Shown here piece by piece: positions 1 through 62,411 of a DNA stretch of 62,411 nucleotides. The notes beneath the pieces were generated by a model. It searched no databases. It was not told the origin of the DNA and saw nothing but the letters and a program-made list of their open reading frames with translations. Origin of the DNA: a bacterium (GTDB taxonomy: Bacteria > Verrucomicrobiota > Verrucomicrobiia > JADLBR01 > JAIBCM01). The translations under genes and the position numbers were made by a program. Every line of letters begins with the position of its first letter. The stretch's first letter is position 1. Where the stretch lies: contig JAIFLJ010000176.1 in the NCBI GenBank assembly GCA_020049135.1, positions 1 through 62,411 of the forward strand, in the 5' to 3' direction.

Positions 1-1
1 A

Positions 2-775
2 AAGCTCCAAGAGAAATACCCCAACAAAAAAATTGAAGTAATAAATGCGTGTGTGACTGGATACCAAGTTTTTCAGCACACGCATTATTTGTTGAGTGAG
101 ATTCTGAATTATTCGCCAGATGCCGTTATTTTCTTTGATGGAGCAAATGACCATTATAAACCTTGGCTAAATTACGACTATTATGAGGATTTTCCCTACC
201 AGTTTTGGAAAAAGCACCTACAAGAACCCTCGTTAAGTGGATTAAAGAATTATTTCGTTTTAATGCTATCAGGACATAGTTCATTTTTCAGGGGATGGTA
301 CGCCTATATTTTGGAACAAGATGCTGCGAACAGAAAAACATTTATAGTTTCAGACGATGTGGAAAAAATGGTGAAAGCGTATAGAACCTCTTCGCCAAGA
401 GGTTATTTAAGAAGTGTAAACGCAAACATCCAAATTTTGAAAGCAAATAAAATAAAGTCAATTTTGTGTTTGCAGCCTATGTTCGCTCTTAGAAGTCGGG
501 ATAGCATATCTCCCGAAGAGGAAAATGTGTTAAAACTTCTTGGCTTCAACCCCGTCGTTAAGGGGCTTTATCCTTATGTGGCCTCCGATCTTAGTGGATT
601 GGCAAGAGAAAATAAGGTGGATTTTATTGATGCAAATCTTTTTTTTGCAAAACCAGAAAACATAAAAAAGCACTTGTTTACAGACTACTGCCATTTAACC
701 CCCGAGGGGAACCGAGTTGTGGCAGAAGCAATGTTCCCGATGGTGGATAAAATGTGTGCTGAGTTAAAATATTAG
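2..775 (+). CDS. SGNH/GDSL-family hydrolase (esterase/acyl-modifying enzyme), 5' end cut by window edge
   Basis: Frame is open from nt 2 (KLQEKYPNKKIEVINACVTGY...), so the listed GTG at 53 is internal. SGNH-like blocks are visible: NACVTGY, FFDGANDH (GxND) and DYCHLTPEGN (DxxH) near the C-terminus. Confidence 0.6.
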   Translation, partial: KLQEKYPNKKIEVINACVTGYQVFQHTHYLLSEILNYSPDAVIFFDGANDHYKPWLNYDYYEDFPYQFWKKHLQEPSLSGLKNYFVLMLSGHSSFFRGWYAYILEQDAANRKTFIVSDDVEKMVKAYRTSSPRGYLRSVNANIQILKANKIKSILCLQPMFALRSRDSISPEEENVLKLLGFNPVVKGLYPYVASDLSGLARENKVDFIDANLFFAKPENIKKHLFTDYCHLTPEGNRVVAEAMFPMVDKMCAELKY

Positions 776-1016
776 TTGCAGTGAGGTTTTTAAAGAACAG
801 GTATGTCATCGCTCGATACTGGGTAGAAGAATGTCTCAGTTTTGAAGTGATTGATGGAGGTAAATTGACTTCCCGAAAATTAAGTGGAGCTTGAGGATTA
901 TTGTTTTGGATGCATGTGTGGGAGAGAGTTAATGGACAAACAGTTGACAGCAAGCAACATCATAAAAAACATATGGCATAAAATAACCTCAACTAAGTAG
1001 ATGTGGTTGAATATTA

Positions 1017-1574
1017 ATGCTATTGAAACAGAAAGAATTTGCATCTATGCTGAGTAAAGTGAAAATGGTTTTGTTATATATTGTGTATTTTTTTCAGTTT
1101 GGAAAAATAGAGTTGCCTGTTTATTTTTACAAAAACTATTTTATAGGAAATAGAAAAAAGATTTATTTTTCTCAGAAAGTTACCGTGCCAGAAAAGTGCT
1201 ATTTGTCGCCTTTAGAATTGTTTGTTGGCGAAAATACTTGGCTTGGGGTGAATTCTTTTATATGCGGCAAGGTTAAAATAGGGTCTAATGTTATGGTTGG
1301 ACCCAATGTAGCCATAACAGGTGCAAATCATAATATAGAAAAAGCAGATGTTCCGATGATAAATTCTGGAATCACAGTTAAAGGAATAATTATCGAAGAT
1401 GATGTTTGGATTGGAGCAAATGCAGTTGTGCTAGATGGGACTACAATTAAAAGAGGAGCAGTCATAGGTGCTGGATGTGTAGTCACAAAAGACATACCAG
1501 AATATGCCGTAGTCGTAGGAAATCCTGCTAAAATAATTAAATATAGAAATCATGACTGTTCGGTTACTGTATAA
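1017..1574 (+). CDS. Hexapeptide-repeat (left-handed beta-helix) sugar O-acetyltransferase
   Basis: Hexapeptide repeats [18 protein letters not shown] and [46 protein letters not shown], typical of LacA/MAT/WbbJ-type acetyltransferases. Confidence 0.8.
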
Positions 1575-1664
1575 ATGCCAACAAATCCCATGCATTTTAA
1601 AGAAGTAATGGTTGATTGTTCGTTTTTAAAAGATCAAAAACCGGAAATTAGATAATAAACTAAA

Positions 1665-2597
1665 ATGAATGTAAAAGTAAGCACAAGTTTTGCCTATCCT
1701 CCAATACTAAGACAAACACCTGGCGGAGAGGGTAAATGGAAAGACTCTATTTTTTTCATCAACCAGCCGGTAGAGACTTGTGATGCGTGGTTTGTTTATG
1801 ACGGGCTGACGGTGGAAGAGACAACAGTTTGTCCGCCTGACAGGGTCTCATTGATTGCCATCGAGCCGCCGAGTTTGAAACGGCATAACGCTCGTTGGCT
1901 CGAACAGTTTTCCAAAATAATCGGGTGGCAGACTTATTTTGATCCTAAAAAATCACATCTTTCCCATTGTGCTCCACCTTGGCTTGTAGGCAAAAGTTAC
2001 GACGAACTTATCGCTTCTGATTTTCCAGATAAAAGCCGGAGCCTTTCTGCTATCGTAAGCTCTAAGCAGGTGAATCGCGGGCACCGCAGGCGTTACCGTT
2101 TAGTCCGCGATTTGGCCGAGCGTATCCCCTCCCTAGATTTGTATGGTCGCGGCATACGGTCGCTCAACGATAAATGGGATGGGCTGGCCGATTACCGTTA
2201 CTCTATCGCAATCGAAAACGATTATCAGCCGCACTGGTGGTCGGAAAAGATAGCGGATTGTTTTTTGGCAGGGACAGTTCCGATTTATTATGGCTGTCCG
2301 AATATCGGGGACTATTTTCCAGAAAAATCATTTATTAATCTGGATGTTTCTAACGCGGAAGCTGCGGGCCGCCAAATACGGGGCATTTTGGAAAACGATA
2401 GTTACGAAAGTAGGCGGGAAGCCTTGGCTGAAGCCAAAAGACTCGTCCTTGAAAAATACAATCTGTTCAATCTCATGGCGGACTTTTGTTCACAGTGGGG
2501 GGACGGCATTGAGCGCAAGGAAATCCATCTGGTTCCAGAACCGCCACCTAGCAGATGGCTGGGGTATATGCGCAAGATAAAAGGGTGGTTTTACTGA
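1665..2597 (+). CDS. GT10-like glycosyltransferase (alpha-1,3/4-fucosyltransferase family)
   Basis: YRYSIAIENDYQPHWWSEKIADCFLAGTVPIYYG resembles the GT10 donor-binding motif (FENS..Y.TEK....G.VP.Y.G). Confidence 0.6.
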   Translation: MNVKVSTSFAYPPILRQTPGGEGKWKDSIFFINQPVETCDAWFVYDGLTVEETTVCPPDRVSLIAIEPPSLKRHNARWLEQFSKIIGWQTYFDPKKSHLSHCAPPWLVGKSYDELIASDFPDKSRSLSAIVSSKQVNRGHRRRYRLVRDLAERIPSLDLYGRGIRSLNDKWDGLADYRYSIAIENDYQPHWWSEKIADCFLAGTVPIYYGCPNIGDYFPEKSFINLDVSNAEAAGRQIRGILENDSYESRREALAEAKRLVLEKYNLFNLMADFCSQWGDGIERKEIHLVPEPPPSRWLGYMRKIKGWFY

Positions 2598-2619
2598 TTT
2601 ACAAACAAGGAGAAAAGCA

Positions 2620-3798
2620 GTGATACCGTTGATGAAGAATGCGTTTTTGTGCGAATATGAAACCAAGCGGGCTCTGGCGGATTTTATTTTGAGGGCTCCG
2701 CGTTTGAGCATGGCCGACAAGTGCATCGAGTTTGAGGAGGCGTTTGCCAAATATCAGGGGCGGCAGCACGCCGTTTTGATGAACAGTGGCGGCAGCGCAA
2801 ACTTGGCACTTTTGCAGGCTCTGCGGAATTTGGATCGCTTGAAATCTCGCGACAAAGTTGGTTTTTCTGCTCTGACTTGGTCCACGAATACGATGCCGAT
2901 TTTTCAGATGGATATGGATGCCGTTCCTGTGGACTGCGACCCGTTCACGCTCAATGTGATGAGCGCGCTTTTGGATGAACGGCTGAAGGAGGTTGATTTG
3001 AAGGCGCTTTTTATTACCAACGCCCTCGGTTTGGCTGGGGACATGGGGGCTATCCGCGACCTGTGTGCCCAAAAAGGGGTGATTTTATTGGAGGACAATT
3101 GCGAATCTTTGGGGACGGAGTTATCTGGTGTAAAAACGGGTAACTTTGGCCTAGCTTCGACATTCTCATTTTTCGTGGCCCATCACATGTCCACCATCGA
3201 AGGCGGGATGATCTGTACGGATGATGATGATTTGGCCGAAATGCTTAGAATTGTGAGAGCCAACGGTTGGGACCGCAATCTGTCTGCCAAACAGCAGCGC
3301 AAATGGAGACACCGTTATGGTATCAACAGCGAGTTTGAGGCCAAATACACTTTTTACGATTTAGGCTTCAACATGCGCCCCACGGAAATCACCGGCTTTC
3401 TTGGTTTAGAGCAGATGAAATATTTGGAAGAGAACATCCAAAAACGATCTGAAAACTTTATCAGGCTTGCGACAGTGGCAAAAGAAAATCCAGAGTTTCA
3501 CCCGCTCCAGACCGCACACATCACGCGCCTTTCCAGCTTTGCGTTTCCCGTGATATGCAAAACGCCGCAGTTGCGTGAAAAATATATCCGCGAGTTTTCT
3601 GGGGCAGGTATTGAAATCCGTCCGATGATTGCAGGCAACATGCAAAGGCAACCTTTTTACAAGAAATACGCGCTGGCCAACTACTCGCTCGCCGGAGCCG
3701 ATTTACTCCACGAGCAGGGCTTTTATTGCGGTAATTATCCCGAATTGACCGAAACTGATTTGCAGGTGATGACCAGTTGTCTTTCGCATGAGGGGTGA
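2620..3798 (+). CDS. PLP/PMP-dependent NDP-4-keto-6-deoxyhexose 3-dehydratase (ColD/E1 branch of the DegT family)
   Basis: LLEDNCESLG...FSFFVAHHMSTIEGGMICTDDDD. The position of the Schiff-base Lys of DegT aminotransferases is His-His, as in ColD/E1 3-dehydratases (compare the true aminotransferase at 38009 with SPNKTITTGQGG). AGGAG lies 7 nt upstream of the GTG start. Confidence 0.75.
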   Translation: MIPLMKNAFLCEYETKRALADFILRAPRLSMADKCIEFEEAFAKYQGRQHAVLMNSGGSANLALLQALRNLDRLKSRDKVGFSALTWSTNTMPIFQMDMDAVPVDCDPFTLNVMSALLDERLKEVDLKALFITNALGLAGDMGAIRDLCAQKGVILLEDNCESLGTELSGVKTGNFGLASTFSFFVAHHMSTIEGGMICTDDDDLAEMLRIVRANGWDRNLSAKQQRKWRHRYGINSEFEAKYTFYDLGFNMRPTEITGFLGLEQMKYLEENIQKRSENFIRLATVAKENPEFHPLQTAHITRLSSFAFPVICKTPQLREKYIREFSGAGIEIRPMIAGNMQRQPFYKKYALANYSLAGADLLHEQGFYCGNYPELTETDLQVMTSCLSHEG

Positions 3799-3810
3799 TC
3801 TCTTTTGGGG

Positions 3811-4299
3811 ATGGCGATGAACATTGATTTCATGTTGAAAACGCTTTTTGAAAAAGAGGTGGAATACATTCTTATTGGCGGAGTCAACTTTCTGCTCAGA
3901 CATCAGCCCGTGCTAACTTTTGACATGGATATATGGATTCGTGATAGTCGTAAAAACAGAAGTAAAACAAATGAAGCACTGCTTCTAATGGGAGCGCAAT
4001 GGGGAAAAACTGAATGCGATTTCGGCCCGATTGCCATGGACCCCAAGTGGCTGGAAACCCAAGCTTTGTATTGTCTTTATACCCCGCATGGGAATCTGGA
4101 TATTTTTAGGGAGGTCAAGGGGTTAGAAAATCGTTTTGAAGAGTGCTGGAATGAATCTGGATGTTTCAAAACTCCTTCTGGTCTCGATTATCGCAGCTTG
4201 TCTGACCAACATATGCTTGAGTGTCAGGAGGTCCTTTCGGAAGGTGAGAGAAAAAAAGATCGCGAAACTTTTTTGAAAAAAATCATTGGTCAAACATGA
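3811..4299 (+). CDS. Minimal nucleotidyltransferase (MNT)-like protein, hypothetical
   Basis: LIGGVNFLLRHQPVLTFDMDIW fits the GG-x(n)-DxD nucleotidyltransferase-fold motif. No sugar-pathway signature. ATG at 3811 is preferred over TTG at 3805. Confidence 0.35.
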   Translation: MAMNIDFMLKTLFEKEVEYILIGGVNFLLRHQPVLTFDMDIWIRDSRKNRSKTNEALLLMGAQWGKTECDFGPIAMDPKWLETQALYCLYTPHGNLDIFREVKGLENRFEECWNESGCFKTPSGLDYRSLSDQHMLECQEVLSEGERKKDRETFLKKIIGQT

Positions 4300-4469
4300 T
4301 GAGTCTGAAAAAGCGTGAGGAGCAAAAAAGGGAGAAGGCGGTTTCTCCTGAAGTGCGTTGGAAACAAATCCAAGAGATGATCGCTTGGGCGGAGGTGAAC
4401 ATGAGACCCGAACATAAGAAAATTCAAACTCGTCTTTATCAGCAAGTTTGCGCGAATAAAAAGAACTGA
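4296..4469 (+). CDS. Small hypothetical ORF (57 aa), ATGA-coupled to the MNT-like gene
   Basis: It is below the ORF-track cutoff, so I translated it by hand: MMSLKKREEQKREKAVSPEVRWKQIQEMIAWAEVNMRPEHKKIQTRLYQQVCANKKN. The start overlaps the upstream stop (ATGA at 4296-4299). Confidence 0.2.
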   Translation: MMSLKKREEQKREKAVSPEVRWKQIQEMIAWAEVNMRPEHKKIQTRLYQQVCANKKN

Positions 4470-4633
4470 ACAGGTTTCTGTTTTTGGTGTTGATTGATGC
4501 GAAGAACAATCAACTCTTGGTATGATAGAGAAGCATTACTTGGATATTCATGAGCTGGCCCGGCTTGAATACGGTCGCATCATGTGGAAAAACCATCGCA
4601 TTCGTGAACGGATGGAGAGGTCTATCGCTTGCT

Positions 4634-4831
4634 ATGAGCATACACCCACAAATAATCGAAAAAGAAGGAAAGAAGGAATTTGCGGTCATTCCCTATGAGG
4701 AATTTTTGTTGCTCCAAGAGGCACTTGAAGACTATGAGGACTTGAAAATCCTTCGATTTGAGAAGTCAGAGGGAAAATCAGAACCTGCAAAATCATTGAA
4801 CGATGTCCTCCTTCTTGAGATCAAAAATTAA
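4634..4831 (+). CDS. Phd/YefM-type type II antitoxin (no intact partner toxin seen)
   Basis: MSIHPQIIEKEGKKEFAVIPYEEFLLLQEALEDYEDLKILR is a typical Phd/YefM-like N-terminus. The internal ATG at 4634 gives a 65-aa product. Confidence 0.6.
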   Translation: MSIHPQIIEKEGKKEFAVIPYEEFLLLQEALEDYEDLKILRFEKSEGKSEPAKSLNDVLLLEIKN

Positions 4832-5143
4832 AAAGCCGAAAAAGCTCTTCGCAGGTGTTGGCTTTGCGGTTCTTCAGTCATTGATTGATCCCATCATTCC
4901 ATTTTAAGATTTGAGCCACAGATTGACAAGATGAATACAGATTTTTTTAACCACATAGTCCACAAAAAGCACAAAAATTTCATTTCACGCTCCGCGTCTT
5001 ACTTCTGCCTTCATGCTTTTGCCTTTGAATCCCGCCCCGCGTCTTCATTTCGACATTCGATATTCCTTGTTCTGTATTCGATATTCAATCTTTTTACTTG
5101 CGCCATAGCACTGGCTTTGCCGACTTAGAATAAGAGGTATCTC

Positions 5144-6037
5144 GTGGTTATTGTTCATCTTGTTGGGGGTTTGGGAAATCAGCTTTTTCAATACGCTTGT
5201 GGGCGTAGCGTGGCGTTGAGGTGGGAAAAGGAAAGGGGCAGGAAAGTGGTTTTCAAACTCGATCTGTCTGCATTCCAGACGCACTACACCCTGCACAAAT
5301 ATAGTTTGCATCATCTTTGTATTAAGGAAAACATCGCCTCCCAAAAAGAAATTGCGGAACTTCGTCCTGTCGGAAAGTTGGGGCACTTGCGTGCGCTCGT
5401 TGACCCGTGGATCAAGAAACGGTTTGAGAAAACCCGTTTTCAGGAGAAGGGATTGACTTTTGATAGATCAATTTTTGAAAAAAAGCCGCCCCTTTATTTG
5501 GAGGGGTACTGGCAGACGGAAAAATATTTTAATGAAATCGCCTCCGTGTTGAGAGAGGAGTTTAAAGTCAAGACCGAGCCTTCTTCGCGCAACCGTGAAT
5601 GGGCGGACAGGATTGCGGGTTGCGAATCGGTCAGCCTGCATGTGAGACGGGCCGATTATGTCTCCAACAACCAAACTCAGAGTTTGCACGGAACCTGCGA
5701 TATGGGGTATTACCGAGAGGCTGTCGCGCAAATGGCGAAAAGCGTGAGAAACCCGCACATTTTTGTTTTTGCGGATGATCCCGTTTGGGCGGCCGAGCAT
5801 GTGCGTTTTGATTTCCCAACTTTTTATGTGGCGGATAACAATGCGGAGACCAACTATGAGGATTTTAGGCTGATGAGTCTTTGCTCGCACAACATTATCG
5901 CCAACAGCACCTTTAGTTGGTGGGGGGCTTGGATGAATCCGAACCCGAAAAAAAGGGTCGTGGCACCACGGCAATGGTTTCAAGATCTTTCAAAGGATGC
6001 CTCGGATCTCGTGCCCGAAAACTGGGTCAGGATATGA
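5144..6037 (+). CDS. GT11 alpha-1,2-fucosyltransferase
   Basis: Hallmark GT11 motifs: GGLGNQLFQYACG, SLHVRRADY and NSTFSWWGAWMN. Confidence 0.85.
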   Translation: MVIVHLVGGLGNQLFQYACGRSVALRWEKERGRKVVFKLDLSAFQTHYTLHKYSLHHLCIKENIASQKEIAELRPVGKLGHLRALVDPWIKKRFEKTRFQEKGLTFDRSIFEKKPPLYLEGYWQTEKYFNEIASVLREEFKVKTEPSSRNREWADRIAGCESVSLHVRRADYVSNNQTQSLHGTCDMGYYREAVAQMAKSVRNPHIFVFADDPVWAAEHVRFDFPTFYVADNNAETNYEDFRLMSLCSHNIIANSTFSWWGAWMNPNPKKRVVAPRQWFQDLSKDASDLVPENWVRI

Positions 6038-6083
6038 AATGAAGAAAAAAGGGTTGTTGAACGAGGCGCAGCCTCTATGGGGT

Positions 6084-6108
6084 GCGGGAATTGATTCCCG
6101 CTCGTTTT
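6084..6108 (+). terminator. Rho-independent terminator candidate after the GT11 gene
   Basis: GCGGGAA-ttga-TTCCCGC (7-bp stem, 6084-6101) followed by TCGTTTT. Confidence 0.5.
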
Positions 6109-6316
6109 AGGCGAAGCGGCAAAGCCGCATTTCTATTTTCGCCGCCAGGGTCATCCGAGAAAAACGATCCCTCTACGGCTCAAGCGGCTGGGGGCGAAAG
6201 AGAGAGGCGAGGGGATAAATCCCCCCGTCAAAAGCGGCGATCAATCACCGCGCTCCACAGAGCCTCTGGCTCCAAGAGGTGAAACAACCCGCGCTGTTTG
6301 ACGAAGAACCAAAAAA

Positions 6317-7333
6317 TTGAAGTTGAAAAATCCTCCGACAGTCAGTGTCGTGCTTCCTGTTTATAACGGGGAAGCTTATTTGCAGGAAGCGATATCGAGC
6401 GTTTTGGGTCAAAGCTTCTCCGATCTAGAGCTGATCATCATCAACGATGGGGCGCTGGATAGGAGCGCAGAAATAATCCGTTCAATAGATGACGCTCGCG
6501 TGACCGTTATCACGCACGAAAAAAACAAAGGGCTGGTGCAGGCTCTGAACAGCGGGCTAGATGCGGCGTGCGGAAAGTTTATAGCCCGCATGGATCAAGA
6601 TGATGTATGCCATCCGCGCAGGCTGGAGAAGCAGGTGGCTTTTTTAGAAAAACGCTCTGAAATTGGAATATGCGGGACATGGGCGCGGGTGATAGGCTCG
6701 CCGTTTTGGAGCAGGTTGACCAACCCGTTAGAACACGAGGAAATCAGGGCCGGCCTGTTGTTCGGTTCTCCGCTAATCCATCCGTCCGCCATGTTTCGCG
6801 GTGATCTGATTGGTTCGGGGATGAGATATGCCGACGGGATGGATTACGCTGAGGATTATGATTTTTGGTCGAGGGCTTCTGGCATCACGCGATTGGCCAA
6901 TATCCCGGAGGCACTGCTTTTTTACAGAAAACTTCCTGGTGGCATGTGCGGGCACGGGGCGGCTATCCAGCGGACGAAGGGTTGGGAAGTCCGCTTGCGT
7001 GAATTGCAGAAACTCGGTGTGTTTATGGATGAAAACGAGAAAGGTCTCCATGCGAGGGTCTCTCTCCTTGAAAAGATTGCGTCTTTGCCGGAACTCGGCG
7101 AGTGCTTGGCTTGGCTTGAGAAACTTTTTTGCGTGAACCAAAAAACAGGGTATTTGGATTCGTCAGTCATGGCGCGGGTGCTCGGTGAAAAATGGTTTTA
7201 CCTTTGTCTTTCTTCGGCAGATTTGGGGCCGGATGTTTTTCGGGTTTACACAAAATCAAAATGGGGTGATTTTTTTGATCCCGGCCTTTTGCGGCTCGGT
7301 AAAATGGGGGTCAAATGTCTGCTGAAAAAATAA
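6317..7333 (+). CDS. GT2 glycosyltransferase
   Basis: VSVVLPVYNGEAYLQEAISSVLGQSF..LELIIINDGALD..ARMDQDDV, the classic GT2 DxD/ED architecture. The start codon is TTG. Confidence 0.85.
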   Translation: MKLKNPPTVSVVLPVYNGEAYLQEAISSVLGQSFSDLELIIINDGALDRSAEIIRSIDDARVTVITHEKNKGLVQALNSGLDAACGKFIARMDQDDVCHPRRLEKQVAFLEKRSEIGICGTWARVIGSPFWSRLTNPLEHEEIRAGLLFGSPLIHPSAMFRGDLIGSGMRYADGMDYAEDYDFWSRASGITRLANIPEALLFYRKLPGGMCGHGAAIQRTKGWEVRLRELQKLGVFMDENEKGLHARVSLLEKIASLPELGECLAWLEKLFCVNQKTGYLDSSVMARVLGEKWFYLCLSSADLGPDVFRVYTKSKWGDFFDPGLLRLGKMGVKCLLKK

Positions 7334-8430
7334 AAATTGTCCATGTGGTGCCGTTGCTTGATCACGGAGGGATCGAGACCACGCGACTTTTAATGGGCAA
7401 GTACGGCCAGGTTTCAGACACCGAAGTTTTGTTCGTGGCATTAGGGCGCGGCGGTGAGGTGGCAAAAGCTTTGCAGGGGTTGGGGCAGCGCGTGCTTTGT
7501 CTTGGGTCGTCCAGCACCCGTCCGGGATGGAAGCTCGTGCGGCGGCTTAAAAAACTGTTCGAGGAAGAACGCCCCGAGGTGGTTCATGCCTGTGCGCCTG
7601 ATGCAAACTTTCATTCTGTTTTAGCGTGTCAATTAGCGGGCGTCCCCGTTTGCTTGTGCGAAGAGCCTGGGATGGGGGAGAGAAGCTGGTTGGCGCACAA
7701 AATACTTGGAGCAGTCTATGCGATGAGCGACGGGGTGGTTTGCATTTCCAACGCCGTTCAAAAACATGTCCGAAATTCGTCGTGGCCATGGAGGTTCAGG
7801 ACAGAGGTTGTTTATCAGCCATGCGATGCTGAAAAATTCTTTATTCATTTGGATGGTGCGGTTGAAAAAAAAGCGGGGCGGTTTGTGGTGATGACGCACT
7901 GCCGTTTGGTCCGTGAAAAAAATTTGGAATATTTGATAGAGGCTGCGGCTCCTTTTCTTCGGCGTCACCAGGAAGCGGAACTTTGGATCGCGGGCGAGGG
8001 TCCTTTGAAGCGTTCTCTGGAATCACAGGTGGGGCGTGCGTGCATCGAAAGTCAGGTGAAATTTTTGGGGCACCAATCAAACCCTCAGCCGTATTTGGCC
8101 GAAGCCGACTGTTATGTGATCACCTCTTCGAGCGAAGGTTTATCGGTCTCCTTGATCGAGGCCATGGCGTGCGGGCTCCCGGCGATCGCGACACGCGTTG
8201 GCGGCATCCCTGAAGTTTTGCCGGAACAGCATCATGGGGATTGGCTGGTTTCTCTGGGTAACGCAAGCGAGCTTGAAAAGAAAATAGAGATGGCATTTTT
8301 GATGGGTGGCAGCGAAAGAAAAAAAGTTGGAGAAATCAATTGTAAACGGGCATCAGAAGTTTTTTCTCCAGTTATTTATGTCCGGCGGTTGATGGAGCTT
8401 TACAAAAAAATTCTGCGAGAAAATATTTAA
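7315..8430 (+). CDS. GT4 (GT-B fold) glycosyltransferase
   Basis: C-terminal SSSEGLSVSLIEAMACGLPAIATRVGGIPEVL (EX7E region). Confidence 0.85.
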   Translation: MSAEKIKIVHVVPLLDHGGIETTRLLMGKYGQVSDTEVLFVALGRGGEVAKALQGLGQRVLCLGSSSTRPGWKLVRRLKKLFEEERPEVVHACAPDANFHSVLACQLAGVPVCLCEEPGMGERSWLAHKILGAVYAMSDGVVCISNAVQKHVRNSSWPWRFRTEVVYQPCDAEKFFIHLDGAVEKKAGRFVVMTHCRLVREKNLEYLIEAAAPFLRRHQEAELWIAGEGPLKRSLESQVGRACIESQVKFLGHQSNPQPYLAEADCYVITSSSEGLSVSLIEAMACGLPAIATRVGGIPEVLPEQHHGDWLVSLGNASELEKKIEMAFLMGGSERKKVGEINCKRASEVFSPVIYVRRLMELYKKILRENI

Positions 8431-8434
8431 AAAT

Positions 8435-9742
8435 ATGAAGGTTAAAAATGCTTGGACTGCGTGGATGAAGCTTGGGGGTTTCGCTCATGCCGTATTTCTT
8501 TGCGGCTTGGTCATTGCGGTCAGGTGCGCCGTTTATGCGGCGATGGGGATGAGCCCGAATAGCGATGGGGCGGAAGACATAGCGAAGGCAATGACGATGG
8601 GGCATTTTGTGTGGAACGATCGCCCCACGCAGCTTTTATATCCGTTGCTTCTCACCCCTGTGTATTTTTTGGGGTTGCCCCTGTATCCGTTCGTTTTTGT
8701 TTTGCACACGGCGATGGCTTGCGGGATGGTGGTTTTGGGGTGGCTTGCTGTTTCTGGGTGGTTGGGAAAAACAGGCGGCTTTATCGTTGGCGTATTGCTG
8801 GCGTTGCATCTGCATTTGGCTTACACGGCGCGGTTTGTTGTTCACGACACGCTATTTTATTTTTTGCTTTCGCTTCTGGTGTGGGCTTTGGTCAGATATA
8901 TCGGGTCGTCTTGCCGAAAAAACATGGCGGTGCTGGTTCTGGTTTCTGCGGTTACTTTTTTCACGCGTCCTGAAAGTTGGGTGATGCTTTATGCGATGTG
9001 GGCGTTTCTGGCAGCGAGAAAAATGTCCGGCTTTTTGGGGTGGGCGAAAGCTGCTGCGGCCACCGTGGTGCCAACTGTTGTGGTGGCAGGTGTTTTGTTT
9101 GGCGCGTTGATTATCAGCCCGAATGTCCGCGACCGCGTTTTTTCTTTATATCACTTTAGTGCTATGTTGTGGATGTCAACGCACACTTTGGTGGATAGGG
9201 GGGGGGAGGAAGCGTCTAAAGCACGGGCTGAAGAGTATAAAAGAATTGTAAAACATAGAGAGTCTTTGGGAAGAACTGAAAAATCGAGAGCAGTCATAAA
9301 AACTTTTTTACACGAATTTAATGAGAGCACTGGTCATGTAAACAACCCCGCGATAAACTACTACTTCTCTGAAAAAGGATTCTACTATATTTTGGAACAT
9401 CCTTTGAAATATGTGGGCAAGGCCGTGGTTCGTTCTACCGTGTTGATGTGGCCCGGCTTTTATAATCATCAGTGGCATCCTGTTCGGCGATTATACGATT
9501 TGGCGGTGACGATTTTTCTTTTTGCCGGTGCCGTTTTGGCCTTGTGCCGCATTCCAGAAAAAAGAATCGTGGTCGCTGGAATATGCGTGATGGCGGCATC
9601 TATTTGGATGTTCCTTTCTTTTTACGCGGTGGATCCTGTTTTGAAGCAACGGCAGAGCCTTTTGGTTTTGATGACTTTCGTGGCTCCCGCAGGCTGGCTT
9701 TCTTTAGGAAAGCAAAAGGTCGGTAGAGAGACTTCCGTTTAA
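8435..9742 (+). CDS. Polytopic membrane protein, possible GT-C-type glycosyltransferase or polymerase
   Basis: About 10 hydrophobic segments with a hydrophilic loop after aa ~255. No soluble-enzyme motif. It contains a G9 homopolymer. Confidence 0.55.
   Translation: MKVKNAWTAWMKLGGFAHAVFLCGLVIAVRCAVYAAMGMSPNSDGAEDIAKAMTMGHFVWNDRPTQLLYPLLLTPVYFLGLPLYPFVFVLHTAMACGMVVLGWLAVSGWLGKTGGFIVGVLLALHLHLAYTARFVVHDTLFYFLLSLLVWALVRYIGSSCRKNMAVLVLVSAVTFFTRPESWVMLYAMWAFLAARKMSGFLGWAKAAAATVVPTVVVAGVLFGALIISPNVRDRVFSLYHFSAMLWMSTHTLVDRGGEEASKARAEEYKRIVKHRESLGRTEKSRAVIKTFLHEFNESTGHVNNPAINYYFSEKGFYYILEHPLKYVGKAVVRSTVLMWPGFYNHQWHPVRRLYDLAVTIFLFAGAVLALCRIPEKRIVVAGICVMAASIWMFLSFYAVDPVLKQRQSLLVLMTFVAPAGWLSLGKQKVGRETSV
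9198..9206 (+). repeat. G9 homopolymer inside the membrane-protein CDS
   Basis: gtggataGGGGGGGGGagga. It is the longest G/C run I found in the window. Confidence 0.9.
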
Positions 9743-9746
9743 AGGC

Positions 9747-10961
9747 ATGAAAAAAATTCTGTTTATCACATGGGATGGAGCTAAGCAGGGCTATGTCCAA
9801 AGCCTGTTTGTCCCTATTTTTGTAGAGCTGAGAAAAAAAGGTTATGCCTTTGAAATCATGCAGTTCACTTGGGCTGATCAGGAGGAACGAGGGCAGATCA
9901 AAAAAGTGGCGGAAGAAAACGGGATTCCTTTCGTCAGCTATTTCGCCCCAGTGCGATTTAAACATTTGAGCACCCTTGCCATGATGCTGGGAGGAGCCTT
10001 TTTGATCTGGAGATACTGTCGCGAGAAAGAAATAGGCATCGTGATGCCTCGCAGCACCATTCCGGCGGCGATGACGCTGCTGGCCAAAATCCTGTTGTCA
10101 AATATCCGAGTGGTCTTCGATGCGGATGGATTCATGCAGGATGAAAGGGTGGATTTTGCTGGGTGGAGCGAGTCGGGTTTCACTTACCGTTTTTTCCGTT
10201 GGATTGAGGCGGCGATGACGAAGCAATCTTGGAGGGTGTTGACCCGGAGTGAATTTGCCAAAGTGACGCTCCTGAAAAGATCGGGCGGATGCTGCGATGA
10301 TCGGAGTGTTTTTGTGGTAGGCAACGGGAGGGATGAAGCGCAGTTTCAGCCTTTTGATGCGGGGCAGCGCGAGAAAACAAGGCAGATGCTTGGCATTCCT
10401 TTGGAAGCCCCTTTGATCGTTTATGCTGGAGGGTTGGGGGTTCAATACTGTCCCGAAGAAATGGCCGCTTTTTTCTCCCATGTAATTCGCTTTCGTCCTG
10501 AGGCTCATTTGCTTGTTTTGAGCGCTCAGACGAAGAGATTAGAACCTTTGCTGGTTGCAAAGGGTTTGCAGGCGCACTGCCATTTTCGGTATTGTGCTCC
10601 TAGCGAAGTCCCCTCCATGCTGGCTTTGGGCGATTTGGGGCTGGCTTTCCGCAGACAAACTTTTTCCATGAAAGCCGTGTTCCCGATCAAAATAGGAGAA
10701 TATTTGCTTTGTGGTCTTCCTGTGATTTCAACCACGGGAATTGGAGATATTGATTTGTTTTTGAGAGGGAGTCAGGAAGCTTTTTTGATGGAGCACTTGG
10801 AGGATTCTGCTCTTGTCAGGGCAGCCGAATGGTTTGTGAATTTTGTTTTGCCCAACAGGGAGTCTTGTCGCCGATCGGCCAGAGAAACTGGTCTGAAGTA
10901 TTTTTCTCTCAATCAGACAGTGGATCAATACGCAGCGGCTTTTCAAGCGTGTGAAGAATGA
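9747..10961 (+). CDS. GT-B fold glycosyltransferase (GT4-like)
   Basis: N-terminal KKILFITWDG and C-terminal KIGEYLLCGLPVISTTGIGD are reminiscent of GT-B enzymes. Confidence 0.6.
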   Translation: MKKILFITWDGAKQGYVQSLFVPIFVELRKKGYAFEIMQFTWADQEERGQIKKVAEENGIPFVSYFAPVRFKHLSTLAMMLGGAFLIWRYCREKEIGIVMPRSTIPAAMTLLAKILLSNIRVVFDADGFMQDERVDFAGWSESGFTYRFFRWIEAAMTKQSWRVLTRSEFAKVTLLKRSGGCCDDRSVFVVGNGRDEAQFQPFDAGQREKTRQMLGIPLEAPLIVYAGGLGVQYCPEEMAAFFSHVIRFRPEAHLLVLSAQTKRLEPLLVAKGLQAHCHFRYCAPSEVPSMLALGDLGLAFRRQTFSMKAVFPIKIGEYLLCGLPVISTTGIGDIDLFLRGSQEAFLMEHLEDSALVRAAEWFVNFVLPNRESCRRSARETGLKYFSLNQTVDQYAAAFQACEE

Positions 10962-11047
10962 ATAGGTTTTCTATCAAATAGCGTGTTTTTTAGGGAGAGT
11001 CATGTCATTGCGGAAAGGGAAATGCGTGGGACGCAAAAGCAGCGCGG

Positions 11048-11100
11048 GCGTTGCGCCTTGGTTGGCGGTGAAAGGCCAACGCATCTTGTTTCATATTATT
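11048..11100 (+). terminator. Rho-independent terminator candidate
   Basis: GCGTTG-c-GCCTT...AAGGC-CAACGC (11-bp interrupted stem, 11048-11082) followed by the T-rich atcttgtttcatattatttc. Confidence 0.5.
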
Positions 11101-11126
11101 TCAGAGCGACTCCTAAGTGAGAAGGA

Positions 11127-11154
11127 TTGACAAATGTCAGATCTGACATAATGT
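11127..11154 (+). promoter_or_regulatory. Sigma70-like promoter with overlapping 16-bp perfect palindrome (HigBA operator candidate)
   Basis: TTGACA (11127-11132), then 16 nt, then TAATGT (11149-11154). The palindrome ATGTCAGATCTGACAT (11134-11149) fills the spacer. Confidence 0.5.
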
Positions 11155-11485
11155 GGAGAGTGTGAGCAGACCTTTACGGTGGTTGCATGGTGAGGTAAAG
11201 ACACCTCCTATGGGGCTGAGTGCTCGTCGTGAAATGGGGTTGCTATTGAGGCGTGTGCAAGAAAGAGAGAATCTATCCCTCCCCCATTCTCGTCCGATGC
11301 CAGTGATGGGGAGCCGATGCTATGAAATGAGGGTGAACGATGACAACAAGACTTGGCGGCTGGTGTATAGGATAGATGGAGATGCTGTGGTGATATTGGA
11401 GGTTTTTGAGAAAAAGACATCCCAGACGCCGAAGCATGTCATAGAGAAGTGCAAGCAGAGGTTGAAACAATACGGTTTGAGGTGA
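11153..11485 (+). CDS. higB: HigB/Gp49-like (RelE/ParE superfamily) toxin
   Basis: RPLRWLHGEVKTPP...CYEMRVNDDNKTWRLVYRIDGDAVVILEVFEKKTSQTPKHVIEKCKQRLKQY matches the phage Gp49/HigB-type toxin pattern. The toxin lies upstream of an HTH antitoxin. Confidence 0.65.
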   Translation: MESVSRPLRWLHGEVKTPPMGLSARREMGLLLRRVQERENLSLPHSRPMPVMGSRCYEMRVNDDNKTWRLVYRIDGDAVVILEVFEKKTSQTPKHVIEKCKQRLKQYGLR

Positions 11486-11787
11486 TGATGAAAAAGATAG
11501 GAAAAGGATGGGTGGAAGGTGAGGTTGAAGATTTTTTGAATCTATCGCTCGCCGATGTAGAGTATATCGAAACGCGGATGGCATTAAGTCGTTTGTTGAG
11601 GGAAGAGAGGAGAAAAAAAAAGATGACCCAAGGAGAGATGGCGGAAAAATTGCACACCAGCCAATCGCGTGTGGCAAAGATGGAGAGGTGCGATCCGAGC
11701 GTTTCTGTGGATTTGCTTTTACGATCATTGTTTGGGTTTGGGATCAAGCGCAAAGATTTGGGGTTCCTCACTACTTCGCGTGGATAA
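11485..11787 (+). CDS. higA: XRE-family HTH antitoxin (HigA-like)
   Basis: MTQGEMAEKLHTSQSRVAKMERCDPSVSVDLLLRSL is a Cro/C1 HTH. The start overlaps the toxin stop by 1 nt. Confidence 0.75.
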   Translation: MMKKIGKGWVEGEVEDFLNLSLADVEYIETRMALSRLLREERRKKKMTQGEMAEKLHTSQSRVAKMERCDPSVSVDLLLRSLFGFGIKRKDLGFLTTSRG

Positions 11788-12201
11788 GTGTAGTAAGTAG
11801 AACGACAAAAGTCATGACGCACAAGTTCAGATTTCCTAACCCACGGGGCTGATTTTTTTAAAAAAGAGAATTGAGAATGGCACTTTTGGAGTGTGGATTG
11901 GGAAATCGGGCATGGTAGCACAGTGCGTCTCGCCTGTGTTCCAACAGACTCCAAAGCAGGGATGAATGCGGCTCCCTCAGAGCTGAAAAACGGATACCAA
12001 TGACTCAAAAGATTGTCGCACGACCTGCTAGGAAACGGGCAAAAAACATTTTATATTGGTAGAGACAGTTAATCAGTATAGCATCGCACTCAATAACAGA
12101 AATGGAAAAGAAGCCGACCATTAAAAACGGATAGGCAATCAGTTTTTTGTTGGATGAAAAATAAAAGTGTGACAGCATTAAATGTGAAATAAAGGAGAGC
12201 C

Positions 12202-12999
12202 ATGTTTAACTATTTGGAAAAAATAAAAGAAGCAGTCACCTCAGAGATTATAAAAAGAGGAAGACTCAAGCATGTTTTTAAAAATAAATTGACCAATTCA
12301 GGAAAAGATGATTTTAATTGGAAACACTACAATGATCATTATCAAGAGGAGTTAAGGGTCATTCAGCGCATATACTCACTTAAATTGAGTGAGGGAGATT
12401 ATGTGTTTGAAAAGGGTAGCCTAGCAAGATCAAAAGAAATTCTTCCTCTCCATCATAATCATAGGCTTTTGTATGAAACGATATGTTTGTTAAGTCCTTT
12501 AAGTGTGGCGGAGGTGGGTTGTGGGGGCGGGGACCATCTTTACAATCTTAGTGTGCTTATGCCGGAAACAAAATTAATTGGTTATGATCGTTCTCTCGAA
12601 CAGATAAGTTTTGCATTAGAACGATCGCCCAATTTAAGAGATAAACTATACGAATTTGACATGACAATGCCTTTCTCGGATGAGCTTAAGATATCCGACA
12701 TTGCTTATACCCAAGCGGTTATTATGCATATTAAAACAGGTAATGGTCATTTGGTTGCATTATCAAACATTTTTAAAATAGCTGCAAAGCAAGTGGTTTT
12801 GATGGAAAATTGGACACAGCATTCATTTTTCGATGATATCAAACTTCTTTTTAAGAAAAAAATGATTCCATGGAAACAAATATTTTTCTATTTCAGGAGA
12901 GCCCCAGAAAATAAAAACAAGCCTCATTTGATGGTGGTTTCATCAACACCCTTGTCTTTGGAACCTTTGGAGTCTTATTCGCAATTATTGTGTTTGTAA
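12202..12999 (+). CDS. Class I SAM-dependent methyltransferase (AT-rich cassette)
   Basis: Motif I VAEVGCGGGDHL. The gene is visibly AT-rich: spot counts of two 60-nt lines gave 27% and 35% GC. Confidence 0.7.
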   Translation: MFNYLEKIKEAVTSEIIKRGRLKHVFKNKLTNSGKDDFNWKHYNDHYQEELRVIQRIYSLKLSEGDYVFEKGSLARSKEILPLHHNHRLLYETICLLSPLSVAEVGCGGGDHLYNLSVLMPETKLIGYDRSLEQISFALERSPNLRDKLYEFDMTMPFSDELKISDIAYTQAVIMHIKTGNGHLVALSNIFKIAAKQVVLMENWTQHSFFDDIKLLFKKKMIPWKQIFFYFRRAPENKNKPHLMVVSSTPLSLEPLESYSQLLCL

Positions 13000-13043
13000 G
13001 CGTGTTTTGATGGTCAAGAAATGGGCGACATGAGAAGTCGGAT

Positions 13044-13934
13044 GTGAATAAATATCATCCTGTTTTCTTGACTTGGCATTTGCTGGGTCGTTTTTGCCCT
13101 CGAGTGCTATGGGCCCGGTATGAAAGGCGGTGTCGGGCGATGGGGTTTCAGCGGTCTTATTTTTTACTCTCTTTTGATTGTGACACCGAGAGGGATATCG
13201 AAGTGGTCGAAGCCGTTCACAAGAAAATAGAGGCGTTGGGTATTTCGCCCATTTACGCCGTTCCGGGCGAATTGCTGAAGAAAGGGGAGGGTGTTTATTC
13301 GCGAATAGCTTCGCGTGGTGCCGAGTTTATCAATCACGGCTATTACACGCATACCCTTTATGTGAGGAAAACGCGAACTTATGCTGGGGTCTTTTTTTAC
13401 GATCAGTTACCTCTCGATGTGATAGGGGAAGATGTTTTGAGAGGCCATGAAGCTATTCAGGAGGTGCTGGGTGTCGAGGCGAAGGGGTTCCGGACGCCAC
13501 ATTTTGGCAGTTACCAAAAAACAGCCCACTTCAAACAGTTGCATTCGATGCTTTTGAGGATGAATTATTCGTATTCGTCTTCTTCGATGCCTTTGACCGC
13601 TTTCCAAAAGGGTCCTGTTTGGCGTAGAGAAAGGGGAGGTTTCCCAGAAATCCCAGTGATGGGGAGGTGGAGTTCACCGTTGAAAATTTTAGATTCGTGG
13701 AGTTTTCGCTTTGCGCCGAGGAGAACGGTGGGCGAGCGCGATTACGCTAGGGAGTTTCGCGCTTTAACGGATTATTTTGTCAGGCAAGGGAAGCCAGGAA
13801 TCTTTAATATTTACGCAGATCCTTCGCAAATTGAGGATTGGCCGCTTTTTTTTGATTTGCTCAGGGAAGTCTCATCCATTGCGTTGCCTTCCTATCAGAG
13901 TCTTTTAAGCGAAGTAGATGCCATTAAGCATTGA
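13044..13934 (+). CDS. Polysaccharide deacetylase-like (CE4/NodB-like) protein
   Basis: LLSFDCDTERD and INHGYYTH loosely resemble NodB motifs 1 and 2. The start codon is GTG. Confidence 0.45.
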   Translation: MNKYHPVFLTWHLLGRFCPRVLWARYERRCRAMGFQRSYFLLSFDCDTERDIEVVEAVHKKIEALGISPIYAVPGELLKKGEGVYSRIASRGAEFINHGYYTHTLYVRKTRTYAGVFFYDQLPLDVIGEDVLRGHEAIQEVLGVEAKGFRTPHFGSYQKTAHFKQLHSMLLRMNYSYSSSSMPLTAFQKGPVWRRERGGFPEIPVMGRWSSPLKILDSWSFRFAPRRTVGERDYAREFRALTDYFVRQGKPGIFNIYADPSQIEDWPLFFDLLREVSSIALPSYQSLLSEVDAIKH

Positions 13935-14031
13935 CAGGTTTGGACGCGCCTACATTGTTTGGGCGCAGGGCGAAAACGAGGATCCCAAAAAAAGCTGGAT
14001 CCGATAAAAAATCATTGGAGGGAGAGGCATT

Positions 14032-14829
14032 ATGAAAGCGGTGATTCTTGCGGGAGGGTTGGGGACGCGCATCAGCGAGGAAACGGGGACGCGACCGAAG
14101 CCGATGATCGAGATTGGGGGGAGACCTGTTCTCTGGCATATCATGAAAATCTATTCGGCTCACGGGATCAACGATTTCGTTATCTGTGTCGGATACAAGG
14201 GCTACCTCATCAAAGAATATTTTGCTAACTATTCCCTTCATCTTTCAGATGTGACCTTTGACATGAGGGAAAACAGCATGGAGGTGCATGAGAAATTTGC
14301 GGAGCCTTGGCGAGTGACGATTGTGGATACTGGCGACAGCACCGAAACAGGCGGGCGTTTGAAGCAGGTTAGAAAATATGTGGGGGAAGAGACTTTTTGC
14401 CTCACTTACGGGGATGGTGTTTCCGATGTCAACATAGCCCAAACGATCGAGGAACATCGCCGAAAGAAGCCTGCCTTGGCAACGGTGACGGCGGTCCAGC
14501 CTCCCGGGCGGTTCGGGGCTTTGGAAATGGAGGGAGACAAGGTGGTTCGTTTTCAAGAGAAGCCGCATGGCGACGGCGTTTGGATCAACGGCGGATTTTT
14601 TGTTTTGGAGCCTCAGGTGTTTGATTATATCGAAGGGAACCACATCAAATGGGAATGCGAACCGCTTCAACGGTTGGCCAGAGAAAATCAACTCAACGCT
14701 TACTATCATCGGGGTTTCTGGCAACCGATGGACACTTTGAGGGAGAAGAATCTTTTGGAAGAATTATGGGCGCAAGGCAGAGCGCCTTGGAAGGTTTGGG
14801 GCGTAGCCCAAGAGGGTTTAAATGTTTAA
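14032..14829 (+). CDS. rfbF: Glucose-1-phosphate cytidylyltransferase
   Basis: [64 protein letters not shown] is the canonical RfbF N-terminus. Confidence 0.9.
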
Positions 14830-14845
14830 GGGTTGAAAGGTTGAA

Positions 14846-15227
14846 GTGAACGGAGACCAAGTTTTTGCATTTGAAAAATTGAGGGTTTGGGAAGAATCCA
14901 GAGCTTGGGTAAAAACGGTTTATCTGCTGACACAAAATTTTCCTGATCGTGAGAAATTTGGAATGGTGTCGCAGATTAATCGGGCTTCTATCTCGGTGCC
15001 CACCAATCTCGCCGAAGGCTCAGCAAAAAAAATCATTAAAGGATCAGGCTCATTTTACCAATTTAGCTTATTCACCTCTTATGGAATGTATGAACTTGTT
15101 GATTCTTGTTTTTGGCCAGAATTATTTTTCAGAAAAATGCTTGAAAGAACAGCGGAGCTTGATAAGGGGTCTTTCATTGCAGATGAACGCTCTTCACCAA
15201 TCGCAAGTCCAACGATCAGGACGCTAG
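14846..15227 (+). pseudogene. Four-helix-bundle protein (23S rRNA intervening-sequence protein family), frameshifted in an A8 run
   Basis: The N-terminal half (FEKLRVWEESRAWVKTVYLLTQNFPDREKFGMVSQINRASISVPTNLAEGSAKK) is in the frame of 14846. The C-terminal half (SLKDQAHFTNLAYSPLMECMNLLILVFGQNYFSEKCLKEQRSLIRGLSLQMNALHQS) is in the frame of ORF 14949..15227. The switch is at A8 (15025-15032), and removing one A restores a 126-aa protein. Confidence 0.7.
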
Positions 15228-15266
15228 ACTCAACTTTTAAACCTTTAAACTCTTCAACCTTTCTAT

Positions 15267-16370
15267 ATGGGGATATTTAATAAAAAAAGAGTGTTGGTGA
15301 CTGGTCACACGGGCTTCAAGGGCACATGGCTTTGCGAATGGCTTCTCTCTTTAGGCGCGGAGGTGGTCGGGCTTGCCTTGGATCCGCCCACGGAGCCTTC
15401 GTTGTTCAATCAAATTGGGCTGGGAGGACGGCTCCAAGATATTCGCGGGGATATCCGTGATTCAGAAGGGGTGAAAAAAACAGTTTTAGAAATTGCACCA
15501 GATTTTATATTTCATCTCGCCGCCCAACCACTGGTGCGCGAGTCATATCAAAAGCCAGTGGAAACTTACGAGACGAATGTCATGGGCACTGTTCATGTTC
15601 TTGAAGCTTTGCGAGCCTATGAAGGTTCTTGCGTGGCGATCATGATCACCACGGACAAGTGTTACGAAAACAGGGAATGGATGCATGGCTATCGGGAGGA
15701 AGATCCACTTGGGGGCTATGATCCTTACAGCTCCAGCAAAGCCGCAGCGGAGATTGTGGTGGCGGCTTATCGGAGATCTTTTTTTAAAGAGGGAAAAAAA
15801 GCGGTCGCCAGTGCGCGTGCTGGGAATGTGATTGGTCCTGGAGACTGGGCCAAAGATCGCATTGTGCCCGATTGCGTCAGGGCACTCCAACAAAAAGAAG
15901 TGGTTCAAGTGAGGAATCCTCATGCTACCCGTCCTTGGCAGCATGTGCTAGAACCTTTGGGAGGATACCTTTCTCTTGCGGCGCATTTGAGCGATTCTCT
16001 TTCTAAAGGGGATCACGCCAAGTTGTCTGGGTTAGCTTCCGCTTTCAATTTTGGACCCAACGCAGAATCGAATCGCCCTGTTCGATGTTTGGTGGAAGAA
16101 ATCCTGCACCACTGGCCTGGGCAGTGGAAAGACACTTCAGACCCTCGTTCTGTGCATGAGGCCAGCTTGCTTCACTTGACTATTGATAAGGCTCGTCATT
16201 TGCTTGGCTGGCATCCCGCTTGGAATTTTCAGGAGACGATTCAAAAAACGGCAGAAGGTTATCAGGTACTTTATCGAGAAACCGCTCAGGAAGCCTGTCG
16301 CCAAATGGTGCTTGGGCAGATCCGGGAATACCAACAGAAGTCCAATCTGGTATTCAGGGAAGACGGTTGA
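15267..16370 (+). CDS. rfbG: CDP-glucose 4,6-dehydratase
   Basis: KRVLVTGHTGFKGTWLCEWLLSLGAEVVG and YSSSKAAAE (YxxxK), an RfbG-type extended SDR. Confidence 0.9.
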   Translation: MGIFNKKRVLVTGHTGFKGTWLCEWLLSLGAEVVGLALDPPTEPSLFNQIGLGGRLQDIRGDIRDSEGVKKTVLEIAPDFIFHLAAQPLVRESYQKPVETYETNVMGTVHVLEALRAYEGSCVAIMITTDKCYENREWMHGYREEDPLGGYDPYSSSKAAAEIVVAAYRRSFFKEGKKAVASARAGNVIGPGDWAKDRIVPDCVRALQQKEVVQVRNPHATRPWQHVLEPLGGYLSLAAHLSDSLSKGDHAKLSGLASAFNFGPNAESNRPVRCLVEEILHHWPGQWKDTSDPRSVHEASLLHLTIDKARHLLGWHPAWNFQETIQKTAEGYQVLYRETAQEACRQMVLGQIREYQQKSNLVFREDG

Positions 16371-16417
16371 CAAAAATAGTCCTGTAAAGTAGTTTCATCA
16401 ATGAGGTTTCAACAAAA

Positions 16418-16657
16418 ATGAAGACCATTACGGCCACAAACGCCAACCGACATTTCCAAAAGGTTTTGAGGGAGGTTTCTCGTGGAGAAGTTTTTACCGT
16501 TCTTTCACGGGGCAAAAAGGTGGCGTCCATTGTGCCAGCATCCCAAGAAGCCGAAAGGAGGCGGGAATCGGCCAAACATTCCCTGCTGAAAAGGCTTGCT
16601 GGGGAAAAAATGGTTTTGGGAGTTTCTTGGAATCGTGATGAGCTTTATGATCGTTAA
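16418..16657 (+). CDS. Phd/YefM-like antitoxin of a VapBC-type pair
   Basis: MKTITATNANRHFQKVLREVSRGEVFTVLSRGKKVASIVP. It lies immediately upstream of a PIN gene. Confidence 0.7.
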   Translation: MKTITATNANRHFQKVLREVSRGEVFTVLSRGKKVASIVPASQEAERRRESAKHSLLKRLAGEKMVLGVSWNRDELYDR

Positions 16658-16707
16658 AGATTATGGAAATTTCGCAAAGATTTTAAATCGGGTTTTAATA
16701 AATAGCG

Positions 16708-17163
16708 ATGCGAGTTGCTCTTGACACGAATATTCTGGCCTACGCCGAAGGGATTAACGATTCTGCGCGATGTATTCATGCCAGAAAAATTATAGAAAGA
16801 CTTTCAGAAATTGAAACAATGATTCCCGCCCAAGTTTTGGGAGAACTTTTTCGTGTGCTTGCCAGAAAGGCGGGTCGGGAGGTGGGGGCGGCTCGCCAGG
16901 CTGTGCTTTCATGGGCAGATAGCTTTCTTGTTGTGGATTCTACTTGGGATAGTTTCGTTATGGCGTTCGATTTGGTTGAGACGCAATCCATGAGCTTTTG
17001 GGACGCTTTGATTTTTTCTGTAGCTGTTAAGAATCGTTGTAGAATATTGTTGAGCGAAGATATGAAAACAGGTTTGACTTGGTGTGGAACCACCATCGTC
17101 AACCCATTTGCCGCCCCAGAGGATCCGCTCTTGAAGTTGGCGATGGAGAATGGATCGCTTTAA
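16708..17163 (+). CDS. vapC: PIN-domain toxin (VapC)
   Basis: MRVALDTNILAYAEG (first acidic residue) and FWDALIFSVAVKNRCRILLSEDM, typical PIN motifs. Confidence 0.8.
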   Translation: MRVALDTNILAYAEGINDSARCIHARKIIERLSEIETMIPAQVLGELFRVLARKAGREVGAARQAVLSWADSFLVVDSTWDSFVMAFDLVETQSMSFWDALIFSVAVKNRCRILLSEDMKTGLTWCGTTIVNPFAAPEDPLLKLAMENGSL

Positions 17164-17405
17164 CGAAGGTGAGAAAGGTGCTAGATCCTCGCTTTCTTGC
17201 GAAGAGCGTGAATGGTTACAGAGTGGGGAGGATCCGCGTAAATTGCTACAAAAGGCAACTCTGGAAAACTGGTTGGGCGGTCTTGAATCGTCGGAGACTT
17301 TTAAAGAAACGCCCGTTTTCATTCAGAAATCTTTGCGGCATGAATGGGATTGATTTTGTTTTCGACACCAATATCTTGTGGGTCATTAAAAAATGGAGGA
17401 ATTAA
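17150..17405 (+). pseudogene. Decayed second TA module: antitoxin-like ORF plus 21-aa PIN N-terminal stub
   Basis: ORF 17150..17353 overlaps by 14 nt a short ORF (ATG 17340) encoding MNGIDFVFDTNILWVIKKWRN-stop. FVFDTNIL is a PIN N-terminal signature, and the rest of the domain is missing. Confidence 0.3.
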
Positions 17406-17406
17406 A

Positions 17407-18633
17407 ATGAACTGTCGCTTTGACGGGCAGCCGCTCGCGCATGAATTTGTGGATTTGGGATACAGCCCCGTTTCCAATAGTTTTAGGAGTCAGGAAGATC
17501 AAGAGACCCCCGAGGTTTATTATCCCCTCAAACTTTGGGTGAGTGAGCGGACTTTTTTGGTGCAAACAGGGGAATACAAAAAGGCGGCAGAGATTTTTTC
17601 AGGAGATTATGTCTATTTCTCATCCTATTCCAAAAGTTGGCTTAGGCATGCCTCCCAATATGTGGAAAAGATGGTCGAAAAATTTGGGCTGAATGCGACT
17701 TCACAAGTAGTTGAAATCGCCTCCAACGACGGTTATCTGCTCCAGTATTTCAAACAGAAAAACATCCCTTGCTACGGTGTGGAGCCTTCTGGGAGTGTGG
17801 CGGGTGCTGCTCGGGAAAAAGGGATAGAAACGCTGGAATTATTTTTTGGGGTAGAGACGGCCACAAAGTTGGCTGAGGGCGGGAGGAAGGCCGATCTGCT
17901 CTTGGGAAATAATGTTTTGGCGCATGTCCCCGATTTAAACGATTTCGTGAAAGGGTTGAAAATATTGCTTAAACCGCAAGGGGTAGTGACGATGGAATTT
18001 CCGCATTTGATGCAGCTCGTGGAACAGAACCAGTTCGACACGATTTATCACGAGCATTTTTCCTATTTTTCATTTTATACGGTTTGCCAAGTTTTTCGTT
18101 CGCATGGTTTGGAGATGTTTGATGTCGAGGAAATCCCGACCCATGGAGGCTCGCTTCGGATTTATGCCGCTCATGAGCAGGACAAGTCAAAAACCGTCTC
18201 GCCCTCCGTGGCTGCTCTTCTTTTGAAAGAGCGAGAAAAAGGGATGCAAACTCTGGATTATTACGGGCATTTTCAGCCAAAAGTGGAAAAAGTGAAGCGC
18301 GATTTTCTGAAGTTTTTATTGGATCAAAGGAGTCAGGGCAAAACGGTTGCCGCCTATGGGGCAGCCGCCAAGGGAAACACCTTGTTAAATTATTGCGGAG
18401 TTCGGCGCGATTTGATCTCTTTTGTGTGCGACGCTTCTCCGCACAAGCAGGGAAAATTTTTGCCTGGCAGTCACATCCCTGTTTTTGATCCTGTTGAAAT
18501 CGAAAAAAGGAAGCCCGATTTTGTGGTGATCTTACCTTGGAACATCCGCGAGGAAATCATGGAACAACTGTCCGTCATCAGGCAGTGGGGCGGGAAATTT
18601 GTCGTCGCAGTGCCCTGTTTGCAAACCCTATGA
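17407..18633 (+). CDS. NDP-hexose C-methyltransferase (TylCIII-like; Zn-binding N-domain + SAM MT + C-terminal domain)
   Basis: MNCRFDGQPLAHEFVDLGYSPVSNSF, EIASNDGYLL, IYHEHFSYFS and PTHGGSLRIYA. GGAGGA lies 7 nt upstream of the ATG at 17407. Confidence 0.75.
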   Translation: MNCRFDGQPLAHEFVDLGYSPVSNSFRSQEDQETPEVYYPLKLWVSERTFLVQTGEYKKAAEIFSGDYVYFSSYSKSWLRHASQYVEKMVEKFGLNATSQVVEIASNDGYLLQYFKQKNIPCYGVEPSGSVAGAAREKGIETLELFFGVETATKLAEGGRKADLLLGNNVLAHVPDLNDFVKGLKILLKPQGVVTMEFPHLMQLVEQNQFDTIYHEHFSYFSFYTVCQVFRSHGLEMFDVEEIPTHGGSLRIYAAHEQDKSKTVSPSVAALLLKEREKGMQTLDYYGHFQPKVEKVKRDFLKFLLDQRSQGKTVAAYGAAAKGNTLLNYCGVRRDLISFVCDASPHKQGKFLPGSHIPVFDPVEIEKRKPDFVVILPWNIREEIMEQLSVIRQWGGKFVVAVPCLQTL

Positions 18634-19160
18634 TTTTTCGAGAAACTCGGCTGAGCGGATGTTTCGTCATCGAGCTTGAAAAAAGAGCCGATGAAAGAGG
18701 GTGGTTTGCAAGGACTTGGTGCCGCGATGAGTTTTCAAAAAACGGCATCGAAGTTTTTTGGGTGCAGGGGAACAGTTCGTTCAATAGCCAAAAAGGGACT
18801 TTGCGGGGGATGCACTTTCAGCTCGCTCCCTGTGGCGAGGCAAAACTGATTCGGTGTTGTCGTGGTCGGGCGTATGATGTCGCCCTAGATTTAAGACCTG
18901 AATCGCCGACATTCAAGCAATGGACAAGTGTGGAACTTGCGCCAGACAACGGGAAAATGATTTTTATTCCAGAGGGTTTTGCCCACGGGTTTCAAACTCT
19001 CGAAGACGGCACCGAACTGTTGTATCAAATGTCCGAAAACCACCATCCGCAACTTGCTTCTGGCGTTCGATGGAACGATGCCGCATTCGGTATCCTGTGG
19101 CCGTTGGCCGACCCGATCTTATCACCGAAAGACCAAGCTTACCCGGATTACGAGGGATGA
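18630..19160 (+). CDS. NDP-4-keto-6-deoxyhexose 3,5-epimerase (RmlC-like cupin)
   Basis: ERGWFARTWCRDEF..QGNSSFNSQKGTLRGMHFQ...GFAHGFQTL. ATGA overlap with the upstream gene. Confidence 0.8.
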   Translation: MIFRETRLSGCFVIELEKRADERGWFARTWCRDEFSKNGIEVFWVQGNSSFNSQKGTLRGMHFQLAPCGEAKLIRCCRGRAYDVALDLRPESPTFKQWTSVELAPDNGKMIFIPEGFAHGFQTLEDGTELLYQMSENHHPQLASGVRWNDAAFGILWPLADPILSPKDQAYPDYEG

Positions 19161-20038
19161 AAATTTTTGTCACAGGCGGTTCTGGGTATGTGGGATCGTA
19201 TGTCGTGCTGGCTCTTTTGGCCAAAGGGCATGATGTGGCCGTTTTGTTGCAGGGTGGCGACAAGGCATCGCGACTTGATGCGGTCCGCAATAATATCCGC
19301 ATGGTGGACGGAGATTTGGGCTCGTCCGATTCTTACGCAGATTTTTTGAGGGGATGGAAACCAGATGCCGCGATAAGTCTGGCGTGGTATGCCGAGCCGG
19401 GCAAGTATTTGAATGCCATAACAGAGAATCTGGCTTCTCTCGACGGCAGTTTGAAACTCGCGCAAGCGCTTTTTCAAGTCGGGTGCCGCCGTGTGGTCAT
19501 GGCGGGCACCTGCGCGGAATACGACATGGACGCGGGATTTTTAAAAGAGGATGGCCTAGCCGCTCCGACTACCGTCTATGGCGAAACCAAGCTGGCCATG
19601 TGCCGGCTGGGTCTGCGCTTGGCGGCGGAACAAAAGGCCGATTTCGTTTGGGCTCGTCTTTTTTATCTGTTTGGCGGCAGCGAAAATGCAGGACGGCTAG
19701 TTCCTGATTTCAAAAAAACAATTTCGGAAGGACGGGTTTTTAAAGCCACGAAAGGGGAGCAAGTTAGGGACTATATCCACATCAAGGATGCCGCCGAGGC
19801 GTTTGTGTTGTTGGCGGAGTGTGGTGCTGGCGGCATTTACAATGTTTGTTCGGGAGTCCCATTGAGGCTGCGCGATTTTTTGCTGGCGATGGCATCGGAG
19901 ATGGGGAAAAAGGATGGCATGGATTTCGGCGCGGTCCCGTATAGGGCTTGGGAGCCTATGTTTGTTTGTGGCGATAATAGTAAGCTGAAATCTCTCGGGT
20001 GGGTTCCGCGTGATCCGCTCGATTGTCTTTTGGATTAG
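19157..20038 (+). CDS. NAD(P)-dependent SDR, probable NDP-4-ketohexose reductase
   Basis: MKIFVTGGSGYVGSYVV (Rossmann) and YGETKLAMC (YxxxK). ATGA overlap with the epimerase gene. Confidence 0.75.
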   Translation: MKIFVTGGSGYVGSYVVLALLAKGHDVAVLLQGGDKASRLDAVRNNIRMVDGDLGSSDSYADFLRGWKPDAAISLAWYAEPGKYLNAITENLASLDGSLKLAQALFQVGCRRVVMAGTCAEYDMDAGFLKEDGLAAPTTVYGETKLAMCRLGLRLAAEQKADFVWARLFYLFGGSENAGRLVPDFKKTISEGRVFKATKGEQVRDYIHIKDAAEAFVLLAECGAGGIYNVCSGVPLRLRDFLLAMASEMGKKDGMDFGAVPYRAWEPMFVCGDNSKLKSLGWVPRDPLDCLLD

Positions 20039-20044
20039 AAAAAT

Positions 20045-22132
20045 ATGAGCGAATTAAAATCAGATGAGGTCGTTTCTCGTTTAAAAAAACTCAAAATTGG
20101 CTATGTGCCTTACAGCGAGAATTTGGACGCGCCTGGGGACAGGAGGCGTTTTGTCTATTACGCACGCAAAAATAATATTCCCTTTGAGGTGGCGGATCCG
20201 TCCAAGCGATACGATATCGTGATTCTTTCCGGATTTGCGGATTTGACCGTTTGGAGCAAATACCGTCGCGGCGTTCTGGTCTTTGATTTGATTGACTCTT
20301 ATCTGGACGAGTCCAACAACAGTTTCAAAGACACCTTTCGTGGGACGGCCAAGTGGATTTTGCGCAAACACAGATATTGGGAGATGGACTACAAAAAGAC
20401 CATCAAAGAGACCTTGTTGCAATGCCGTGCGGCCGTTTGTTGCACTGTGGAGCAGCAGCGCCTGATCAAAGAGTTTTGCCCCGAGGTGCATATCATTTTG
20501 GATATCCATAACAGCTCGACCAAGACCGTCAAAACGAGCTATGAGGCTTCTTCGCCTGTTTTCAATATCGTGTGGGAGGGGTTGCCTTACACGATGGAGA
20601 CCTTGAAGATTTTGAAAGGGCCTTTGGAAAAAATCCAAAAAACGCATCCGGTGGCTTTGCATATCATCACCGATTTGGAATATTACAAATACGCCAGAAC
20701 GGCGGGCAAAACGCTGACGCAAAAAGAAGCCGCCAAAATATTTGCCAACACCTTTTTATATTCGTGGAACGAATCCACGGTCTCTTCGATCATTACTTCT
20801 TGCGACATGGCGGTGATCCCGCTCCGCGCCAACAACGCGCTCGATTTTGGAAAACCAGAAAACAAACTGTTACTTTTTTGGCGGATGGGGATGCCTGTTT
20901 TGACATCGGATACACCTGCTTACACTAGGGCAATGGCTCGTTGTGGATCGGATATGGCCTGCGGAACAGAAGATGAGTGGGTGGAAAAACTGTTGCGCTA
21001 CATCATGAGCGCGGATGCCAGAAAAGAAGCTGCAGAAAAGGGTATGAGATATGCCTCAACAGAGCATGGAGAGGATGTCACTTTGGCGAGATGGGATAAA
21101 CTATTTTCCATATTTATGGAAAAAGGGGAAATAAATGGAAGGAGTGGCATTCATAATCCGCTTGTGGTAGAAAAGGATGTTCAAGAACCCGCATCTATTT
21201 ATGAGTTTGAAATCAGTAATAGTTTAAGGCAAAACATTGATGCACGCATTTATGATGAATGGAGAAGTCCATCATTTCGATCTGATTTGACTCCCAGGTT
21301 ATCGGTTGTGATGCCAATTTATAATGGTGAGAAATACCTAGCGGACTCTTTAAGAAGTCTCCTAGCGCAGTCTTTTGAAGATTTCGAGGTTGTTTTGGTT
21401 GACGATGGTTCGAGGGATCGTGGACCAGAAATTGTAAAATCTTTCAGCAATATTCCGATTAAGATGGTGAAGCAGATAAACGGCGGAATCGGTTCCGCAC
21501 TGAGAACTGGGTGTCAAATTGCGCGGGCAGAGTGGATTGCTCGAATGGATCAGGATGATGTTGCATTGCCAGATAGATTTCTAAAGCAAATGGCTTACCT
21601 TGAAAAAAATCCTAAAATTGGTTTGCTAGGAACAGGAGTGATTGAAATTAATAGTTTCGGAGAGGAGACAGGAAAATATATATTTCCATCAGAGAATGAT
21701 GACATAAAAAGATTGCTCATAGTCAGAAATATGTTTTTGCATCCAACAACTATTTTCAAGAAATCTATTTATGAGGAAGTCGGTGGTTACAGTTTGAACA
21801 GGGATATGCCTGAGGATTGGGATTTGTGGATTAGAATGATTGATAAGACGCAAGTGGCAAACCTGAGCGAATGCCTTTTGATGTATAGAAGACACGATAA
21901 ATCCATATCTATAGTGCGTGCCAGACATTATCAGTTTCAGGGTATTAAATTGAGGGGGAGAGCGATTCTTGAAGGTCGTTACTCTTTTTACAATTTAATT
22001 TATATCATATTTGCTTTACTGGGTTTGATTCTGCCAATGAACATAGTAGCTATGATCAGGAAGCGGATTCACAAACATTACCACTTTTATCCTAGCCGTG
22101 ATTTTCGATCAAATGATAAACCTCTGAAATGA
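20045..22132 (+). CDS. Two-domain glycosyltransferase: N-terminal GT-B-like domain fused to an AT-rich C-terminal GT2 domain with a terminal TM helix
   Basis: The N-terminal part has KPENKLLLFWRMGMPVLTSDTPAY. The C-terminal part has LSVVMPIYNGEKYLADSLRSLLAQSFEDFEVVLVDDGSRD and ARMDQDDVALPDRFLKQMAYLEKNPKIGLLGT (paralogous to 6317..7333). The C-terminal helix is FYNLIYIIFALLGLILPMNIVAMI. Confidence 0.7.
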   Translation: MSELKSDEVVSRLKKLKIGYVPYSENLDAPGDRRRFVYYARKNNIPFEVADPSKRYDIVILSGFADLTVWSKYRRGVLVFDLIDSYLDESNNSFKDTFRGTAKWILRKHRYWEMDYKKTIKETLLQCRAAVCCTVEQQRLIKEFCPEVHIILDIHNSSTKTVKTSYEASSPVFNIVWEGLPYTMETLKILKGPLEKIQKTHPVALHIITDLEYYKYARTAGKTLTQKEAAKIFANTFLYSWNESTVSSIITSCDMAVIPLRANNALDFGKPENKLLLFWRMGMPVLTSDTPAYTRAMARCGSDMACGTEDEWVEKLLRYIMSADARKEAAEKGMRYASTEHGEDVTLARWDKLFSIFMEKGEINGRSGIHNPLVVEKDVQEPASIYEFEISNSLRQNIDARIYDEWRSPSFRSDLTPRLSVVMPIYNGEKYLADSLRSLLAQSFEDFEVVLVDDGSRDRGPEIVKSFSNIPIKMVKQINGGIGSALRTGCQIARAEWIARMDQDDVALPDRFLKQMAYLEKNPKIGLLGTGVIEINSFGEETGKYIFPSENDDIKRLLIVRNMFLHPTTIFKKSIYEEVGGYSLNRDMPEDWDLWIRMIDKTQVANLSECLLMYRRHDKSISIVRARHYQFQGIKLRGRAILEGRYSFYNLIYIIFALLGLILPMNIVAMIRKRIHKHYHFYPSRDFRSNDKPLK

Positions 22133-22344
22133 TCTGTTTTATGTGCGCATGTCCTGTGGTGGAGCCCGATGATGTGGAGGGGATCGCGAGAACCCTAGAA
22201 GATTTGTTTGTGAAATGGCAAAAGGGCGTTTTGAAAGTCTCCGATGCTTTTGGTTCCGTAGCCGCAGATTACAGCATAGAGAAGACAACGGGCAAACTTC
22301 ACGAGCTTTTGGAAGAGGTTAGCTGTTTGAAGCATGGAAGATAA
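22129..22344 (+). pseudogene. C-terminal relic of a GT4-type glycosyltransferase
   Basis: The 71-aa product (..VVEPDDVEGIARTLEDLFVKWQ...AADYSIEKTTGKLHELL) looks like only the last ~60 residues of a GT4 enzyme. There is no catalytic region. Confidence 0.45.
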
Positions 22345-22350
22345 AAAATT

Positions 22351-23451
22351 ATGAAAGGGGCGATTGACAGGATTCAGGTCAGCGGGTTCAAGTCTATTCG
22401 CCAAGCGGATGTCCGTTTGAATGCGCTTAATGTGCTCATCGGGGCAAACGGCGTAGGCAAATCTAATTTTATTGGTCTTTTCAAACTGCTCCGAAACATC
22501 ATCGAACGCCGATTGCAGGTTTATGTGGGTGCGTCAGGGGGGGCGGGAAGCCTGCTCCATTTTGGCCGAAAAAAAACATCGGCCATGAAAATCGAACTCA
22601 CCTTCTCAGACGCTACGAACGGTTATCTTTGCCAACTCATGGGCACGGATGAGGATTTGCTTTTTTTTGCCGAAGAGGAAACTTGGTTTCACGACAAGGA
22701 GAAGCATGAGAAGACTTGCCCATCAAGGCTCGGGAGTGGACACAGAGAAACGCGTTTGGTTGATGATCAAGGTATCCCCCTGAGGGGCGTTGCCGAACAT
22801 GTGTTCGAAGTCATGCGAAGCTGGCGAACCTACCACTTTCACGATACCAGTCCAGAAGCTAAAATGAAGCAATCCTGCGAGTTGCACGACAACCGCAGTT
22901 TCAAGGGCGATGCCTCCAATCTTGCCGCATTTCTCTATTTCTTGCGCGAGAAGCACGCTTCGCACTACAGGAACATTATTGACGCGGTCCGCATGATGGC
23001 TCCTTGCGTGGATGATTTTATTTTGGAGCCGCTCGCATTAAACCAGAACATGATCCGGTTGGAGTGGAAGGAAAAGGGGAGCGACCATGTGTTTGGTCCC
23101 GGAGCTCTTTCTGACGGCACGCTTCGCTTTATTTGTCTTGCCGCCCTCCTTCTCCAACCGAATTTGCCCAGCACGATACTTCTTGATGAGCCAGAGTTGG
23201 GTTTGCACCCTTACGCCATAGTGCTTTTGTCCGAATTACTTCGTGGGGCAGCCACTAAAACGCAGGTGATCGCTTCTACGCAATCAACCGGCCTCGTCAA
23301 TCAGTTTGAGCCCCAAGATATTATCGTCGTCGAACGGGAAGCTGGCCAAAGCATCTTTAAGCGTCTCGACAAAAACTCCATGGAGAATTGGCTTGAAGAC
23401 TATGGGTTGGGCGACCTTTGGGAAAAAAACCTGCTTGGAGGACGCCCGTGA
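22351..23451 (+). CDS. ABC/SMC-like ATPase (AAA_21/AAA_15-type, OLD/AriA/RloA-like)
   Basis: Walker A GANGVGKSN, signature-like LSDGTLRF and Walker B ILLDEPELGLHP. There is no TM or substrate-binding domain. Confidence 0.8.
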   Translation: MKGAIDRIQVSGFKSIRQADVRLNALNVLIGANGVGKSNFIGLFKLLRNIIERRLQVYVGASGGAGSLLHFGRKKTSAMKIELTFSDATNGYLCQLMGTDEDLLFFAEEETWFHDKEKHEKTCPSRLGSGHRETRLVDDQGIPLRGVAEHVFEVMRSWRTYHFHDTSPEAKMKQSCELHDNRSFKGDASNLAAFLYFLREKHASHYRNIIDAVRMMAPCVDDFILEPLALNQNMIRLEWKEKGSDHVFGPGALSDGTLRFICLAALLLQPNLPSTILLDEPELGLHPYAIVLLSELLRGAATKTQVIASTQSTGLVNQFEPQDIIVVEREAGQSIFKRLDKNSMENWLEDYGLGDLWEKNLLGGRP

Positions 23452-24116
23452 GTTTCCGCAAAATATTGATCCTTGTGGAGGGGCAAACGGAAGAAAGTTT
23501 TGTTAAGAGTGTTCTCGCGGCATCCATGCCTGAAGGCCTCTATTTGCAACCGGTTATCGTGGCGACAAAGCGGGTAAATTCAGGCGGCAAATTTAAAGGC
23601 GGGGTGCCCGGTTATCCGAAAGTGCGCGGAGAGGTGATGCGTCTTTTGGCGGATTCTAGCGCGGTGGCGGTCACGACGATGTTGGACTATTACGCGCTTC
23701 CCGATTCTTTTCCTGGAAGAAGTCAACCGCTAGGAATTACGGCCTGCGCGAAAGTTAGCCATGTGGAGGCGGCGTGGTTTGCTGATATTGGCGATGAGCG
23801 TTTTCGCGCCTATTTGTCGCTGCATGAATTTGAGGCCTTGTTGTTTTCGGAGACAGCCACCATCGCCGATGCGTTTGCGAAGCCCGAACTCGCTTTGGGG
23901 CTGGCAAATATCCGCTCTTCGTTTCCTACGCCTGAAGAGATCAACGACGGTCCAGAAACAGCCCCATCAGCCCGCCTTGAAACTCTCTATCCGCGATACA
24001 ACAAACCGCTGTTTGGCACACTCGTCGCCCAACGCATTGGAATCGAAAAAATGGTGAAGGAATGCCCGCATTTTGCCGGCTGGGTGGGTTTTTTGAAATC
24101 ATTAGGCAGCGGTTAG
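23448..24116 (+). CDS. DUF4276-like small protein (putative nuclease partner of the ATPase)
   Basis: GTGA-coupled start. It has N-terminal ILILVEGQTEESFVKSVL (EGxxE acidic motif), DYYALPDSFP, HEFEALLF and PEEINDGPETAPSARL, a pattern I recognise as DUF4276. Confidence 0.6.
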   Translation: MSFRKILILVEGQTEESFVKSVLAASMPEGLYLQPVIVATKRVNSGGKFKGGVPGYPKVRGEVMRLLADSSAVAVTTMLDYYALPDSFPGRSQPLGITACAKVSHVEAAWFADIGDERFRAYLSLHEFEALLFSETATIADAFAKPELALGLANIRSSFPTPEEINDGPETAPSARLETLYPRYNKPLFGTLVAQRIGIEKMVKECPHFAGWVGFLKSLGSG

Positions 24117-24271
24117 AAAGTTTTATGGAAGATAGAGAGCAAAGACGAGTGGATGACTTTGCTCCCTTTTACTGGATCAGGGCAAGGAACCTGCTTTTAT
24201 TGGCGGTTTGCCTTTGGGGTTACGCCAGCTACAGATGGGTCGAGAGGGGAAAACGAAAGGTTTGGTAGAAG

Positions 24272-26245
24272 ATGTGCGGTTTTGTAGGTATTTTAAATTT
24301 GAAAGGGCATTCCTTGCCGGGGGAGATCCGTGCCCGGATGGAGTCCATGACAGATGCTCTGATTCATCGGGGTCCGGATGATAGGGGACTATGGTGCGAA
24401 TCCCAGCCAGCCGTTGCGCTCGGCTTTAGGCGGTTGGCTATTTTAGATTTAACCGAGGCAGGCCATCAGCCTATGCTGTCGGCAGACGGAAAGCTTGCGA
24501 TGGTCTTCAACGGGGAAATTTACAACCATCACGCTTTAAGGGGAGAGCTTGATAGGGAAAGAACCGAGTCGGCTTGGCGGGGTCATTCAGATACGGAGAC
24601 CATTTTGGAGTTGTTTCGCCGTCATGGGGTCGGAAGTTCTCTACCAAAGCTCGACGGTATGTTTGCATTGGCGTGTTGGGACCGGCAGAAAAAAACGTTT
24701 TTTCTTGCGCGGGACAAGATGGGCGAAAAGCCGCTTTACTACGGGCGGATCGGCGAATGGTTTCTGTTTGGCTCTGAACTCAAGGCGCTGCGCCAGTTCG
24801 GGAATGAAATTCAGGGGGAACGATGTTCATGGGAAGTTGACCGGAACTCGCTGGCGGGGTATGCCCGTTACGGATACATCCCCGCTCCCCATTCTATTTA
24901 CCGCGGATTTTTTAAATTGATGCCTGGCCACTATTTGTCCGTCGAGCAGGGCGCGGAGTTTTTTTATTCCCGCCCCTACTGGGATTTTTCTAAAATCGTT
25001 TTGAGCGGTCAGGGCTCAGATGTGAAAGACGAAGAGGCCGTGGCGGCCTTGGATGGCGTTCTGCGGCGTGCTGTCAAATCGAGGATGGAATCGGATGTGC
25101 CGCTGGGTGCTTTTCTTTCCGGCGGCATTGATTCTTCCACCATCGTGGCGTTGATGCAGGCGGGTTCATCCGCCAAAATACGAACCTTTACCATCGGCTT
25201 TCATGAGGCTGCCTATAACGAGGCTGGATATGCTAAAGCCGTGGCAAACCATTTGGGGACGGATCATACCGAACTCTATGTGACGCCTGAAGATGCACGC
25301 GGGGTGATCCCGAAATTGCCTGATATTTATGATGAACCTTTTTCTGATTCGTCGCAAATTCCCACCTGTTTGCTTTCGGCGATGACACGACAGCATGTCA
25401 CGGTGAGTCTGTCGGGCGATGCTGGGGACGAGCTGTTTGGAGGTTACAACCGTTATTTTTTAGGGAGTCGTCTTTGGAGACTGTTTGGTTGGATGCCCTT
25501 TTCGTTACGGGATGCAGGCGGGCGATGGATTCAGGGTGTGCCAGCGAGGGTTTGGGATGGGATGATCAAGGGGGCAGGGGCGTTGGCTCCTAGCTCTTTG
25601 CGAGTGATGAATGCTGGGGATCGCATGCTCAAGGTGGCGCGGTTTCTTCGTTCGCCCGATCAGGAAGCGATCTATCGCAGCCTCGTTTCCGTCTGGGATC
25701 AGCCGCCAGTTTTGGGGGCAGATAACCACGCCAAGGGGATGGCTTTTTTCGAAGAAGGTGCTTTTAACCATTATTCTTTTGCTGAGAGAATGATGATGCA
25801 AGATGCGGTGACTTATTTGCCAGACGATATTTTGTGCAAGGTGGATCGTGCGGCGATGGCGGTCTCATTGGAAACGCGGGTTCCTTTTTTGTCTGAGGAA
25901 GTGATTGAGTTTGCCGCGAAGCTGCCTCTTTCTTTCAAAATTCGTCACGGGAAAGGAAAATGGCTTTTGAGGCAAGTGCTAAAAAAATATGTCCCTGATT
26001 CGCTGATCGAGAGGCCGAAGGCTGGGTTCGGGGTGCCGATTGATGAGTGGTTGCGGGGGCCGTTGAGAGAATGGGCGGAGAGTTTGTTGGGAGAGGCACG
26101 GTTGCGTGAGGAGGGGTTTTGGGATGTCCCGCTCGTCCGCCAACGGTGGCAGGAACATTTGACTGGGCGTTTTGCGTGGCATCATTCGCTTTGGACGGTG
26201 CTCATGTTTCAAGCGTGGTTGGATCGTCAGAAAAGCGTTTGTTAA
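24272..26245 (+). CDS. asnB: Asparagine synthase (glutamine-hydrolysing) family amidotransferase
   Basis: MCGFVGIL (N-terminal nucleophile Cys2) and SGGIDSS (PP-loop). Confidence 0.9.
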
Positions 26246-26246
26246 A

Positions 26247-27437
26247 ATGAACAGAACCCCTTCTCCTATCCGCGTTGTTCGAGTGATTGCTAGGCTGAAC
26301 ATCGGGGGGCCCGCCCTGCATGTGACTTTGCTGAACGAAGGTTTGAACCGAAAGGGCTACGAGACTTGGCTGGTGTGTGGAAATGTGTCGAAGACGGAAG
26401 GAGACTCCCTTTTGCTTGCGAGAGAAAAACAAATCAGAACAGTGGTGTTGGAGGATTTGGGGAGGGAAATTTCTCTTTTTAAAGATGTCGGGGTCATTTT
26501 AAAACTTTGGAAGATTTTTCGGGAATGCCGACCGCATATTGTTCACACTCATACGGCCAAAGCGGGTTTTGTGGGCAGGGTTGCCGCCTTGTTGGCTGGG
26601 ACGCCTGTGGTCATGCACACCTTTCACGGGCATGTTTTTCATAGCTATTTTGGCCCGTTGAAGACGGCTTTTTTCAAAACGCTCGAACGCATTTGCGCAT
26701 GCTGGACGGATGCGGTGATCGTGATCAGCGAAAGGCAGAAAAAAGAAATCGCCTCTTTTCATATTTGCCCCGAAAAAAAAATGGAGGTCGTGCCGCTCGG
26801 CTTGGATCTCGACAGGTTTGACAAAACGCCGAGAGGAAACGGCTCTTTTCGTCATTCATGTGGCGTGGAAAACGGCGTTCGGCTGATCGGGATCATCGGG
26901 CGGATTGTTCCCGTGAAAAGGCACGATCTTTTTGTGGCGGCAGCAGCGAGACTTGTTGCTGCGGGTGGTGCTGCGTGGCGGTTCGTCGTGGTGGGGGATG
27001 GCGAAGAGCGGTGTGCGATAGAAAAGATGTTGGAAAATGAGGGGTTAGCGAAGCACTTTATTTTGACTGGCTGGAGGCGGGACTTAGAAGCGATCTATTC
27101 TGATTTGGATGTTTCAGTGATTTGCTCGGACAACGAAGGGACGCCTGTCTCTTTGGTAGAGTCAATGTCATCGGGATGTCCTGTGGTTTCAACGGCTGTG
27201 GGGGGTGTGGCTGATTTGTTGGGCGATGGGATATTTGGTAGGCTGTGTCCACCGGGAGACTCGGTTGCGCTGGCAAAAAAAATAGAGGAGGTTTTCTTGG
27301 ATGCGGATGGAACGAGAGAAAAAGTTTCTTTAGCAAAAAGCCATGTTTTGGAAAAATATGCTGCATCTAGGTTGGTGGAAGATGTGGATCGGCTATGTCG
27401 AAGAGTATTGAAGGAAAAAGGTTTATTGCCTAATTGA
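26247..27437 (+). CDS. GT4 glycosyltransferase
   Basis: RVIARLNIGGPALHV and SDNEGTPVSLVESMSSGCPVVSTAVGGVADLL. Confidence 0.8.
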   Translation: MNRTPSPIRVVRVIARLNIGGPALHVTLLNEGLNRKGYETWLVCGNVSKTEGDSLLLAREKQIRTVVLEDLGREISLFKDVGVILKLWKIFRECRPHIVHTHTAKAGFVGRVAALLAGTPVVMHTFHGHVFHSYFGPLKTAFFKTLERICACWTDAVIVISERQKKEIASFHICPEKKMEVVPLGLDLDRFDKTPRGNGSFRHSCGVENGVRLIGIIGRIVPVKRHDLFVAAAARLVAAGGAAWRFVVVGDGEERCAIEKMLENEGLAKHFILTGWRRDLEAIYSDLDVSVICSDNEGTPVSLVESMSSGCPVVSTAVGGVADLLGDGIFGRLCPPGDSVALAKKIEEVFLDADGTREKVSLAKSHVLEKYAASRLVEDVDRLCRRVLKEKGLLPN

Positions 27438-27442
27438 TCAGA

Positions 27443-29329
27443 ATGAGAGTCGTCTGGAGTTTTTTTGCGGCGTTTGTGCTTGCTGTTGCGGGTGTGGCTC
27501 TGTGCCGTAAATGGGTAGTCGCCCGTGGGTGGGTGGCCAAGCCGCGCAAGGATCGTTGGCATACAGTCTCGACTGCATTGCACGGTGGACTCGGTTTTTT
27601 TCCAGCGTTTTTAGCGGTGTCGTTGGCTGTTTATTTTTTGCATCTTCGCGAAAGAGGTTGGTCGCTCTCGCTGGATTGGGGGGTGGATGCCGTTGGTTTG
27701 ACAGGCACGCTATTTCTTGGGTCGGCCCTCATGTTTTTGACGGGTTTATTGGACGACATTTTTCATTTTTCTCCCGCACAGAAGTTGCTGGGACAAATAA
27801 CGGCTGTCAGCGGTTTTGTTTTTGCTGGTGGCACACCGCCGTTCACAGGATTTTTTTTACTGGATGTGATGATCACCTATGTCTGGTTCATCGGCATAGT
27901 GAACGCCGTGAATCTCATAGACAACATGGACGGGGTCTGTTCTCTGGTGGTGGCTGTGGCCGCACTGGTGCTGGGCTGGATTTATACGCAGATAGATATT
28001 CCAAGTGCTGTTTTAGGGCGTGCGTGGTGTTCGGCACTATCTGGTGCCGCGTTGGGATTTTGGGTTTTCAACCGTCCACCCGCGAAGATTTTTATGGGCG
28101 ATTCTGGCAGCCTGTTTTTGGGTTTCACACTCGCCGCTCTTTCGCTTCCTTCACCGATAAACGGTTACTTCGGTGAATCTTTGAGGGGAGTGCCGCCGCC
28201 ATCCAGCGTATTTTTTGGCTTTTGCCTTTCGCTATCCGTGCTTGCCGTGCCGATCATGGACACGGCCTTGGTCACGGTCACGCGTCTGATGCGTGGGCAG
28301 AGTCCGGCTGTGGGGGGGCGTGACCATTCATCGCACAGGCTTGTCTTGGCTGGTCTTTCCGAGCCGCAGACTATGTGGGTTTTGGGTGGAATGGGGCTTT
28401 TTTGCGGGGCGTTGGCTGTTGTGATGTTCCACCTTACTGGTACTAGGCTGATACTGTTTCCACTCCTTTACACAGCACTGCTTCTTGTGGCGGTTTATTT
28501 GGGGCTGCTGAAAGTGGAGACGGGCGAGCAACGGGTGAGTTACTGGCTAAAAAGTTTTATTGGGTTGCTGGTCTCTAGGGTGCCTGCCTTGAAATTCTGT
28601 TTTGATATTGCGCTTGTGGCGTTGGCCTACTATGCGGCTTACCTGTTGCGCTTTGATTTTGTTGCAAGCGACAAAGTGACTAATGGCGTGATGAGTTCTT
28701 TGCCATTGGCGATCGTGGCGTGCCTTTCTCTGAATGTTGCCTTCGGTATTTACGGCCAGCGCTGGATGCTAATTTCAGGGGCAGATTTGCTGCGGCATAT
28801 TGCGGCTGGTGGAGCAGGAGTTTTTGCTACTGTGACAATGATTACGCTGATCAACCGCTTTGAAAAAGGCCATTCGCGCGGGGCGATGGTGATTTTTGCG
28901 CTACTTTACTTGTGCGGACTAGTAGGCTCTAGGCTGAGCTTCAGATTTTTGAACGAGTGTTTTGCAAAAATAAAAAGGATGCAGCCGCAGGCCGAAAACA
29001 CTCCTGTGCTGGTTTATGGCGCAGGACGCATGGGCAGACTGCTTGCCGCAGAAATATCGCATCTAAAAAAAGGCAAAAATGTGAGGGTGCTCGGTTTTGT
29101 GGACGACAACCCTGAATTGTGCGGCCAAAAACTGGTGGATTTACCGATCTCTTCGCCAGAAGAATGGGCGGGATCAATCCTGAAGGAAGATGGTTTGGAA
29201 ATATGGGTCTCCTCCGATGGTATTCCAGACCAGAAAGTCATAGAACTGAAGCATATGGTCGGCGGGCGTGCCGATTGCCGTCGCTTCAGCGTACAGGTGG
29301 AGTCTATCGGAGAAAAAGAGGAGCCGTGA
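27443..29329 (+). CDS. WecA/MraY-family polyprenyl-phosphate HexNAc-1-P transferase with C-terminal TM + Rossmann-like extension
   Basis: NAVNLIDNMDGV and IFMGDSGSLFLGF are PNPT motifs. After ~aa 360 there are extra TM segments, then VLVYGAGRMGRLLAAEI...VLGFVDDNPELCGQKL. Confidence 0.8.
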   Translation: MRVVWSFFAAFVLAVAGVALCRKWVVARGWVAKPRKDRWHTVSTALHGGLGFFPAFLAVSLAVYFLHLRERGWSLSLDWGVDAVGLTGTLFLGSALMFLTGLLDDIFHFSPAQKLLGQITAVSGFVFAGGTPPFTGFFLLDVMITYVWFIGIVNAVNLIDNMDGVCSLVVAVAALVLGWIYTQIDIPSAVLGRAWCSALSGAALGFWVFNRPPAKIFMGDSGSLFLGFTLAALSLPSPINGYFGESLRGVPPPSSVFFGFCLSLSVLAVPIMDTALVTVTRLMRGQSPAVGGRDHSSHRLVLAGLSEPQTMWVLGGMGLFCGALAVVMFHLTGTRLILFPLLYTALLLVAVYLGLLKVETGEQRVSYWLKSFIGLLVSRVPALKFCFDIALVALAYYAAYLLRFDFVASDKVTNGVMSSLPLAIVACLSLNVAFGIYGQRWMLISGADLLRHIAAGGAGVFATVTMITLINRFEKGHSRGAMVIFALLYLCGLVGSRLSFRFLNECFAKIKRMQPQAENTPVLVYGAGRMGRLLAAEISHLKKGKNVRVLGFVDDNPELCGQKLVDLPISSPEEWAGSILKEDGLEIWVSSDGIPDQKVIELKHMVGGRADCRRFSVQVESIGEKEEP

Positions 29330-29346
29330 GTCTCCGCGTGCCCAAG

Positions 29347-31200
29347 ATGGCTTTCGGGTGGCCGGATGAAATGTTGGTCTCTGGGCTGGCTTGGTTGCTG
29401 GCACTGGCTGGCGTTTACGGACTCATGGAGATCGGTTTTATTTTGGGCGTCCCCGCACACGGCGGCTTGGCTGTGGCGGGGATTCTTTTTTTTGTTTTTT
29501 CATCTGGTGCAATTTATTTTCGCACACGCACAGGCTGTGATGCGGGTGTCTGTTGCTGCGGAGCGGCACGGGTTAAGCGTTGGCTGTTTTTACTTGGCGG
29601 AAACGCAGCCGTTCTTTTTTCATCACTATGGCTTTCTGAAAAGGTTTATGATTTTGGCTGGGACGGTCAGACCTCGCATCAAGCAGTTGTTTTTTATTTA
29701 AAAAACGGATGGAATCCATTTACCCACAACGAGGCGGAGATTTCTCAGAAAATAGCGGAGACGCACCCCGCTATGGCCTATTTCCCTTCTGCTAACGCAA
29801 GCGTGCGTCTGACGCATGGTCTGGGGGCTATTTTTTATCAGGCCACTGGTAAGATCGAGTGTGGCAAGGCTGCAAACATCCTTATTTCGTGGGTCGCATT
29901 TTGTCTAGCGACAGCGGCCTTTTCTAAAATGGGGTTGGCTTGGTGGAGGGCATTGCTTGTGGCGGCTCTTTGTGTGTGGAACCCCGTTTGGGTCGGGTTG
30001 GTACTCACCGCGTCTGTAGATTCTGTCTTGGCGTGTTTGCTGGTCTGTTTGGTGTCGGCTTCAATTTTAGCATTGAAGGGTGGGGAGAGCCGGTGGACTG
30101 GGGCTTTGTTATTTATTGTGACTCTATTATCCATGGCAAGCACCAAAGTGACGGGCGTCTGGTATGCGGCGGTAGTCGGCGGTGGGTGTTCGTGGATCGT
30201 TTTGGGAAAAAATTGGAAACTGTCGCACTTGAAATGGATTGCTTGTGGATGTTTTGCACTGGTTGTGGTGGGGACGGCGACAGGTGTTTTTCCGATGTTT
30301 AAATGGATGTGGCAGCACGGGACAACGGCTAGTGACGGATCAGGGGCTTTGGCATCGTGGCAGAGTTTGATGGCTGGATATTTTGGAAGGCTTGGCAACC
30401 CGAACGAGATTGCATTGATACGGGACTGTTCTTTTTTGGATAGGGTTGCGCTCGCATTTTTTGGCGTTACGGGACACGGCGAGGTTTTTGCTCTGAAATG
30501 GCCTTTTACTGTTTCGCTTGGAGAGATCGGAATGTATTTAAAAGTTTATGAGGCGCCCGAAATCGGGGGCTTCGGGCCTCTGATGAGCGGTGTGTTTGTC
30601 GTGGCCGCCCCGCTGGTTTGCGCGATGTTTTTTACGCCTTTGGATAAGATGCAAAAAACATTGTTGTTAATTGCTTTTTTGCTGGCTTTATCAGCGTTGC
30701 CGATGCCGTTTTATCTTGCCCGATATGCGCCGCATGTTTGGCTTATTCCCGTTCTTTGTTTTGCCGCCGCCATTATCTCTGTAAATAGGTGGGTGGTATG
30801 GGCTGCGTGGGGCGGTTTGCTCCCTGCGATGATGGCCAATTTGCTTCTTGTTAGCGTAGCTTACGGTTTTGGGCAATGGAGTGTTCAGTCGGCTTACCGG
30901 AAGCAACTGGAGCTTATTGCTTCGCTTCCACAGCCGATGCTGGTCTATTTTGATTCCAAACATTCGCCGCTGGAACTGCGCCTGATCGAAAAAGGTATCC
31001 GTTATCATGTCATGAGGACACGGTGGTATGCAGGGAAGCCAGCCATTCATCTTTTGAGGACGGATGTTAATGATGGCGTGGAGATTCCAGTGGGCGATAT
31101 GCGGCAGCCCGAGGTTTTTGAAGTTTGTAAAAAAATGAAAATGCTCCAAGATAAACTTTGGGTCAAGGGCATAAGGCTTCAAGCTGTGCAAAATTTATAA
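29347..31200 (+). CDS. Large polytopic membrane protein (polymerase/ligase/GT-C candidate)
   Basis: More than 12 hydrophobic segments and no soluble motifs. An alternative GTG start at 29326 overlaps the upstream stop. Confidence 0.55.
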   Translation: MAFGWPDEMLVSGLAWLLALAGVYGLMEIGFILGVPAHGGLAVAGILFFVFSSGAIYFRTRTGCDAGVCCCGAARVKRWLFLLGGNAAVLFSSLWLSEKVYDFGWDGQTSHQAVVFYLKNGWNPFTHNEAEISQKIAETHPAMAYFPSANASVRLTHGLGAIFYQATGKIECGKAANILISWVAFCLATAAFSKMGLAWWRALLVAALCVWNPVWVGLVLTASVDSVLACLLVCLVSASILALKGGESRWTGALLFIVTLLSMASTKVTGVWYAAVVGGGCSWIVLGKNWKLSHLKWIACGCFALVVVGTATGVFPMFKWMWQHGTTASDGSGALASWQSLMAGYFGRLGNPNEIALIRDCSFLDRVALAFFGVTGHGEVFALKWPFTVSLGEIGMYLKVYEAPEIGGFGPLMSGVFVVAAPLVCAMFFTPLDKMQKTLLLIAFLLALSALPMPFYLARYAPHVWLIPVLCFAAAIISVNRWVVWAAWGGLLPAMMANLLLVSVAYGFGQWSVQSAYRKQLELIASLPQPMLVYFDSKHSPLELRLIEKGIRYHVMRTRWYAGKPAIHLLRTDVNDGVEIPVGDMRQPEVFEVCKKMKMLQDKLWVKGIRLQAVQNL

Positions 31201-31215
31201 GCTGGAGATAAAAAC

Positions 31216-32163
31216 ATGAATTTAGAGAACGAAAAAATCTTTGTAGCAGGCCACCGTGGGATGGTGGGGTCGGCTTTGGTCAGGCTCTTGCAAAAGCGCG
31301 GGGCGCAGCACCTCTTGTTGAGGGGGCGGGCAGAGTTGGACTTGAAGGACGCTAAAGCGGTGAATTCATTTTTTGAGGCTGAAAGACCTGACCATGTGAT
31401 TCTTGTGGCGGCAAAAGTGGGCGGTATCCAAGCAAACATGCAGGATCCTGGAACATTTCTTTTTGATAACTTGGTGATTCAAAACAATGTGATTGATGAG
31501 AGCCGACGCAGCGGCGTCAAAAAAATTTGTTTTTTAGGAAGCTCGTGCATTTATCCGAGGGAATGTCCCCAGCCCATGAAAGAGGAATATCTGATGACTG
31601 GGCCGCTGGAGCCCACCAATGAAGGCTACGCTTTGGCCAAAATAGCTGGGCTGCGATTAGTTCAGTATTATGCAAAGCAATATGGGATGAACGGGATTTG
31701 CCCCATGCCGTGCAACCTTTATGGAACCAATGATAGTTTCGACCTCAAGCATTCGCATGTTTTGTCTGCGCTGGTCAGGCGGTTTTGCGATGCGGTGGAC
31801 AGCGGTTTGGACGAGGTTTCCATGTGGGGGACAGGTTCGGCTAAGCGCGAGTTCATGCATGTGGATGATGTTGCCGAGGCGGTTTTGTTTCTCATGGAAA
31901 AATGGGATTCACCAGAGATCATAAATGTCGGGCCAGGAAACGATGTTAGCATCCGCGAGCTTGCGGAGACTATTGCCGAAATGACTGGATATAAAGGCAC
32001 TCTGGCATGGGACACCACAAAACCAGACGGGATGCCGCGAAAATGTTTGGATGTTTCAAGGCTTAAGAGTTTAGGATATGAACCCAAAATATCTTTGAGG
32101 GAAGGCATAGGCGGGGTTATCGAGGAATACCGCAGACTCAAGCGCGAGGGCAAAATCAAGTAG
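31216..32163 (+). CDS. fcl: GDP-L-fucose synthase (GDP-4-keto-6-deoxymannose 3,5-epimerase/4-reductase) or the closely related colitose synthase
   Basis: KIFVAGHRGMVGSALVRLL, ILVAAKVGGI and YALAKIAG, a typical Fcl/WcaG layout. Confidence 0.85.
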   Translation: MNLENEKIFVAGHRGMVGSALVRLLQKRGAQHLLLRGRAELDLKDAKAVNSFFEAERPDHVILVAAKVGGIQANMQDPGTFLFDNLVIQNNVIDESRRSGVKKICFLGSSCIYPRECPQPMKEEYLMTGPLEPTNEGYALAKIAGLRLVQYYAKQYGMNGICPMPCNLYGTNDSFDLKHSHVLSALVRRFCDAVDSGLDEVSMWGTGSAKREFMHVDDVAEAVLFLMEKWDSPEIINVGPGNDVSIRELAETIAEMTGYKGTLAWDTTKPDGMPRKCLDVSRLKSLGYEPKISLREGIGGVIEEYRRLKREGKIK

Positions 32164-32263
32164 GCTGGCTGTGGAGGATGTTTGTATGAGAATAGCGATG
32201 CACGGGATGATCGGTGTCCGAATCCGTCTTGTCTTTCTCGTTAAAACAGGGTATTTTACCAGT

Positions 32264-32797
32264 ATGAAGCGGTTTTTTTGCATCGGGGTTTTGGTGCTGG
32301 GCAGTCTTGCTTGCTCGCAGGCCGTGGAAGTGGCTCCGCGCATTTCCGACAGGGAGATTATTGAGGGGTTGGGTGAAATCAAAACATTGAGAGCCGAGAT
32401 GAACGCTAGGTTTGATGCGCAGCAAAAAGAGATGAATGCACGGTTTGATGCGGTGGACGCACGGTTTAACTCGGTAAACACTCGGTTTGAAGACATGAAT
32501 GCGCGGTTTAATCTCATGCAGCAGCAAATAGCGCAGAACCACAACACTATGATTGCTATGTTTTCTGCGCTTATAGTGCTGATAGGCGGGTTGGTAGGAT
32601 TTATCGTTTGGGATCGTCAGACTATGATCAAACCCTTGGAAATGAAAGTGGAAGCCTTGAAAGATGAGATTATAAAGGATCGTGTTGTGAGGCGAGATGA
32701 GGTGCAACTTATAGACCGCATATTATCTGCTTTGAAAGATATGGCCAAGACTGATAACCGTGTGGCTGATGCGCTGCGCTCTGTCCACCTTCTCTGA
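32264..32797 (+). CDS. Secreted/membrane-anchored coiled-coil protein with tandem (N)ARF(D/N) repeats
   Basis: Signal-like MKRFFCIGVLVLGSLACSQA, then EMNARFDAQQKEMNARFDAVDARFNSVNTRFEDMNARFN, then the TM helix MIAMFSALIVLIGGLVGFIVW. Confidence 0.6.
   Translation: MKRFFCIGVLVLGSLACSQAVEVAPRISDREIIEGLGEIKTLRAEMNARFDAQQKEMNARFDAVDARFNSVNTRFEDMNARFNLMQQQIAQNHNTMIAMFSALIVLIGGLVGFIVWDRQTMIKPLEMKVEALKDEIIKDRVVRRDEVQLIDRILSALKDMAKTDNRVADALRSVHLL
32396..32512 (+). repeat. Imperfect in-frame tandem repeats encoding five ARF motifs
   Basis: The gctaggtttgat / gcacggtttgat / gcacggtttaac / actcggtttgaa / gcgcggtttaat units are spaced 21-33 nt apart. Confidence 0.8.
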
Positions 32798-32845
32798 TTG
32801 GTGTGGAGAAAGGTTTTCGGGCAACGGCAAAACTTTTGTTGGTTC

Positions 32846-33601
32846 ATGGATATTTCATATTACGATAGCTACTATCGGCACGAATTTTCTCATTGGTGGT
32901 TTCGTGCCCGCAGGCGGATTTTAACTGCACTGGTTCGCGCTTTGGTCAGGGCACCGTTGTTCGGTTCAAAAGAAATACGGCTGATGGACTACGGGTGTGG
33001 CACGGGTTTGATGCTTGACTCCTTGCGCGAATTTGGGCGGGTTGACGGTGCTGATATTGAGCCGAAAGCACTTGATTATTGCCGCCGCCGTGGGCATTCC
33101 AATCTCGTATTGATCAAAAACGGGAGTGTTTTGGCTGACGATGGATCGTATGATGGCGTGACATGCCTTGATGTGATTGAGCACACGGATGATGATAGGT
33201 CGGTATGCCGCGAGATTTTCCGAATATTGAAACCTGGCGGCTGGCTGCTTGTCACAGTGCCAGCGTTCCAGATGCTATGGGGGCTGCAGGATGATGTGAA
33301 CCATCACAGGAGAAGATATTGCAGTAGCGAACTGATTGATTGCCTCAAAGATTCTGGGTTCGAGGTTTTGAAAGTGAGCTATTTTAACGCGCTTCTATTT
33401 TTGCCGATTGCGACCGTCCGTATTTCAAGGAGGCTGTTTCGCCTGAAACCGAAAATGCAGTCCGATTTAGAAATGTCTGTACCGCCGTGGGTTTCCAGTT
33501 TGTTGGAGAGGCTGTTTGCCATGGAATTGCATTGGCTGAAACGGGGAAGTTTTCCTTTTGGAGTTTCCCTTTTGGCCGTGGCGCGAAAGGGCGATCATTA
33601 A
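32846..33601 (+). CDS. Class I SAM-dependent methyltransferase
   Basis: LMDYGCGTGLMLDSL (motif I) and LKPGGWLLVTVP. Confidence 0.75.
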   Translation: MDISYYDSYYRHEFSHWWFRARRRILTALVRALVRAPLFGSKEIRLMDYGCGTGLMLDSLREFGRVDGADIEPKALDYCRRRGHSNLVLIKNGSVLADDGSYDGVTCLDVIEHTDDDRSVCREIFRILKPGGWLLVTVPAFQMLWGLQDDVNHHRRRYCSSELIDCLKDSGFEVLKVSYFNALLFLPIATVRISRRLFRLKPKMQSDLEMSVPPWVSSLLERLFAMELHWLKRGSFPFGVSLLAVARKGDH

Positions 33602-33605
33602 AATT

Positions 33606-34556
33606 ATGTTGATAGGTATCACTGGAGCAAATGGTTTTATCGGGAAGGCCGTGGTGCGGCACTTGGTAGAAGAGCAATCAGTAGGTTATAGCCTGCGTTG
33701 CTTGAGTCGCAATGTGGATATCGAGAAGAGTGCCCGTGACACGCGGGTTTCGTGGGTCAGGGGTGATTTGGGATCGCCAGAAGACTGTCGTGATTTCGTC
33801 AAAGATTGCGATGTTCTCATACATCTAGCCCAAGCTAATAATCCGATAAGTTCCGAGCGATGTTGGCCGAGCGATGCCGCAAGTAATTTTATCACCACGC
33901 TCAATTTGCTGCAGGCCGTGAGGGAGACAAAAAAACGCCCGCACATTGTTTTTGCCAGTAGCGGCGGTGCTGTTTACGGAGCATCAGGCGGGCGGGTTCC
34001 GCTCCGTGAGACGGATGCTTGCAGCCCAGTTTCTGCTTACGGAATACAAAAACTTGCGGCGGAAAATTATTTGCAGCTTGCCGCGTTGCAGGGGTGTCTG
34101 ACGGCCTCTGTTTTAAGAATTTCCAACCCTTACGGCGAGCTGCTCCCTCCAGAGAGGCGTCAAGGGCTGATCGGCGTGGCGTTGAACCAGTCATTGAACG
34201 GGCGCGTTTTGCAGGTGTTTGGCGATGACTCAATCGTCAGGGATTACATACACCTTGATGACCTGACGCGTGCGGTTGGTTTGGTTCTCAAGCCCTCTAA
34301 GGCATTTGCCATTTACAATATCGGGTCTGGCGTAGGGCATTCTGTGCGCCAGATAATAGAAATTATAGGCGCGGCAGGTGGACGCCCCCTCGCGACGGAG
34401 ACTATAATGTATGGCAAAGAGACTGTTGCCATGAATCCGTGGATCGTGCTGGATATGGTGTTAGCCAAAAAAGAGATCGGGTGGGAGCCGCGTATTTCAT
34501 TGGAAGAGGGGATTGGGCGGATGGTTTTGGAGTCGAAAAAAAAGGGGGGCGGATGA
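33606..34556 (+). CDS. NAD-dependent sugar epimerase/dehydratase (SDR)
   Basis: MLIGITGANGFIGKAVV and YGIQKLAAE. Confidence 0.75.
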   Translation: MLIGITGANGFIGKAVVRHLVEEQSVGYSLRCLSRNVDIEKSARDTRVSWVRGDLGSPEDCRDFVKDCDVLIHLAQANNPISSERCWPSDAASNFITTLNLLQAVRETKKRPHIVFASSGGAVYGASGGRVPLRETDACSPVSAYGIQKLAAENYLQLAALQGCLTASVLRISNPYGELLPPERRQGLIGVALNQSLNGRVLQVFGDDSIVRDYIHLDDLTRAVGLVLKPSKAFAIYNIGSGVGHSVRQIIEIIGAAGGRPLATETIMYGKETVAMNPWIVLDMVLAKKEIGWEPRISLEEGIGRMVLESKKKGGG

Positions 34557-35521
34557 AATCGGACGGCATAAAACTTTCTGTTCTTTCGCCGTGCTACCAA
34601 GACCAAGACTGTGTCCGCCCATTATGGGAAAGGCTTACGGTCGTATGCAGGGCAACGGGTCTTGTGTATGAGATTATTTTGGTTGATGACGGTTCTAGGG
34701 ATTGCACATGGGACGAAATCCGAAAAATATGCGAAAAGGACTCGTGTGTAGTCGGCGTAAAACTATCAAAAAATCACGGCCAGCAGAAGGCCATGAGCGC
34801 AGGCATGAAGATGGCGCGTGGCGAAAGACTGCTCACCATTGATTCCGATTTGCAAGACCCGCCAGAGCTTTTGCCTGAAATGATGCGGCTCATGGATGGT
34901 GGGGCGGATGTAGTCTATGGCCAACGGAAAGCCCGCAAAGGTGTGTCTTTGATAAAGCGCGGATGCTACAAGCTGTATTATAAAATACTTTCTTGGTTGG
35001 CTGATTGCGAAATTCCTAGGGATACGGGGGATTTTCGGTTGGTAAGTCGCCGTGTGCTAGATTATTTGAACGCGATGCCAGAGCAACAACGGTTCCTGAG
35101 GGGGATGGTGAGTTGGTTGGGGTTTCGTAAGGCCGCCTTGCTTTACGATAGAGATGCGCGTTGGGCTGGGGAGTCGCATTACACTTTTAGAAAACTGATG
35201 CAGATAGCCTTGGACGGCATCACGAGTTTTTCCATCAGGCCATTAAGAGTGGCTACACTTTTTGGGTTGGGGCTTGCGTTTGCTGCTGGTTTGCTGGCAC
35301 TGTTCATACTGTGGGAGTGGTGGATCAAAGGCATACCCATACAGGGTTGGACTAGCCTGATTTTGGTTATATTGACTATAGGCAGTTTACAGCTTTTCGT
35401 GTTAGGCATGATAGGCGAGTACCTCGGACGCCTTTACATCGAGAGTAAACACCGCCCACTTTTCATGGTTGACGAAGTGTTGAATGCTGGGGCTTCACTG
35501 GAGCAACCAGATAGATTATAA
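34553..35521 (+). CDS. Polyprenyl-phosphate glycosyltransferase (GT2, GtrB/ArnC/DPM1-like) with C-terminal TM helices
   Basis: LSVLSPCYQDQDCV, IILVDDGSRDCT, DSDLQDPPE and two C-terminal TM segments. ATGA overlap with the upstream gene. Confidence 0.75.
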   Translation: MKSDGIKLSVLSPCYQDQDCVRPLWERLTVVCRATGLVYEIILVDDGSRDCTWDEIRKICEKDSCVVGVKLSKNHGQQKAMSAGMKMARGERLLTIDSDLQDPPELLPEMMRLMDGGADVVYGQRKARKGVSLIKRGCYKLYYKILSWLADCEIPRDTGDFRLVSRRVLDYLNAMPEQQRFLRGMVSWLGFRKAALLYDRDARWAGESHYTFRKLMQIALDGITSFSIRPLRVATLFGLGLAFAAGLLALFILWEWWIKGIPIQGWTSLILVILTIGSLQLFVLGMIGEYLGRLYIESKHRPLFMVDEVLNAGASLEQPDRL

Positions 35522-35546
35522 TGTTTTTGCAGGGAAAGGTTTTTGC

Positions 35547-36104
35547 ATGGGAACAGAATATCCGAAAGTGGTCAGGCGGGAGCAGAAAAAGGTTTCACCG
35601 TGGCTGAATTTGGTTGAGAAAGAAGTGCTTTTTTCAGAAGGTGCGAAAAGCCAAGTTTATCACTCAGTCAACCAAGCGGCTTACATAGCTATGATGGCTG
35701 TGATGCAGGATGGGCGCATCCCGATAGTCAGACAATATCGCCCGTGCGTGGAAAGTTTTACATGGGAATTTCCTGGGGGAACGCTGGATGAGGGAGAGAC
35801 TCCGAAAGAGGCGGCCATTCGTGAATTGAGGGAAGAGACTGGGCTGGAAACTTTGGCCATCCACGACTTGGGTTGCTTCTACCCTGATACAGGGCGCCTA
35901 GGGCTTGATTCACATGCTTTTTTTATAGAGGCATCAAACCCGAAAGAAAATTTTGTTGAGGAAGAGGGTGTCAATGTCCGCTTTGTAACGCCTAGCGAAC
36001 TGAGGCAGATGATGCACGATATGGAGTTTTGCCATTTGCCGCACTGGGGGATTTACGCTGCTGCCATCCTTAAAGGGTGGGGTTGTAAGTTTGGGCAAGG
36101 CTGA
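35547..36104 (+). CDS. NUDIX hydrolase
   Basis: Nudix box GGTLDEGETPKEAAIRELREETGL. Confidence 0.8.
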   Translation: MGTEYPKVVRREQKKVSPWLNLVEKEVLFSEGAKSQVYHSVNQAAYIAMMAVMQDGRIPIVRQYRPCVESFTWEFPGGTLDEGETPKEAAIRELREETGLETLAIHDLGCFYPDTGRLGLDSHAFFIEASNPKENFVEEEGVNVRFVTPSELRQMMHDMEFCHLPHWGIYAAAILKGWGCKFGQG

Positions 36105-36295
36105 TATGAAACTGTCAGATAGACGCTCCTTTTGCAAAAATTTGTTTTGAAGTGACAAAATGGGTTATTCAACCCAAGTCAGAATAACTGCATTTACATG
36201 GGTATGCGGGAAAATAATTCGTGCCTTTTTATCCGTTTTGATTTATCAAACACATAGGGCGTTAAGCCTCGTTTTATGTTGGGATAGGATATGAA

Positions 36296-37483
36296 ATGAA
36301 AAAAGATGTATGCGTAGTTGGTGGAGCTGGTCATGTCGGTGCTCCCTTGGCGATTGTGTTGGCCTCCAAAGGTCTAGAAACAATTATTTACGACATAAAT
36401 GCTAATGCGACCAAAGTGCTTGCAAGCGGCAAGCTCCCTTTTTTAGAGGAGGGCGGAGAGGTGCTTTTGGGAGAAGTCCTTAAAAAAGGGACGCTCCATT
36501 TTTCGTCTGATCCTGCCTCTGTTCAGGATGCGAAAGTGATCATCCTTACCATCGGGACACCGATTGATGAATTTCATAACCCGTCATTCAGCCTTTTGAC
36601 AGGGTGCATTGACCAGTTACTCCCTTATTTGAGTGACGACCAGACAATCGTTCTGCGTTCGACTGTGGCACCGGGTGTCACCACATTTTTGGATGGCTAC
36701 CTAAAAGAAAAAGGGAAAAAAACTGGGCTGGCGTTTTGTCCAGAGCGTGTCGTGCAAGGCAAAGCAATTGAAGAAATCCAAACGCTTCCACAACTGGTGA
36801 GCGGCACTTCCAGAGAAGCCGTGAAAGTGGCTACAGATTTGTTTGGGCGCATTGCGCCAGAAGTGGTGGAGATGACGACTCATGAAGCGGAATTTGCAAA
36901 ACTCATCTGCAACGCGTTTCGCTATATCCAATTTGCTGCCACCAACCAGCTTTACATGATGGTGGAGTCGGCGGGGATTAATTACAGCGGCCTTCTCGCC
37001 AAAATGAAAAAAGGCTACCCGCGCATGGGTGGCATCCCAGGTCCTGGTTTTGCTGCTGGCCCGTGTCTCATGAAAGACACCATGCAACTTTTTGCCTTCG
37101 AAAAACATAATTTTGTCTTGGGGCAAATTGCGATGATGATAAACGAGGGGCTGCCCAATTTTATCGTGGAGAACCTCGCCAAAAGCATGAACTTCAGGGG
37201 GGCTACAGTCGGTATTTTGGGCATGGCTTTCAAAGGAGATAGCGATGACATTCGCGACGCGCTTTCATACAAGCTGTTAAAAATACTTCGCTTCTCTGGT
37301 GCGAAGGTGCTTTGTTCGGACGAGTTTGTGAAAGACGAATCGTTTGTCTCGAAAGAGCGGCTTCTGGCCGAGTCCGAAGTTGTTGTTGTGGGCGTGCCGC
37401 ACACAGCTTATAAAACATTAGCGATTCCACAAAACAAAAAAGTGGTGGACATGTGGAACATTCTCCCTCGTGCGGAGTCATGA
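36296..37483 (+). CDS. Nucleotide-sugar dehydrogenase (UDP-glucose/GDP-mannose dehydrogenase family)
   Basis: VCVVGGAGHVGAPLAIVLA and the catalytic-Cys region GFAAGPCLMKDT. Confidence 0.85.
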   Translation: MKKDVCVVGGAGHVGAPLAIVLASKGLETIIYDINANATKVLASGKLPFLEEGGEVLLGEVLKKGTLHFSSDPASVQDAKVIILTIGTPIDEFHNPSFSLLTGCIDQLLPYLSDDQTIVLRSTVAPGVTTFLDGYLKEKGKKTGLAFCPERVVQGKAIEEIQTLPQLVSGTSREAVKVATDLFGRIAPEVVEMTTHEAEFAKLICNAFRYIQFAATNQLYMMVESAGINYSGLLAKMKKGYPRMGGIPGPGFAAGPCLMKDTMQLFAFEKHNFVLGQIAMMINEGLPNFIVENLAKSMNFRGATVGILGMAFKGDSDDIRDALSYKLLKILRFSGAKVLCSDEFVKDESFVSKERLLAESEVVVVGVPHTAYKTLAIPQNKKVVDMWNILPRAES

Positions 37484-38019
37484 AGGCAATTGTTTCGCAA
37501 AACTGTCGCATACGGCATCCCGTCCATTTCGAGATAGGAGAAAATTCTATCGTGGATGATTTTTGCTATTTCTCTACACGAGTCAAAATCGGGTGCGGCT
37601 CTCATGTAGCGTCTGGATGTTCTGTGGCTGGGGGTAAAAATTGGGAATTTCACCTCGGCGATTTCAGCAGCCTCTCATCTGGCGTTAAGATATGGTGCTC
37701 TAGCAACGACTTCGTGAATGATCTGGTAGCGATTGTTCCCGTTGATTTAAGGCTGGTTGATGCAACTCCCGTGGAGGGTGATGTGGTGTTTGGAAACTAT
37801 ACTGGCGTGGGCTCAAACTCTGTAGTTATGCCAGACAATACTGTTCCTGAGGGTGCTGTGATAGGTGCTTTAAGTTTCGTGCCTGCGCACTTTCCGTTTG
37901 AGGCATGGACGGTATATGCTGGCAATCCTTTGCGTCGCATAAAAGCCAGAAATCGCGACAGAGTTTTAAAACAAGCAGATCAGGTTTTAGCTTGGATGGA
38001 GAAAAATAATGAGTGCTGA
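37480..38019 (+). CDS. Hexapeptide-repeat acyl/acetyltransferase
   Basis: LbH repeats (VKIGCGSHVASGCSVAGG, GNYTGVGSNSVVMPDNTVPEGAVIGALS). ATGA overlap with the dehydrogenase gene. Confidence 0.75.
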   Translation: MKAIVSQNCRIRHPVHFEIGENSIVDDFCYFSTRVKIGCGSHVASGCSVAGGKNWEFHLGDFSSLSSGVKIWCSSNDFVNDLVAIVPVDLRLVDATPVEGDVVFGNYTGVGSNSVVMPDNTVPEGAVIGALSFVPAHFPFEAWTVYAGNPLRRIKARNRDRVLKQADQVLAWMEKNNEC

Positions 38020-39115
38020 AAACAATGTGATTCCTTGGTGGTTGCCAGAGATAAATGGCTCGGAGTGGCCTCTTGTCCGCAAGGTGATAGATAGCAATTT
38101 TTTGAATGATGGCAAAGTGACGGAGGATTTTGAAAGCAGGATTACAGACATAGTCGGCACACGGTATGCCGTGGGTGTCACGAGTGGGACTACTGCCTTA
38201 TACCTTTCGCTTTTGGCCGCTGGTGTCGGCGTGGGGGACGAGGTTGTTGTTCCCGACATGACCTTTATTGCAACGGCTAATGCCGTGGCGATGACTGGTG
38301 CTAAAGTCGTGCTCGTTGATGTTGATGAAGAGACTCTCACAATGTCTCCAGAAGCTTTTGGGCATGCCATCACACCTAAGACCAAAGCCGTGATTCCTGT
38401 GCATGTGAGTGGGCGCGGCGGGACTCTTAACCGCATTTGTGAAATAGCTAAGAACCACGGGATAGCGGTGGTGGAAGATGCGGCGGAAGCACTCGGCTCT
38501 GTTTATTGCGGTAAAAAACTCGGGAGCTTCGGGCTGACCGGCTGTTTTTCGTTTTCTCCAAATAAAACGATCACGACAGGCCAAGGCGGGATGATAGTCA
38601 CCAACGACGAGGCCGTGCATGTCCGCCTGCGCGAGCTGAAAGACCAAGGTCGCCCCGTTCGCGGGACTGGCGGTGACGATGTCCACGCATCGTTTGGATC
38701 GAATTTCAAGCTGACCAACTTGCAGTCCGCTGTCGGGTTGGGTCAGCTCGAAAGTCTAGCCTCGCGCATGGAACGCCAGCGCAGCATCCACAGAATTTAC
38801 AGGAACCGTTTAAAAGACCTGTTGGGTTTGCGTGTGCTACCTTTTAATGTCGAAGGTGGAGAGTGCCCGCAATGGACTGATGTGGTGGTAGAGAAAAGGA
38901 ACGAGCTGGACGCTTTTCTCAAGTCGCGCGGGGCGCATTGCCGCCGTTTCTGGTTTCCGATACATACGCAAAAACCATATTTTCAGAAGGACGATGCCTA
39001 CCCAAACAGCACTAAACTTTCTCCCCAATCGCTCTGGTTGCCATCAGCTTTTCAGATGACAGATGCTGATGCGGAGCGCGTGTGCGGTATGGTCTGCGAG
39101 TTTTTCAAACAATGA
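38009..39115 (+). CDS. DegT/DnrJ/EryC1-family sugar aminotransferase
   Basis: GVTSGTTALYLSL and FSFSPNKTITTGQGGMIVTND, with the catalytic Lys present. Confidence 0.85.
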   Translation: MSAENNVIPWWLPEINGSEWPLVRKVIDSNFLNDGKVTEDFESRITDIVGTRYAVGVTSGTTALYLSLLAAGVGVGDEVVVPDMTFIATANAVAMTGAKVVLVDVDEETLTMSPEAFGHAITPKTKAVIPVHVSGRGGTLNRICEIAKNHGIAVVEDAAEALGSVYCGKKLGSFGLTGCFSFSPNKTITTGQGGMIVTNDEAVHVRLRELKDQGRPVRGTGGDDVHASFGSNFKLTNLQSAVGLGQLESLASRMERQRSIHRIYRNRLKDLLGLRVLPFNVEGGECPQWTDVVVEKRNELDAFLKSRGAHCRRFWFPIHTQKPYFQKDDAYPNSTKLSPQSLWLPSAFQMTDADAERVCGMVCEFFKQ

Positions 39116-39870
39116 AACTTTCCATTTTGCTTCCAGTAAGAAACGAGGGAATCAACCTCAAGATCATGCTCAAAATCTTGCGAGCCGTGGTGGACGAGCC
39201 GCACGAGGTCATTGTTGTCGTGGATTCACTGGACGACACCAGCATCCCAGTTGCAAAAAAAGTTGCGGAAGAATATCCCGAACTGCGCTGGATACATAAT
39301 ACGCTCGGGCGCGGCGTGGTGAACGCCATCCGCGCTGGGGTGGATGCGGCCACGGGCGATTGCATACTGATTTTTGCGGCAGATGAAGTGGGGCCAGTTT
39401 TGGCTATCGAAGATATGCTCCAGCTTATTCGCGAAGGGTGCGATTTTGTCAGTTGTACGCGCTATGCTTACGGTGGGCGGCGTCTTGGTGGTTCTGTGAT
39501 AGGCGGGATTCTTTCTCGCATTGCCAATAAACTTTTCCACTCGCTCTCTGGCTCCCCTTTCTCCGATGCTACCACTGGCATCAAAATGTTCAGGAAAGAT
39601 TCATTTTCTAAGCTCGATCTCCGTTGCAAGCCCATCGGCTGGGCGGTCGCTTTTGAGATGGCGATCAAGGCGCAACATGCCGGGCTGGTTCTCGGGGAGG
39701 TTCCGATTGTCTCCATAGACAGGCTCTATGGTGGAGAATCCTCGTTTCGTTTGGGTCCTTGGGTGCGAGAGTATCTGAAATGGTTTCTCTGGGGCATGAT
39801 GGAGTCTTTACAAAACAAATCTGGAAAACAGGCGACGGTTCGGGTTAAAATACCGTCGTTCTATCGTTAA
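39112..39870 (+). CDS. GT2 glycosyltransferase (DPM1-like, soluble)
   Basis: MKLSILLPVRNEGINL, VIVVVDSLDD and IFAADE. ATGA overlap with the upstream gene. Confidence 0.75.
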   Translation: MKLSILLPVRNEGINLKIMLKILRAVVDEPHEVIVVVDSLDDTSIPVAKKVAEEYPELRWIHNTLGRGVVNAIRAGVDAATGDCILIFAADEVGPVLAIEDMLQLIREGCDFVSCTRYAYGGRRLGGSVIGGILSRIANKLFHSLSGSPFSDATTGIKMFRKDSFSKLDLRCKPIGWAVAFEMAIKAQHAGLVLGEVPIVSIDRLYGGESSFRLGPWVREYLKWFLWGMMESLQNKSGKQATVRVKIPSFYR

Positions 39871-39874
39871 AAAA

Positions 39875-40852
39875 ATGCACTCTGTAAAAGGAAAAAAAAT
39901 ATTGGTGACTGGCGGCACGGGATTTATCGGCAGTGCCCTAGTCAAAGGACTGTTGCGTGCAGGCGCGCAGGTTCGTTCGTTCGACAACGATTCGCGGGGA
40001 TCGCGCAGCAAACTTGGAGACGCTGCCGACCATGTCGAACTCGTGGTGGGAGATATGCGCGACCCCAGCGCAGTTCGCTCTGCTGTCAGCGGGGTGGATT
40101 CGGTTTGCCATCTCGCCTACATTAACGGAACCGAATATTTTTACACCAAGCCAGAGCTTATTCTTGAGGTGGCGGTCAAAGGGATGATGAATGTGATTGA
40201 CGCCTGTATTTCAGAAAATGTGAAAGAGCTTGTCCTTGCTTCCAGCTCGGAAGTTTACCAGACCCCGCCAGTCGTGCCCACGGACGAAACGGTTCCGTTG
40301 GTCGTCCCCGATGTTCTCAATCCGCGCTACTCATACGGCGGCGGCAAAATTATATGCGAGCTTCTTCTGGTCAACTACGGAAGAAAACATTTTGACCGCG
40401 CCCTAATTTTTCGCCCACATAATGTGTACGGCCCAGACATGGGGCGTGAGCATGTGATCCCGCAGTTCGTGTTGCGCATGAAAGAACTCGCCGCAAAACA
40501 GCCGGAAGGCACTCTCGATTTTCCTATACAAGGCACGGGCGAAGAGACCCGCTCATTCATTTTCATTGACGATTTCGTTGCAGGGCTGATCCAAGTTATG
40601 GAGCGCGGCGAGCACATGAATATTTATCACATCGGGTCTGGGTGGGAACATTCCGTCCGTGAGCTGGCCTTGGAAACAGGTGCCTGCTTCGGGCGCTCTA
40701 TCCGCGTGGTGGCGGGTGAGCTTTTGAAAGGGAGCACTTTGCGGCGCTGCCCAGATATTTCCAAACTGAAGGCACTCGGGTTTGAGCCAGCCACCACGCT
40801 CAAAGATGGGCTGGCTAAGACTGCCTGCTGGTATGTTGAAAACTGCAAATAA
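39875..40852 (+). CDS. NAD-dependent sugar epimerase/dehydratase (SDR)
   Basis: KKILVTGGTGFIGSALV and YSYGGGKIICE. Confidence 0.8.
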   Translation: MHSVKGKKILVTGGTGFIGSALVKGLLRAGAQVRSFDNDSRGSRSKLGDAADHVELVVGDMRDPSAVRSAVSGVDSVCHLAYINGTEYFYTKPELILEVAVKGMMNVIDACISENVKELVLASSSEVYQTPPVVPTDETVPLVVPDVLNPRYSYGGGKIICELLLVNYGRKHFDRALIFRPHNVYGPDMGREHVIPQFVLRMKELAAKQPEGTLDFPIQGTGEETRSFIFIDDFVAGLIQVMERGEHMNIYHIGSGWEHSVRELALETGACFGRSIRVVAGELLKGSTLRRCPDISKLKALGFEPATTLKDGLAKTACWYVENCK

Positions 40853-40880
40853 AATTTTAAAATCAAAATAATAAAAAAAT

Positions 40881-42152
40881 ATGGCTAAAATACAAAATCC
40901 AAATTCAGTAGCAGCAGGTTCGGGTCACAGCGTTGTGGTGGATCGCTGCCAAGTGTGCGGCTGCGAAAAACTTCAGTCGGTTCTCTTTCTCGGCTTTCTT
41001 CCCCCTGTCAACACGATGCTCCCCTTTGGAAGCCGTCCAGCGGAGCAGCCCTTTTATCCAGCAGAAATGCTCCATTGTCCGCAGTGCCAACTCGTGCAGA
41101 TCGGCTGCATAGTTGACCCAGCCATTTTGTTTCCGCCTCATTATGCCTATACGAGCGGCACGACCAAAATATTGCGCGACAACTTCGCCGAACTTTACGA
41201 AGAAGTGATGAAACTTTATCCCATAAGCAAGGATGATCTCGCTGTGGATATTGGGTCTAATGACGGCACCCTTCTCAGTAACTTTCACAAGGGCGGACAT
41301 CGCGTGTGCGGCGTGGAGCCTACGAACGCCTACAAGCTGGCGGTCGAAAAAGGGATCACCAGCATCAACGCTTTCTTCGGGAAACAGGCCGCCGCACAAG
41401 TGGTGCAAAATCACGGCAAGGCCAAAATCATCACCGCTACAAATGTTTTTGCACACATCGAAAATATCCATGAGATTGTAGATTCTATTTTAGACATGCT
41501 TGATGACGATGGTCTTTTCATCTCTGAGTCACACTACCTTCTGCCGCTTGTCCAGACGCTCCAATACGACACGATTTACCACGAGCACCTGCGCTACTAC
41601 TCGTTGCAAAGTCTCCAAAATCTATTGGCTCAACACGGACTAGAAGTAGTTCACGCGAAGCCCATTCCCACGCACGGCGGCTCTATCCGTGTGTATGCTG
41701 CGAGAAAAGGCAAAAAAGTGCCGTCTGGGGCTGTCCGAGAATGTTTGAAAAAAGAGGGCGATGAACTCTCCATGGAAAAGTTGGAAATTTTCGCCAAGAG
41801 AGTCGCCGAATCCAAGCTCGACCTGCTGGCGATGCTGCGTGACCTGAAAAAGCAGGGCAAGCGCGTCTATGCCGTTGGAGCACCATCGCGTGCCAGCACG
41901 CTGGTGAATTATGTTGGGCTTGATGCCAACATCATAGATTGCGTCCTTGAGATCAAAGGCTCGTATAAAATCGGCAAGTTTATGCCTGGCACCAGCATCC
42001 CTGTCATTGAGGAAGGTAGGCTGTTCGAAGACCAGCCAGAATACGCCCTTTTGCTCTCGTGGCATATAGCCGATGAGCTGTCCGCCAAACTCCGCTCGCT
42101 CGGGTTCAAAGGCCAGTTTATCAGCCCACTCCCTTCGCCGAGGATTATCTGA
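40881..42152 (+). CDS. Second NDP-hexose C-methyltransferase paralogue
   Basis: CQVCGCEKLQSVLFLGFLPPVN (Zn ribbon), DIGSNDGTLL, IYHEHLRYYS and PTHGGSIRVYA. It is collinear with 17407..18633. Confidence 0.75.
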   Translation: MAKIQNPNSVAAGSGHSVVVDRCQVCGCEKLQSVLFLGFLPPVNTMLPFGSRPAEQPFYPAEMLHCPQCQLVQIGCIVDPAILFPPHYAYTSGTTKILRDNFAELYEEVMKLYPISKDDLAVDIGSNDGTLLSNFHKGGHRVCGVEPTNAYKLAVEKGITSINAFFGKQAAAQVVQNHGKAKIITATNVFAHIENIHEIVDSILDMLDDDGLFISESHYLLPLVQTLQYDTIYHEHLRYYSLQSLQNLLAQHGLEVVHAKPIPTHGGSIRVYAARKGKKVPSGAVRECLKKEGDELSMEKLEIFAKRVAESKLDLLAMLRDLKKQGKRVYAVGAPSRASTLVNYVGLDANIIDCVLEIKGSYKIGKFMPGTSIPVIEEGRLFEDQPEYALLLSWHIADELSAKLRSLGFKGQFISPLPSPRII

Positions 42153-42178
42153 AAAACGATAGATTTAAAGTTGTGCGG

Positions 42179-42197
42179 CAGGGCGTATTACGCCCTG
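42179..42197 (+). other. Perfect 7-bp stem hairpin between the C-methyltransferase and ABC exporter genes
   Basis: CAGGGCG-tatta-CGCCCTG with no T-tract after it, so it is not a classical terminator. Confidence 0.4.
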
Positions 42198-42213
42198 TCG
42201 GGGGTTGAATTTT

Positions 42214-44088
42214 ATGCCAGCTCTCCATGCACCAGACGAGAAGCCAGTGAAAACTTTTTTCCAAAAGCTCTGGGGGCTTTTATCACCGAAGGAAAAAAAA
42301 TACGCTATCCTGCTTTTTATGGTCTATATCCCAGCGGCGTTTACCGAAGTCGGTGGGATAGCCTCTGTCATGCCGTTTCTGGGGGCGGTTGCCAACCCGA
42401 ACCTCGTCCGCCAAAACGCATGGATGAAAGAGATGTATCAGACGATGGGTTTTACGGAGATACGATACTTTCTCCTTTTTCTCGGTCTGTCGGTGTTGAT
42501 AATACTTCTCGTTTCTAATGCGCTCCTGACGCTCTCGACATGGTTGACGCAGCGGTACTGTTGGAAAGTCAATCACCAGCTTTCCCAGCGCCTTTTTCAC
42601 CGCTACCTGCAAATGCCGTACAGTTTTTACCTCACGATCAACACCTCGTCTCTGGCCAAAGGTGTCCTGACAGAGAGCACTAACTTGATCGGCAATGTGC
42701 TGATGCCAGTGTTGGACATAAGTGCCAAAGCATTGATCTGTATTTCAGTTTTCGTTTGCCTGCTTCTTGTGGATGCCAAACTCGCCGTAGTTGTGATGGC
42801 GGTTTTAGGGGGCGCGTACGCCATGGTTTATAAAAGCGTTAGGTGGCGTCTCACTCGTGCAAGTGAGGAGATCGTCAGCCGCAACAGCGACCGTTACAGA
42901 GTTGTTTCGGAGGCGTTCGGCGGTATAAAAGAAGTCAAACTAAAACATGCCGAGGAACATTTTCGCGCAATATTTTGTGGCTCGTCGCGGGCGTATTGCA
43001 AAGAGATTGCCGTCCATGAAGTGATCAGCCGCTGCACTAGGCACTTCATAGAATCCATAGCCTTTGGTGGCATACTCATCATCGTCCTCTACCTCCTCTT
43101 TACCAACTCACTGCTGAACGCCATACCGATCATCGGTATTTACGCTTTTGCTGCATATCGAGTGCTACCATCGCTCCAGCAGATGTTCATCGGCATGACC
43201 AAAATTCGCTCCCACCAAGCTATACTCAACATCGTCTCGGACGAACTCTCTAGGCCAGTGGATCGGTATCAGTTTTCTGCCGTGCGTTTGGCGTCGTCGG
43301 AGCAGCTAGTTTTCCAAGAGCATATAGAGCTAGAAAATATAGCGTTCAGCTATCCATCTTCAGAGCAGTTTTTCATTCGTGAAGCGAGCCTAGTCATCCC
43401 TAAAAATAGTCGAGTAGCCATTGTTGGGCGGACTGGCGCAGGAAAAACCACGCTGGTTGATATTATTCTCGGCCTACTGCACCCGCAGACTGGGCGGATT
43501 TTGGTGGATGGTGTGGAGGTGGAGCCGCACAATCTGCGTGCATGGCAGAAAAAAATTGGCTGTGTCCCCCAGCATTTCCACCTTTGCGATGACACTGTTT
43601 TGCGCAACATCGCTTTTGGTGTGTCCGATGCCGATATAGACCACGCCCGTGTGGAGTCCGCTGCGAAACTCGCAAGCATACACCAGTACATTATGAGCGA
43701 TTTACCAAGCCAGTACGATTCGTTGTTAGGGGAAAAAGGATTGCGCCTGAGCGGCGGGCAGAGGCAGAGGATAGCGATAGCTAGGGCACTTTACAGGCAG
43801 CCAGAGGTGCTGGTGTTCGATGAGGCTACCAGCGCACTCGACTCGATGACGGAAGACTTGATTTTGGATGCGATCGAACAGCTTGGCAAAAGCCACACGA
43901 TAATAACTATCGCACACCGCATGAGCACGCTGAAAGTATGCGACCTCGTTGTTTTCATGGAGAAGGGCAAACTAGTCGCATCGGGCACATACGAAAAACT
44001 CTACAAAGAATGTGCTGGATTCAGGGATCTTGCATCCGCTTCGTGGAAAGCTAATGAGGCCATTCAGGTGTTAGATGAAAGAAGTTGA
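42214..44088 (+). CDS. Fused TMD-NBD ABC exporter (MsbA/PglK-like)
   Basis: About 6 N-terminal TM helices, Walker A GRTGAGKTT, signature LSGGQRQRIAIARAL and Walker B LVFDEATSALD. Confidence 0.85.
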   Translation: MPALHAPDEKPVKTFFQKLWGLLSPKEKKYAILLFMVYIPAAFTEVGGIASVMPFLGAVANPNLVRQNAWMKEMYQTMGFTEIRYFLLFLGLSVLIILLVSNALLTLSTWLTQRYCWKVNHQLSQRLFHRYLQMPYSFYLTINTSSLAKGVLTESTNLIGNVLMPVLDISAKALICISVFVCLLLVDAKLAVVVMAVLGGAYAMVYKSVRWRLTRASEEIVSRNSDRYRVVSEAFGGIKEVKLKHAEEHFRAIFCGSSRAYCKEIAVHEVISRCTRHFIESIAFGGILIIVLYLLFTNSLLNAIPIIGIYAFAAYRVLPSLQQMFIGMTKIRSHQAILNIVSDELSRPVDRYQFSAVRLASSEQLVFQEHIELENIAFSYPSSEQFFIREASLVIPKNSRVAIVGRTGAGKTTLVDIILGLLHPQTGRILVDGVEVEPHNLRAWQKKIGCVPQHFHLCDDTVLRNIAFGVSDADIDHARVESAAKLASIHQYIMSDLPSQYDSLLGEKGLRLSGGQRQRIAIARALYRQPEVLVFDEATSALDSMTEDLILDAIEQLGKSHTIITIAHRMSTLKVCDLVVFMEKGKLVASGTYEKLYKECAGFRDLASASWKANEAIQVLDERS

Positions 44089-44196
44089 GAGGCAAAAGAA
44101 TTGCAGATTTCAGATTTGAGATTGCAGAATGAAAGAAGAGTAGAGCCTCACACGGAAACACAGAGGCACTAAGGAGTAATTGAAATGTGAAGATAA

Positions 44197-44230
44197 GGGA
44201 ATCTCGGGGAAGATTCCCATAAATTTTTCA
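44197..44230 (+). terminator. Rho-independent terminator candidate after the ABC exporter
   Basis: GGGAATCT-cgggga-AGATTCCC (8-bp stem) followed by ataaattttt. Confidence 0.5.
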
Positions 44231-44280
44231 ACTTGCGCAGGATGTCCCGCCGCATTTGTAAACTGCTCACACAATGTGTC

Positions 44281-45129
44281 ATGCTCATTTCAATAATAAT
44301 CCCGCTATATAACCAGCTTTCCTTAACACGGAATTGCCTATCTAGCTTATATGCCACGCTCTCTGGCGTGCCGCACGAGATTATATTGGTGGATGACGGT
44401 AGCACGGACGGCACACGCAAATTTTTGGAAGACCTTCCATCGTTGCGATACAAAATAATACTGAATCGAGAGAGGCAAGGATTTGCCCGTAACAACAACA
44501 TCGGGGCACACGCTGCCAGCGGTGACATCCTTTGCCTTTTGAACAACGACACCATAGCGCATCGCGGGTGGATTTATCCCATGCTGGATGTGCTGCACGA
44601 ATACCCTAATGCGGGGGCGGTCGGAAATGTTCACTGGAACCCCAAGACTGGTTTTTACGATCACATGGGAATGATAGTCGGTGCTAATGCCATACCAGAA
44701 CATTTCGGGCGTCACTGGCCGTTTGTCCCGTTCTCTGGTGCGGTAGAGTGGAAAACGGTCACAGCCGCCTGCTGGCTTTTGAAAAAAAAGGTGTTTGAAG
44801 AATCGGGTGGATTCTCGGACAATTACCACAACGGGTGCGAGGATGTTGATTGGTGCCTTAGGATGCTTGCTCGCGGATATAGACACTATGTTGCCAGCGG
44901 CAGCGTGATTTCGCACTTGGTCAGTTCTTCGGAGGGGCGGCAGGCTAAGACACGCGAAAACGAAAAACGCCTGCTGCAGGAGTGGGGCGACGAACTTAGA
45001 AGGCTCCGCGACCGCCGCGAAATACGGCTCTCTGCCGTCAACTACATCGGGCGTTTCGCTGTACGCCCATGGAAATATAATGGGCCAAAACTCCTCCGTG
45101 CGGTGACAGAGTTGTTGTCTGACGAGTGA
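44281..45129 (+). CDS. GT2 glycosyltransferase
   Basis: MLISIIIPLYNQLSLTRNCLSSL, IILVDDGSTDGT and LNNDT. Alternative upstream starts exist at 44242 (ATG) and 44233 (TTG). Confidence 0.8.
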   Translation: MLISIIIPLYNQLSLTRNCLSSLYATLSGVPHEIILVDDGSTDGTRKFLEDLPSLRYKIILNRERQGFARNNNIGAHAASGDILCLLNNDTIAHRGWIYPMLDVLHEYPNAGAVGNVHWNPKTGFYDHMGMIVGANAIPEHFGRHWPFVPFSGAVEWKTVTAACWLLKKKVFEESGGFSDNYHNGCEDVDWCLRMLARGYRHYVASGSVISHLVSSSEGRQAKTRENEKRLLQEWGDELRRLRDRREIRLSAVNYIGRFAVRPWKYNGPKLLRAVTELLSDE

Positions 45130-45163
45130 GCATTCGCGATCTGGAGTGAAATAAAGTTTTGCA

Positions 45164-46126
45164 ATGAAAAATATTTTTGTAAGGCATATTTCAGTGTTGT
45201 GTTGGGGCGGTTGCCTGCTGTCAGCCATTTTAGTTTTGCTTTATGGTTTTGTTTTTCATCGGGAGGAAAAACAAATACTTGTAGAGACACCTTCTCCAAT
45301 TCCGTTTTCGGCAGAAAAACTAGATGCCGAAACCATGTTCCGAAATGGCATGGCTTGTGCCCATGCGGGGAAGCGTGGGCAGGCATTGAAAGATGCTGTA
45401 AGCTGGCTCTGGCGGGCTGGGGCTAAAGGTCATGCAGAAGCCCAGTTCCAGCACGCTAAACTTGTTTGTGAAAGCGATATTTTTCCGAATAAGCGTGCGG
45501 CGGCGGTAGTTTTCTATGCAGCATCAATGGCGGGTCACAGAGGTGCATCGTTTCGACTAGGCGAACTTTATCTGAATGGCGGCAGGGGGTTCTTTGGCCC
45601 AGTCCAAGCTCTGTCGTGGTTTGAGATAGCGGTGCGCCGTGGGGATAGCTGCGCTATTCAGTTACGCGACGCCCTCTCGTGGCAGTTGGATGCTGACCAA
45701 GTGTCTCTAGCCATCCAAGTTGCTGATGCCGCTGAAAAAAAAATACCAGTAGATTGGGATAAAGAAAAAAAATTTGTTTTGCATGAAGACGGTTTCCCAT
45801 CTCTTTTGATAGAACACTTTTGGGAAATATGGTTTTCTAAAAAAGATTTGAGACACAATTTTTTTCAGCAATTTATTATTAGTGAAAAAAACATGGATGG
45901 CCAGAGGAGTCGTATAGAGTCTGTAATGATGGCAACACTCGCATTTTTTTCTGATTACCCTATAAGACCGAGCCAAGCGGTATTTGTCGTTTTTTCGTTC
46001 GAGCCAAGTAATGGCGGTCTCTGCGGGGAAACGGTCTTGCAAAAAGGCAGTTTTTCCATGAAAGTAAAAATGCGTTTGGATTGGGATAATAACAGAAGAC
46101 AATGGTTTGTTTCGGGTTTGCAGTAG
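45164..46126 (+). CDS. Membrane-anchored Sel1-like repeat protein with an unknown C-terminal domain
   Basis: N-terminal TM helix. Sel1-type repeats: AVSWLWRAGAKGHAEAQFQHAKL, FYAASMAGHRGASFRLGELYLNG and ALSWFEIAVRRGD. Confidence 0.6.
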   Translation: MKNIFVRHISVLCWGGCLLSAILVLLYGFVFHREEKQILVETPSPIPFSAEKLDAETMFRNGMACAHAGKRGQALKDAVSWLWRAGAKGHAEAQFQHAKLVCESDIFPNKRAAAVVFYAASMAGHRGASFRLGELYLNGGRGFFGPVQALSWFEIAVRRGDSCAIQLRDALSWQLDADQVSLAIQVADAAEKKIPVDWDKEKKFVLHEDGFPSLLIEHFWEIWFSKKDLRHNFFQQFIISEKNMDGQRSRIESVMMATLAFFSDYPIRPSQAVFVVFSFEPSNGGLCGETVLQKGSFSMKVKMRLDWDNNRRQWFVSGLQ

Positions 46127-46134
46127 GGGAACAC

Positions 46135-47037
46135 ATGGCTGAAAAAATAGTTTTACTGGGAGGGAACGGGTACATAGGTGCAGCGTTCCAGAAGTTTTTC
46201 AAAAAACAGGATATTGTTTTTTCCAGTCTCTCAAGGAAGGATGTGGAATATACGCATGGGGATGTTTTGCGGGATTTTTTAAAAACACATAAGCCGTCTT
46301 TTCTGGTCAATTGCGCTGGTTACTCGGGTAAACCAAATGTGGACGCCTGCGAATTGCACAAGGCTGAATGTCTTGCTGCCAATGCGGTTTTGCCAGGTGT
46401 GATTCGTAGAGTTTGCGAAGGGCTGGGATTGCCGTGGGCACACATCTCTTCTGGTTGCATTTACACAGGCGATCACGGCTGCGGTATGGGCTTTGCCGAA
46501 AACGATGCGCCTAACTTTTCGTTTCGCCATAATAATTGCAGTTTTTACAGCGGCACCAAAGCACTTGGCGAAGAGGTTCTTGATGGGGCAAGCGGCTGTT
46601 TTGTTTGGCGGCTCAGGATACCTTTCAACCACGAAGAAAACCCGAGAAACTACCTCATGAAAGTGATGGGTTACGATTGCCTTCTTGATGCACGCAATTC
46701 GCTTTCGCACTTAGACGAGTTCGTTTCCGCCTGCTGGCAGTGCTGGGAAAAAAGGGTTCCTTTCGGTGTTTACAACATGACCAATCCAGAATCTATCACC
46801 ACACGCGAAGTGGTCGCGCTAGTGGAAAAATCAGCTATTGGGGTTAGCCTCAAGGCTCGCGGCAAAACATTTCGCTTTTTTGAGAGCGAGGAAGATTTCA
46901 TGAAAAAAGCCGCCAAAACGCCTCGATCTAACTGCGTTTTAGACACACGCAAGCTCCAGTCGGTCGGTATCTGTATGACACCAGTTCGCGATGCGATAGA
47001 GCGTTCGCTGTCGCAATGGGGTAAATGCAAAATCTAA
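46135..47037 (+). CDS. NAD(P)-dependent SDR (RmlD-like sugar reductase/epimerase)
   Basis: KIVLLGGNGYIGAAF and YSGTKALGEE. Confidence 0.65.
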   Translation: MAEKIVLLGGNGYIGAAFQKFFKKQDIVFSSLSRKDVEYTHGDVLRDFLKTHKPSFLVNCAGYSGKPNVDACELHKAECLAANAVLPGVIRRVCEGLGLPWAHISSGCIYTGDHGCGMGFAENDAPNFSFRHNNCSFYSGTKALGEEVLDGASGCFVWRLRIPFNHEENPRNYLMKVMGYDCLLDARNSLSHLDEFVSACWQCWEKRVPFGVYNMTNPESITTREVVALVEKSAIGVSLKARGKTFRFFESEEDFMKKAAKTPRSNCVLDTRKLQSVGICMTPVRDAIERSLSQWGKCKI

Positions 47038-47069
47038 GTTTTGCCCGAACTCCGAAGTAGAGATGGGAG

Positions 47070-47116
47070 AGCAGACATTCGTGTCTGCTTCCAGAGTGTG
47101 CTTTTGCAAAGCAAAA
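47070..47116. terminator. Two hairpins in the convergent gap (bidirectional terminator candidates)
   Basis: AGCAGACA-ttcg-TGTCTGCT (47070-47089) and TTTTGC-aaa-GCAAAA (47102-47116). Confidence 0.45.
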
Positions 47117-47122
47117 ATGGCG

Positions 47123-48367
47123 TTACCGCCTATTTCGAGTGCCGCCAGCCACCCTGATTTTTCTTGCTGCACGCACGGCTGCTTCGGCCATGCCTTCATC
47201 AAATATGGTGCTCCATTTGTAGGTGAAGTCTTCCAGCTTGAGACGGGGCACTTTCTGGCTGATAAAATGTTCTATGGCTTTGATGTGCGGCAAATCTTCT
47301 GCTGTCACTAGCGTAAAAGCATCGCCCACATTTTGGGCACGCCCTGTCCGCCCGATCCGGTGGACATAATCCTCGGGGTGCTGAGGCACATCGTAATTGA
47401 CCACATGGCTCACACCAGCAATGTCAATGCCGCGAGCCGCTATATCTGTCGCCACCATGACTTCGTAACGCCCATTTTTAAAACCTTCCAGTGCTTCCAC
47501 GCGCTCATGCTGCGTCCTGTTTGAGTGTAGCACCGCCACGGAATGTCGCGCATGCTTGAGTTGGCTTGCGATGCGGTCAGCTCCATCTTTCGTCCTGCAA
47601 AAAATAAGGACGCTGTCAAAATCGGTTTTTACCAGTAACGCCTGCAAAAGATCGAACTTCTGATCATTCGCCACGGGGTAAAATGCGTGCGTTACAGTTT
47701 CCGCTGCGGAATGTCGCATGCCAATAGATATTTTTTCAGGCTCCCTGAGAGCCCAAGAAGCCAGACGGTCTATCTCATCAGGCACAGTGGCCGAGAAAAG
47801 AAGCGTTTGCCGTTCCTTAGGCGTCAATTCCACTATGCGCCGCACATCTGGCAAGAACCCCATGTCCAGCATCCGGTCAACCTCGTCCAGCACAAGAATC
47901 TGGATGCCGCTTAAACTCAACACTCCTTGGCTCACGAAATCCAGAAGCCGCCCGGGTGTGGCCACTAGGATGTCAGCCCCGCGTTTAATCGCTTCGCGCT
48001 GCGCTCCGTAGCCGACACCGCCGTAGATCAAAGCCACCTCCAAATCAGAGAAACGCCCGTAATCTCGGAAAGCCGTCTCTACCTGCATAGCAAGTTCTCG
48101 CGTGGGTTCTAGCACAAGGCATCTAGTCCCAGAATGTTTCTTCAAAAGCGTGAGTATAGGGAGGGCAAAAGCAGCCGTCTTGCCTGTGCCAGTCTGAGCA
48201 CTACCTATGAGATCGCGCCCCGAAATCACAACTGGAAAAGCCCGCAACTGGATCGGAGTAGGGTCAAGAAAACCCATTGACTGAGCACCGTGAACTACAT
48301 CCTCCGACAAACCAAGACCTTGAAATGACATCTTTGGCCAGTCTGCATGGGGCAATGCAGTTGTCAA
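47123..48367 (-). CDS. DEAD-box ATP-dependent RNA helicase (RhlE-like)
   Basis: AQTGTGKTAAF (motif I), VLDEVDRMLDMGF (motif II reads DEVD), SAT and HRIGRTGRAQ (motif VI). Confidence 0.9.
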   Translation of the reverse strand: MTTALPHADWPKMSFQGLGLSEDVVHGAQSMGFLDPTPIQLRAFPVVISGRDLIGSAQTGTGKTAAFALPILTLLKKHSGTRCLVLEPTRELAMQVETAFRDYGRFSDLEVALIYGGVGYGAQREAIKRGADILVATPGRLLDFVSQGVLSLSGIQILVLDEVDRMLDMGFLPDVRRIVELTPKERQTLLFSATVPDEIDRLASWALREPEKISIGMRHSAAETVTHAFYPVANDQKFDLLQALLVKTDFDSVLIFCRTKDGADRIASQLKHARHSVAVLHSNRTQHERVEALEGFKNGRYEVMVATDIAARGIDIAGVSHVVNYDVPQHPEDYVHRIGRTGRAQNVGDAFTLVTAEDLPHIKAIEHFISQKVPRLKLEDFTYKWSTIFDEGMAEAAVRAARKIRVAGGTRNRR

Positions 48368-48566
48368 CTCCTGACACCAGCAGAAGCACTAGGCAAGCAG
48401 GCGTCTTCCGTTTTTAGCCCATTACCACTTGTCACTTCCTCCCTTGGCAGCAGCTTCGCCAGATTAAGATTATCAGATGATATTCGCTGCCTGCATAATA
48501 CGAAAAAGACTTTTCCAGCTCAAAACAATCCTTGACCCGCTGCTTTTGCAATGTGTAAATGCCTAT

Positions 48567-49031
48567 ATGAGCAAAAGCAGCGGCTTTGCAGAAAGCCCCG
48601 TAGTTTATGCGAAACCTAGTTCGGTCTGTTTCGCTGAAAAATTGTCTTGGGGCGTCAGTTTCATAGGTTTTTTAGGAGCGTCAGGACTCGGTTCATGGGC
48701 GTATCTACAATCTGACTGGAAGCTCGTCGCTGCCGCTGGTGGAGTTGCATTCCTCTCACTGCTTGCAGGTTTTTTTCTGTTTCTTTTGAGCCAATTGCTC
48801 GACATGCAAGCCCGCATGTTAAATTACAGCGAACGCCTGTTTTTGCTTACAAAACTCGAACTTTCCAACATCCAAGACCCACTCGAACATCTCAGGCAGT
48901 CGCAGGAAGGGCTCTTGGCCGAACTGGCGGAAATAAAGGCTGGGCCGCTGCAACAGCTATATTGGCTGGGTGCAAACCGGACTGCGGCAATGGAAGAAGA
49001 ACTCGAACAACACCCAGTAACGCACGCCTGA
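48567..49031 (+). CDS. Hypothetical membrane protein (2 TM + coiled-coil tail)
   Basis: Hydrophobic segments VSFIGFLGASGLGSWAYL and VAAAGGVAFLSLLAGFFLFLL. No known motif. Confidence 0.4.
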   Translation: MSKSSGFAESPVVYAKPSSVCFAEKLSWGVSFIGFLGASGLGSWAYLQSDWKLVAAAGGVAFLSLLAGFFLFLLSQLLDMQARMLNYSERLFLLTKLELSNIQDPLEHLRQSQEGLLAELAEIKAGPLQQLYWLGANRTAAMEEELEQHPVTHA

Positions 49032-49059
49032 CACACTCAAAAACACGAGAGTTGATACT

Positions 49060-49503
49060 ATGGAGCCAGCAAGCCAGATAACCTCTATACTACAAGCATC
49101 CATCGCCCCTGTTTCAATGATATCTGGCATCGGGCTGCTGCTCCTTTCTATGTCCAACCGGTACGGACGAGCTATAGACCGCGCCAGAATCCTTTCGGCA
49201 ACACACGATAAAATGGACGAGGCTCACCGCTGTTCCTGCCAGAAGCAAATACGGATGCTTTATGAGCGATGCCACATATTGAGGGGCGTTATCACGCTTG
49301 CGTCATCCAGTATTTTTTTGGTGAGCCTGACGATACTTTTCCTTTTTTTGACGCACTACTTCAAAATGCCCCTCGGCAGCTATATTGCTGCGAGCTTCGT
49401 GGGCAGCATGGTTTGTTTGGTGGCATCCATGGTGCTGTTTATAAAAGACATCAGTATTTCCCTGAAAGCTCTAAAAGAAGAACTGGATTCGTTCATCAAA
49501 TAG
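49060..49503 (+). CDS. DUF2721-like membrane protein
   Basis: SIAPVSMISGIGLLLLSMSNRYGRAIDRARIL followed by two more TM segments. The family assignment is from memory. Confidence 0.45.
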   Translation: MEPASQITSILQASIAPVSMISGIGLLLLSMSNRYGRAIDRARILSATHDKMDEAHRCSCQKQIRMLYERCHILRGVITLASSSIFLVSLTILFLFLTHYFKMPLGSYIAASFVGSMVCLVASMVLFIKDISISLKALKEELDSFIK

Positions 49504-49809
49504 TTCCGATTGCGCGACCCCATCTGCCTCGCGATATTGGAACAGACGATCCGTGGTGGTGATGATATTTTCGATCTCTGAGCTGGCCTGCGCTTCCAGC
49601 AGAGGCAGGGTGTTGATCAAGACACCTTGGTTGGGAATCAATTCCGCCGCATGTTTCAATTCCGCCAAAGCCGCCCGCGCAGGGATGCACTGCTTGAGCA
49701 GCTTGCGCGTCTCCAAGTCAACCTTCGGCGGCAAGAGAGGCAGCGCATTAAACGGCGCGTCAGGATGCCATGCACATAAACATTGAGGAGATTTGTTAAT
49801 GGATGTCAT
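49471..49809 (-). pseudogene. Truncated Fic-family gene (Fic_N region only)
   Basis: PFNALPLLPPKVDLETRKLLKQCIPARAALAELKHAAELIPNQGVLINTLPLLEAQASSEIENIITTTDRLFQ is the conserved Fic N-terminal domain. The HxFx(D/E)GNGR core is absent, and the 3' end overlaps the convergent gene. Confidence 0.6.
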
Positions 49810-50127
49810 GACGGGAGGTTGTATCGAACCATTCGACATGTCAACCAAACATGTCGACAAAACAGCCATTCTTCGACGCTTTATCCAAACATGTCTAAAC
49901 TGGCGACACGGCATGGTAGCTGCTCTACAATTTCACAACTCTCCCGTGAAGACTTGGCGCAACAACAGCCACACCTTCTTCATTGCAGCACCTTTCGGAT
50001 GGGAAGTAGGGGTGAGAGGGGTGTCATGGGAGTTATGATTATTGGCTTTTCGCATGATTCCCATAGCTCCCATTAATCCAGATTTTGCATCGGCCTTAAT
50101 CTGTGGCCGAAAATCTTCCCTCTCTGA

Positions 50128-51165
50128 TTAAATTATTTCTATGGCGCGAATCCACCCGCTTTCCGTCCCTATCACCAATATTTTGTCATCCGCGCTCCAG
50201 CGCAAAACTGTTCCGCCAGAACCCAGTTTACCGTGAAAAAGAGGTGCTGGCGGACGCCCTGACACCTGCGTGCGCCAGACGGCAAAAAAACCGCCCTCGT
50301 CCACGCTGGCTAGAGAAGAGCCGCTGTGCTGGAAAGCCTGATCGCGAACAGTGCGCTCGTGCCAGGCGAGCATGAGCGGTGCAGTTCCTTCTGGCCCTTT
50401 CCCCGAACAGTCCCACACGGCCACTTCTGCTCCGCCGTTTGTGGCCAGATACCGCCCAGAGCTATCCCACGACAGACGCGTGACCTTGCTCTCGTAGCCG
50501 CGCATGTGCGCCTCCGTTGACCCGCGCAAGTTCCAGACATGGATGGAATTATCTTGGTGACCAGTCATCATCCATTTCCCATCGGGGCTGCACGATAGAA
50601 CAAGGACACCGTTCGGGAGTTTGCGCCTGCCTGACACGACACCGTTTTCCGCATCCAATACAAGCGCGTTTCCAGAACAAACTGAGACCAGTTCCCTTTT
50701 ATCAAAAGGCGGGAGCCACGCGATATCTGAGACGGTGGCCACACTGTCTTCAAACGCCCTGACCTGTGCCCCATTCGCATCCCACAACCTAAGCTTTTTC
50801 CCTGCGATAGATACAAGCTCGTAAAAACCAGTCTTCGGGTTCGGCACAGGATGCCACGCCAGTTGGGTGACCCACGGAGCACCGCCTGGGCATCGCCCCA
50901 ATTCCTCACCGCTGGAAGGCGACCAAAATTTAATCTGTCCGTCCTGCCCACCGCTCGCCAGCACTTTTCCGTCTGGCGAATAGGCCACAACATGAGCACC
51001 CAAGGCGTGTCCCTTGAGCGCGTGTTTTTGTTCGCCTGTGGCAGCGTCAAAAATGGCTATCTGCCCAGTGGCAGCAGCAGCAGCAGCCCACTGGCTGCCG
51101 TCTGGCGACTCTTTCAAATCCACAACATATTCGCCAAGATTGGCAGACCAGATTAGCTTTGGCAT
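50128..51165 (-). CDS. WD40 beta-propeller protein
   Basis: Repeats such as GHALGAHVVAYSPDGKVLASGGQDGQIKFWS, TGHQDNSIHVWNL and ATNGGAEVAVWD. Confidence 0.75.
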   Translation of the reverse strand: MPKLIWSANLGEYVVDLKESPDGSQWAAAAAATGQIAIFDAATGEQKHALKGHALGAHVVAYSPDGKVLASGGQDGQIKFWSPSSGEELGRCPGGAPWVTQLAWHPVPNPKTGFYELVSIAGKKLRLWDANGAQVRAFEDSVATVSDIAWLPPFDKRELVSVCSGNALVLDAENGVVSGRRKLPNGVLVLSCSPDGKWMMTGHQDNSIHVWNLRGSTEAHMRGYESKVTRLSWDSSGRYLATNGGAEVAVWDCSGKGPEGTAPLMLAWHERTVRDQAFQHSGSSLASVDEGGFFAVWRTQVSGRPPAPLFHGKLGSGGTVLRWSADDKILVIGTESGWIRAIEII

Positions 51166-51190
51166 AAAAATATCCCTTTGAGAAAAGGCG

Positions 51191-52600
51191 TCAGGCCATA
51201 CAAGCCGTAAATCCTGCCTTGAGTGCCTGTCTATCCAGTTTGCGCCCGATAAAAACCAGCGCGTTGTGGCGCGGCGACTTTCCCCACGGCCTGTCTAATT
51301 TCGCCTCGAAAGTCATGTGGACACCTTGAAAAATAAGTCTTTCATCCTTGCCACGCACCGAAAGTACGCCCTTCATCCTGAAAATGTCGGCACCTTTTTC
51401 TTGGAGTAGACGCCCCATCCAAGCGGTTACTTTTTCCTCGTCCAGATCGCCATCCAGAGAAAGACCCACCGAAGATATGTCTCCAGAGTGGTGATGCACA
51501 GGCTTGAATGAGCGGCTTTCTTCAGGCTCCACTTCTTTCTCGCCGACTGAGATTCGTAGATCGCAAGACTCTGGTGAGAGAGATGTGAAAAGTGCGTAAC
51601 ACCCTTCCTCTCCCACCTCTAAAAAAGAGCTGCCGCGATGGGCTTTTAAATCAAGGGAACGCAATTTTTTGTCGGGCAAAAAAAAGACATTATTGGCTAC
51701 GGGCACAGCTTTTTCAGAGCTAAATAAAGCCCTCGCATCAGCGGCGGCTTTATCAGGAAAATCTGGCGACCATGCCGATGCCACGGGGAAAGCTGCCAAT
51801 AGAAATTCGCTCGGCATTTCGTGCTCGCTCGTGGCTCCATGCACTTGCTCTGGATGGCCGTTGCAGGAGCATCCGTGCCCGCTGTGAAAAGAGATTTTAG
51901 CATGACCTTCAGGCAAATGGAAAACGCCCCCCCATGCAAACGGCTGCTCTGGTTCCAAAAATGCGGGGTGTATTTCAAGCGTGTGGTCAAGGTTGAAGCC
52001 GCCTACGCGCCAAACTTTTTCCACAGGGACATCTGCTCTAACGCAACGGTAGATAGTGGCAGGAGCATTAATGCAATGGATTTTACCCTCTAGCTCTTCC
52101 ACTTCTTGACTGGAAACCATATCTATTTTGTTGAGCAAAATGCGGTCGGCAAAAGCTATTTGCTCACGAGCCTCGGGGGCATCGTCCAAATGCTGTAAAA
52201 GGTGGAGTGCATCCACTACCGTAACGATGCCATCTAGGCAAAACTGGTTCTTCAAATCATCGTCCATAAAAAATGTCTGCGCAATCGGGCCAGGATCAGC
52301 CAAGCCAGTCGTCTCAATCAATATGCGGTCGAATTTGTCCCGTCGTTTCGCTATATGACCGAGCGTGCGGATCAGGTCGCCACGGACAGTGCAGCAGAGG
52401 CATCCGTTGTTCATCTCGAAAATCTCTTCGTCCGTCTGAACCACCAACTCGTGGTCAATGCTTATCTCGCCAAACTCATTTTCAATGATGGCGATCCGGT
52501 GTCCGTGTTTTTCGGAGAGCATCCGGTTCAAAAGCGTAGTCTTCCCTGAGCCCAAAAAGCCAGTGATCACCGTTACAGGAATACGCGATTCAGATTTCAT
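51191..52600 (-). CDS. COG0523 (CobW/Zng1/ZigA-type) metallochaperone GTPase with an enlarged linker
   Basis: VITGFLGSGKTTLLN (P-loop), the CLCCTVRGDL (CxCC) motif and a C-terminal CobW_C-like domain (GADIFRMKGVLSV). A ~160-aa insertion contains HSGHGCSCNGHPEQVHGATSEHE. Confidence 0.85.
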   Translation of the reverse strand: MKSESRIPVTVITGFLGSGKTTLLNRMLSEKHGHRIAIIENEFGEISIDHELVVQTDEEIFEMNNGCLCCTVRGDLIRTLGHIAKRRDKFDRILIETTGLADPGPIAQTFFMDDDLKNQFCLDGIVTVVDALHLLQHLDDAPEAREQIAFADRILLNKIDMVSSQEVEELEGKIHCINAPATIYRCVRADVPVEKVWRVGGFNLDHTLEIHPAFLEPEQPFAWGGVFHLPEGHAKISFHSGHGCSCNGHPEQVHGATSEHEMPSEFLLAAFPVASAWSPDFPDKAAADARALFSSEKAVPVANNVFFLPDKKLRSLDLKAHRGSSFLEVGEEGCYALFTSLSPESCDLRISVGEKEVEPEESRSFKPVHHHSGDISSVGLSLDGDLDEEKVTAWMGRLLQEKGADIFRMKGVLSVRGKDERLIFQGVHMTFEAKLDRPWGKSPRHNALVFIGRKLDRQALKAGFTACMA

Positions 52601-52658
52601 AAAAACAGGTTAGCCCTATATCTGCGGACTGTTAAGCAAGAAAAGTTTTCATGTCCTA

Positions 52659-54281
52659 TCACCTTATGCACGAGCTGAAAAAATCGTTCCCCTTATCGTC
52701 CACCAAAATGAATGCTGGAAATTTTTCCACCTCTATTTTCCAGACCGCCTCCATGCCGAGTTCGGGATATTCTAGGCACTCAACTTTTTTGATGTGGTCT
52801 CTGGCCAAAATCGCTGCTGGCCCGCCTATGGAGCCGAGATAAAAGCCGCCATATTTTTGGCAGGCTTCCGTCACTTGCTTGCTGCGGTTCCCTTTGGCTA
52901 TCATCACGAGTGATGCCCCGTGCGACTGCAACTCGGTGACATAAGAATCCATCCTCCCGGCTGTCGTAGGTCCGAACGAACCCGATGCCATACCTTCTGG
53001 TCTCTTCGCTGGCCCAGCGTAATAGACTGGATGCTGCATGAGATAATCTGGGAGCCCGTCGCCACGATCCAGCCGCTCTTTCCATTTCGCATGAGCCATG
53101 TCTCTAGCCACGATCAGTGTGCCTGTCAGTGAAAGTTGTGTGGTGATAGTGTAACGGGATAATTCAGATAACACTTCGGTCATCGGGCGATCCAAATTCA
53201 CCTCAATACCGCCACCGCTTTCAGTCCTGTATTTCTCTGGAATAAATCTGCCTGGATTACTTTCCAACTCTTCTAGCCAAATGCCTTCACGATTGATTTT
53301 TGCAAATATGTTCCTGTCTGCGGAGCATGAGACGCCGACACCGACAGGGCACGAAGCACCGTGGCGCGGCAACCGAATCACGCGAACATCAAGAGCGAAA
53401 TATTTGCCGCCAAACTGTGCTCCTATCCCGCACTCGCAGGCCATTTTCAACACTTTCTCTTCCCAAACCTTGTCGCGGAAGGCTTGCCCCCATTCATTGC
53501 CGTGGTCTGGCAGTCCGTCGAGCCATTTGGCCGAAGCCAGCTTGACAGTTTTGAGACACGCCTCGGCTGAAGTTCCACCCACCACAAAAACCAAGTGGTA
53601 AGGCGGGCAAGCGGCAGTCCCGAGAAGCCTTATTTTCTCTCTGAAAAATTTTTCTAAGCTGGCTGTGTTCAATAGCGCGCGAGTTTCTTGGAAAAGAAAT
53701 GTTTTATTGGCCGACCCGCCACCTTTGGCTTGGAATAAAAACTCAAACTCCCCGCCTTCTGAGGCATAAATATCTATCTGCGCGGGCAGGTTATTTCCCG
53801 AATTTATTTCATCCTCCATCGTCAGCGGAACAGTCTGCGAATAGCGCAGGTTTTCCCCAGTGTAAGCTTGGTGTATCCCGAGAGAAAGGGTCTCTGCATC
53901 TCTGCCGTCAGTCCAGACCAGATGCCCTTTTTTTCCGAAAACTATGGCTGTGCCAGTGTCTTGGCAAAACGGCAGTATCCCTTTCGCCGCAACCTCAGCG
54001 TTTTTGAGCATGGCGAGGGCGACGCCACAGTCGTTTTTCGATGCTTCTGGATCATCAAGTATAGCGGCCACTTGCTGTAGGTGCCCTCCCCTCAGCAAAA
54101 AAGAGACATCCCGCATGGCCGTTCTTGCTAGAAGTGTCAGCCCTTCTGGGGCGACCGTTAAAATCTCGCGCCCTTCGAAATATGCAGTCGAAACAAAATC
54201 ACTCGAGAGAAGGCGGAGCGGGAACACCAATTTTTTTTCAATCTGAAACGGGTCGTGGTACTCAAAAGTTGGAGAAGGCAT
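52659..54281 (-). CDS. fumA: Class I (Fe-S) fumarate hydratase
   Basis: Near-collinear with E. coli FumA as I remember it: [62 protein letters not shown] and [11 protein letters not shown]. Confidence 0.93.
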
Positions 54282-54290
54282 GTTTAATCC

Positions 54291-55877
54291 TCAAGTTTTG
54301 GGTTGCTCGCATGAAACAGGTTGCGGCATCACGGTTCTTAAAATGTAGAGCTTGTTTTTTTTATCTTCGTAAACCCTTTCCCATCCGGGAGTGTTTTCTA
54401 AAAGTGTAGCCACCGGCGAATCCGCACCGAGAATTGCCGATGTGAGTTTGTGCTTTTCGAAAACCTGACGCCACCGCCCCGTAAGGTTTTGGACACCAGC
54501 CAAGTCGCCCAACAAAAACTTGTCTCCGTAGAGATCGGCCCTGTCATCTACGAAAACTTTTAATCGCGGATTAAAATAATAAATCAATTCTCCAGCCTCG
54601 CCTGTTCCATGAAAAGGTCTCTGAAAATCAGCAATGTGAGATTCTATAAAAGCCATTGCCCCACGGCTCAAGTGGATGCCTGCCAACTCGCGTCTGAAAA
54701 GCTCTGGGCGAGCCACTGAGAGCCACATAAAAAGAAAGGCCAACGCAGCGATCTGCCACACCTCTCCACGGAGCATCTGTTGCTGCTCCCCAATACGGCG
54801 TGCCGCCTTGTCGAATCCTGGCATATACAGAGCAACTATGGCGGAAAGTTCCCGCGCGAAAAACGGCCCAACAACCATGATAAAAGTAAAAATGTGGCGG
54901 TTGTGTTTCAGCGCAAAAAACAAGAAGAACGCCAGGCAGACACATTCCACAGCAGCGAGAGGCTTCTGCTTGCGGCACAAGACCAAAAAGAACAATACCA
55001 GCAAAATGAGATATATCAGCATCCCGCCACCAGCATTGTAGTTTGGGCGAGCAAATTCTTGAAACATCGTCAGCGAAGCCAGCCCCTGCACTTCCAAAAT
55101 TACGCCGTGTAAGCGGGGGCCGTACGGGTTAAGCAGACTAGCGGTTCCCACTGAAATAAAAAGTGCCGCATAAAATTTCGCCCTGCAATAAAGGCACTCG
55201 CTTCGTTTTCTCAGCCATTCCACGCCGGAGACACCTGCATATATCCCGACCAAAACTATGCCCAGACAAAAGCCAGGATGCAGGTTGCACCACGGCACCA
55301 TTAGCAGCGGCATCCAGATGTATTTCTTGTAATCCCATGTTTTGTCGCCGCTGTTGTCCACCCATGAGCGTTCGGCCTTTTCTAGCGCTAGAAGGAAAAA
55401 AGAAAGAAAAAGGTATGTAACAATGTGGGGGCGGACAAGCCCGTGCAGAAGCCAGACCATGTGCGTCAAAAGAGCGCAGCCGAGGGCGATAAAAATATTG
55501 GCTCCCGCGGCCATCATTCTGCGGTAAAGAAGTACTGGCAACAGCGAATAAATCACCACGCAAACAGCCGTCAATAATGGCAGTCCGCCTACCCGCTCAA
55601 TCAGTGCCATGAGCACCTCAAACAGCCACTCATAAATGACACAGACAGTGCCAGACGGCAGAGTGAATGAATAAAGATCAACCTGCGGCAGGGCACCCGA
55701 ATCCAAAATTATCTGGCCAGTTTTCAGATGCCATCCTGTGCCAGGGTCGGCCAAGGGGTTGTCGGGTCTGACAAAAGTCCGCAGCGGAAAAATCGCAAAA
55801 AGCAAAACCGTCAAGACTGGCGCGAGCCAGAGTCTAGCCTTTTGCGAAAACTGTGTTTGCCCTACCTCGTTGCTCAC
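54291..55877 (-). CDS. Polytopic membrane protein, paralogue B (GT-C/polymerase-like, unknown function)
   Basis: The GTG start at 55877 (GGAGGAG 5 nt upstream) makes a GTGA overlap with the upstream paralogue. Shared blocks with paralogue A: DPGTGWHLKTGQ, YEWLFEV, GGLPLLTAVCVVIYSLLPVLLYRRM and VFVDDRADLYGD. Confidence 0.65.
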   Translation of the reverse strand: MSNEVGQTQFSQKARLWLAPVLTVLLFAIFPLRTFVRPDNPLADPGTGWHLKTGQIILDSGALPQVDLYSFTLPSGTVCVIYEWLFEVLMALIERVGGLPLLTAVCVVIYSLLPVLLYRRMMAAGANIFIALGCALLTHMVWLLHGLVRPHIVTYLFLSFFLLALEKAERSWVDNSGDKTWDYKKYIWMPLLMVPWCNLHPGFCLGIVLVGIYAGVSGVEWLRKRSECLYCRAKFYAALFISVGTASLLNPYGPRLHGVILEVQGLASLTMFQEFARPNYNAGGGMLIYLILLVLFFLVLCRKQKPLAAVECVCLAFFLFFALKHNRHIFTFIMVVGPFFARELSAIVALYMPGFDKAARRIGEQQQMLRGEVWQIAALAFLFMWLSVARPELFRRELAGIHLSRGAMAFIESHIADFQRPFHGTGEAGELIYYFNPRLKVFVDDRADLYGDKFLLGDLAGVQNLTGRWRQVFEKHKLTSAILGADSPVATLLENTPGWERVYEDKKNKLYILRTVMPQPVSCEQPKT

Positions 55878-57418
55878 GGATTCTCCTCCGCACTGTTTTT
55901 CAAAACAAAAAGTTTCACTTTTTCGTCCTCGAAAACTTTTTTCCACTCCTGCGCCCCTTCTAAAAGTGTGGTGGCTGGATAGTGTGCTGGCATTATGGCC
56001 GAAGTTACTCCGTGGCGTGCCAGCACCTCTTTCCATTTGGGTCGCGCCTTCACGATTTCAAAAAGCTCTTTTTCCCAGAAATCGTCCCCGTAAACATCGG
56101 CGCGATCATCGCAGAAAACCGGAATCTGGCCTTTGAAGTGGTAGATTATAGCACCGCCCTGTGCTGTGGTATTGAACGGCTTCTGAAACTCTTTGGCGTG
56201 GTCGCGCAAATATTCGATAGCACCAAGGCTCAACCCCGCTCCGCCCAAATCTCTTTTGAAATATTTGGGCGCGGCCAAGCTGAACAAAATAAAAAACAAA
56301 CCAGCGAAAAGTATTCCCGTCCAGTTGATGCGCATGCCTGAAGTATGCCGAAACAATCGCGCCCAGCGGGGCGGCAACGCTCGCACACAAGCTGAAACCT
56401 CCGCCGCAAAAACTGGCCCAGCCACCAGAACAAACAAAAAAACATGCCTCACGGCGCGGAGCGAGTAGTAGAAGAAAAACAGCAGTAAAAGTGTGCGCGG
56501 TAAAGAGAGTGCCCCTCTCTTCACAGAAAGCAAAACCACCAGCCCTATGAGCAGTGCCAGATAAATACTCATCCCGCCGCCAGCGTGAAAATTAGGGCTA
56601 GAAAACTCCTGCCATATAGAAATCGTTTTTAGGTGAACTATATCTAGCACGGAACTGTGCAGACCGAGTCCATAAGGGTTTACTGCACTCGCTAAAAGAG
56701 ACCCTACCATTATCACCGCATAAGATTTAATTTTTTCCAAATCATACTGGGATCGGCCTGAATAAATCCATCTCAGCACGGACGCAAATCCGTAGAGTCC
56801 CACCAGCACGAGTCCAACGCAAAACCCGCCGTGGACATTTGCCCATACGGCCATCACTGGCATCATCCAGCAGAGGTGTTTCCAAGCAGGCCAACTGTTT
56901 TTATCGCGATCCAACGAATCAAGTGCCGACTCGAACAAAATGAAAAAAAGATAGGTAAAAATATGTGGGCGCGCCACGCCGTGCATGAGCAGCACAGTAT
57001 AAAATGCGCTGGCTGAGAAAAAAGCGGTGACCGTATCCGCCCCCTCGCGCTCCATTCTGCGAAAAAGCAAAACGGGTAAAAGCGAATACACCGACACGCA
57101 TGCCGATGTGAGGAGGGGAAGCCCCCCGACACCCACCATCCACGCCGCTACCACTTGGAACAGCCACTCGTAAAGTATCCACGGACTTCCGTAGGCCGTG
57201 TGCGAGTAAAAATCCGTGCGCGGTATTGTCCAGTTATCAATAATCCATTGGCCAGTTACCAAATGCCAACCCATGCCAGGATCGGAAAGCGGCTTGTCGG
57301 GCACCACAAAAAGGACGGCCAAAGGATAAAATGCAAAGAGCATCCAAGGGGCGAACTTAGCAACAAGCGCACCTAACCCGCTGGATACAGCGTAGCCAGA
57401 CTTATCAGCCGCCAACAT
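55874..57418 (-). CDS. Polytopic membrane protein, paralogue A (GT-C/polymerase-like, unknown function)
   Basis: DPGMGWHLVTGQ, YEWLFQV, GGLPLLTSACVSVYSLLPVLLFRRM and VFCDDRADVYGD, with ~12 TM segments and a C-terminal soluble domain. Confidence 0.65.
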   Translation of the reverse strand: MLAADKSGYAVSSGLGALVAKFAPWMLFAFYPLAVLFVVPDKPLSDPGMGWHLVTGQWIIDNWTIPRTDFYSHTAYGSPWILYEWLFQVVAAWMVGVGGLPLLTSACVSVYSLLPVLLFRRMEREGADTVTAFFSASAFYTVLLMHGVARPHIFTYLFFILFESALDSLDRDKNSWPAWKHLCWMMPVMAVWANVHGGFCVGLVLVGLYGFASVLRWIYSGRSQYDLEKIKSYAVIMVGSLLASAVNPYGLGLHSSVLDIVHLKTISIWQEFSSPNFHAGGGMSIYLALLIGLVVLLSVKRGALSLPRTLLLLFFFYYSLRAVRHVFLFVLVAGPVFAAEVSACVRALPPRWARLFRHTSGMRINWTGILFAGLFFILFSLAAPKYFKRDLGGAGLSLGAIEYLRDHAKEFQKPFNTTAQGGAIIYHFKGQIPVFCDDRADVYGDDFWEKELFEIVKARPKWKEVLARHGVTSAIMPAHYPATTLLEGAQEWKKVFEDEKVKLFVLKNSAEENP

Positions 57419-57469
57419 TTATAAAACTCCTGCTATCATGAAACCTTCGCCTGTCCCTTTTTCAAACAC

Positions 57470-58324
57470 TCAAACCTTACAGACAACCGTCTGCAAAAAA
57501 GCACCTTTCCAAATTCTACCGAGTGCGAAAAGCAGAGCAACACCCACGCTTTTCAATCTATCTGCGACAAATCCACACTCCGCAAAATCTACCGCCGCAA
57601 GAGGAAAGTTGTGCGTGCCTTGGGAAAGGACTTCCATGCCTGCGCTTTCAACAAGGCATCGCAACGATGCCGTGGTAAAGTGGTGCAGATGGTGTTTCGA
57701 GTAGAGCCGATTTAAAACACTATCGAACCCCACCACATTCATCCATTTTGATACGGAATAAATCAGGCCACCTTCATTGAGCGTCATCAGCACAACTGTC
57801 GCCCCAGGCTTCGCCAATGCCTTTATTCTGCTGACAAAACTGCGGATGTCACCCACATGCTCTATAACGGCTAGAGAGACCACAAAATCGAAGCCGCTAC
57901 CTAGATCGGTCTTGTAAAAATCACCAGTTATAAAACGGATGCCATCCACAGACGGCGGTGCCGCTAGGTCAATTCCAGTCAGAACAAAAGTCGGCTCTTT
58001 TCCGCGCAAATACAAAAGGAAATCGCCCATGCCGCAGCCTACATCTAAAACTTTCAGCCCGCCGCCCTTAGACACCGCAATTTTTGCTATCTCGCCGAAA
58101 AGTTCCAGATTCGGGTTGGCGAACCAGTTTTTATGCGTCTCTCTGAAATATTCTTTGCTGTAAGATTCAGCGGCGACAGTCCTCGGGTCAGTGAAACAGT
58201 GCGTGCAAGACGGGCATCTCATTAACACCCCTTCCGGGTGCGTGCAGCACGCCTGCGCATCATGTTGGCAAACGGGGCAGGCAAATACATCTGTCACCAA
58301 ACTCATGCCGCCATTATCCCCCAT
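57470..58324 (-). CDS. Class I SAM methyltransferase with N-terminal Cys4 zinc ribbon
   Basis: CPVCQHD...CPSCTHC followed by KVLDVGCGMGDFLLYL. The start is ambiguous (ATG at 58324 or 58306). Confidence 0.7.
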   Translation of the reverse strand: MGDNGGMSLVTDVFACPVCQHDAQACCTHPEGVLMRCPSCTHCFTDPRTVAAESYSKEYFRETHKNWFANPNLELFGEIAKIAVSKGGGLKVLDVGCGMGDFLLYLRGKEPTFVLTGIDLAAPPSVDGIRFITGDFYKTDLGSGFDFVVSLAVIEHVGDIRSFVSRIKALAKPGATVVLMTLNEGGLIYSVSKWMNVVGFDSVLNRLYSKHHLHHFTTASLRCLVESAGMEVLSQGTHNFPLAAVDFAECGFVADRLKSVGVALLFALGRIWKGAFLQTVVCKV

Positions 58325-58415
58325 TTCCGTGCCACAATCAAGCCCGACGGATTCACCCAGAAAATAAATCCCCACTAGAGTTTGCAAATAGCTCCAAAGA
58401 ATTTATAATTGCATC

Positions 58416-58871
58416 ATGGAACTTGATGAACTCTACCAACATGTAATTTTAGACCACTCAAAGCGTCCCAGGAATTTTGGCACACTCCCCGCCCCGGCTC
58501 TCTTTTGCCAAGGCACCAATCCTTCTTGCGGAGACGAAGTCACTGTTTACCTCAATGTCGGCGACTCGGGCACGGTTTCCGATGTCCGCTTTTCGGGGCA
58601 AGGCTGCAGCATTTGTATGGCGTCTTCTTCCATGCTTACCATCAAAGCGAAGGGAAAAACCGTCGAGGAAACCAAAGCACTACTGCACGAATACCAGAAT
58701 ATGATAACAGCCAAAGAAGAGCCGACATCGCTTCCAGCCGCCTTGGGCGAGCTGAAACTTTTCAAAGGTGTACGCAAGTTCCCGCAGCGGGTCAAATGCG
58801 CCACCCTTTGCAGCCACGCCATGCTGGAAGCTTTCCAGTCACAATCCTCTTCCACTACCACCGAACAATAA
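58416..58871 (+). CDS. sufU: SufU/IscU-like Fe-S cluster assembly sulfur-transfer protein
   Basis: LYQHVILDHSKRPRNFG, NPSCGDEV, GQGCSICMASSS and VKCATL. Confidence 0.85.
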   Translation: MELDELYQHVILDHSKRPRNFGTLPAPALFCQGTNPSCGDEVTVYLNVGDSGTVSDVRFSGQGCSICMASSSMLTIKAKGKTVEETKALLHEYQNMITAKEEPTSLPAALGELKLFKGVRKFPQRVKCATLCSHAMLEAFQSQSSSTTTEQ

Positions 58872-58884
58872 CCGCAAACAACCC

Positions 58885-60507
58885 ATGCCACACACCCTTT
58901 CGACCCCGCGCTCTTTCACACCAGGCGACACGCCGATCGAAAAATACAAGATGGAAAAGGACGGCATAGATGTCCTAGAAGACATCTACCGCTACGCAAA
59001 AACGGGTTTTGCATCAATCACGCACGGCGACTTCGACTTGATGAAATGGTACGGCATCTACCGCCAAAAACCAAATGACAGCGGCTATTTCATGATGCGC
59101 CTACGCATTCCGGGCGGGCAGCTCAACGCGGCACAGATGGAAACCATCGCCGCATTAGTCCGTGACTACGGGCACGGTTTCGGCGACATCACCACACGGC
59201 AGGCCATCCAGATGCACTGGATACGGATCGAGAATGTCACTGCCATTTTCGAAAAACTTCAAACCTCTGGCCTCACCACATTCGGAGCGTGCGGCGATAT
59301 TACACGCAACATTGCCGGATGCCCGATAGCAGGTGCAGACCCAGATGAACTGATTGATGTCACACCGGTCATCCAGTCGCTGAACGACCATTTTGTGGGG
59401 AACCGCGAGTTTTCAAACCTGCCGCGCAAACTCAAAATGTCCGTTTGCGGATGCCGTCTGCATTGCGCCCAGCCAGACATAAACTGCGTCGGCTTCTTCG
59501 CCATGGAGCGCGAAAAAAACGGCAAAAGAGAAGTCGGTTTTGGCGTGAAAGTTGGCGGAGGTCTTTCCACAGCACCGCACCTTGCGCAGACGCTCCCCAT
59601 CTTCATCCGCCCCGATGAAGTAACCGCATTCGCCCACGGGATCGCCACCGTGTTCCGCGATTTCGGTCCGCGCCAGTCGCGAAACAAAGTGCGCCTGAAA
59701 TTCCTCGTTGCAGACTTGGGGGCGGACAAGTTATTGGCGCATGTGGAAAAAGTTCTGAACAAATCTTTCGAGCGGCACGAAAACTTTGTTTTTCCAGAAG
59801 ACCCAGAGACAGACCACCTCGGCATCCATCCGCAAAAACAGCCAGGCTTGTTCTACGCTGGCATATCGGTGGCAGGCGGGCGCGTTCGTTCGGGCGACCT
59901 TTTCAAAGTGGCTGAGTTGGCCAAAACCTACTGTGCCCCCAGCCTCGACTCCATTCGCACTACGAACAAACAAAACCTGATCCTGTTAAACATCCCAGAA
60001 AAAAACATCGCCCCACTCAAAGCGGCCATGTGCGACGCCGGGCTCGTCTGGGCGCCTTCCGTATTCCGTCGCGGCTGCGTCTCCTGCACGGGCATGGAGT
60101 TTTGCAACCTAGCTCTGGCTGAAACAAAAAATAGGATGGTTGCGCTGATTTCGGAACTGGAAAACGAATGTTCCTTTTTCGATCACGAAAACGAAAAAAT
60201 ACGCATCCACTTCAGCGGTTGCCCAAGCTCGTGCGGACAGCACCAGATAGCGGACATCGGTTTCCGAGGCGGGCGCACGCAAATCGGCGGCATACCGGTC
60301 GAATGTTTCGACTTGTTCGTTGGCGGCAAACTTGGAGACAAAGCCAAGTTCAGCACGCAGGTGAAAGGCAAAATACCCGCCGCGCATTTGGCCTCAAACA
60401 TACGGCGCGTCCTCGAGTTCTACACCCAAAACCGCCAAGCGGGGGAATCCTTCTCGCAGTTCGCCGCACGCCACGACAAAAGCCACTGGGTCACCGCACT
60501 CGCATAA
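58885..60507 (+). CDS. Ferredoxin-dependent sulfite/nitrite reductase (siroheme/4Fe-4S)
   Basis: Duplicated NiR/SiR domains. The Cys cluster reads GCVSCTGMEFCNLALAETK...FSGCPSSCGQH. Confidence 0.8.
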   Translation: MPHTLSTPRSFTPGDTPIEKYKMEKDGIDVLEDIYRYAKTGFASITHGDFDLMKWYGIYRQKPNDSGYFMMRLRIPGGQLNAAQMETIAALVRDYGHGFGDITTRQAIQMHWIRIENVTAIFEKLQTSGLTTFGACGDITRNIAGCPIAGADPDELIDVTPVIQSLNDHFVGNREFSNLPRKLKMSVCGCRLHCAQPDINCVGFFAMEREKNGKREVGFGVKVGGGLSTAPHLAQTLPIFIRPDEVTAFAHGIATVFRDFGPRQSRNKVRLKFLVADLGADKLLAHVEKVLNKSFERHENFVFPEDPETDHLGIHPQKQPGLFYAGISVAGGRVRSGDLFKVAELAKTYCAPSLDSIRTTNKQNLILLNIPEKNIAPLKAAMCDAGLVWAPSVFRRGCVSCTGMEFCNLALAETKNRMVALISELENECSFFDHENEKIRIHFSGCPSSCGQHQIADIGFRGGRTQIGGIPVECFDLFVGGKLGDKAKFSTQVKGKIPAAHLASNIRRVLEFYTQNRQAGESFSQFAARHDKSHWVTALA

Positions 60508-60518
60508 GAAACCACCCC

Positions 60519-61661
60519 ATGCAGCGCAGCTCTAGGCTGGTGATGATCACCCACGAGTATGCCCCGTTCCGTGGCGGGATAGCCACCTACTGCGAAGAGG
60601 TGGCACTGGCTGCACACGCCCTCGGCATGAAGTTTGAAGTGTGGGCTCCTGGAACGGGAAAATACGCTGGGGCAACCGATTGCGATTCGCCATTCCCAGT
60701 AAAAAGGCTCGCCTACGGCGGGCGTCTCACACCGACAGACCTGTTCAGATTGATGCTCGAAATTCTCCGTCACCGCAAGCTGCTCGATGGTGCTACAATC
60801 TACCTCCCCGGGATTGGCTCACAGATAGTTTTCATATTGCTGTGTGCGGCAGGATTTTTTAAAAAGCACCTTTTTGTCACCACATTCCACGATGTTGAGC
60901 CTCTACGGTTCGGGCGTAACCCGCTCATCCGTCCTCTGGCACCAGCGTTTTTCAAGCGGGCATGGAAAATAACAACCGCATCGAAATGCGCTAAGGAACG
61001 GCTTGCTCAAAGTTTCATGGACAACTTGGCGCAGCGAGCAGCAGTCGCCCCGTGCGCACTGAAAAGCGGGCTGAAAAAAGCGGGCGGAACCCTCGCGGCA
61101 GGCCGGGAACAGAGCGGCACTGGAAAAATCAAAATTTTGACGCTGGCGAGAATACACCCGCGCAAGGGGCAACTTGAAGTGGCTCACGCGCTAGGCATAT
61201 TACCTGAAGAAACAAAGAAAAAAATCATCTGGCAACTCGCTGGGAAAGGCGATGGGGAATACCTGCGGGAAGTGCTGCGGATAGCCAACGAAAATGAAGT
61301 CGAAACAGAACTTCTAGGCGAAATCAGCGGTGATGACATGGCCTCAGTTTACGCGCAATGCGACATCTACGCCATGACTTCGCGTGAGATGCGCGACAGC
61401 GCAGAAGGGTTCGGAATGACCTACTTGGAAGCAGCTTATTTCGGCAAGCCGACAGTCGGTTATCGCGTTGGAGGGGTGGGCGAAGCCGTGGTGGACGGAC
61501 AGACAGGATTCTTGATCGAAGAAGGCGACCGCAAAGGCGTGGCAGAGGCGATACTTCGCCTAGCCAACGACCCAGAACTGAGACGCAAAATGGGCGAGGC
61601 TGGAAAAAAACACACCGGTAATTTCGACTGGAAAAAAACAGCGGCTATACTGTTTGAGTAA
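60519..61661 (+). CDS. GT4 glycosyltransferase
   Basis: LVMITHEYAPFRGGIATY and SAEGFGMTYLEAAYFGKPTVGYRVGGVGEAV. Confidence 0.8.
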   Translation: MQRSSRLVMITHEYAPFRGGIATYCEEVALAAHALGMKFEVWAPGTGKYAGATDCDSPFPVKRLAYGGRLTPTDLFRLMLEILRHRKLLDGATIYLPGIGSQIVFILLCAAGFFKKHLFVTTFHDVEPLRFGRNPLIRPLAPAFFKRAWKITTASKCAKERLAQSFMDNLAQRAAVAPCALKSGLKKAGGTLAAGREQSGTGKIKILTLARIHPRKGQLEVAHALGILPEETKKKIIWQLAGKGDGEYLREVLRIANENEVETELLGEISGDDMASVYAQCDIYAMTSREMRDSAEGFGMTYLEAAYFGKPTVGYRVGGVGEAVVDGQTGFLIEEGDRKGVAEAILRLANDPELRRKMGEAGKKHTGNFDWKKTAAILFE

Positions 61662-61699
61662 GCCTTTTGTAAACTTGTCTTCTCTGAAAATAGAACGGA

Positions 61700-61727
61700 G
61701 GGTGGGCTTCTGGCCCGCCTCTTTCGT
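61700..61727 (+). terminator. Terminator candidate after the GT4 gene
   Basis: GGGTGGG-cttctgg-CCCGCCT stem (with G-U pairs) followed by ctttcgt. Confidence 0.35.
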
Positions 61728-61817
61728 AACGACATAACGCCGCTGAAATCTGAAGAAGCAGTCGAGGATACCTGTGCCGCATTTTCATCCCATGTAGTGT
61801 TCTAAGAACATGGGGAC

Positions 61818-62081
61818 TCACCCGTATATCTCGCTCCTGTGCCCAACATAAAGCACTAGAACTACCAACACGCCATCATCCACTCTGTAAATTACTCGGT
61901 ATTCCCCAGTTCGCACCCTATAAAGGTTTCCTCTGCCCACCAATTTCTTGCACCCGCTAGGTCTTGGATTCTCCGCGAGCTTCTCTATCGCTGCATCAAG
62001 CCTTGATTTAAGTTTTGAATTTCTCAGCTTGCTCAAATATTTGGCTGCTGCTGGCGCATACTCTATTTCGTATTTTGTCAC
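61818..62081 (-). CDS. relE: RelE/ParE-family toxin
   Basis: YEIEYAPAAAKYLSKL...CKKLVGRGNLYRVRTGEYRVIYRVDDGVLVVLVLYVGHRSEIY. The GTG start makes a GTGA overlap with the antitoxin stop. Confidence 0.75.
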   Translation of the reverse strand: MTKYEIEYAPAAAKYLSKLRNSKLKSRLDAAIEKLAENPRPSGCKKLVGRGNLYRVRTGEYRVIYRVDDGVLVVLVLYVGHRSEIYG

Positions 62082-62263
62082 GATGTCCCTTCTTTGCGGC
62101 ACATCTCCAGATACTCTTCATGCATTATAAAATTTCCATCCGCCTCTGCCCGTTCCGCAGCGGCTATATCACGCATGTCTTCAAGCAGCTCCGCAAGCTC
62201 ATGGCGTTCTGCATCTGTCATCTGTTCGACTTTTTCTTTGATTTCTAAAACTGCCGTGCTCAT
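62078..62263 (-). CDS. Small acidic antitoxin partner of RelE
   Basis: A 61-aa helical acidic protein (EKVEQMTDAERHELAELLEDMRDIAAAE) directly upstream of and coupled to the toxin. Confidence 0.55.
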   Translation of the reverse strand: MSTAVLEIKEKVEQMTDAERHELAELLEDMRDIAAAERAEADGNFIMHEEYLEMCRKEGTS

Positions 62264-62411
62264 GGTTTTACCTTAGCATATCAACGCCGTGAATCAAATC
62301 CAAACAGGTGTTGGAGAGGGGGGTGTGATTAAAAGTGGGTGAGGTTAAAATATTTTTCTCAATATGGGCGTTTAAAAACTATGATGCGGAGAGTTTATTT
62401 TGCTATTGGAT

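What the first reader, a model, noticed from the sequence alone, without database searches (positions are those of the whole stretch)
14032..20038. Complete-looking CDP-hexose branch predicting a CDP-6-deoxy-3-C-methyl-L-hexose (vinelose-like branched sugar)
The sequence shows rfbF (Glc-1-P cytidylyltransferase), rfbG (CDP-Glc 4,6-dehydratase), a TylCIII-type C-methyltransferase, an RmlC-type 3,5-epimerase and an SDR reductase. The last three are chained by ATGA overlaps at 18630 and 19157.

By standard deoxysugar logic this order gives activation, 4,6-dehydration, C-methylation next to the 4-keto group, 3,5-epimerisation and 4-reduction. The product would be a CDP-linked 6-deoxy-C-methyl-L-hexose.

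C-methyl branched sugars are mostly known on dTDP in actinomycete antibiotics. The CDP-linked example I recall is vinelose from Azotobacter, which also carries an O-methyl group. Class I SAM methyltransferases at 12202 and 32846 could supply that modification. The product identity is inference only.
Basis: partly seen in the sequence, partly recalled or inferred. Interest (0 to 1): 0.6.

Follow-up and report, generated by a model that had tools for sequence, protein, structure and literature searches.

The report
CDP-linked C-methyl deoxyhexose sugar cassette
Five intact genes in a bacterial surface-glycan locus very probably make a CDP-activated, methyl-branched 6-deoxy sugar, but the same cassette occurs in many bacterial phyla, so this is an ordinary copy of a common pathway that has apparently never been tested biochemically.

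Summary
rfbF (14032-14829), rfbG (15267-16370), a TcaB9/MtmC-type sugar C-methyltransferase (true start 17407, to 18633), an RmlC-type epimerase (18630-19160) and an extended SDR (19157-20038) are all full length. Both ATGA overlaps are real. Two selfish inserts interrupt the series: a broken four-helix-bundle gene and a Phd/VapC toxin-antitoxin pair.

The five functions form a conserved unit. In 48 of 62 species-representative loci with a >55% identical C-methyltransferase and enough flank, all five lie within 6 kb on one strand. All 7 contexts examined for the window's SDR type show C-MT, epimerase and SDR adjacent.

The window's copy is a mosaic. rfbG and the C-MT are of one cassette type, nearest Cytophagales at 67-70%. 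The epimerase and SDR are of another type. No close orthologue was found in 30 relatives, so it was probably acquired horizontally.

A CDP-6-deoxy-C-methyl-hexose is well supported. C3 rather than C5 methylation, the L-series and the talo (vinelose) configuration remain inference.

This scan had already noted the same cassette in several other genomes. One earlier follow-up judged it common. Verdict: a new member of a known kind, of low to moderate interest.

The parts
14032..14829 (+). rfbF, glucose-1-phosphate cytidylyltransferase (265 aa)
   Evidence: TIGR02623 equivalog 454 bits against cut-off 300, model positions 1-255 of 255. E 3.9e-113 to the S. Typhi enzyme 1tzf.
14846..15280 (+). Broken four-helix-bundle (23S rRNA IVS-type) gene inserted between rfbF and rfbG; not part of the pathway
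   Evidence: PF05635 matches only profile positions 1-65 of 106. TIGR02436 scores 51 bits. The continuation lies in another frame, ORF 14949-15227.
15267..16370 (+). rfbG, CDP-glucose 4,6-dehydratase (367 aa)
   Evidence: TIGR02622 equivalog 477 bits against cut-off 278. E 5e-103 to Y. pseudotuberculosis 1rkx. The sequence shows GHTGFKG and YSSSK.
16418..17163 (+). Toxin-antitoxin insert: a 79-aa gene in the antitoxin position (16418-16657; Phd/YefM-like by eye, no family search run) and a PIN-domain VapC (16708-17163); not part of the pathway
   Evidence: PF01850 PIN E 2.7e-12. The 79-aa ORF immediately upstream is in the antitoxin position.
17407..18633 (+). NDP-hexose C-methyltransferase, TylCIII/TcaB9/MtmC type (408 aa); lacks three of the four zinc-ribbon cysteines
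   Evidence: PF08421 + PF13489 + PF08484 (228 bits). E 1.5e-78 to MtmC, 2e-71 to KijD1 and 7e-65 to TcaB9. The equivalents of TcaB9 Y76, H181, Y222, E224 and H225 are conserved. It sits in a 100/100-supported clade of 408-aa enzymes linked to rfbF and rfbG. The zinc motif is CRFD...SERT where relatives have CxxC...CxxC.
18630..19160 (+). RmlC-type NDP-4-keto-6-deoxyhexose 3,5- (or 5-) epimerase (176 aa); ATGA overlap with the methyltransferase
   Evidence: PF00908 209 bits; TIGR01221 176 bits against cut-off 156. E 3e-43 to solved RmlC structures, with the catalytic His, Lys, Tyr and Asp aligned and conserved. Overlap read.
19157..20038 (+). Extended SDR, predicted NAD(P)H-dependent 4-ketoreductase (293 aa); ATGA overlap with the epimerase
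   Evidence: PF01370 positions 1-240 of 240. The best solved relative is GDP-6-deoxy-D-lyxo-4-hexulose reductase 2pk3, E 5e-21. The sequence shows GGSGYVG and YGETK. Homologues at 44-49% identity always follow C-MT and epimerase, in 7 of 7 contexts.
20045..22132 (+). Two-domain glycosyltransferase (695 aa, C-terminal GT2) starting 7 nt after the SDR; candidate transferase for the product (inference only)
   Evidence: PF00535 GT2 at residues 420-577, E 8e-31. Position read. No homologue was found next to the cassette in the 80 related loci.

Best explanation
The five genes encode a complete nucleotide-sugar branch.

1. [quoted passage not shown]
2. RfbG converts it to CDP-4-keto-6-deoxy-D-glucose.
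3. The SAM-dependent C-methyltransferase alkylates the enolate next to the 4-keto group, most likely at C3, giving a tertiary alcohol.
4. The RmlC-type cupin inverts C5, and C3 too if it acts before methylation, which puts the sugar in the L series.
5. The SDR reduces the 4-keto group with NAD(P)H.

The product would be a CDP-6-deoxy-3-C-methyl-L-hexose. The adjacent glycosyltransferase probably adds it to a surface glycan.

Steps 1 and 2 rest on equivalog-level matches to characterised enzymes. Steps 3 to 5, their order, the site of methylation and the stereochemistry are inferred from homology and conserved gene clustering.

My odds: about 0.8 that the product is a CDP-linked C-methyl-6-deoxyhexose; about 0.55 that it is specifically a 3-C-methyl L-sugar; about 0.3 that it has the talo (vinelose-core) configuration.

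The window's cassette is a recombinant of two cassette types and was probably acquired horizontally.
For: Enzyme identity:
- RfbF and RfbG score far above the equivalog cut-offs. They match solved CDP-specific enzymes at E 1e-113 and 1e-103.
- The methyltransferase has the three-domain sugar C-MT architecture. Its best solved relatives are all C3-methyltransferases (MtmC, KijD1, TcaB9). All five TcaB9 active-site residues are conserved.
- The epimerase keeps the RmlC catalytic residues.
- The SDR has the GxxGxxG and YxxxK motifs.

Coupling and synteny:
- ATGA translational coupling links C-MT to epimerase and epimerase to SDR.
- 48 of 62 loci with a >55% identical C-MT carry rfbF, rfbG, epimerase and SDR within 6 kb. 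Only 2 carry an RmlA-like gene.
- 7 of 7 contexts of the window-type SDR show C-MT, epimerase and SDR adjacent. Six of those 7 have an rfbF homologue (47-57% identical) and a dehydratase directly upstream.

Other support:
- A characterised precedent exists for RmlC-like and SDR enzymes acting on CDP-4-keto-6-deoxy-D-glucose: C. jejuni HS:41 enzymes HS41.19 and HS41.18 (PMC12369002).
- The only E1-like gene in the window is nearer GDP-specific ColD (E 3e-56) than CDP-specific E1 (E 1e-38).
- Two of 120 SDR homologues carry the automated JGI name 'dTDP-6-deoxy-L-talose 4-dehydrogenase'. This is a weak lead for the talo configuration.
Against: - No enzyme of this C-MT clade has been assayed, as far as the paper library shows.
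- The clade is only 34-35% identical to the solved dTDP C3-methyltransferases, so neither the regiochemistry nor CDP use is shown.
- NovW, NovU and NovS use the same three enzyme types to make a 5-C-methyl sugar.
- The window's enzyme has lost three of the four zinc-ribbon cysteines.
- The operon is interrupted by a pseudogene and a toxin-antitoxin pair, so co-transcription of all five genes is not assured.
- The epimerase also passes the rmlC equivalog cut-off. The genome has RmlA and RmlB without a dedicated RmlC or RmlD in the 86% that is assembled. The epimerase and SDR might therefore also, or instead, serve dTDP sugars.
- The Tll-like name is an automated label that I did not test.
Confidence: 0.6

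Rival explanations
1. The gene set is the same but the methylation is at C5, as in noviose. The epimerase acts mainly at C3, as NovW does. The methyltransferase alkylates C5 to give a 5,5-gem-dimethyl sugar, as NovU does. The SDR then reduces C4. The product would be a CDP-5-C-methyl-6-deoxyhexose.
For: - The enzyme types RmlC-like, Methyltransf_14 C-MT and SDR are exactly those of NovW, NovU and NovS (established knowledge).
- NovW is a detectable relative of the window's epimerase, E 1.5e-27.
- Most cassettes have epimerase before C-MT, which matches the noviose reaction order.
- Nothing I could run separates C3 from C5 enzymes.
Against: - All solved relatives are C3-methyltransferases, and their five active-site residues are conserved.
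- The epimerase is much nearer true 3,5-epimerases (E 1e-43) than NovW.
- From memory, the only CDP-linked C-methyl sugar known chemically, vinelose, is 3-C-methyl. Also from memory, 5-C-methyl sugars are known only from aminocoumarin antibiotics.
Confidence: 0.12
2. The epimerase and SDR are not dedicated to the CDP branch. They complete a dTDP pathway, giving dTDP-L-rhamnose or dTDP-6-deoxy-L-talose from the product of the RmlA/RmlB pair on contig C218. Meanwhile rfbF, rfbG and the C-MT act as a three-gene unit, as in S. meliloti pSymB. In that unit the 4-keto group may be reduced by the methyltransferase itself (from memory, MtmC is bifunctional) or by another SDR. That would give a D-series C-methyl sugar.
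For: - The epimerase passes the rmlC equivalog cut-off, 176 against 156 bits.
- The genome has true RmlA (444 bits) and RmlB (481 bits), no RmlD above its cut-off, and only one other PF00908 gene, which sits in a heptose cluster.
- Some SDR homologues are named dTDP-6-deoxy-L-talose 4-dehydrogenase.
- S. meliloti has rfbF, rfbG and C-MT with no adjacent epimerase or SDR.
- MtmC is the best solved match.
Against: - ATGA coupling links C-MT, epimerase and SDR.
- In 7 of 7 contexts the nearest epimerase and SDR homologues lie directly behind a C-MT, and in 6 of 7 behind an rfbF homologue.
- RmlA-like genes are near the cassette in only 2 of 62 loci.
- The assembly is only 86% complete, so rmlC and rmlD may simply be unassembled.
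- A dual role (promiscuity towards both nucleotides) is not excluded and would be compatible with the best explanation.
Confidence: 0.1
3. The cassette is a decaying, recently acquired mosaic that no longer yields a product, because the inserts (pseudogene and toxin-antitoxin pair) uncouple rfbF and rfbG from the last three genes, or because loss of the zinc site inactivates the methyltransferase.
For:
- Three of the four zinc-ligand cysteines are lost.
- No orthologue was found in 30 relatives.
Against: - All five ORFs are intact and full length.
- Every gene, inserts included, is on the same strand.
- The cysteine-less form is shared with a Cytophagales-type metagenome locus (L100) and Thermoflexibacter ruber at 67-69% identity. 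That argues for a functional sub-clade under selection.
Confidence: 0.05

Closest known systems
The same rfbF-rfbG-epimerase-C-MT-SDR cassette in other genomes (Chitinophagaceae, Cytophagales, Pyrinomonadaceae, Syntrophaceae, Spirochaetota, a PVC-group MAG; variants on S. meliloti pSymB SMb21416-21418 and on the ~32-kb Brachyspira hyodysenteriae plasmid)
   Same: The same five functions are present. The C-MT is 61-70% identical, rfbF 53-65% and the epimerase 44-55%. In public records the methyltransferase is annotated only as 'class I SAM-dependent methyltransferase' or 'NDP-hexose 3-C-methyltransferase' (PMC4053727).
   Different: - Most have the order epimerase, C-MT, SDR, with an SDR only about 30% identical to the window's. 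About half add a CmcI-type O-methyltransferase and a second Methyltransf_14 protein.
- The window has the order C-MT, epimerase, SDR. Its epimerase and SDR are of the second cassette type (57% and 49% identical to L103 and L104). It lacks the O-methyltransferase.
- S. meliloti has only three of the genes.
- Brachyspira has a radical-SAM protein in the position where other cassettes have rfbG, and adds an aminotransferase and an acetyltransferase.
dTDP-hexose 3-C-methyl pathways of actinomycete antibiotics (TylCIII/TylK/TylCII, EryBIII, MtmC, EvaC/EvaD, TcaB9, KijD1)
   Same: The methyltransferase fold and domain order are the same, and the catalytic Tyr, His, Tyr, Glu and His are conserved. 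The logic is the same: an RmlC-like epimerase and a 4-ketoreductase act on a 4-keto-6-deoxy intermediate.
   Different: - The nucleotide is CDP (inferred from rfbF, rfbG and synteny), not dTDP.
- No 2-deoxygenation or 3-amination genes are present, so C2-OH and C3-OH are kept.
- Identity is only 34-35%, and the enzyme sits in a separate, strongly supported clade.
- The zinc ribbon is degenerate in the window's enzyme.
- The context is a surface glycan, not a secondary metabolite.
C. jejuni HS:41 CDP-6-deoxy-L-altrose / CDP-D-fucose pathway (HS41.21, .20, .19, .18; Simons, Narindoshvili & Raushel 2025, PMC12369002)
   Same: This is a biochemically proven route: CTP + Glc-1-P to CDP-glucose, then CDP-4-keto-6-deoxy-D-glucose, then a 3,5-epimerase, then an NADPH C4-reductase. 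Four of the five steps proposed here match it.
   Different: It has no C-methyltransferase, and it adds a pyranose/furanose mutase. I did not compare the sequences directly because they are not held in the tools.
CDP-vinelose (CDP-6-deoxy-3-C-methyl-2-O-methyl-L-talose) of Azotobacter vinelandii (Okuda, Suzuki & Suzuki, late 1960s; cited from memory, no paper in the searchable library)
   Same: It is the only CDP-linked C-methyl-branched 6-deoxyhexose known chemically. From D-glucose, its configuration needs exactly C3 alkylation, C5 inversion and talo-face C4 reduction, which is the enzyme set found here.
   Different: - To my knowledge, the genes for vinelose have not been assigned.
- The window has no CmcI-type O-methyltransferase next to the cassette.
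- The talo configuration is untested.
- I could not reach the A. vinelandii genome with these tools.
Noviose pathway (NovT/NovW/NovU/NovS) and the virenose proposal for Coxiella burnetii (PMC3539893)
   Same: The enzyme families are the same: RmlC-like, Methyltransf_14 C-MT and SDR.
   Different: Noviose is dTDP-linked and methylated at C5. Virenose is proposed to be GDP- or TDP-linked and of the D-gulo configuration.

Membership tests
Glucose-1-phosphate cytidylyltransferase (RfbF/DdhA, TIGR02623) | Full-length match above the curated equivalog cut-off and close similarity to a characterised member | tested here: met
   454 bits against cut-off 300, model positions 1-255 of 255. E 3.9e-113 to S. 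Typhi RfbF 1tzf over 255 residues.
Glucose-1-phosphate cytidylyltransferase (RfbF/DdhA, TIGR02623) | CTP (not dTTP, UTP or GTP) as the nucleotide donor | not testable with these tools
   Needs an enzyme assay. The model for dTTP-specific RmlA scores only 24 bits.
CDP-glucose 4,6-dehydratase (RfbG/DdhB, TIGR02622) | Full-length match above the equivalog cut-off, plus the SDR NAD-binding Gly motif and the catalytic YxxxK | tested here: met
   477 bits against cut-off 278. E 5e-103 to 1rkx. GHTGFKG and YSSSK are visible in the translation. The dTDP-glucose dehydratase model scores only 99 bits.
TylCIII/TcaB9/MtmC-type NDP-hexose C-methyltransferase | Three-domain architecture: N-terminal zinc-ribbon domain (PF08421), class I SAM domain, C-terminal PF08484 domain | tested here: met
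   PF08421 positions 1-62 of 62 (56.5 bits), PF13489, and PF08484 positions 1-160 of 160 (227.5 bits).
TylCIII/TcaB9/MtmC-type NDP-hexose C-methyltransferase | Active-site residues equivalent to TcaB9 Tyr76, His181, Tyr222, Glu224 and His225 (roles recalled from Bruender & Holden) | tested here: met
   All five are identical in the phmmer alignment to 3ndi. I counted positions by hand, with an offset of +2 in the chain numbering.
TylCIII/TcaB9/MtmC-type NDP-hexose C-methyltransferase | Cys4 zinc site (CxxC...CxxC) in the N-terminal domain | tested here: not met
   The window has C-R-F-D ... S-E-R-T, so only one Cys remains. The same is true of L100 and Thermoflexibacter. Other clade members (Pyrinomonadaceae, PVC, Syntrophaceae, Chitinophaga) and MtmC, KijD1 and TcaB9 keep all four.
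TylCIII/TcaB9/MtmC-type NDP-hexose C-methyltransferase | Methyl transfer to C3 of a dTDP-4-keto-6-deoxyhexose | not testable with these tools
   Identity to the solved C3 enzymes is 34-35%, and the enzyme is in a separate clade. No NovU-type C5 reference sequence was available. Gene context points to a CDP substrate.
RmlC (dTDP-4-dehydrorhamnose 3,5-epimerase, TIGR01221 / PF00908) | Score above the equivalog cut-off and the catalytic His / Lys / Tyr / Asp set | tested here: met
   176 bits against cut-off 155.75. GMHFQ, EAKLIR, LLYQMS and SPKDQ align with the corresponding residues of a solved RmlC.
RmlC (dTDP-4-dehydrorhamnose 3,5-epimerase, TIGR01221 / PF00908) | Acts on the dTDP-linked substrate within an rmlABCD pathway | tested here: inconclusive
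   The gene is translationally coupled to a C-MT behind rfbF and rfbG, not to rmlA, B or D. Its homologues sit in the same CDP-type context. Yet the genome has RmlA and RmlB and no other RmlC above the cut-off in an 86%-complete assembly.
NDP-4-keto-6-deoxyhexose 4-reductase (extended SDR; RmlD or Tll types) | Membership of the RmlD family (TIGR01214 / PF04321) | tested here: not met
   PF04321 scores 24 bits, below the cut-off of 27. There is no TIGR01214 match at this gene in the whole-genome search.
NDP-4-keto-6-deoxyhexose 4-reductase (extended SDR; RmlD or Tll types) | Tll-type (talo-forming) reductase | tested here: inconclusive
   The only evidence is an automated JGI name on 2 of 120 homologues at 46-49% identity. 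No Tll reference sequence or structure was available. The best solved relative is the GDP-6-deoxy-D-lyxo-4-hexulose reductase 2pk3 at E 5e-21.
CDP-vinelose pathway | A 2-O-methyltransferase accompanying the C-methyl sugar genes | tested here: not met
   A CmcI-type O-methyltransferase is present in 31 of 62 related loci. In this genome its only match is on contig C199, in a heptose cluster. The window's methyltransferases at 12202 and 32798 are generic class I enzymes.
CDP-vinelose pathway | Product is 6-deoxy-3-C-methyl-L-talose on CDP | not testable with these tools
   Needs LC-MS and NMR of the enzymatic product or of the glycan.

The most novel reading that the evidence does not exclude
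This cassette family, present in many phyla and annotated only as 'class I SAM-dependent methyltransferase' plus generic epimerase and reductase, is the unassigned genetic basis of CDP-vinelose-type sugars (6-deoxy-3-C-methyl-L-talose, with or without 2-O-methyl). 3-C-methyl-branched deoxyhexoses would then be a common component of environmental bacterial surface glycans, not an Azotobacter curiosity. The window would carry a zinc-free, recombinant variant, in an organism that has three separate C-methyl-sugar pathways (CDP-hexose, NDP-heptose and an amino sugar).
Probability: 0.3. Interest if true: 0.45.

Novelty: new member of a known kind. Interest (0 to 1): 0.3.

Why it matters
If the prediction holds, the cassette gives a gene-level route to CDP-activated 3-C-methyl-6-deoxy-L-hexoses. 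That sugar class has been known chemically since the 1960s (from memory), but I found no assigned or assayed enzymes for it. It would allow better annotation of thousands of 'class I SAM-dependent methyltransferase' genes in glycan loci. It would also add a CDP-specific C-methyltransferase to the glycoengineering toolbox. This window adds little beyond another example. Its particular points are the mosaic make-up, the loss of the zinc-ribbon cysteines and the co-occurrence of three C-methyltransferase pathways in a roughly 3.4-Mb genome.

Tried and rejected
- Literature. 'vinelose' gave 0 papers. TylC3/TcaB9/NovU/branched-chain sugar combinations gave 0. Searches on C-methyltransferase with CDP-glucose, and on 3-C-methyl sugar names, gave only the Coxiella virenose proposals, a Sinorhizobium gene table and natural-product papers. 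I found no assayed CDP-dependent C-methyltransferase.
- C3 or C5 by phylogeny. Only MtmC, KijD1 and TcaB9 (all C3) could be taken from tool output. The window's clade is an outgroup to them, so the tree does not decide the regiochemistry. I ran no further search on fetching NovU-type sequences, because the clade would most likely fall outside all actinomycete enzymes anyway.
- A 3,6-dideoxy branch. Rejected. The E1-like gene 2620-3798 is 392 aa and nearer ColD (E 3e-56) than E1 (E 1e-38). I ran no search for an E3-type (DdhD/AscD) reductase.
- Link to Azotobacter vinelandii. 
- Promoter and terminator scan of 13800-22300. Nothing above shuffled expectation: 2 promoter-like sites against 9.9 expected, and 13 terminator-like sites against 10.5.
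I found no match to the 12202 gene in the 80 related loci. The 32798 gene was not tested that way. Neither is CmcI-like.
- Organism identity. Not determined.

Full report
**Observation**

- RfbF (14032-14829) scores 454 bits on the Glc-1-P cytidylyltransferase equivalog TIGR02623 (cut-off 300). It matches the solved S. Typhi enzyme at E 4e-113.
- RfbG (15267-16370) scores 477 bits on TIGR02622 (cut-off 278). It matches the Yersinia CDP-glucose 4,6-dehydratase at E 5e-103.
- The methyltransferase carries the full PF08421 / SAM-MT / PF08484 architecture.
- The next gene is a full-length PF00908 cupin that passes the rmlC equivalog cut-off, 176 against 156 bits.
- The last gene is a full-length extended SDR.
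- I read both ATGA overlaps, at 18630 and 19157, in the sequence.

Two corrections apply. First, the methyltransferase starts at ATG 17407, giving 408 aa like its homologues. Second, the series is interrupted. A truncated four-helix-bundle gene lies at 14846-15280, where the Pfam match covers only positions 1-65 of 106. A toxin-antitoxin pair lies at 16418-17163: a 79-aa gene in the antitoxin position (Phd/YefM-like by eye; I ran no family search on it) followed by a PIN-domain toxin.

**The enzymes**

The methyltransferase's best solved relatives are MtmC (E 1.5e-78), KijD1 and TcaB9. All three are sugar C3-methyltransferases. I counted positions in the printed alignment to TcaB9. The equivalents of Tyr76, His181, Tyr222, Glu224 and His225 are all identical in the window's protein. 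The roles of these residues are from my memory of the TcaB9 papers.

Three of the four zinc-ribbon cysteines are replaced: CRFD...SERT where relatives have CxxC...CxxC. A Cytophagales-type metagenome locus and Thermoflexibacter ruber share this loss. Other members of the same clade do not.

The epimerase aligns with a solved RmlC, and the catalytic His, Lys, Tyr and Asp are conserved. It is nearer true RmlCs (E 1e-43) than WbcA (E 8e-34), NovW (E 1.5e-27) or EvaD (E 3e-23).

The SDR has the GGSGYVG and YGETK motifs. It is not an RmlD-family protein. Its best solved relative is a GDP-6-deoxy-D-lyxo-4-hexulose reductase.

**Is the grouping meaningful?**

I scanned one genome per GTDB species with the methyltransferase. 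This returned 80 loci at 61-70% identity. Most are Bacteroidota, with Pyrinomonadaceae, Syntrophaceae, Spirochaetota and a PVC-group MAG also represented.

Of the 62 loci with enough flanking sequence, 48 carry rfbF, rfbG, an RmlC-like gene and an SDR within 6 kb on the same strand. In 46 of them the order is rfbF, rfbG, epimerase, C-MT, SDR. Only 2 have an RmlA-like gene nearby. Thirty-one also carry a CmcI/rhamnosyl-O-methyltransferase family gene.

The window's SDR is only about 30% identical to the SDR of that cassette type. Its own homologues (44-49% identical) were examined in seven metagenome or genome contexts. All seven show C-MT, epimerase and SDR adjacent, five of them in exactly the window's order. 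Six have an rfbF homologue (47-57% identical) and a dehydratase directly upstream. Three add a CmcI-type or Methyltransf_24 methyltransferase after the SDR.

The five functions therefore form a conserved pathway unit that exists in at least two lineages. Gene order differs between them, so it says nothing about reaction order.

**The window's copy**

It is a mosaic. rfbG (42% identical) and the C-MT (68%) resemble the first cassette type. The epimerase (57%) and SDR (49%) resemble the second type, whose own C-MT is only 40% identical to the window's. rfbF is about equally close to both (55% against 53-54%).

In a maximum-likelihood tree the C-MT falls in a 100/100-supported clade of 408-aa enzymes linked to rfbF and rfbG. 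That clade is separate from the actinomycete dTDP enzymes, to which it is 34-35% identical.

None of 30 relatives of the host genome has a match above 39% identity. That set includes four genomes of the same family. The nearest sequences are from Cytophagales, so horizontal acquisition is likely. This fits a locus studded with toxin-antitoxin and defence inserts.

**Rivals tested**

- A 3,6-dideoxy branch is unlikely. The only E1-like gene (2620-3798) is ColD-sized and nearer ColD than E1.
- A dTDP role for the epimerase and SDR cannot be excluded.
  - The assembly is 86% complete. It has true RmlA (444 bits) and RmlB (481 bits) on contig C218, among housekeeping genes. It has no RmlD above cut-off and only one other PF00908 gene.
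  - Two SDR homologues carry an automated 'dTDP-6-deoxy-L-talose 4-dehydrogenase' label.
  - The translational coupling and the 7-of-7 context result argue that the primary role is in the C-methyl pathway.
- C5 methylation, as in noviose, uses the same three enzyme types. Nothing I could run excludes it. The conserved C3-type active site and the chemistry of the only known CDP-linked C-methyl sugar make C3 more likely.

**Comparison with what is known**

- The closest characterised chemistry for steps 1, 2, 4 and 5 is the C. jejuni HS:41 route to CDP-6-deoxy-L-altrose. There an RmlC-like 3,5-epimerase and an NADPH C4-reductase were shown to act on CDP-4-keto-6-deoxy-D-glucose (PMC12369002).
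- Step 3 has precedents only on dTDP.
- The library holds no assay of a CDP-dependent C-methyltransferase.
- The ddhA, ddhB and 'NDP-hexose 3-C-methyltransferase' trio of S. meliloti pSymB is listed in a comparative-genomics table (PMC4053727). I confirmed it at 51% identity, without an adjacent epimerase or SDR.
- The Brachyspira hyodysenteriae ~32-kb plasmid carries an amino-sugar variant.
- From memory, vinelose (6-deoxy-3-C-methyl-2-O-methyl-L-talose on CDP) would need exactly this enzyme set plus an O-methyltransferase. The window lacks the CmcI-type O-methyltransferase.

**Verdict**

The regiochemistry and stereochemistry remain unproven, the O-methylation idea is unsupported, and the inference of reaction order from gene order is invalid.

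The cassette is common. Earlier notes of this scan flagged it in several other genomes, and one follow-up (e1-693468) already concluded that it is shared by hundreds of species. My synteny survey agrees independently.

I class this as a new member of a known kind and score interest at about 0.3. Its value lies in pointing at a widespread, unassayed enzyme clade rather than in this particular locus.

Noticed in passing
G000 contig C199 (locus L086) 5320-12902, minus strand: A second branched-sugar module built on an NDP-heptose. It contains a nucleotidyltransferase fused to a GmhB-like phosphatase, an SDR, an RmlC-like epimerase (133 bits, below the rmlC cut-off), another SDR, a third C-methyltransferase (29% identical to the window's), an HddA-like heptose kinase and a rhamnosyl-O-methyltransferase-like gene. 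This suggests a C-methylated, O-methylated (deoxy)heptose.
   Followed up: partly
window 36296-44088: A second C-methyltransferase paralogue (40881-42152, 32% identical). It sits in a block with an NDP-sugar dehydrogenase, a hexapeptide acetyltransferase, a DegT aminotransferase, a GT2, an SDR and a PglK-like ABC flippase. The roughly 3.4-Mb genome therefore encodes three Methyltransf_14 sugar C-methyltransferases.
   Followed up: partly
window 17407-17610 (N-terminal domain of the C-methyltransferase): Three of the four zinc-ribbon cysteines are lost (CRFD...SERT). The loss is shared with a Cytophagales-type metagenome locus (L100) and Thermoflexibacter ruber, but not with other members of the same clade. 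Overall identity stays at 67-69%, which suggests a functional zinc-free sub-clade.
   Followed up: partly
G000 contig C218 (locus L108) 9485-11474, minus strand: True rmlB (481 bits) and rmlA (444 bits) lie beside ribD, ribE and lpxK with no rmlC or rmlD. No RmlD-family gene in the assembly reaches its cut-off. The best is window 46102-47037 at 67 bits.
   Followed up: partly
loci L100 9068-10895; L109 6956-8862; L111 6971-7738: In both cassette types the SDR is often followed by a Methyltransf_14 protein lacking the zinc domain (359-381 aa, with a C2185-like N-terminus) and by a CmcI/rhamnosyl-O-methyltransferase. In L100, L101, L102 and L109 an ABC_tran (Wzt-like) ATPase lies directly upstream of rfbF. 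The sugar might be a chain-terminating cap of an ABC-transporter-dependent glycan; this is speculation.
   Followed up: no
locus L107 (Brachyspira hyodysenteriae plasmid pZH1261) 4530-12370: A plasmid-borne variant: rfbF, a radical SAM protein (in the position where other cassettes have rfbG), epimerase, C-MT (53% identical), a DegT aminotransferase, an acetyltransferase, an SDR and a second methyltransferase. This predicts an N-acetylated amino C-methyl sugar.
   Followed up: no
locus L106 (S. meliloti pSymB-type replicon) 5151-8224: rfbF, rfbG and a C-MT form a three-gene unit with no adjacent epimerase or reductase, next to an AraC regulator. The 4-keto group must be reduced by a distant enzyme or by the methyltransferase itself.
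   Followed up: no
window 14846-15280 and 16418-17405: Selfish inserts lie at the gene junctions of the cassette: a frameshifted four-helix-bundle gene and a Phd/VapC pair. A further short PIN-like remnant lies just before the methyltransferase start (FVFDTNIL within ORF 17079-17405).
   Followed up: partly
30 relatives of G000 (G001-G030): No relative has a C-methyltransferase more than 39% identical to the window's, while Cytophagales sequences reach 67-70%. Together with the mosaic make-up, this points to horizontal acquisition and recombination of cassette halves.
   Followed up: partly

What the first reader, a model, noticed from the sequence alone, without database searches (positions are those of the whole stretch)
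22129..24268. ABC-type ATPase + DUF4276-like two-gene module inserted in the glycan locus beside a glycosyltransferase relic: candidate uncharacterised defence system
What the sequence shows:
- A 366-aa soluble ATPase with Walker A GANGVGKS, an SMC/RecF-like LSDGTLRF signature and Walker B ILLDEPELGLHP.
- A GTGA-coupled 222-aa protein that opens with ILILVEGQTEESF and carries DYYALP and HEFEALLF. I recognise this pattern as DUF4276.
- Neither protein has any sugar-metabolism signature.
- Immediately upstream lies a 71-aa ORF that looks like only the C-terminal tail of a GT4 enzyme. This suggests the pair landed in and destroyed a glycosyltransferase gene.

Established knowledge: ATPase plus small nuclease pairs of this shape underlie OLD-family nucleases, Gabija GajA, PARIS (AriA ATPase + AriB DUF4435/Toprim), AbiL and RloAB.

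Inference: this is a split OLD/PARIS-like abortive-infection or anti-phage module. As far as I know the DUF4276 partner has no experimentally defined mechanism.
Basis: partly seen in the sequence, partly recalled or inferred. Interest (0 to 1): 0.75.

Follow-up and report, generated by a model that had tools for sequence, protein, structure and literature searches.

The report
HEC-01 ATPase–Toprim defence gene pair
Two overlapping genes for an ABC-type ATPase and a DUF4276 (Toprim-like) nuclease sit between two sugar genes of a bacterial surface-glycan locus; they are a clear member of HEC-01, an already catalogued and very common candidate anti-phage system, so this is an ordinary example of a known kind with an unsolved mechanism.

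Summary
There is a 366-aa ATPase at 22351-23451 and a 222-aa DUF4276 protein at 23448-24116, joined by a GTGA overlap, and every quoted motif is present.

The pair is not new. It matches PADLOC's HEC-01A and HEC-01B models full-length (E 1.8e-147 and 5.7e-69). HEC-01 is a published ABC-ATPase + Toprim candidate defence system. One E. coli study found no protection; another found protection against at least one of T7, T5 and T4.

Structure models (pLDDT about 90) support these assignments:
- The ATPase has an SMC/PtuA/OLD-like ABC head.
- The closest folds to DUF4276 are OLD Toprim regions and RloB, but the scores are weak.

Homologues number in the thousands. They occur as the same two-gene unit in unrelated contexts, including plasmids and helicase-methylase systems.

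The 71-aa ORF is indeed the C-terminal tail of a GT4 glycosyltransferase, but the pair did not destroy that gene:
- The pair starts 6 nt after the tail's intact stop codon.
- Full-length relatives of that GT4 are followed directly by AsnB and then another GT4, so the pair lies in the old GT4|AsnB spacer.
- The GT4 was truncated at its 5' side, at a sharp base-composition break with a low-GC GT2 segment.

The mechanism (ATPase sensor controlling a Toprim nuclease) is inferred by analogy only. Verdict: new member of a known kind, low interest.

The parts
22351..23451 (+). HEC-01A: a soluble 366-aa ABC-type (SMC/OLD/PtuA-like) ATPase. Its motifs are Walker A G31-S38, signature S254-D255-G256, Walker B/catalytic D279-E280, and Q311 at the H-loop position. 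It ends in an invariant C-terminal tail.
   Evidence: PADLOC PDLC04175 HEC-01A, E 1.8e-147, residues 3-366 on profile positions 4-362 of 363. Pfam AAA_21, E 2.6e-29. AF2 model pLDDT 90.5. Foldseek against PDB: SMC heads E 1.4e-14 with TM 0.59-0.67, then PtuA, retron PtuA, OLD and GajA. Invariant motif residues come from a 44-sequence alignment.
23448..24116 (+). HEC-01B: a 222-aa DUF4276 protein, predicted to be a Toprim-like nuclease. Its GTG start overlaps the ATPase stop (GTGA). Invariant acidic residues are E11, E15, E16, D69, D80, E127, E163 and D167.
   Evidence: Pfam DUF4276, E 8.3e-46. PADLOC PDLC04188 HEC-01B, E 5.7e-69. AF2 model pLDDT 90.2. Foldseek top PDB hits are OLD C-terminal Toprim regions 6njv and 6nk8 (E ~2e-3, prob 0.92-0.99, TM 0.34-0.48). 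The top BFVD hit is an RloB-like protein (E 4.1e-4, prob 1.0).
22129..22344 (+). Context, not part of the system: a 71-aa ORF that is the 3' relic (last ~60 codons) of a GT4 glycosyltransferase gene. Its own stop codon is intact.
   Evidence: phmmer hits to residues ~350-415 of ~415-aa GT4 proteins. tblastn of 13 such proteins matches only 22120/22150-22338 in the window. BLASTP against the window's own GT4 tail gives E 0.009.
24117..24271 (.). 155-nt spacer between the DUF4276 stop and the AsnB start. Together with the 6 nt at 22345-22350, it is what remains of the GT4|AsnB intergenic region.
   Evidence: DNA homology to other HEC-01 loci ends at 24098-24103 and begins at 22345-22350. No promoter or terminator signal above chance. 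No flanking repeats beyond chance length.
21101..22132 (+). Context: the low-GC (GC3 0.35) segment encoding the GT2 half of the 695-aa glycosyltransferase. Its 3' end coincides with the truncation point of the GT4 relic.
   Evidence: Composition profile. GC3 by gene. Pfam Glycos_transf_2 at residues 420-577.

Best explanation
The two genes are a stand-alone copy of HEC-01, a widespread two-gene cassette that moves as a unit. It consists of a compact ABC (SMC/OLD-type) ATPase and a DUF4276 Toprim-like nuclease. This copy sits in the spacer between a GT4 gene (now truncated by a separate event) and asnB, inside a long + strand surface-glycan operon. It takes no part in glycan synthesis.

Most likely mode of action, inferred by analogy with PARIS, OLD/Gabija and Septu:
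1. The ATPase forms an ATP-dependent oligomer that holds or gates the nuclease.
2. It senses a phage-derived cue, such as a phage protein, a nucleic-acid structure or a change in nucleotide levels.
3. The metal-dependent Toprim nuclease is then released or activated. Its likely catalytic residues are E11 with E15/E16, D80 and E127/E129.
4. The nuclease cuts DNA or tRNA and stops phage replication, possibly at the cost of the cell.

Shown here: family membership, folds, intact and invariant motifs, cassette-like distribution, and position in the GT4|AsnB spacer.
Inferred: anti-phage function of this particular copy, physical complex formation, the trigger, and the nuclease substrate.
For: Membership:
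- Full-length, top-ranked PADLOC hits to HEC-01A (1.8e-147) and HEC-01B (5.7e-69). The next non-HEC systems are far weaker: PDC-M07A 7e-28, AriA 4e-27, AbiLi 1e-22, mad3 3e-22.
- Pfam AAA_21 and DUF4276.

Folds:
- The ATPase model matches SMC head, PtuA, OLD and GajA at E 1e-14 to 1e-11. A sequence profile hits OLD 6p74 at 3e-12. hhalign to P2 Old's ATPase gives 97% probability.
- For the DUF4276 model, four of the six best PDB hits are OLD Toprim regions, and the best viral hit is RloB-like.
- Its LVEGQTE motif is the same as LVEGKTE at P2 Old residues 395-401.

Intact machinery: the Walker A, signature, Walker B and acidic Toprim residues are invariant across 44-45 homologues of 54-78% identity, and all are present in this copy.

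Unit behaviour:
- The nearest homologues keep the order of the two genes, with a 4-nt overlap in four of the five metagenomic contexts looked at and a 4-nt gap in the fifth (L179).
- Their surroundings are unrelated: a truncated HsdR, a toxin-antitoxin island, housekeeping genes, and a prophage edge. They also sit on two plasmids, in one of them between an SNF2 helicase and a methyltransferase.
- DNA homology to those loci covers only 22345-24103, i.e. the two ORFs.

Not a glycan gene:
- None of 80 other AsnB glycan loci carries either gene.
- Relatives with the full-length GT4 have the order GT4-AsnB-GT4 with 36-105-nt spacers.

Literature:
- HEC-01 was defined as an ABC ATPase + TOPRIM pair with an OLD-like metal site.
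- One HEC-01 protected E. coli B against at least one of T7, T5 and T4.
- DUF4276 was placed in the Toprim superfamily and equated with Mad4.
Against: - The first experimental test of a HEC-01 found no protection against any phage tested. The positive report gives no fold-reduction or mutant controls for HEC-01 in the text I could read.
- The Toprim assignment from my own model is weak. No PDB hit reaches E <= 0.001, TM is at most 0.48, there is no PDB sequence hit, and hhalign to the P2 Old Toprim is not significant (probability 1.7%).
- The canonical DxD is not kept. This clade has D80-Y/F-Y.
- The H-loop histidine is replaced by an invariant Gln, so ATP turnover may differ from OLD and Gabija.
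- This copy is not in a defence island or embedded in an Hma/RM system. Its composition matches the backbone (GC3 0.55-0.57).
- No empty site was found. All public contigs come from one near-identical population, so insertion is inferred from distant comparisons only.
- No DUF4276 was found in 50,697 phage records, unlike PARIS and Old.
Confidence: 0.72

Rival explanations
1. The pair is mainly a selfish addiction or stabilisation module, behaving like a toxin-antitoxin system. The nuclease would be the toxin and the ATPase its antidote or regulator. It persists in the glycan locus and on plasmids because losing it is harmful, not because it blocks phage.
For: - Pfam itself labels AAA_21 as a 'putative AbiEii toxin, Type IV TA system'.
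- The same glycan operon already carries a Phd/PIN toxin-antitoxin pair.
- Homologues sit beside VapBC on a 10.9-kb plasmid and within a DUF433/UPF0175 toxin-antitoxin island.
- One test found no phage protection.
Against: - A HEC-01 did protect against at least one phage.
- HEC-01 was discovered by recurrent embedding inside Hma defence systems, and one copy lies between an SNF2 helicase and a methyltransferase.
- Addiction and abortive infection are not mutually exclusive.
Confidence: 0.13
2. The pair is a DNA-repair or recombination accessory comparable to RecF (ABC ATPase) with RecR (Toprim-domain protein). It would act on host DNA lesions rather than on invaders.
For: - The ATPase gives weak N-terminal hits to RecF, SMC_N and RecN.
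- The domain pairing of an ABC ATPase with a Toprim protein formally mirrors RecF/RecR (established knowledge).
- Several homologues lie among housekeeping genes.
Against: - The distribution is sporadic and cassette-like, with unrelated neighbours. The pair also occurs on plasmids.
- It is absent from 80 comparable glycan loci.
- RecF scores 24 bits against a cut-off of 172.
- The best structural and sequence relatives of both proteins are defence nucleases (OLD, PtuA, RloB), not RecR.
Confidence: 0.05
3. The ATPase and its partner work in the glycan pathway, for example as the ATPase of an O-antigen or capsule ABC exporter, or as a chain-length or regulatory factor. They would therefore belong to the locus.
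For: - Same strand and tight spacing within the operon: 6 nt upstream and 155 nt downstream.
- No promoter or terminator of their own above chance.
- Backbone-like composition.
- Present on every contig of this population.
Against: - No transporter family passes its cut-off: ABC_tran scores 21 bits against 25, and NCBIfam transporter models score 15-28 bits against cut-offs of 190 or more.
- There is no adjacent membrane partner. A genuine ABC exporter with transmembrane domains lies at 42205-44088.
- The pair is absent from 80 other AsnB loci and from the GT4-AsnB-GT4 relatives.
- The same cassette occurs in non-glycan contexts.
Confidence: 0.02

Closest known systems
HEC-01 (Hma-embedded candidate 01; PADLOC-DB v2; Payne et al., bioRxiv 10.1101/2024.01.29.577857)
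   Same: Both proteins match the HEC-01A and HEC-01B profiles end to end. They share the same two-gene order, the ABC ATPase + TOPRIM-like architecture and the sizes (about 366 and 220 aa).
   Different: This copy is not embedded in an Hma, RM or BREX system. It stands alone inside a surface-glycan operon. It is 76-78% identical to its nearest known relatives.
MADS Mad3-Mad4 (methylation-associated defence system)
   Same: Mad3 is an AAA_15/21 ABC ATPase, and Mad4 is described as a DUF4276 homologue (PMC12065111, PMC11464382). The domain pairing is the same.
   Different: The NCBIfam MAD3 equivalog scores 108 bits against a cut-off of 420. There is no Mad4 hit for the partner. No methyltransferase or other mad genes are nearby.
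PARIS (AriA ABC ATPase + AriB DUF4435 Toprim)
   Same: Split ATPase/Toprim-nuclease logic. The ATPase belongs to the same AAA_15/21 radiation. PARIS is the best available mechanistic model: an ATPase scaffold releases a Toprim nuclease on sensing a phage protein, and the nuclease cuts tRNA.
   Different: The partner is DUF4276, not DUF4435, and has no AriB hit. The ATPase (366 aa) is smaller than AriA (464-residue chains in PDB entries 8ux9 and 8v45). The AriA hit comes only from a generic AAA_21-type model. No copies were found in phage records.
OLD family nucleases and Gabija GajA (class 1 and 2 OLD)
   Same: They are the closest solved relatives of both halves. The ATPase profile hits Ts OLD 6p74, the DUF4276 model hits Bp and Xcc OLD Toprim regions, and the LVEGxTE motif is shared with P2 Old.
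   Different: OLD and GajA fuse the ATPase and Toprim in one polypeptide, whereas here they are two genes. There is no GajB-like helicase. The H-loop His is replaced by Gln, and DxD is reduced to a single Asp.
RloA/RloB and AbiL (AbiLi/AbiLii)
   Same: Two-gene systems of an AAA_21 ATPase plus a small Toprim-like partner, often embedded in type I RM loci. The best viral structural match to the DUF4276 model is an RloB-like protein.
   Different: The partner belongs to a different Pfam family (DUF4276, not RloB). The AbiLi hit (1e-22) is about 125 orders of magnitude weaker than the HEC-01A hit.
Septu / retron PtuA
   Same: PtuA is among the top structural matches to the ATPase model (E ~3e-14).
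   Different: PtuA's partner is the HNH nuclease PtuB, not a Toprim protein. The NCBIfam PtuA model scores 19 bits against a cut-off of 500.

Membership tests
HEC-01 (PADLOC candidate system) | Protein A matches a HEC-01A profile | tested here: met
   PDLC04175, E 1.8e-147, 489 bits, residues 3-366 on profile positions 4-362 of 363. The eight best hits are all HEC-01A models.
HEC-01 (PADLOC candidate system) | Protein B matches a HEC-01B profile | tested here: met
   PDLC04188, E 5.7e-69, residues 3-219 on profile positions 12-226 of 230. All five PADLOC hits for this protein are HEC-01B models.
HEC-01 (PADLOC candidate system) | Genes A and B adjacent on the same strand | tested here: met
   A-then-B on the + strand with a 4-nt GTGA overlap. 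The same order and 4-nt overlap occur in four of the five nearest-homologue contexts; in L179 the two genes are 4 nt apart.
HEC-01 (PADLOC candidate system) | Embedded within an Hma or other multi-gene defence system (the basis of its discovery, not a detection rule as far as I know) | tested here: not met
   The neighbours are glycan genes: a GT2 fusion, a GT4 relic, AsnB and GT4. A plasmid homologue is embedded between an SNF2 helicase and a methyltransferase.
HEC-01 (PADLOC candidate system) | Anti-phage activity | not testable with these tools
   The literature is mixed: no protection in one study and protection against at least one of T7, T5 and T4 in another. This particular copy is untested.
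ABC ATPase (SMC/Rad50/OLD clade) | Walker A, ABC signature and Walker B with a catalytic Glu | tested here: met
   In 44 homologues, G31/N33/G34/G36/K37, S254-D255-G256 and D279-E280 are all invariant, and all are present here.
ABC ATPase (SMC/Rad50/OLD clade) | H-loop histidine | tested here: not met
   T310-Q311-S312 is invariant. Where P2 Old has STHS, this clade has STQS.
ABC ATPase (SMC/Rad50/OLD clade) | ABC head fold | tested here: met
   AF2 model pLDDT 90.5. Foldseek finds SMC heads 4i99 and 5h68 at TM 0.59-0.67 (E 1e-14 to 1e-11), plus PtuA, OLD, Rad50, RecN and GajA.
Toprim superfamily (for the DUF4276 protein) | Three-layer alpha/beta fold with a four-stranded parallel core | tested here: inconclusive
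   The model (pLDDT 90.2) has beta-alpha units at 4-10/13-26, 31-37/56-67 and 72-80/99-114, plus a short fourth strand. Four of the six best PDB matches are OLD Toprim regions, but at E ~2e-3 and TM 0.34-0.48. The best viral match is RloB-like at E 4e-4. I had no access to coordinates to check strand order. The literature asserts membership.
Toprim superfamily (for the DUF4276 protein) | Conserved Glu at the end of beta1 | tested here: met
   E11 is invariant at the end of strand 4-10. The motif LVEGQTE matches LVEGKTE at P2 Old 395-401. E15 and E16 are also invariant, giving the ExxxE spacing seen in OLD (that comparison rests).
Toprim superfamily (for the DUF4276 protein) | DxD motif after beta3 | tested here: not met
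   D80 is invariant at the end of strand 72-80 but is followed by Y/F81 and Y82 (D-Y-Y) with no second Asp. Further invariant acidic residues (E127, and E129 at >=90%) follow the fourth strand.
MADS (Mad3/Mad4) | Mad3 equivalog score and a Mad4 match, with a methyltransferase and other mad genes nearby | tested here: not met
   NF047739 MAD3 scores 108 bits against a cut-off of 420. The partner has no NCBIfam hit. PADLOC mad3 gives only 2.7e-22, and the partner has no mad4 hit. No methyltransferase of the DNA-modification type is adjacent.
PARIS (AriA/AriB) | AriB: a DUF4435-type Toprim partner | tested here: not met
   The partner hits only DUF4276 in Pfam and only HEC-01B in PADLOC. The AriA hit (4.3e-27) spans a 304-position model with the same coordinates as the Pfam AAA_21 match (26-317 on 1-304 of 304).
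OLD / Gabija GajA | ATPase and Toprim fused in one polypeptide (plus the GajB helicase for Gabija) | tested here: not met
   There are two separate ORFs. The Old and GajA models match only the short Walker A or Walker B stretches. No UvrD-like gene is adjacent.

The most novel reading that the evidence does not exclude
The placement may not be accidental. This surface-glycan operon encodes a likely phage receptor, and it has collected three non-sugar modules on the same strand: a 23S-IVP four-helix protein, a Phd/PIN pair, and HEC-01. HEC-01 may be co-transcribed with the glycan genes, so that receptor synthesis and an abortive-infection nuclease are expressed together.

In addition, the HEC-01A clade has an invariant Gln in place of the H-loop His and an invariant C-terminal peptide (LWEKNLLGGRP). 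This might mark a slow-hydrolysing ATP switch that gates the DUF4276 nuclease in a way different from PARIS or OLD.
Probability: 0.1. Interest if true: 0.5.

Novelty: new member of a known kind. Interest (0 to 1): 0.2.

Why it matters
It matters little as a discovery. HEC-01 is already in PADLOC, and a cold-seep survey ranked it among the 12 most abundant system types. My searches found more than 4,000 homologues of the DUF4276 protein and at least 8,000 of the ATPase.

Three points have some residual value:
- No biochemical mechanism, trigger or substrate is known for any DUF4276 nuclease, and the two phage tests disagree. Any well-behaved HEC-01 pair is therefore a reasonable subject for mechanistic work.
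- This locus gives a clean example of a defence-type cassette sitting in an intergenic spacer of a glycan operon, next to a toxin-antitoxin pair. That bears on how variable glycan loci collect mobile modules.
- The analysis corrects the tempting inference that the cassette destroyed the neighbouring glycosyltransferase.

Tried and rejected
- **Empty site in related genomes.** The genome-contig scan with AsnB found nothing closer than 55% identity. The metagenome-contig scan with the 695-aa GT found nothing above 32%. Exact-protein look-ups for the ATPase and AsnB returned only contigs of one near-identical population (0-5 SNPs over up to 21 kb), each contig carrying the pair as far as it reaches. 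No empty site was obtained. The insertion is inferred from the distant GT4-AsnB-GT4 loci.
- **Assembly breaks.** Breaks inside the DUF4276 gene in two samples looked like possible strain heterogeneity. The contig ends differ from the window by at most 2 SNPs, so this was rejected as evidence of presence/absence variation.
- **Signs of insertion.** No flanking direct or inverted repeats or target-site duplication: only 10-24-nt imperfect matches of chance quality. No integrase or transposase nearby.
- **Own promoter or terminator.** Nothing above the shuffled expectation.
- **Compositional anomaly of the pair.** None: GC 0.514 and GC3 0.55-0.57, the same as the backbone. The anomaly belongs to the neighbouring GT2 segment.
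- **A travelling small ORF.** I asked whether the 71-aa ORF is a third component that moves with the cassette. There is no similarity to the 66-aa ORF that precedes a close homologue, and no DNA homology outside the two ORFs. Rejected.
- **A split GT4.** I asked whether the N-terminal half of the 695-aa GT is the missing front of the relic GT4. tblastn with 13 full-length GT4 relatives finds no match there. Rejected.
- **Sequence-level link of DUF4276 to solved structures.** None at E <= 10 that means anything. hhalign to P2 Old aligned only the 12-residue LVEGxTE stretch and was not significant.
- **Organism identification.** The class I fumarase is at most 73% identical to anything else, and the nearest named hits are split between Desulfobacterota-type and Verrucomicrobiota MAGs. 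No tRNA genes in the window. Left unresolved.
- **Supplementary data.** The cold-seep paper's supplementary data (which HEC-01 was tested, and the fold protection) are not held.
- **Complex prediction.** Not possible with the tools at hand.

Full report
**1. What is there**

The + strand between 22129 and 24268 holds three real ORFs:
- a 71-aa ORF at 22129-22344, whose ATG overlaps the TGA of the upstream 695-aa glycosyltransferase gene;
- a 366-aa ORF at 22351-23451;
- a 222-aa ORF at 23448-24116.

The GTG start of the 222-aa ORF overlaps the TGA of the 366-aa gene (cccGTGAgtt). Homologues begin at the same position, so the GTG is preferred to the upstream TTG at 23418.

The 68-aa ORF at 24062-24268, which the finding's coordinates include, is probably not a gene. 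It overlaps the DUF4276 3' end in another frame, has no family hit, and is not called on any public contig.

**2. Family assignment**

- Pfam gives AAA_21 for the ATPase (E 2.6e-29), with weaker AAA_15, SMC_N and DUF2813 N-terminal hits. It gives DUF4276 for the partner (E 8.3e-46, whole profile).
- PADLOC is decisive. The ATPase matches HEC-01A model PDLC04175 end to end (E 1.8e-147), and the partner matches HEC-01B model PDLC04188 (E 5.7e-69).
- The best non-HEC systems are about 120 orders of magnitude weaker: PDC-M07A, AriA, AbiLi, mad3, Old and GajA.
- NCBIfam's MAD3 equivalog scores 108 bits against a cut-off of 420, and the partner has no NCBIfam hit.

**3. What the literature says**

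- HEC-01 is one of nine 'Hma-embedded candidates' described by Payne et al. It was described as an ABC ATPase with a TOPRIM protein. Its predicted metal site resembles that of Burkholderia OLD.
- When expressed in E. coli MG1655 ΔRM, it protected against none of the phages tested (bioRxiv 10.1101/2024.01.29.577857).
- A later survey of cold-seep genomes listed HEC-01 among the 12 most abundant system types. It reported that one representative protected E. coli B against at least one of T7, T5 and T4 (PMC12881386). The text I could read gives no fold values or mutants for HEC-01.
- DUF4276 has been placed in the Toprim superfamily and equated with Mad4 of the MADS system (PMC12065111). The PARIS paper groups MADS3-4 and AbiL with the ABC-ATPase + Toprim systems (PMC11464382).
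- So the pair is catalogued and its fold class is published. No trigger, substrate or biochemical activity is known.

**4. My own structural and motif checks**

*ATPase*
- The AlphaFold2 model (44-sequence alignment, pLDDT 90.5) matches SMC head domains at TM 0.59-0.67 (E 1e-14 to 1e-11). It also matches Septu and retron PtuA, Thermus OLD, Rad50, RecN and GajA.
- A sequence profile finds OLD 6p74 first (E 3e-12), then PtuA, SMC3, GajA and AriA. hhalign to P2 Old's ATPase gives 97% probability.
- Walker A (G31-K37), signature (S254-D255-G256) and Walker B/catalytic Glu (D279-E280) are invariant across homologues of 55-78% identity.
- Unusually, the H-loop position is an invariant Gln (STQS, against STHS in P2 Old).
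- The last 13 residues (GLGDLWEKNLLGGRP) are almost all invariant. The GGAGGA of the two Gly codons also serves as a Shine-Dalgarno sequence for gene B.

*DUF4276 protein*
- The model (pLDDT 90.2) has alternating beta-alpha units.
- Four of its six best PDB matches are the C-terminal Toprim regions of Xanthomonas and Burkholderia OLD. The scores are weak (E ~2e-3, TM 0.34-0.48).
- The best match among viral models is an RloB-like protein (E 4e-4, prob 1.0).
- No solved structure is detectable by sequence.
- Invariant residues include E11 at the end of beta1. Its motif LVEGQTE is the same as LVEGKTE at P2 Old 395-401, although that hhalign is not significant.
- E15/E16, D80 at the end of beta3, H126-E127 after the fourth strand, E163 and D167 are also invariant.
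- The canonical DxD is not kept (D-Y-Y).
- I therefore rate Toprim membership as likely but only partly verified here.

**5. The pair behaves as a two-gene cassette**

- The DUF4276 search returned 4,100 proteins at E <= 1e-5. The ATPase search saturated at 8,000.
- The nearest relatives are 76-78% identical for both proteins in parallel, so the two genes are inherited together.
- The five nearest metagenomic contexts looked at keep the gene order, four of them with the 4-nt overlap and one (L179) with a 4-nt gap. Their surroundings are unrelated:
  - directly after a truncated 351-aa HsdR fragment, beside mobile-element genes;
  - in a DUF433/UPF0175 toxin-antitoxin island next to rpsB-tsf;
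  - between a DUF4838 protein and a GATase1-like protein;
  - between a two-component system and an ECF sigma factor;
  - beside ffh and Mu-like prophage genes.
- Thirteen plasmids carry DUF4276 (33-41% identity). One has VapBC-ATPase-DUF4276 on a 10.9-kb MOBQ plasmid. Another has WYL-SNF2-ATPase-DUF4276-methyltransferase on an Aeromonas plasmid, which is the Hma-like embedding that gave HEC its name.
- None of 50,697 phage records carries it.
- DNA similarity (~70%) between the window and the five metagenomic loci runs at most from 22345/22350 to 24098/24103. That is the two ORFs and nothing else.

**6. Relation to the glycan locus**

- Roughly the first 47 kb of the window is a + strand glycan cluster. 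It holds an NDP-sugar nucleotidyltransferase, dehydratases and epimerases, C-methyltransferases, GT2 and GT4 enzymes, AsnB, a WecA/WbpL-type transferase, a UDP-sugar dehydrogenase and an ABC exporter.
- None of 80 AsnB-containing loci from other species has the ATPase, the DUF4276 protein or the relic. So the pair is not a conserved part of such loci.
- I could not find an empty site in a close relative. The only contigs with these exact proteins come from one population with 0-5 SNPs.

**7. The glycosyltransferase relic**

- The 71-aa ORF matches residues ~350-415 of ~415-aa GT4 proteins.
- tblastn with 13 of those proteins finds only 22120/22150-22338 in the whole window. The first ~350 codons are gone, and no fragment lies downstream of the pair.
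- The relic keeps its stop codon, and the ATPase gene begins 6 nt later.
- Two independent full-length relatives are each followed by an AsnB gene after 36-105 nt. In one of them another GT4 follows the AsnB directly; in the other a methyltransferase gene lies between them (P0253 and P0250). That AsnB is the best match in each locus to the window's AsnB (38%).
- The window has the same order (GT4 tail, AsnB, GT4) with the pair in between. The pair therefore occupies the former GT4|AsnB spacer.
- The truncation lies at the relic's 5' end, exactly where GC3 jumps. GC3 is 0.35 in the GT2-encoding half of the 695-aa gene (21101-22129). It is 0.52-0.57 in the relic, ATPase, DUF4276 and AsnB.
- The likeliest history is that a low-GC GT2 segment replaced the front of the GT4, independently of the pair.

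**8. Mechanism**

Nothing here or in the literature shows how HEC-01 works. The best-supported model comes from the nearest characterised systems: PARIS, OLD/Gabija and Septu.
- The ABC ATPase oligomerises and binds the nuclease.
- A phage cue changes its nucleotide state or assembly.
- The Toprim nuclease is freed or switched on and cuts DNA or tRNA.

The invariant catalytic residues in both proteins argue that both activities are under selection. The Gln-for-His H-loop suggests slow hydrolysis, meaning a switch rather than a motor. That is my inference only.

Rival explanations:
- an addiction module (0.13);
- a RecF/RecR-like repair pair (0.05);
- a glycan-pathway role (0.02).

**9. Verdict**

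The module type is right. The novelty claim is outdated, and the claim that the pair destroyed the glycosyltransferase gene is wrong.
- Novelty: new member of a known kind.
- Interest: low (0.2). What remains comes mainly from the unsolved biochemistry of DUF4276 and from the neat example of selfish and defence modules accumulating inside a glycan operon.

Noticed in passing
window 16418-16657 and 16708-17163 (+): A Phd/YefM antitoxin and PIN-domain toxin pair sits between sugar-nucleotide genes of the same glycan operon (PIN Pfam E 2.7e-12). It is followed by an unannotated 67-aa ORF at 17150-17353.
   Followed up: partly
window 14846-15280 (+): A 144-aa '23S rRNA intervening sequence protein' (four-helix-bundle family PF05635, from the precomputed Pfam hits) lies between the nucleotidyltransferase and dehydratase genes. 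With the Phd/PIN pair and HEC-01, that makes three non-sugar modules in one glycan locus.
   Followed up: no
window 20045-22132 (+): The 695-aa glycosyltransferase is compositionally chimeric. Its N-terminal GT-B-like half has GC3 0.57, and its C-terminal GT2 half (from about 21100) has GC3 0.35. The low-GC segment ends exactly where the GT4 relic begins. This suggests a cassette replacement that fused a foreign GT2 domain and deleted the front of the GT4.
   Followed up: partly
window 23278-23286 (ATPase residues 310-312) and 23410-23451 (C-terminal tail): The HEC-01A clade has an invariant Gln (STQS) where ABC ATPases, including P2 Old (STHS), have the H-loop His. It also has an almost invariant C-terminal peptide, GLGDLWEKNLLGGRP, that AF2 leaves disordered (pLDDT < 50 for residues 361-366). 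The GGAGGA Gly codons double as the ribosome-binding site of gene B.
   Followed up: partly
window 23571-23597 (DUF4276 residues 42-50): The Lys/Gly-rich loop KRVNSGGKFKGG between beta2 and alpha2 contains several invariant residues (T40, G46, G51, G52). It is the only low-confidence segment of the model (pLDDT < 50). It could be a nucleic-acid-binding or partner-binding loop.
   Followed up: no
L172 5852-8660 and L173 3259-6067: The closest non-identical HEC-01 pair (76-78% identity) starts with a 4-nt overlap directly after a truncated 351-aa HsdR N-terminal fragment (HSDR_N/ResIII). So in that locus too, the cassette abuts a broken gene, this time a type I restriction gene.
   Followed up: no
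L181 (Aeromonas media plasmid pMC64A, record 109993-116042): A more distant pair (41% identity) lies in the order WYL protein, SNF2-related helicase, AAA ATPase, DUF4276, site-specific DNA methyltransferase, flanked by IS elements. This is a plasmid-borne example of the helicase-methylase embedding after which HEC systems were named.
   Followed up: no
window 26247-27437 and 60168-61661 (+): Two GT4 glycosyltransferases give borderline hits to PF20706 'GT4-conflict' (family 4 glycosyltransferase in conflict systems). One is a weak precomputed hit; the other scores 26.2 bits against a cut-off of 26.
   Followed up: no
window 1-2000, 12001-13000 and 21100-22130: Three markedly low-GC stretches (0.35-0.40, against about 0.50 for the rest) lie within the glycan cluster. 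This is typical of horizontally exchanged serotype-specific genes.
   Followed up: no
window 52662-54281 (-): The class I fumarate hydratase is at most 73% identical to any other protein in the 5.8-billion-cluster collection. Its nearest named hits are split between Syntrophobacteraceae/Desulfobacterota and Opitutaceae/Verrucomicrobiota MAGs. The source organism has no close sequenced relative and could not be placed.
   Followed up: partly
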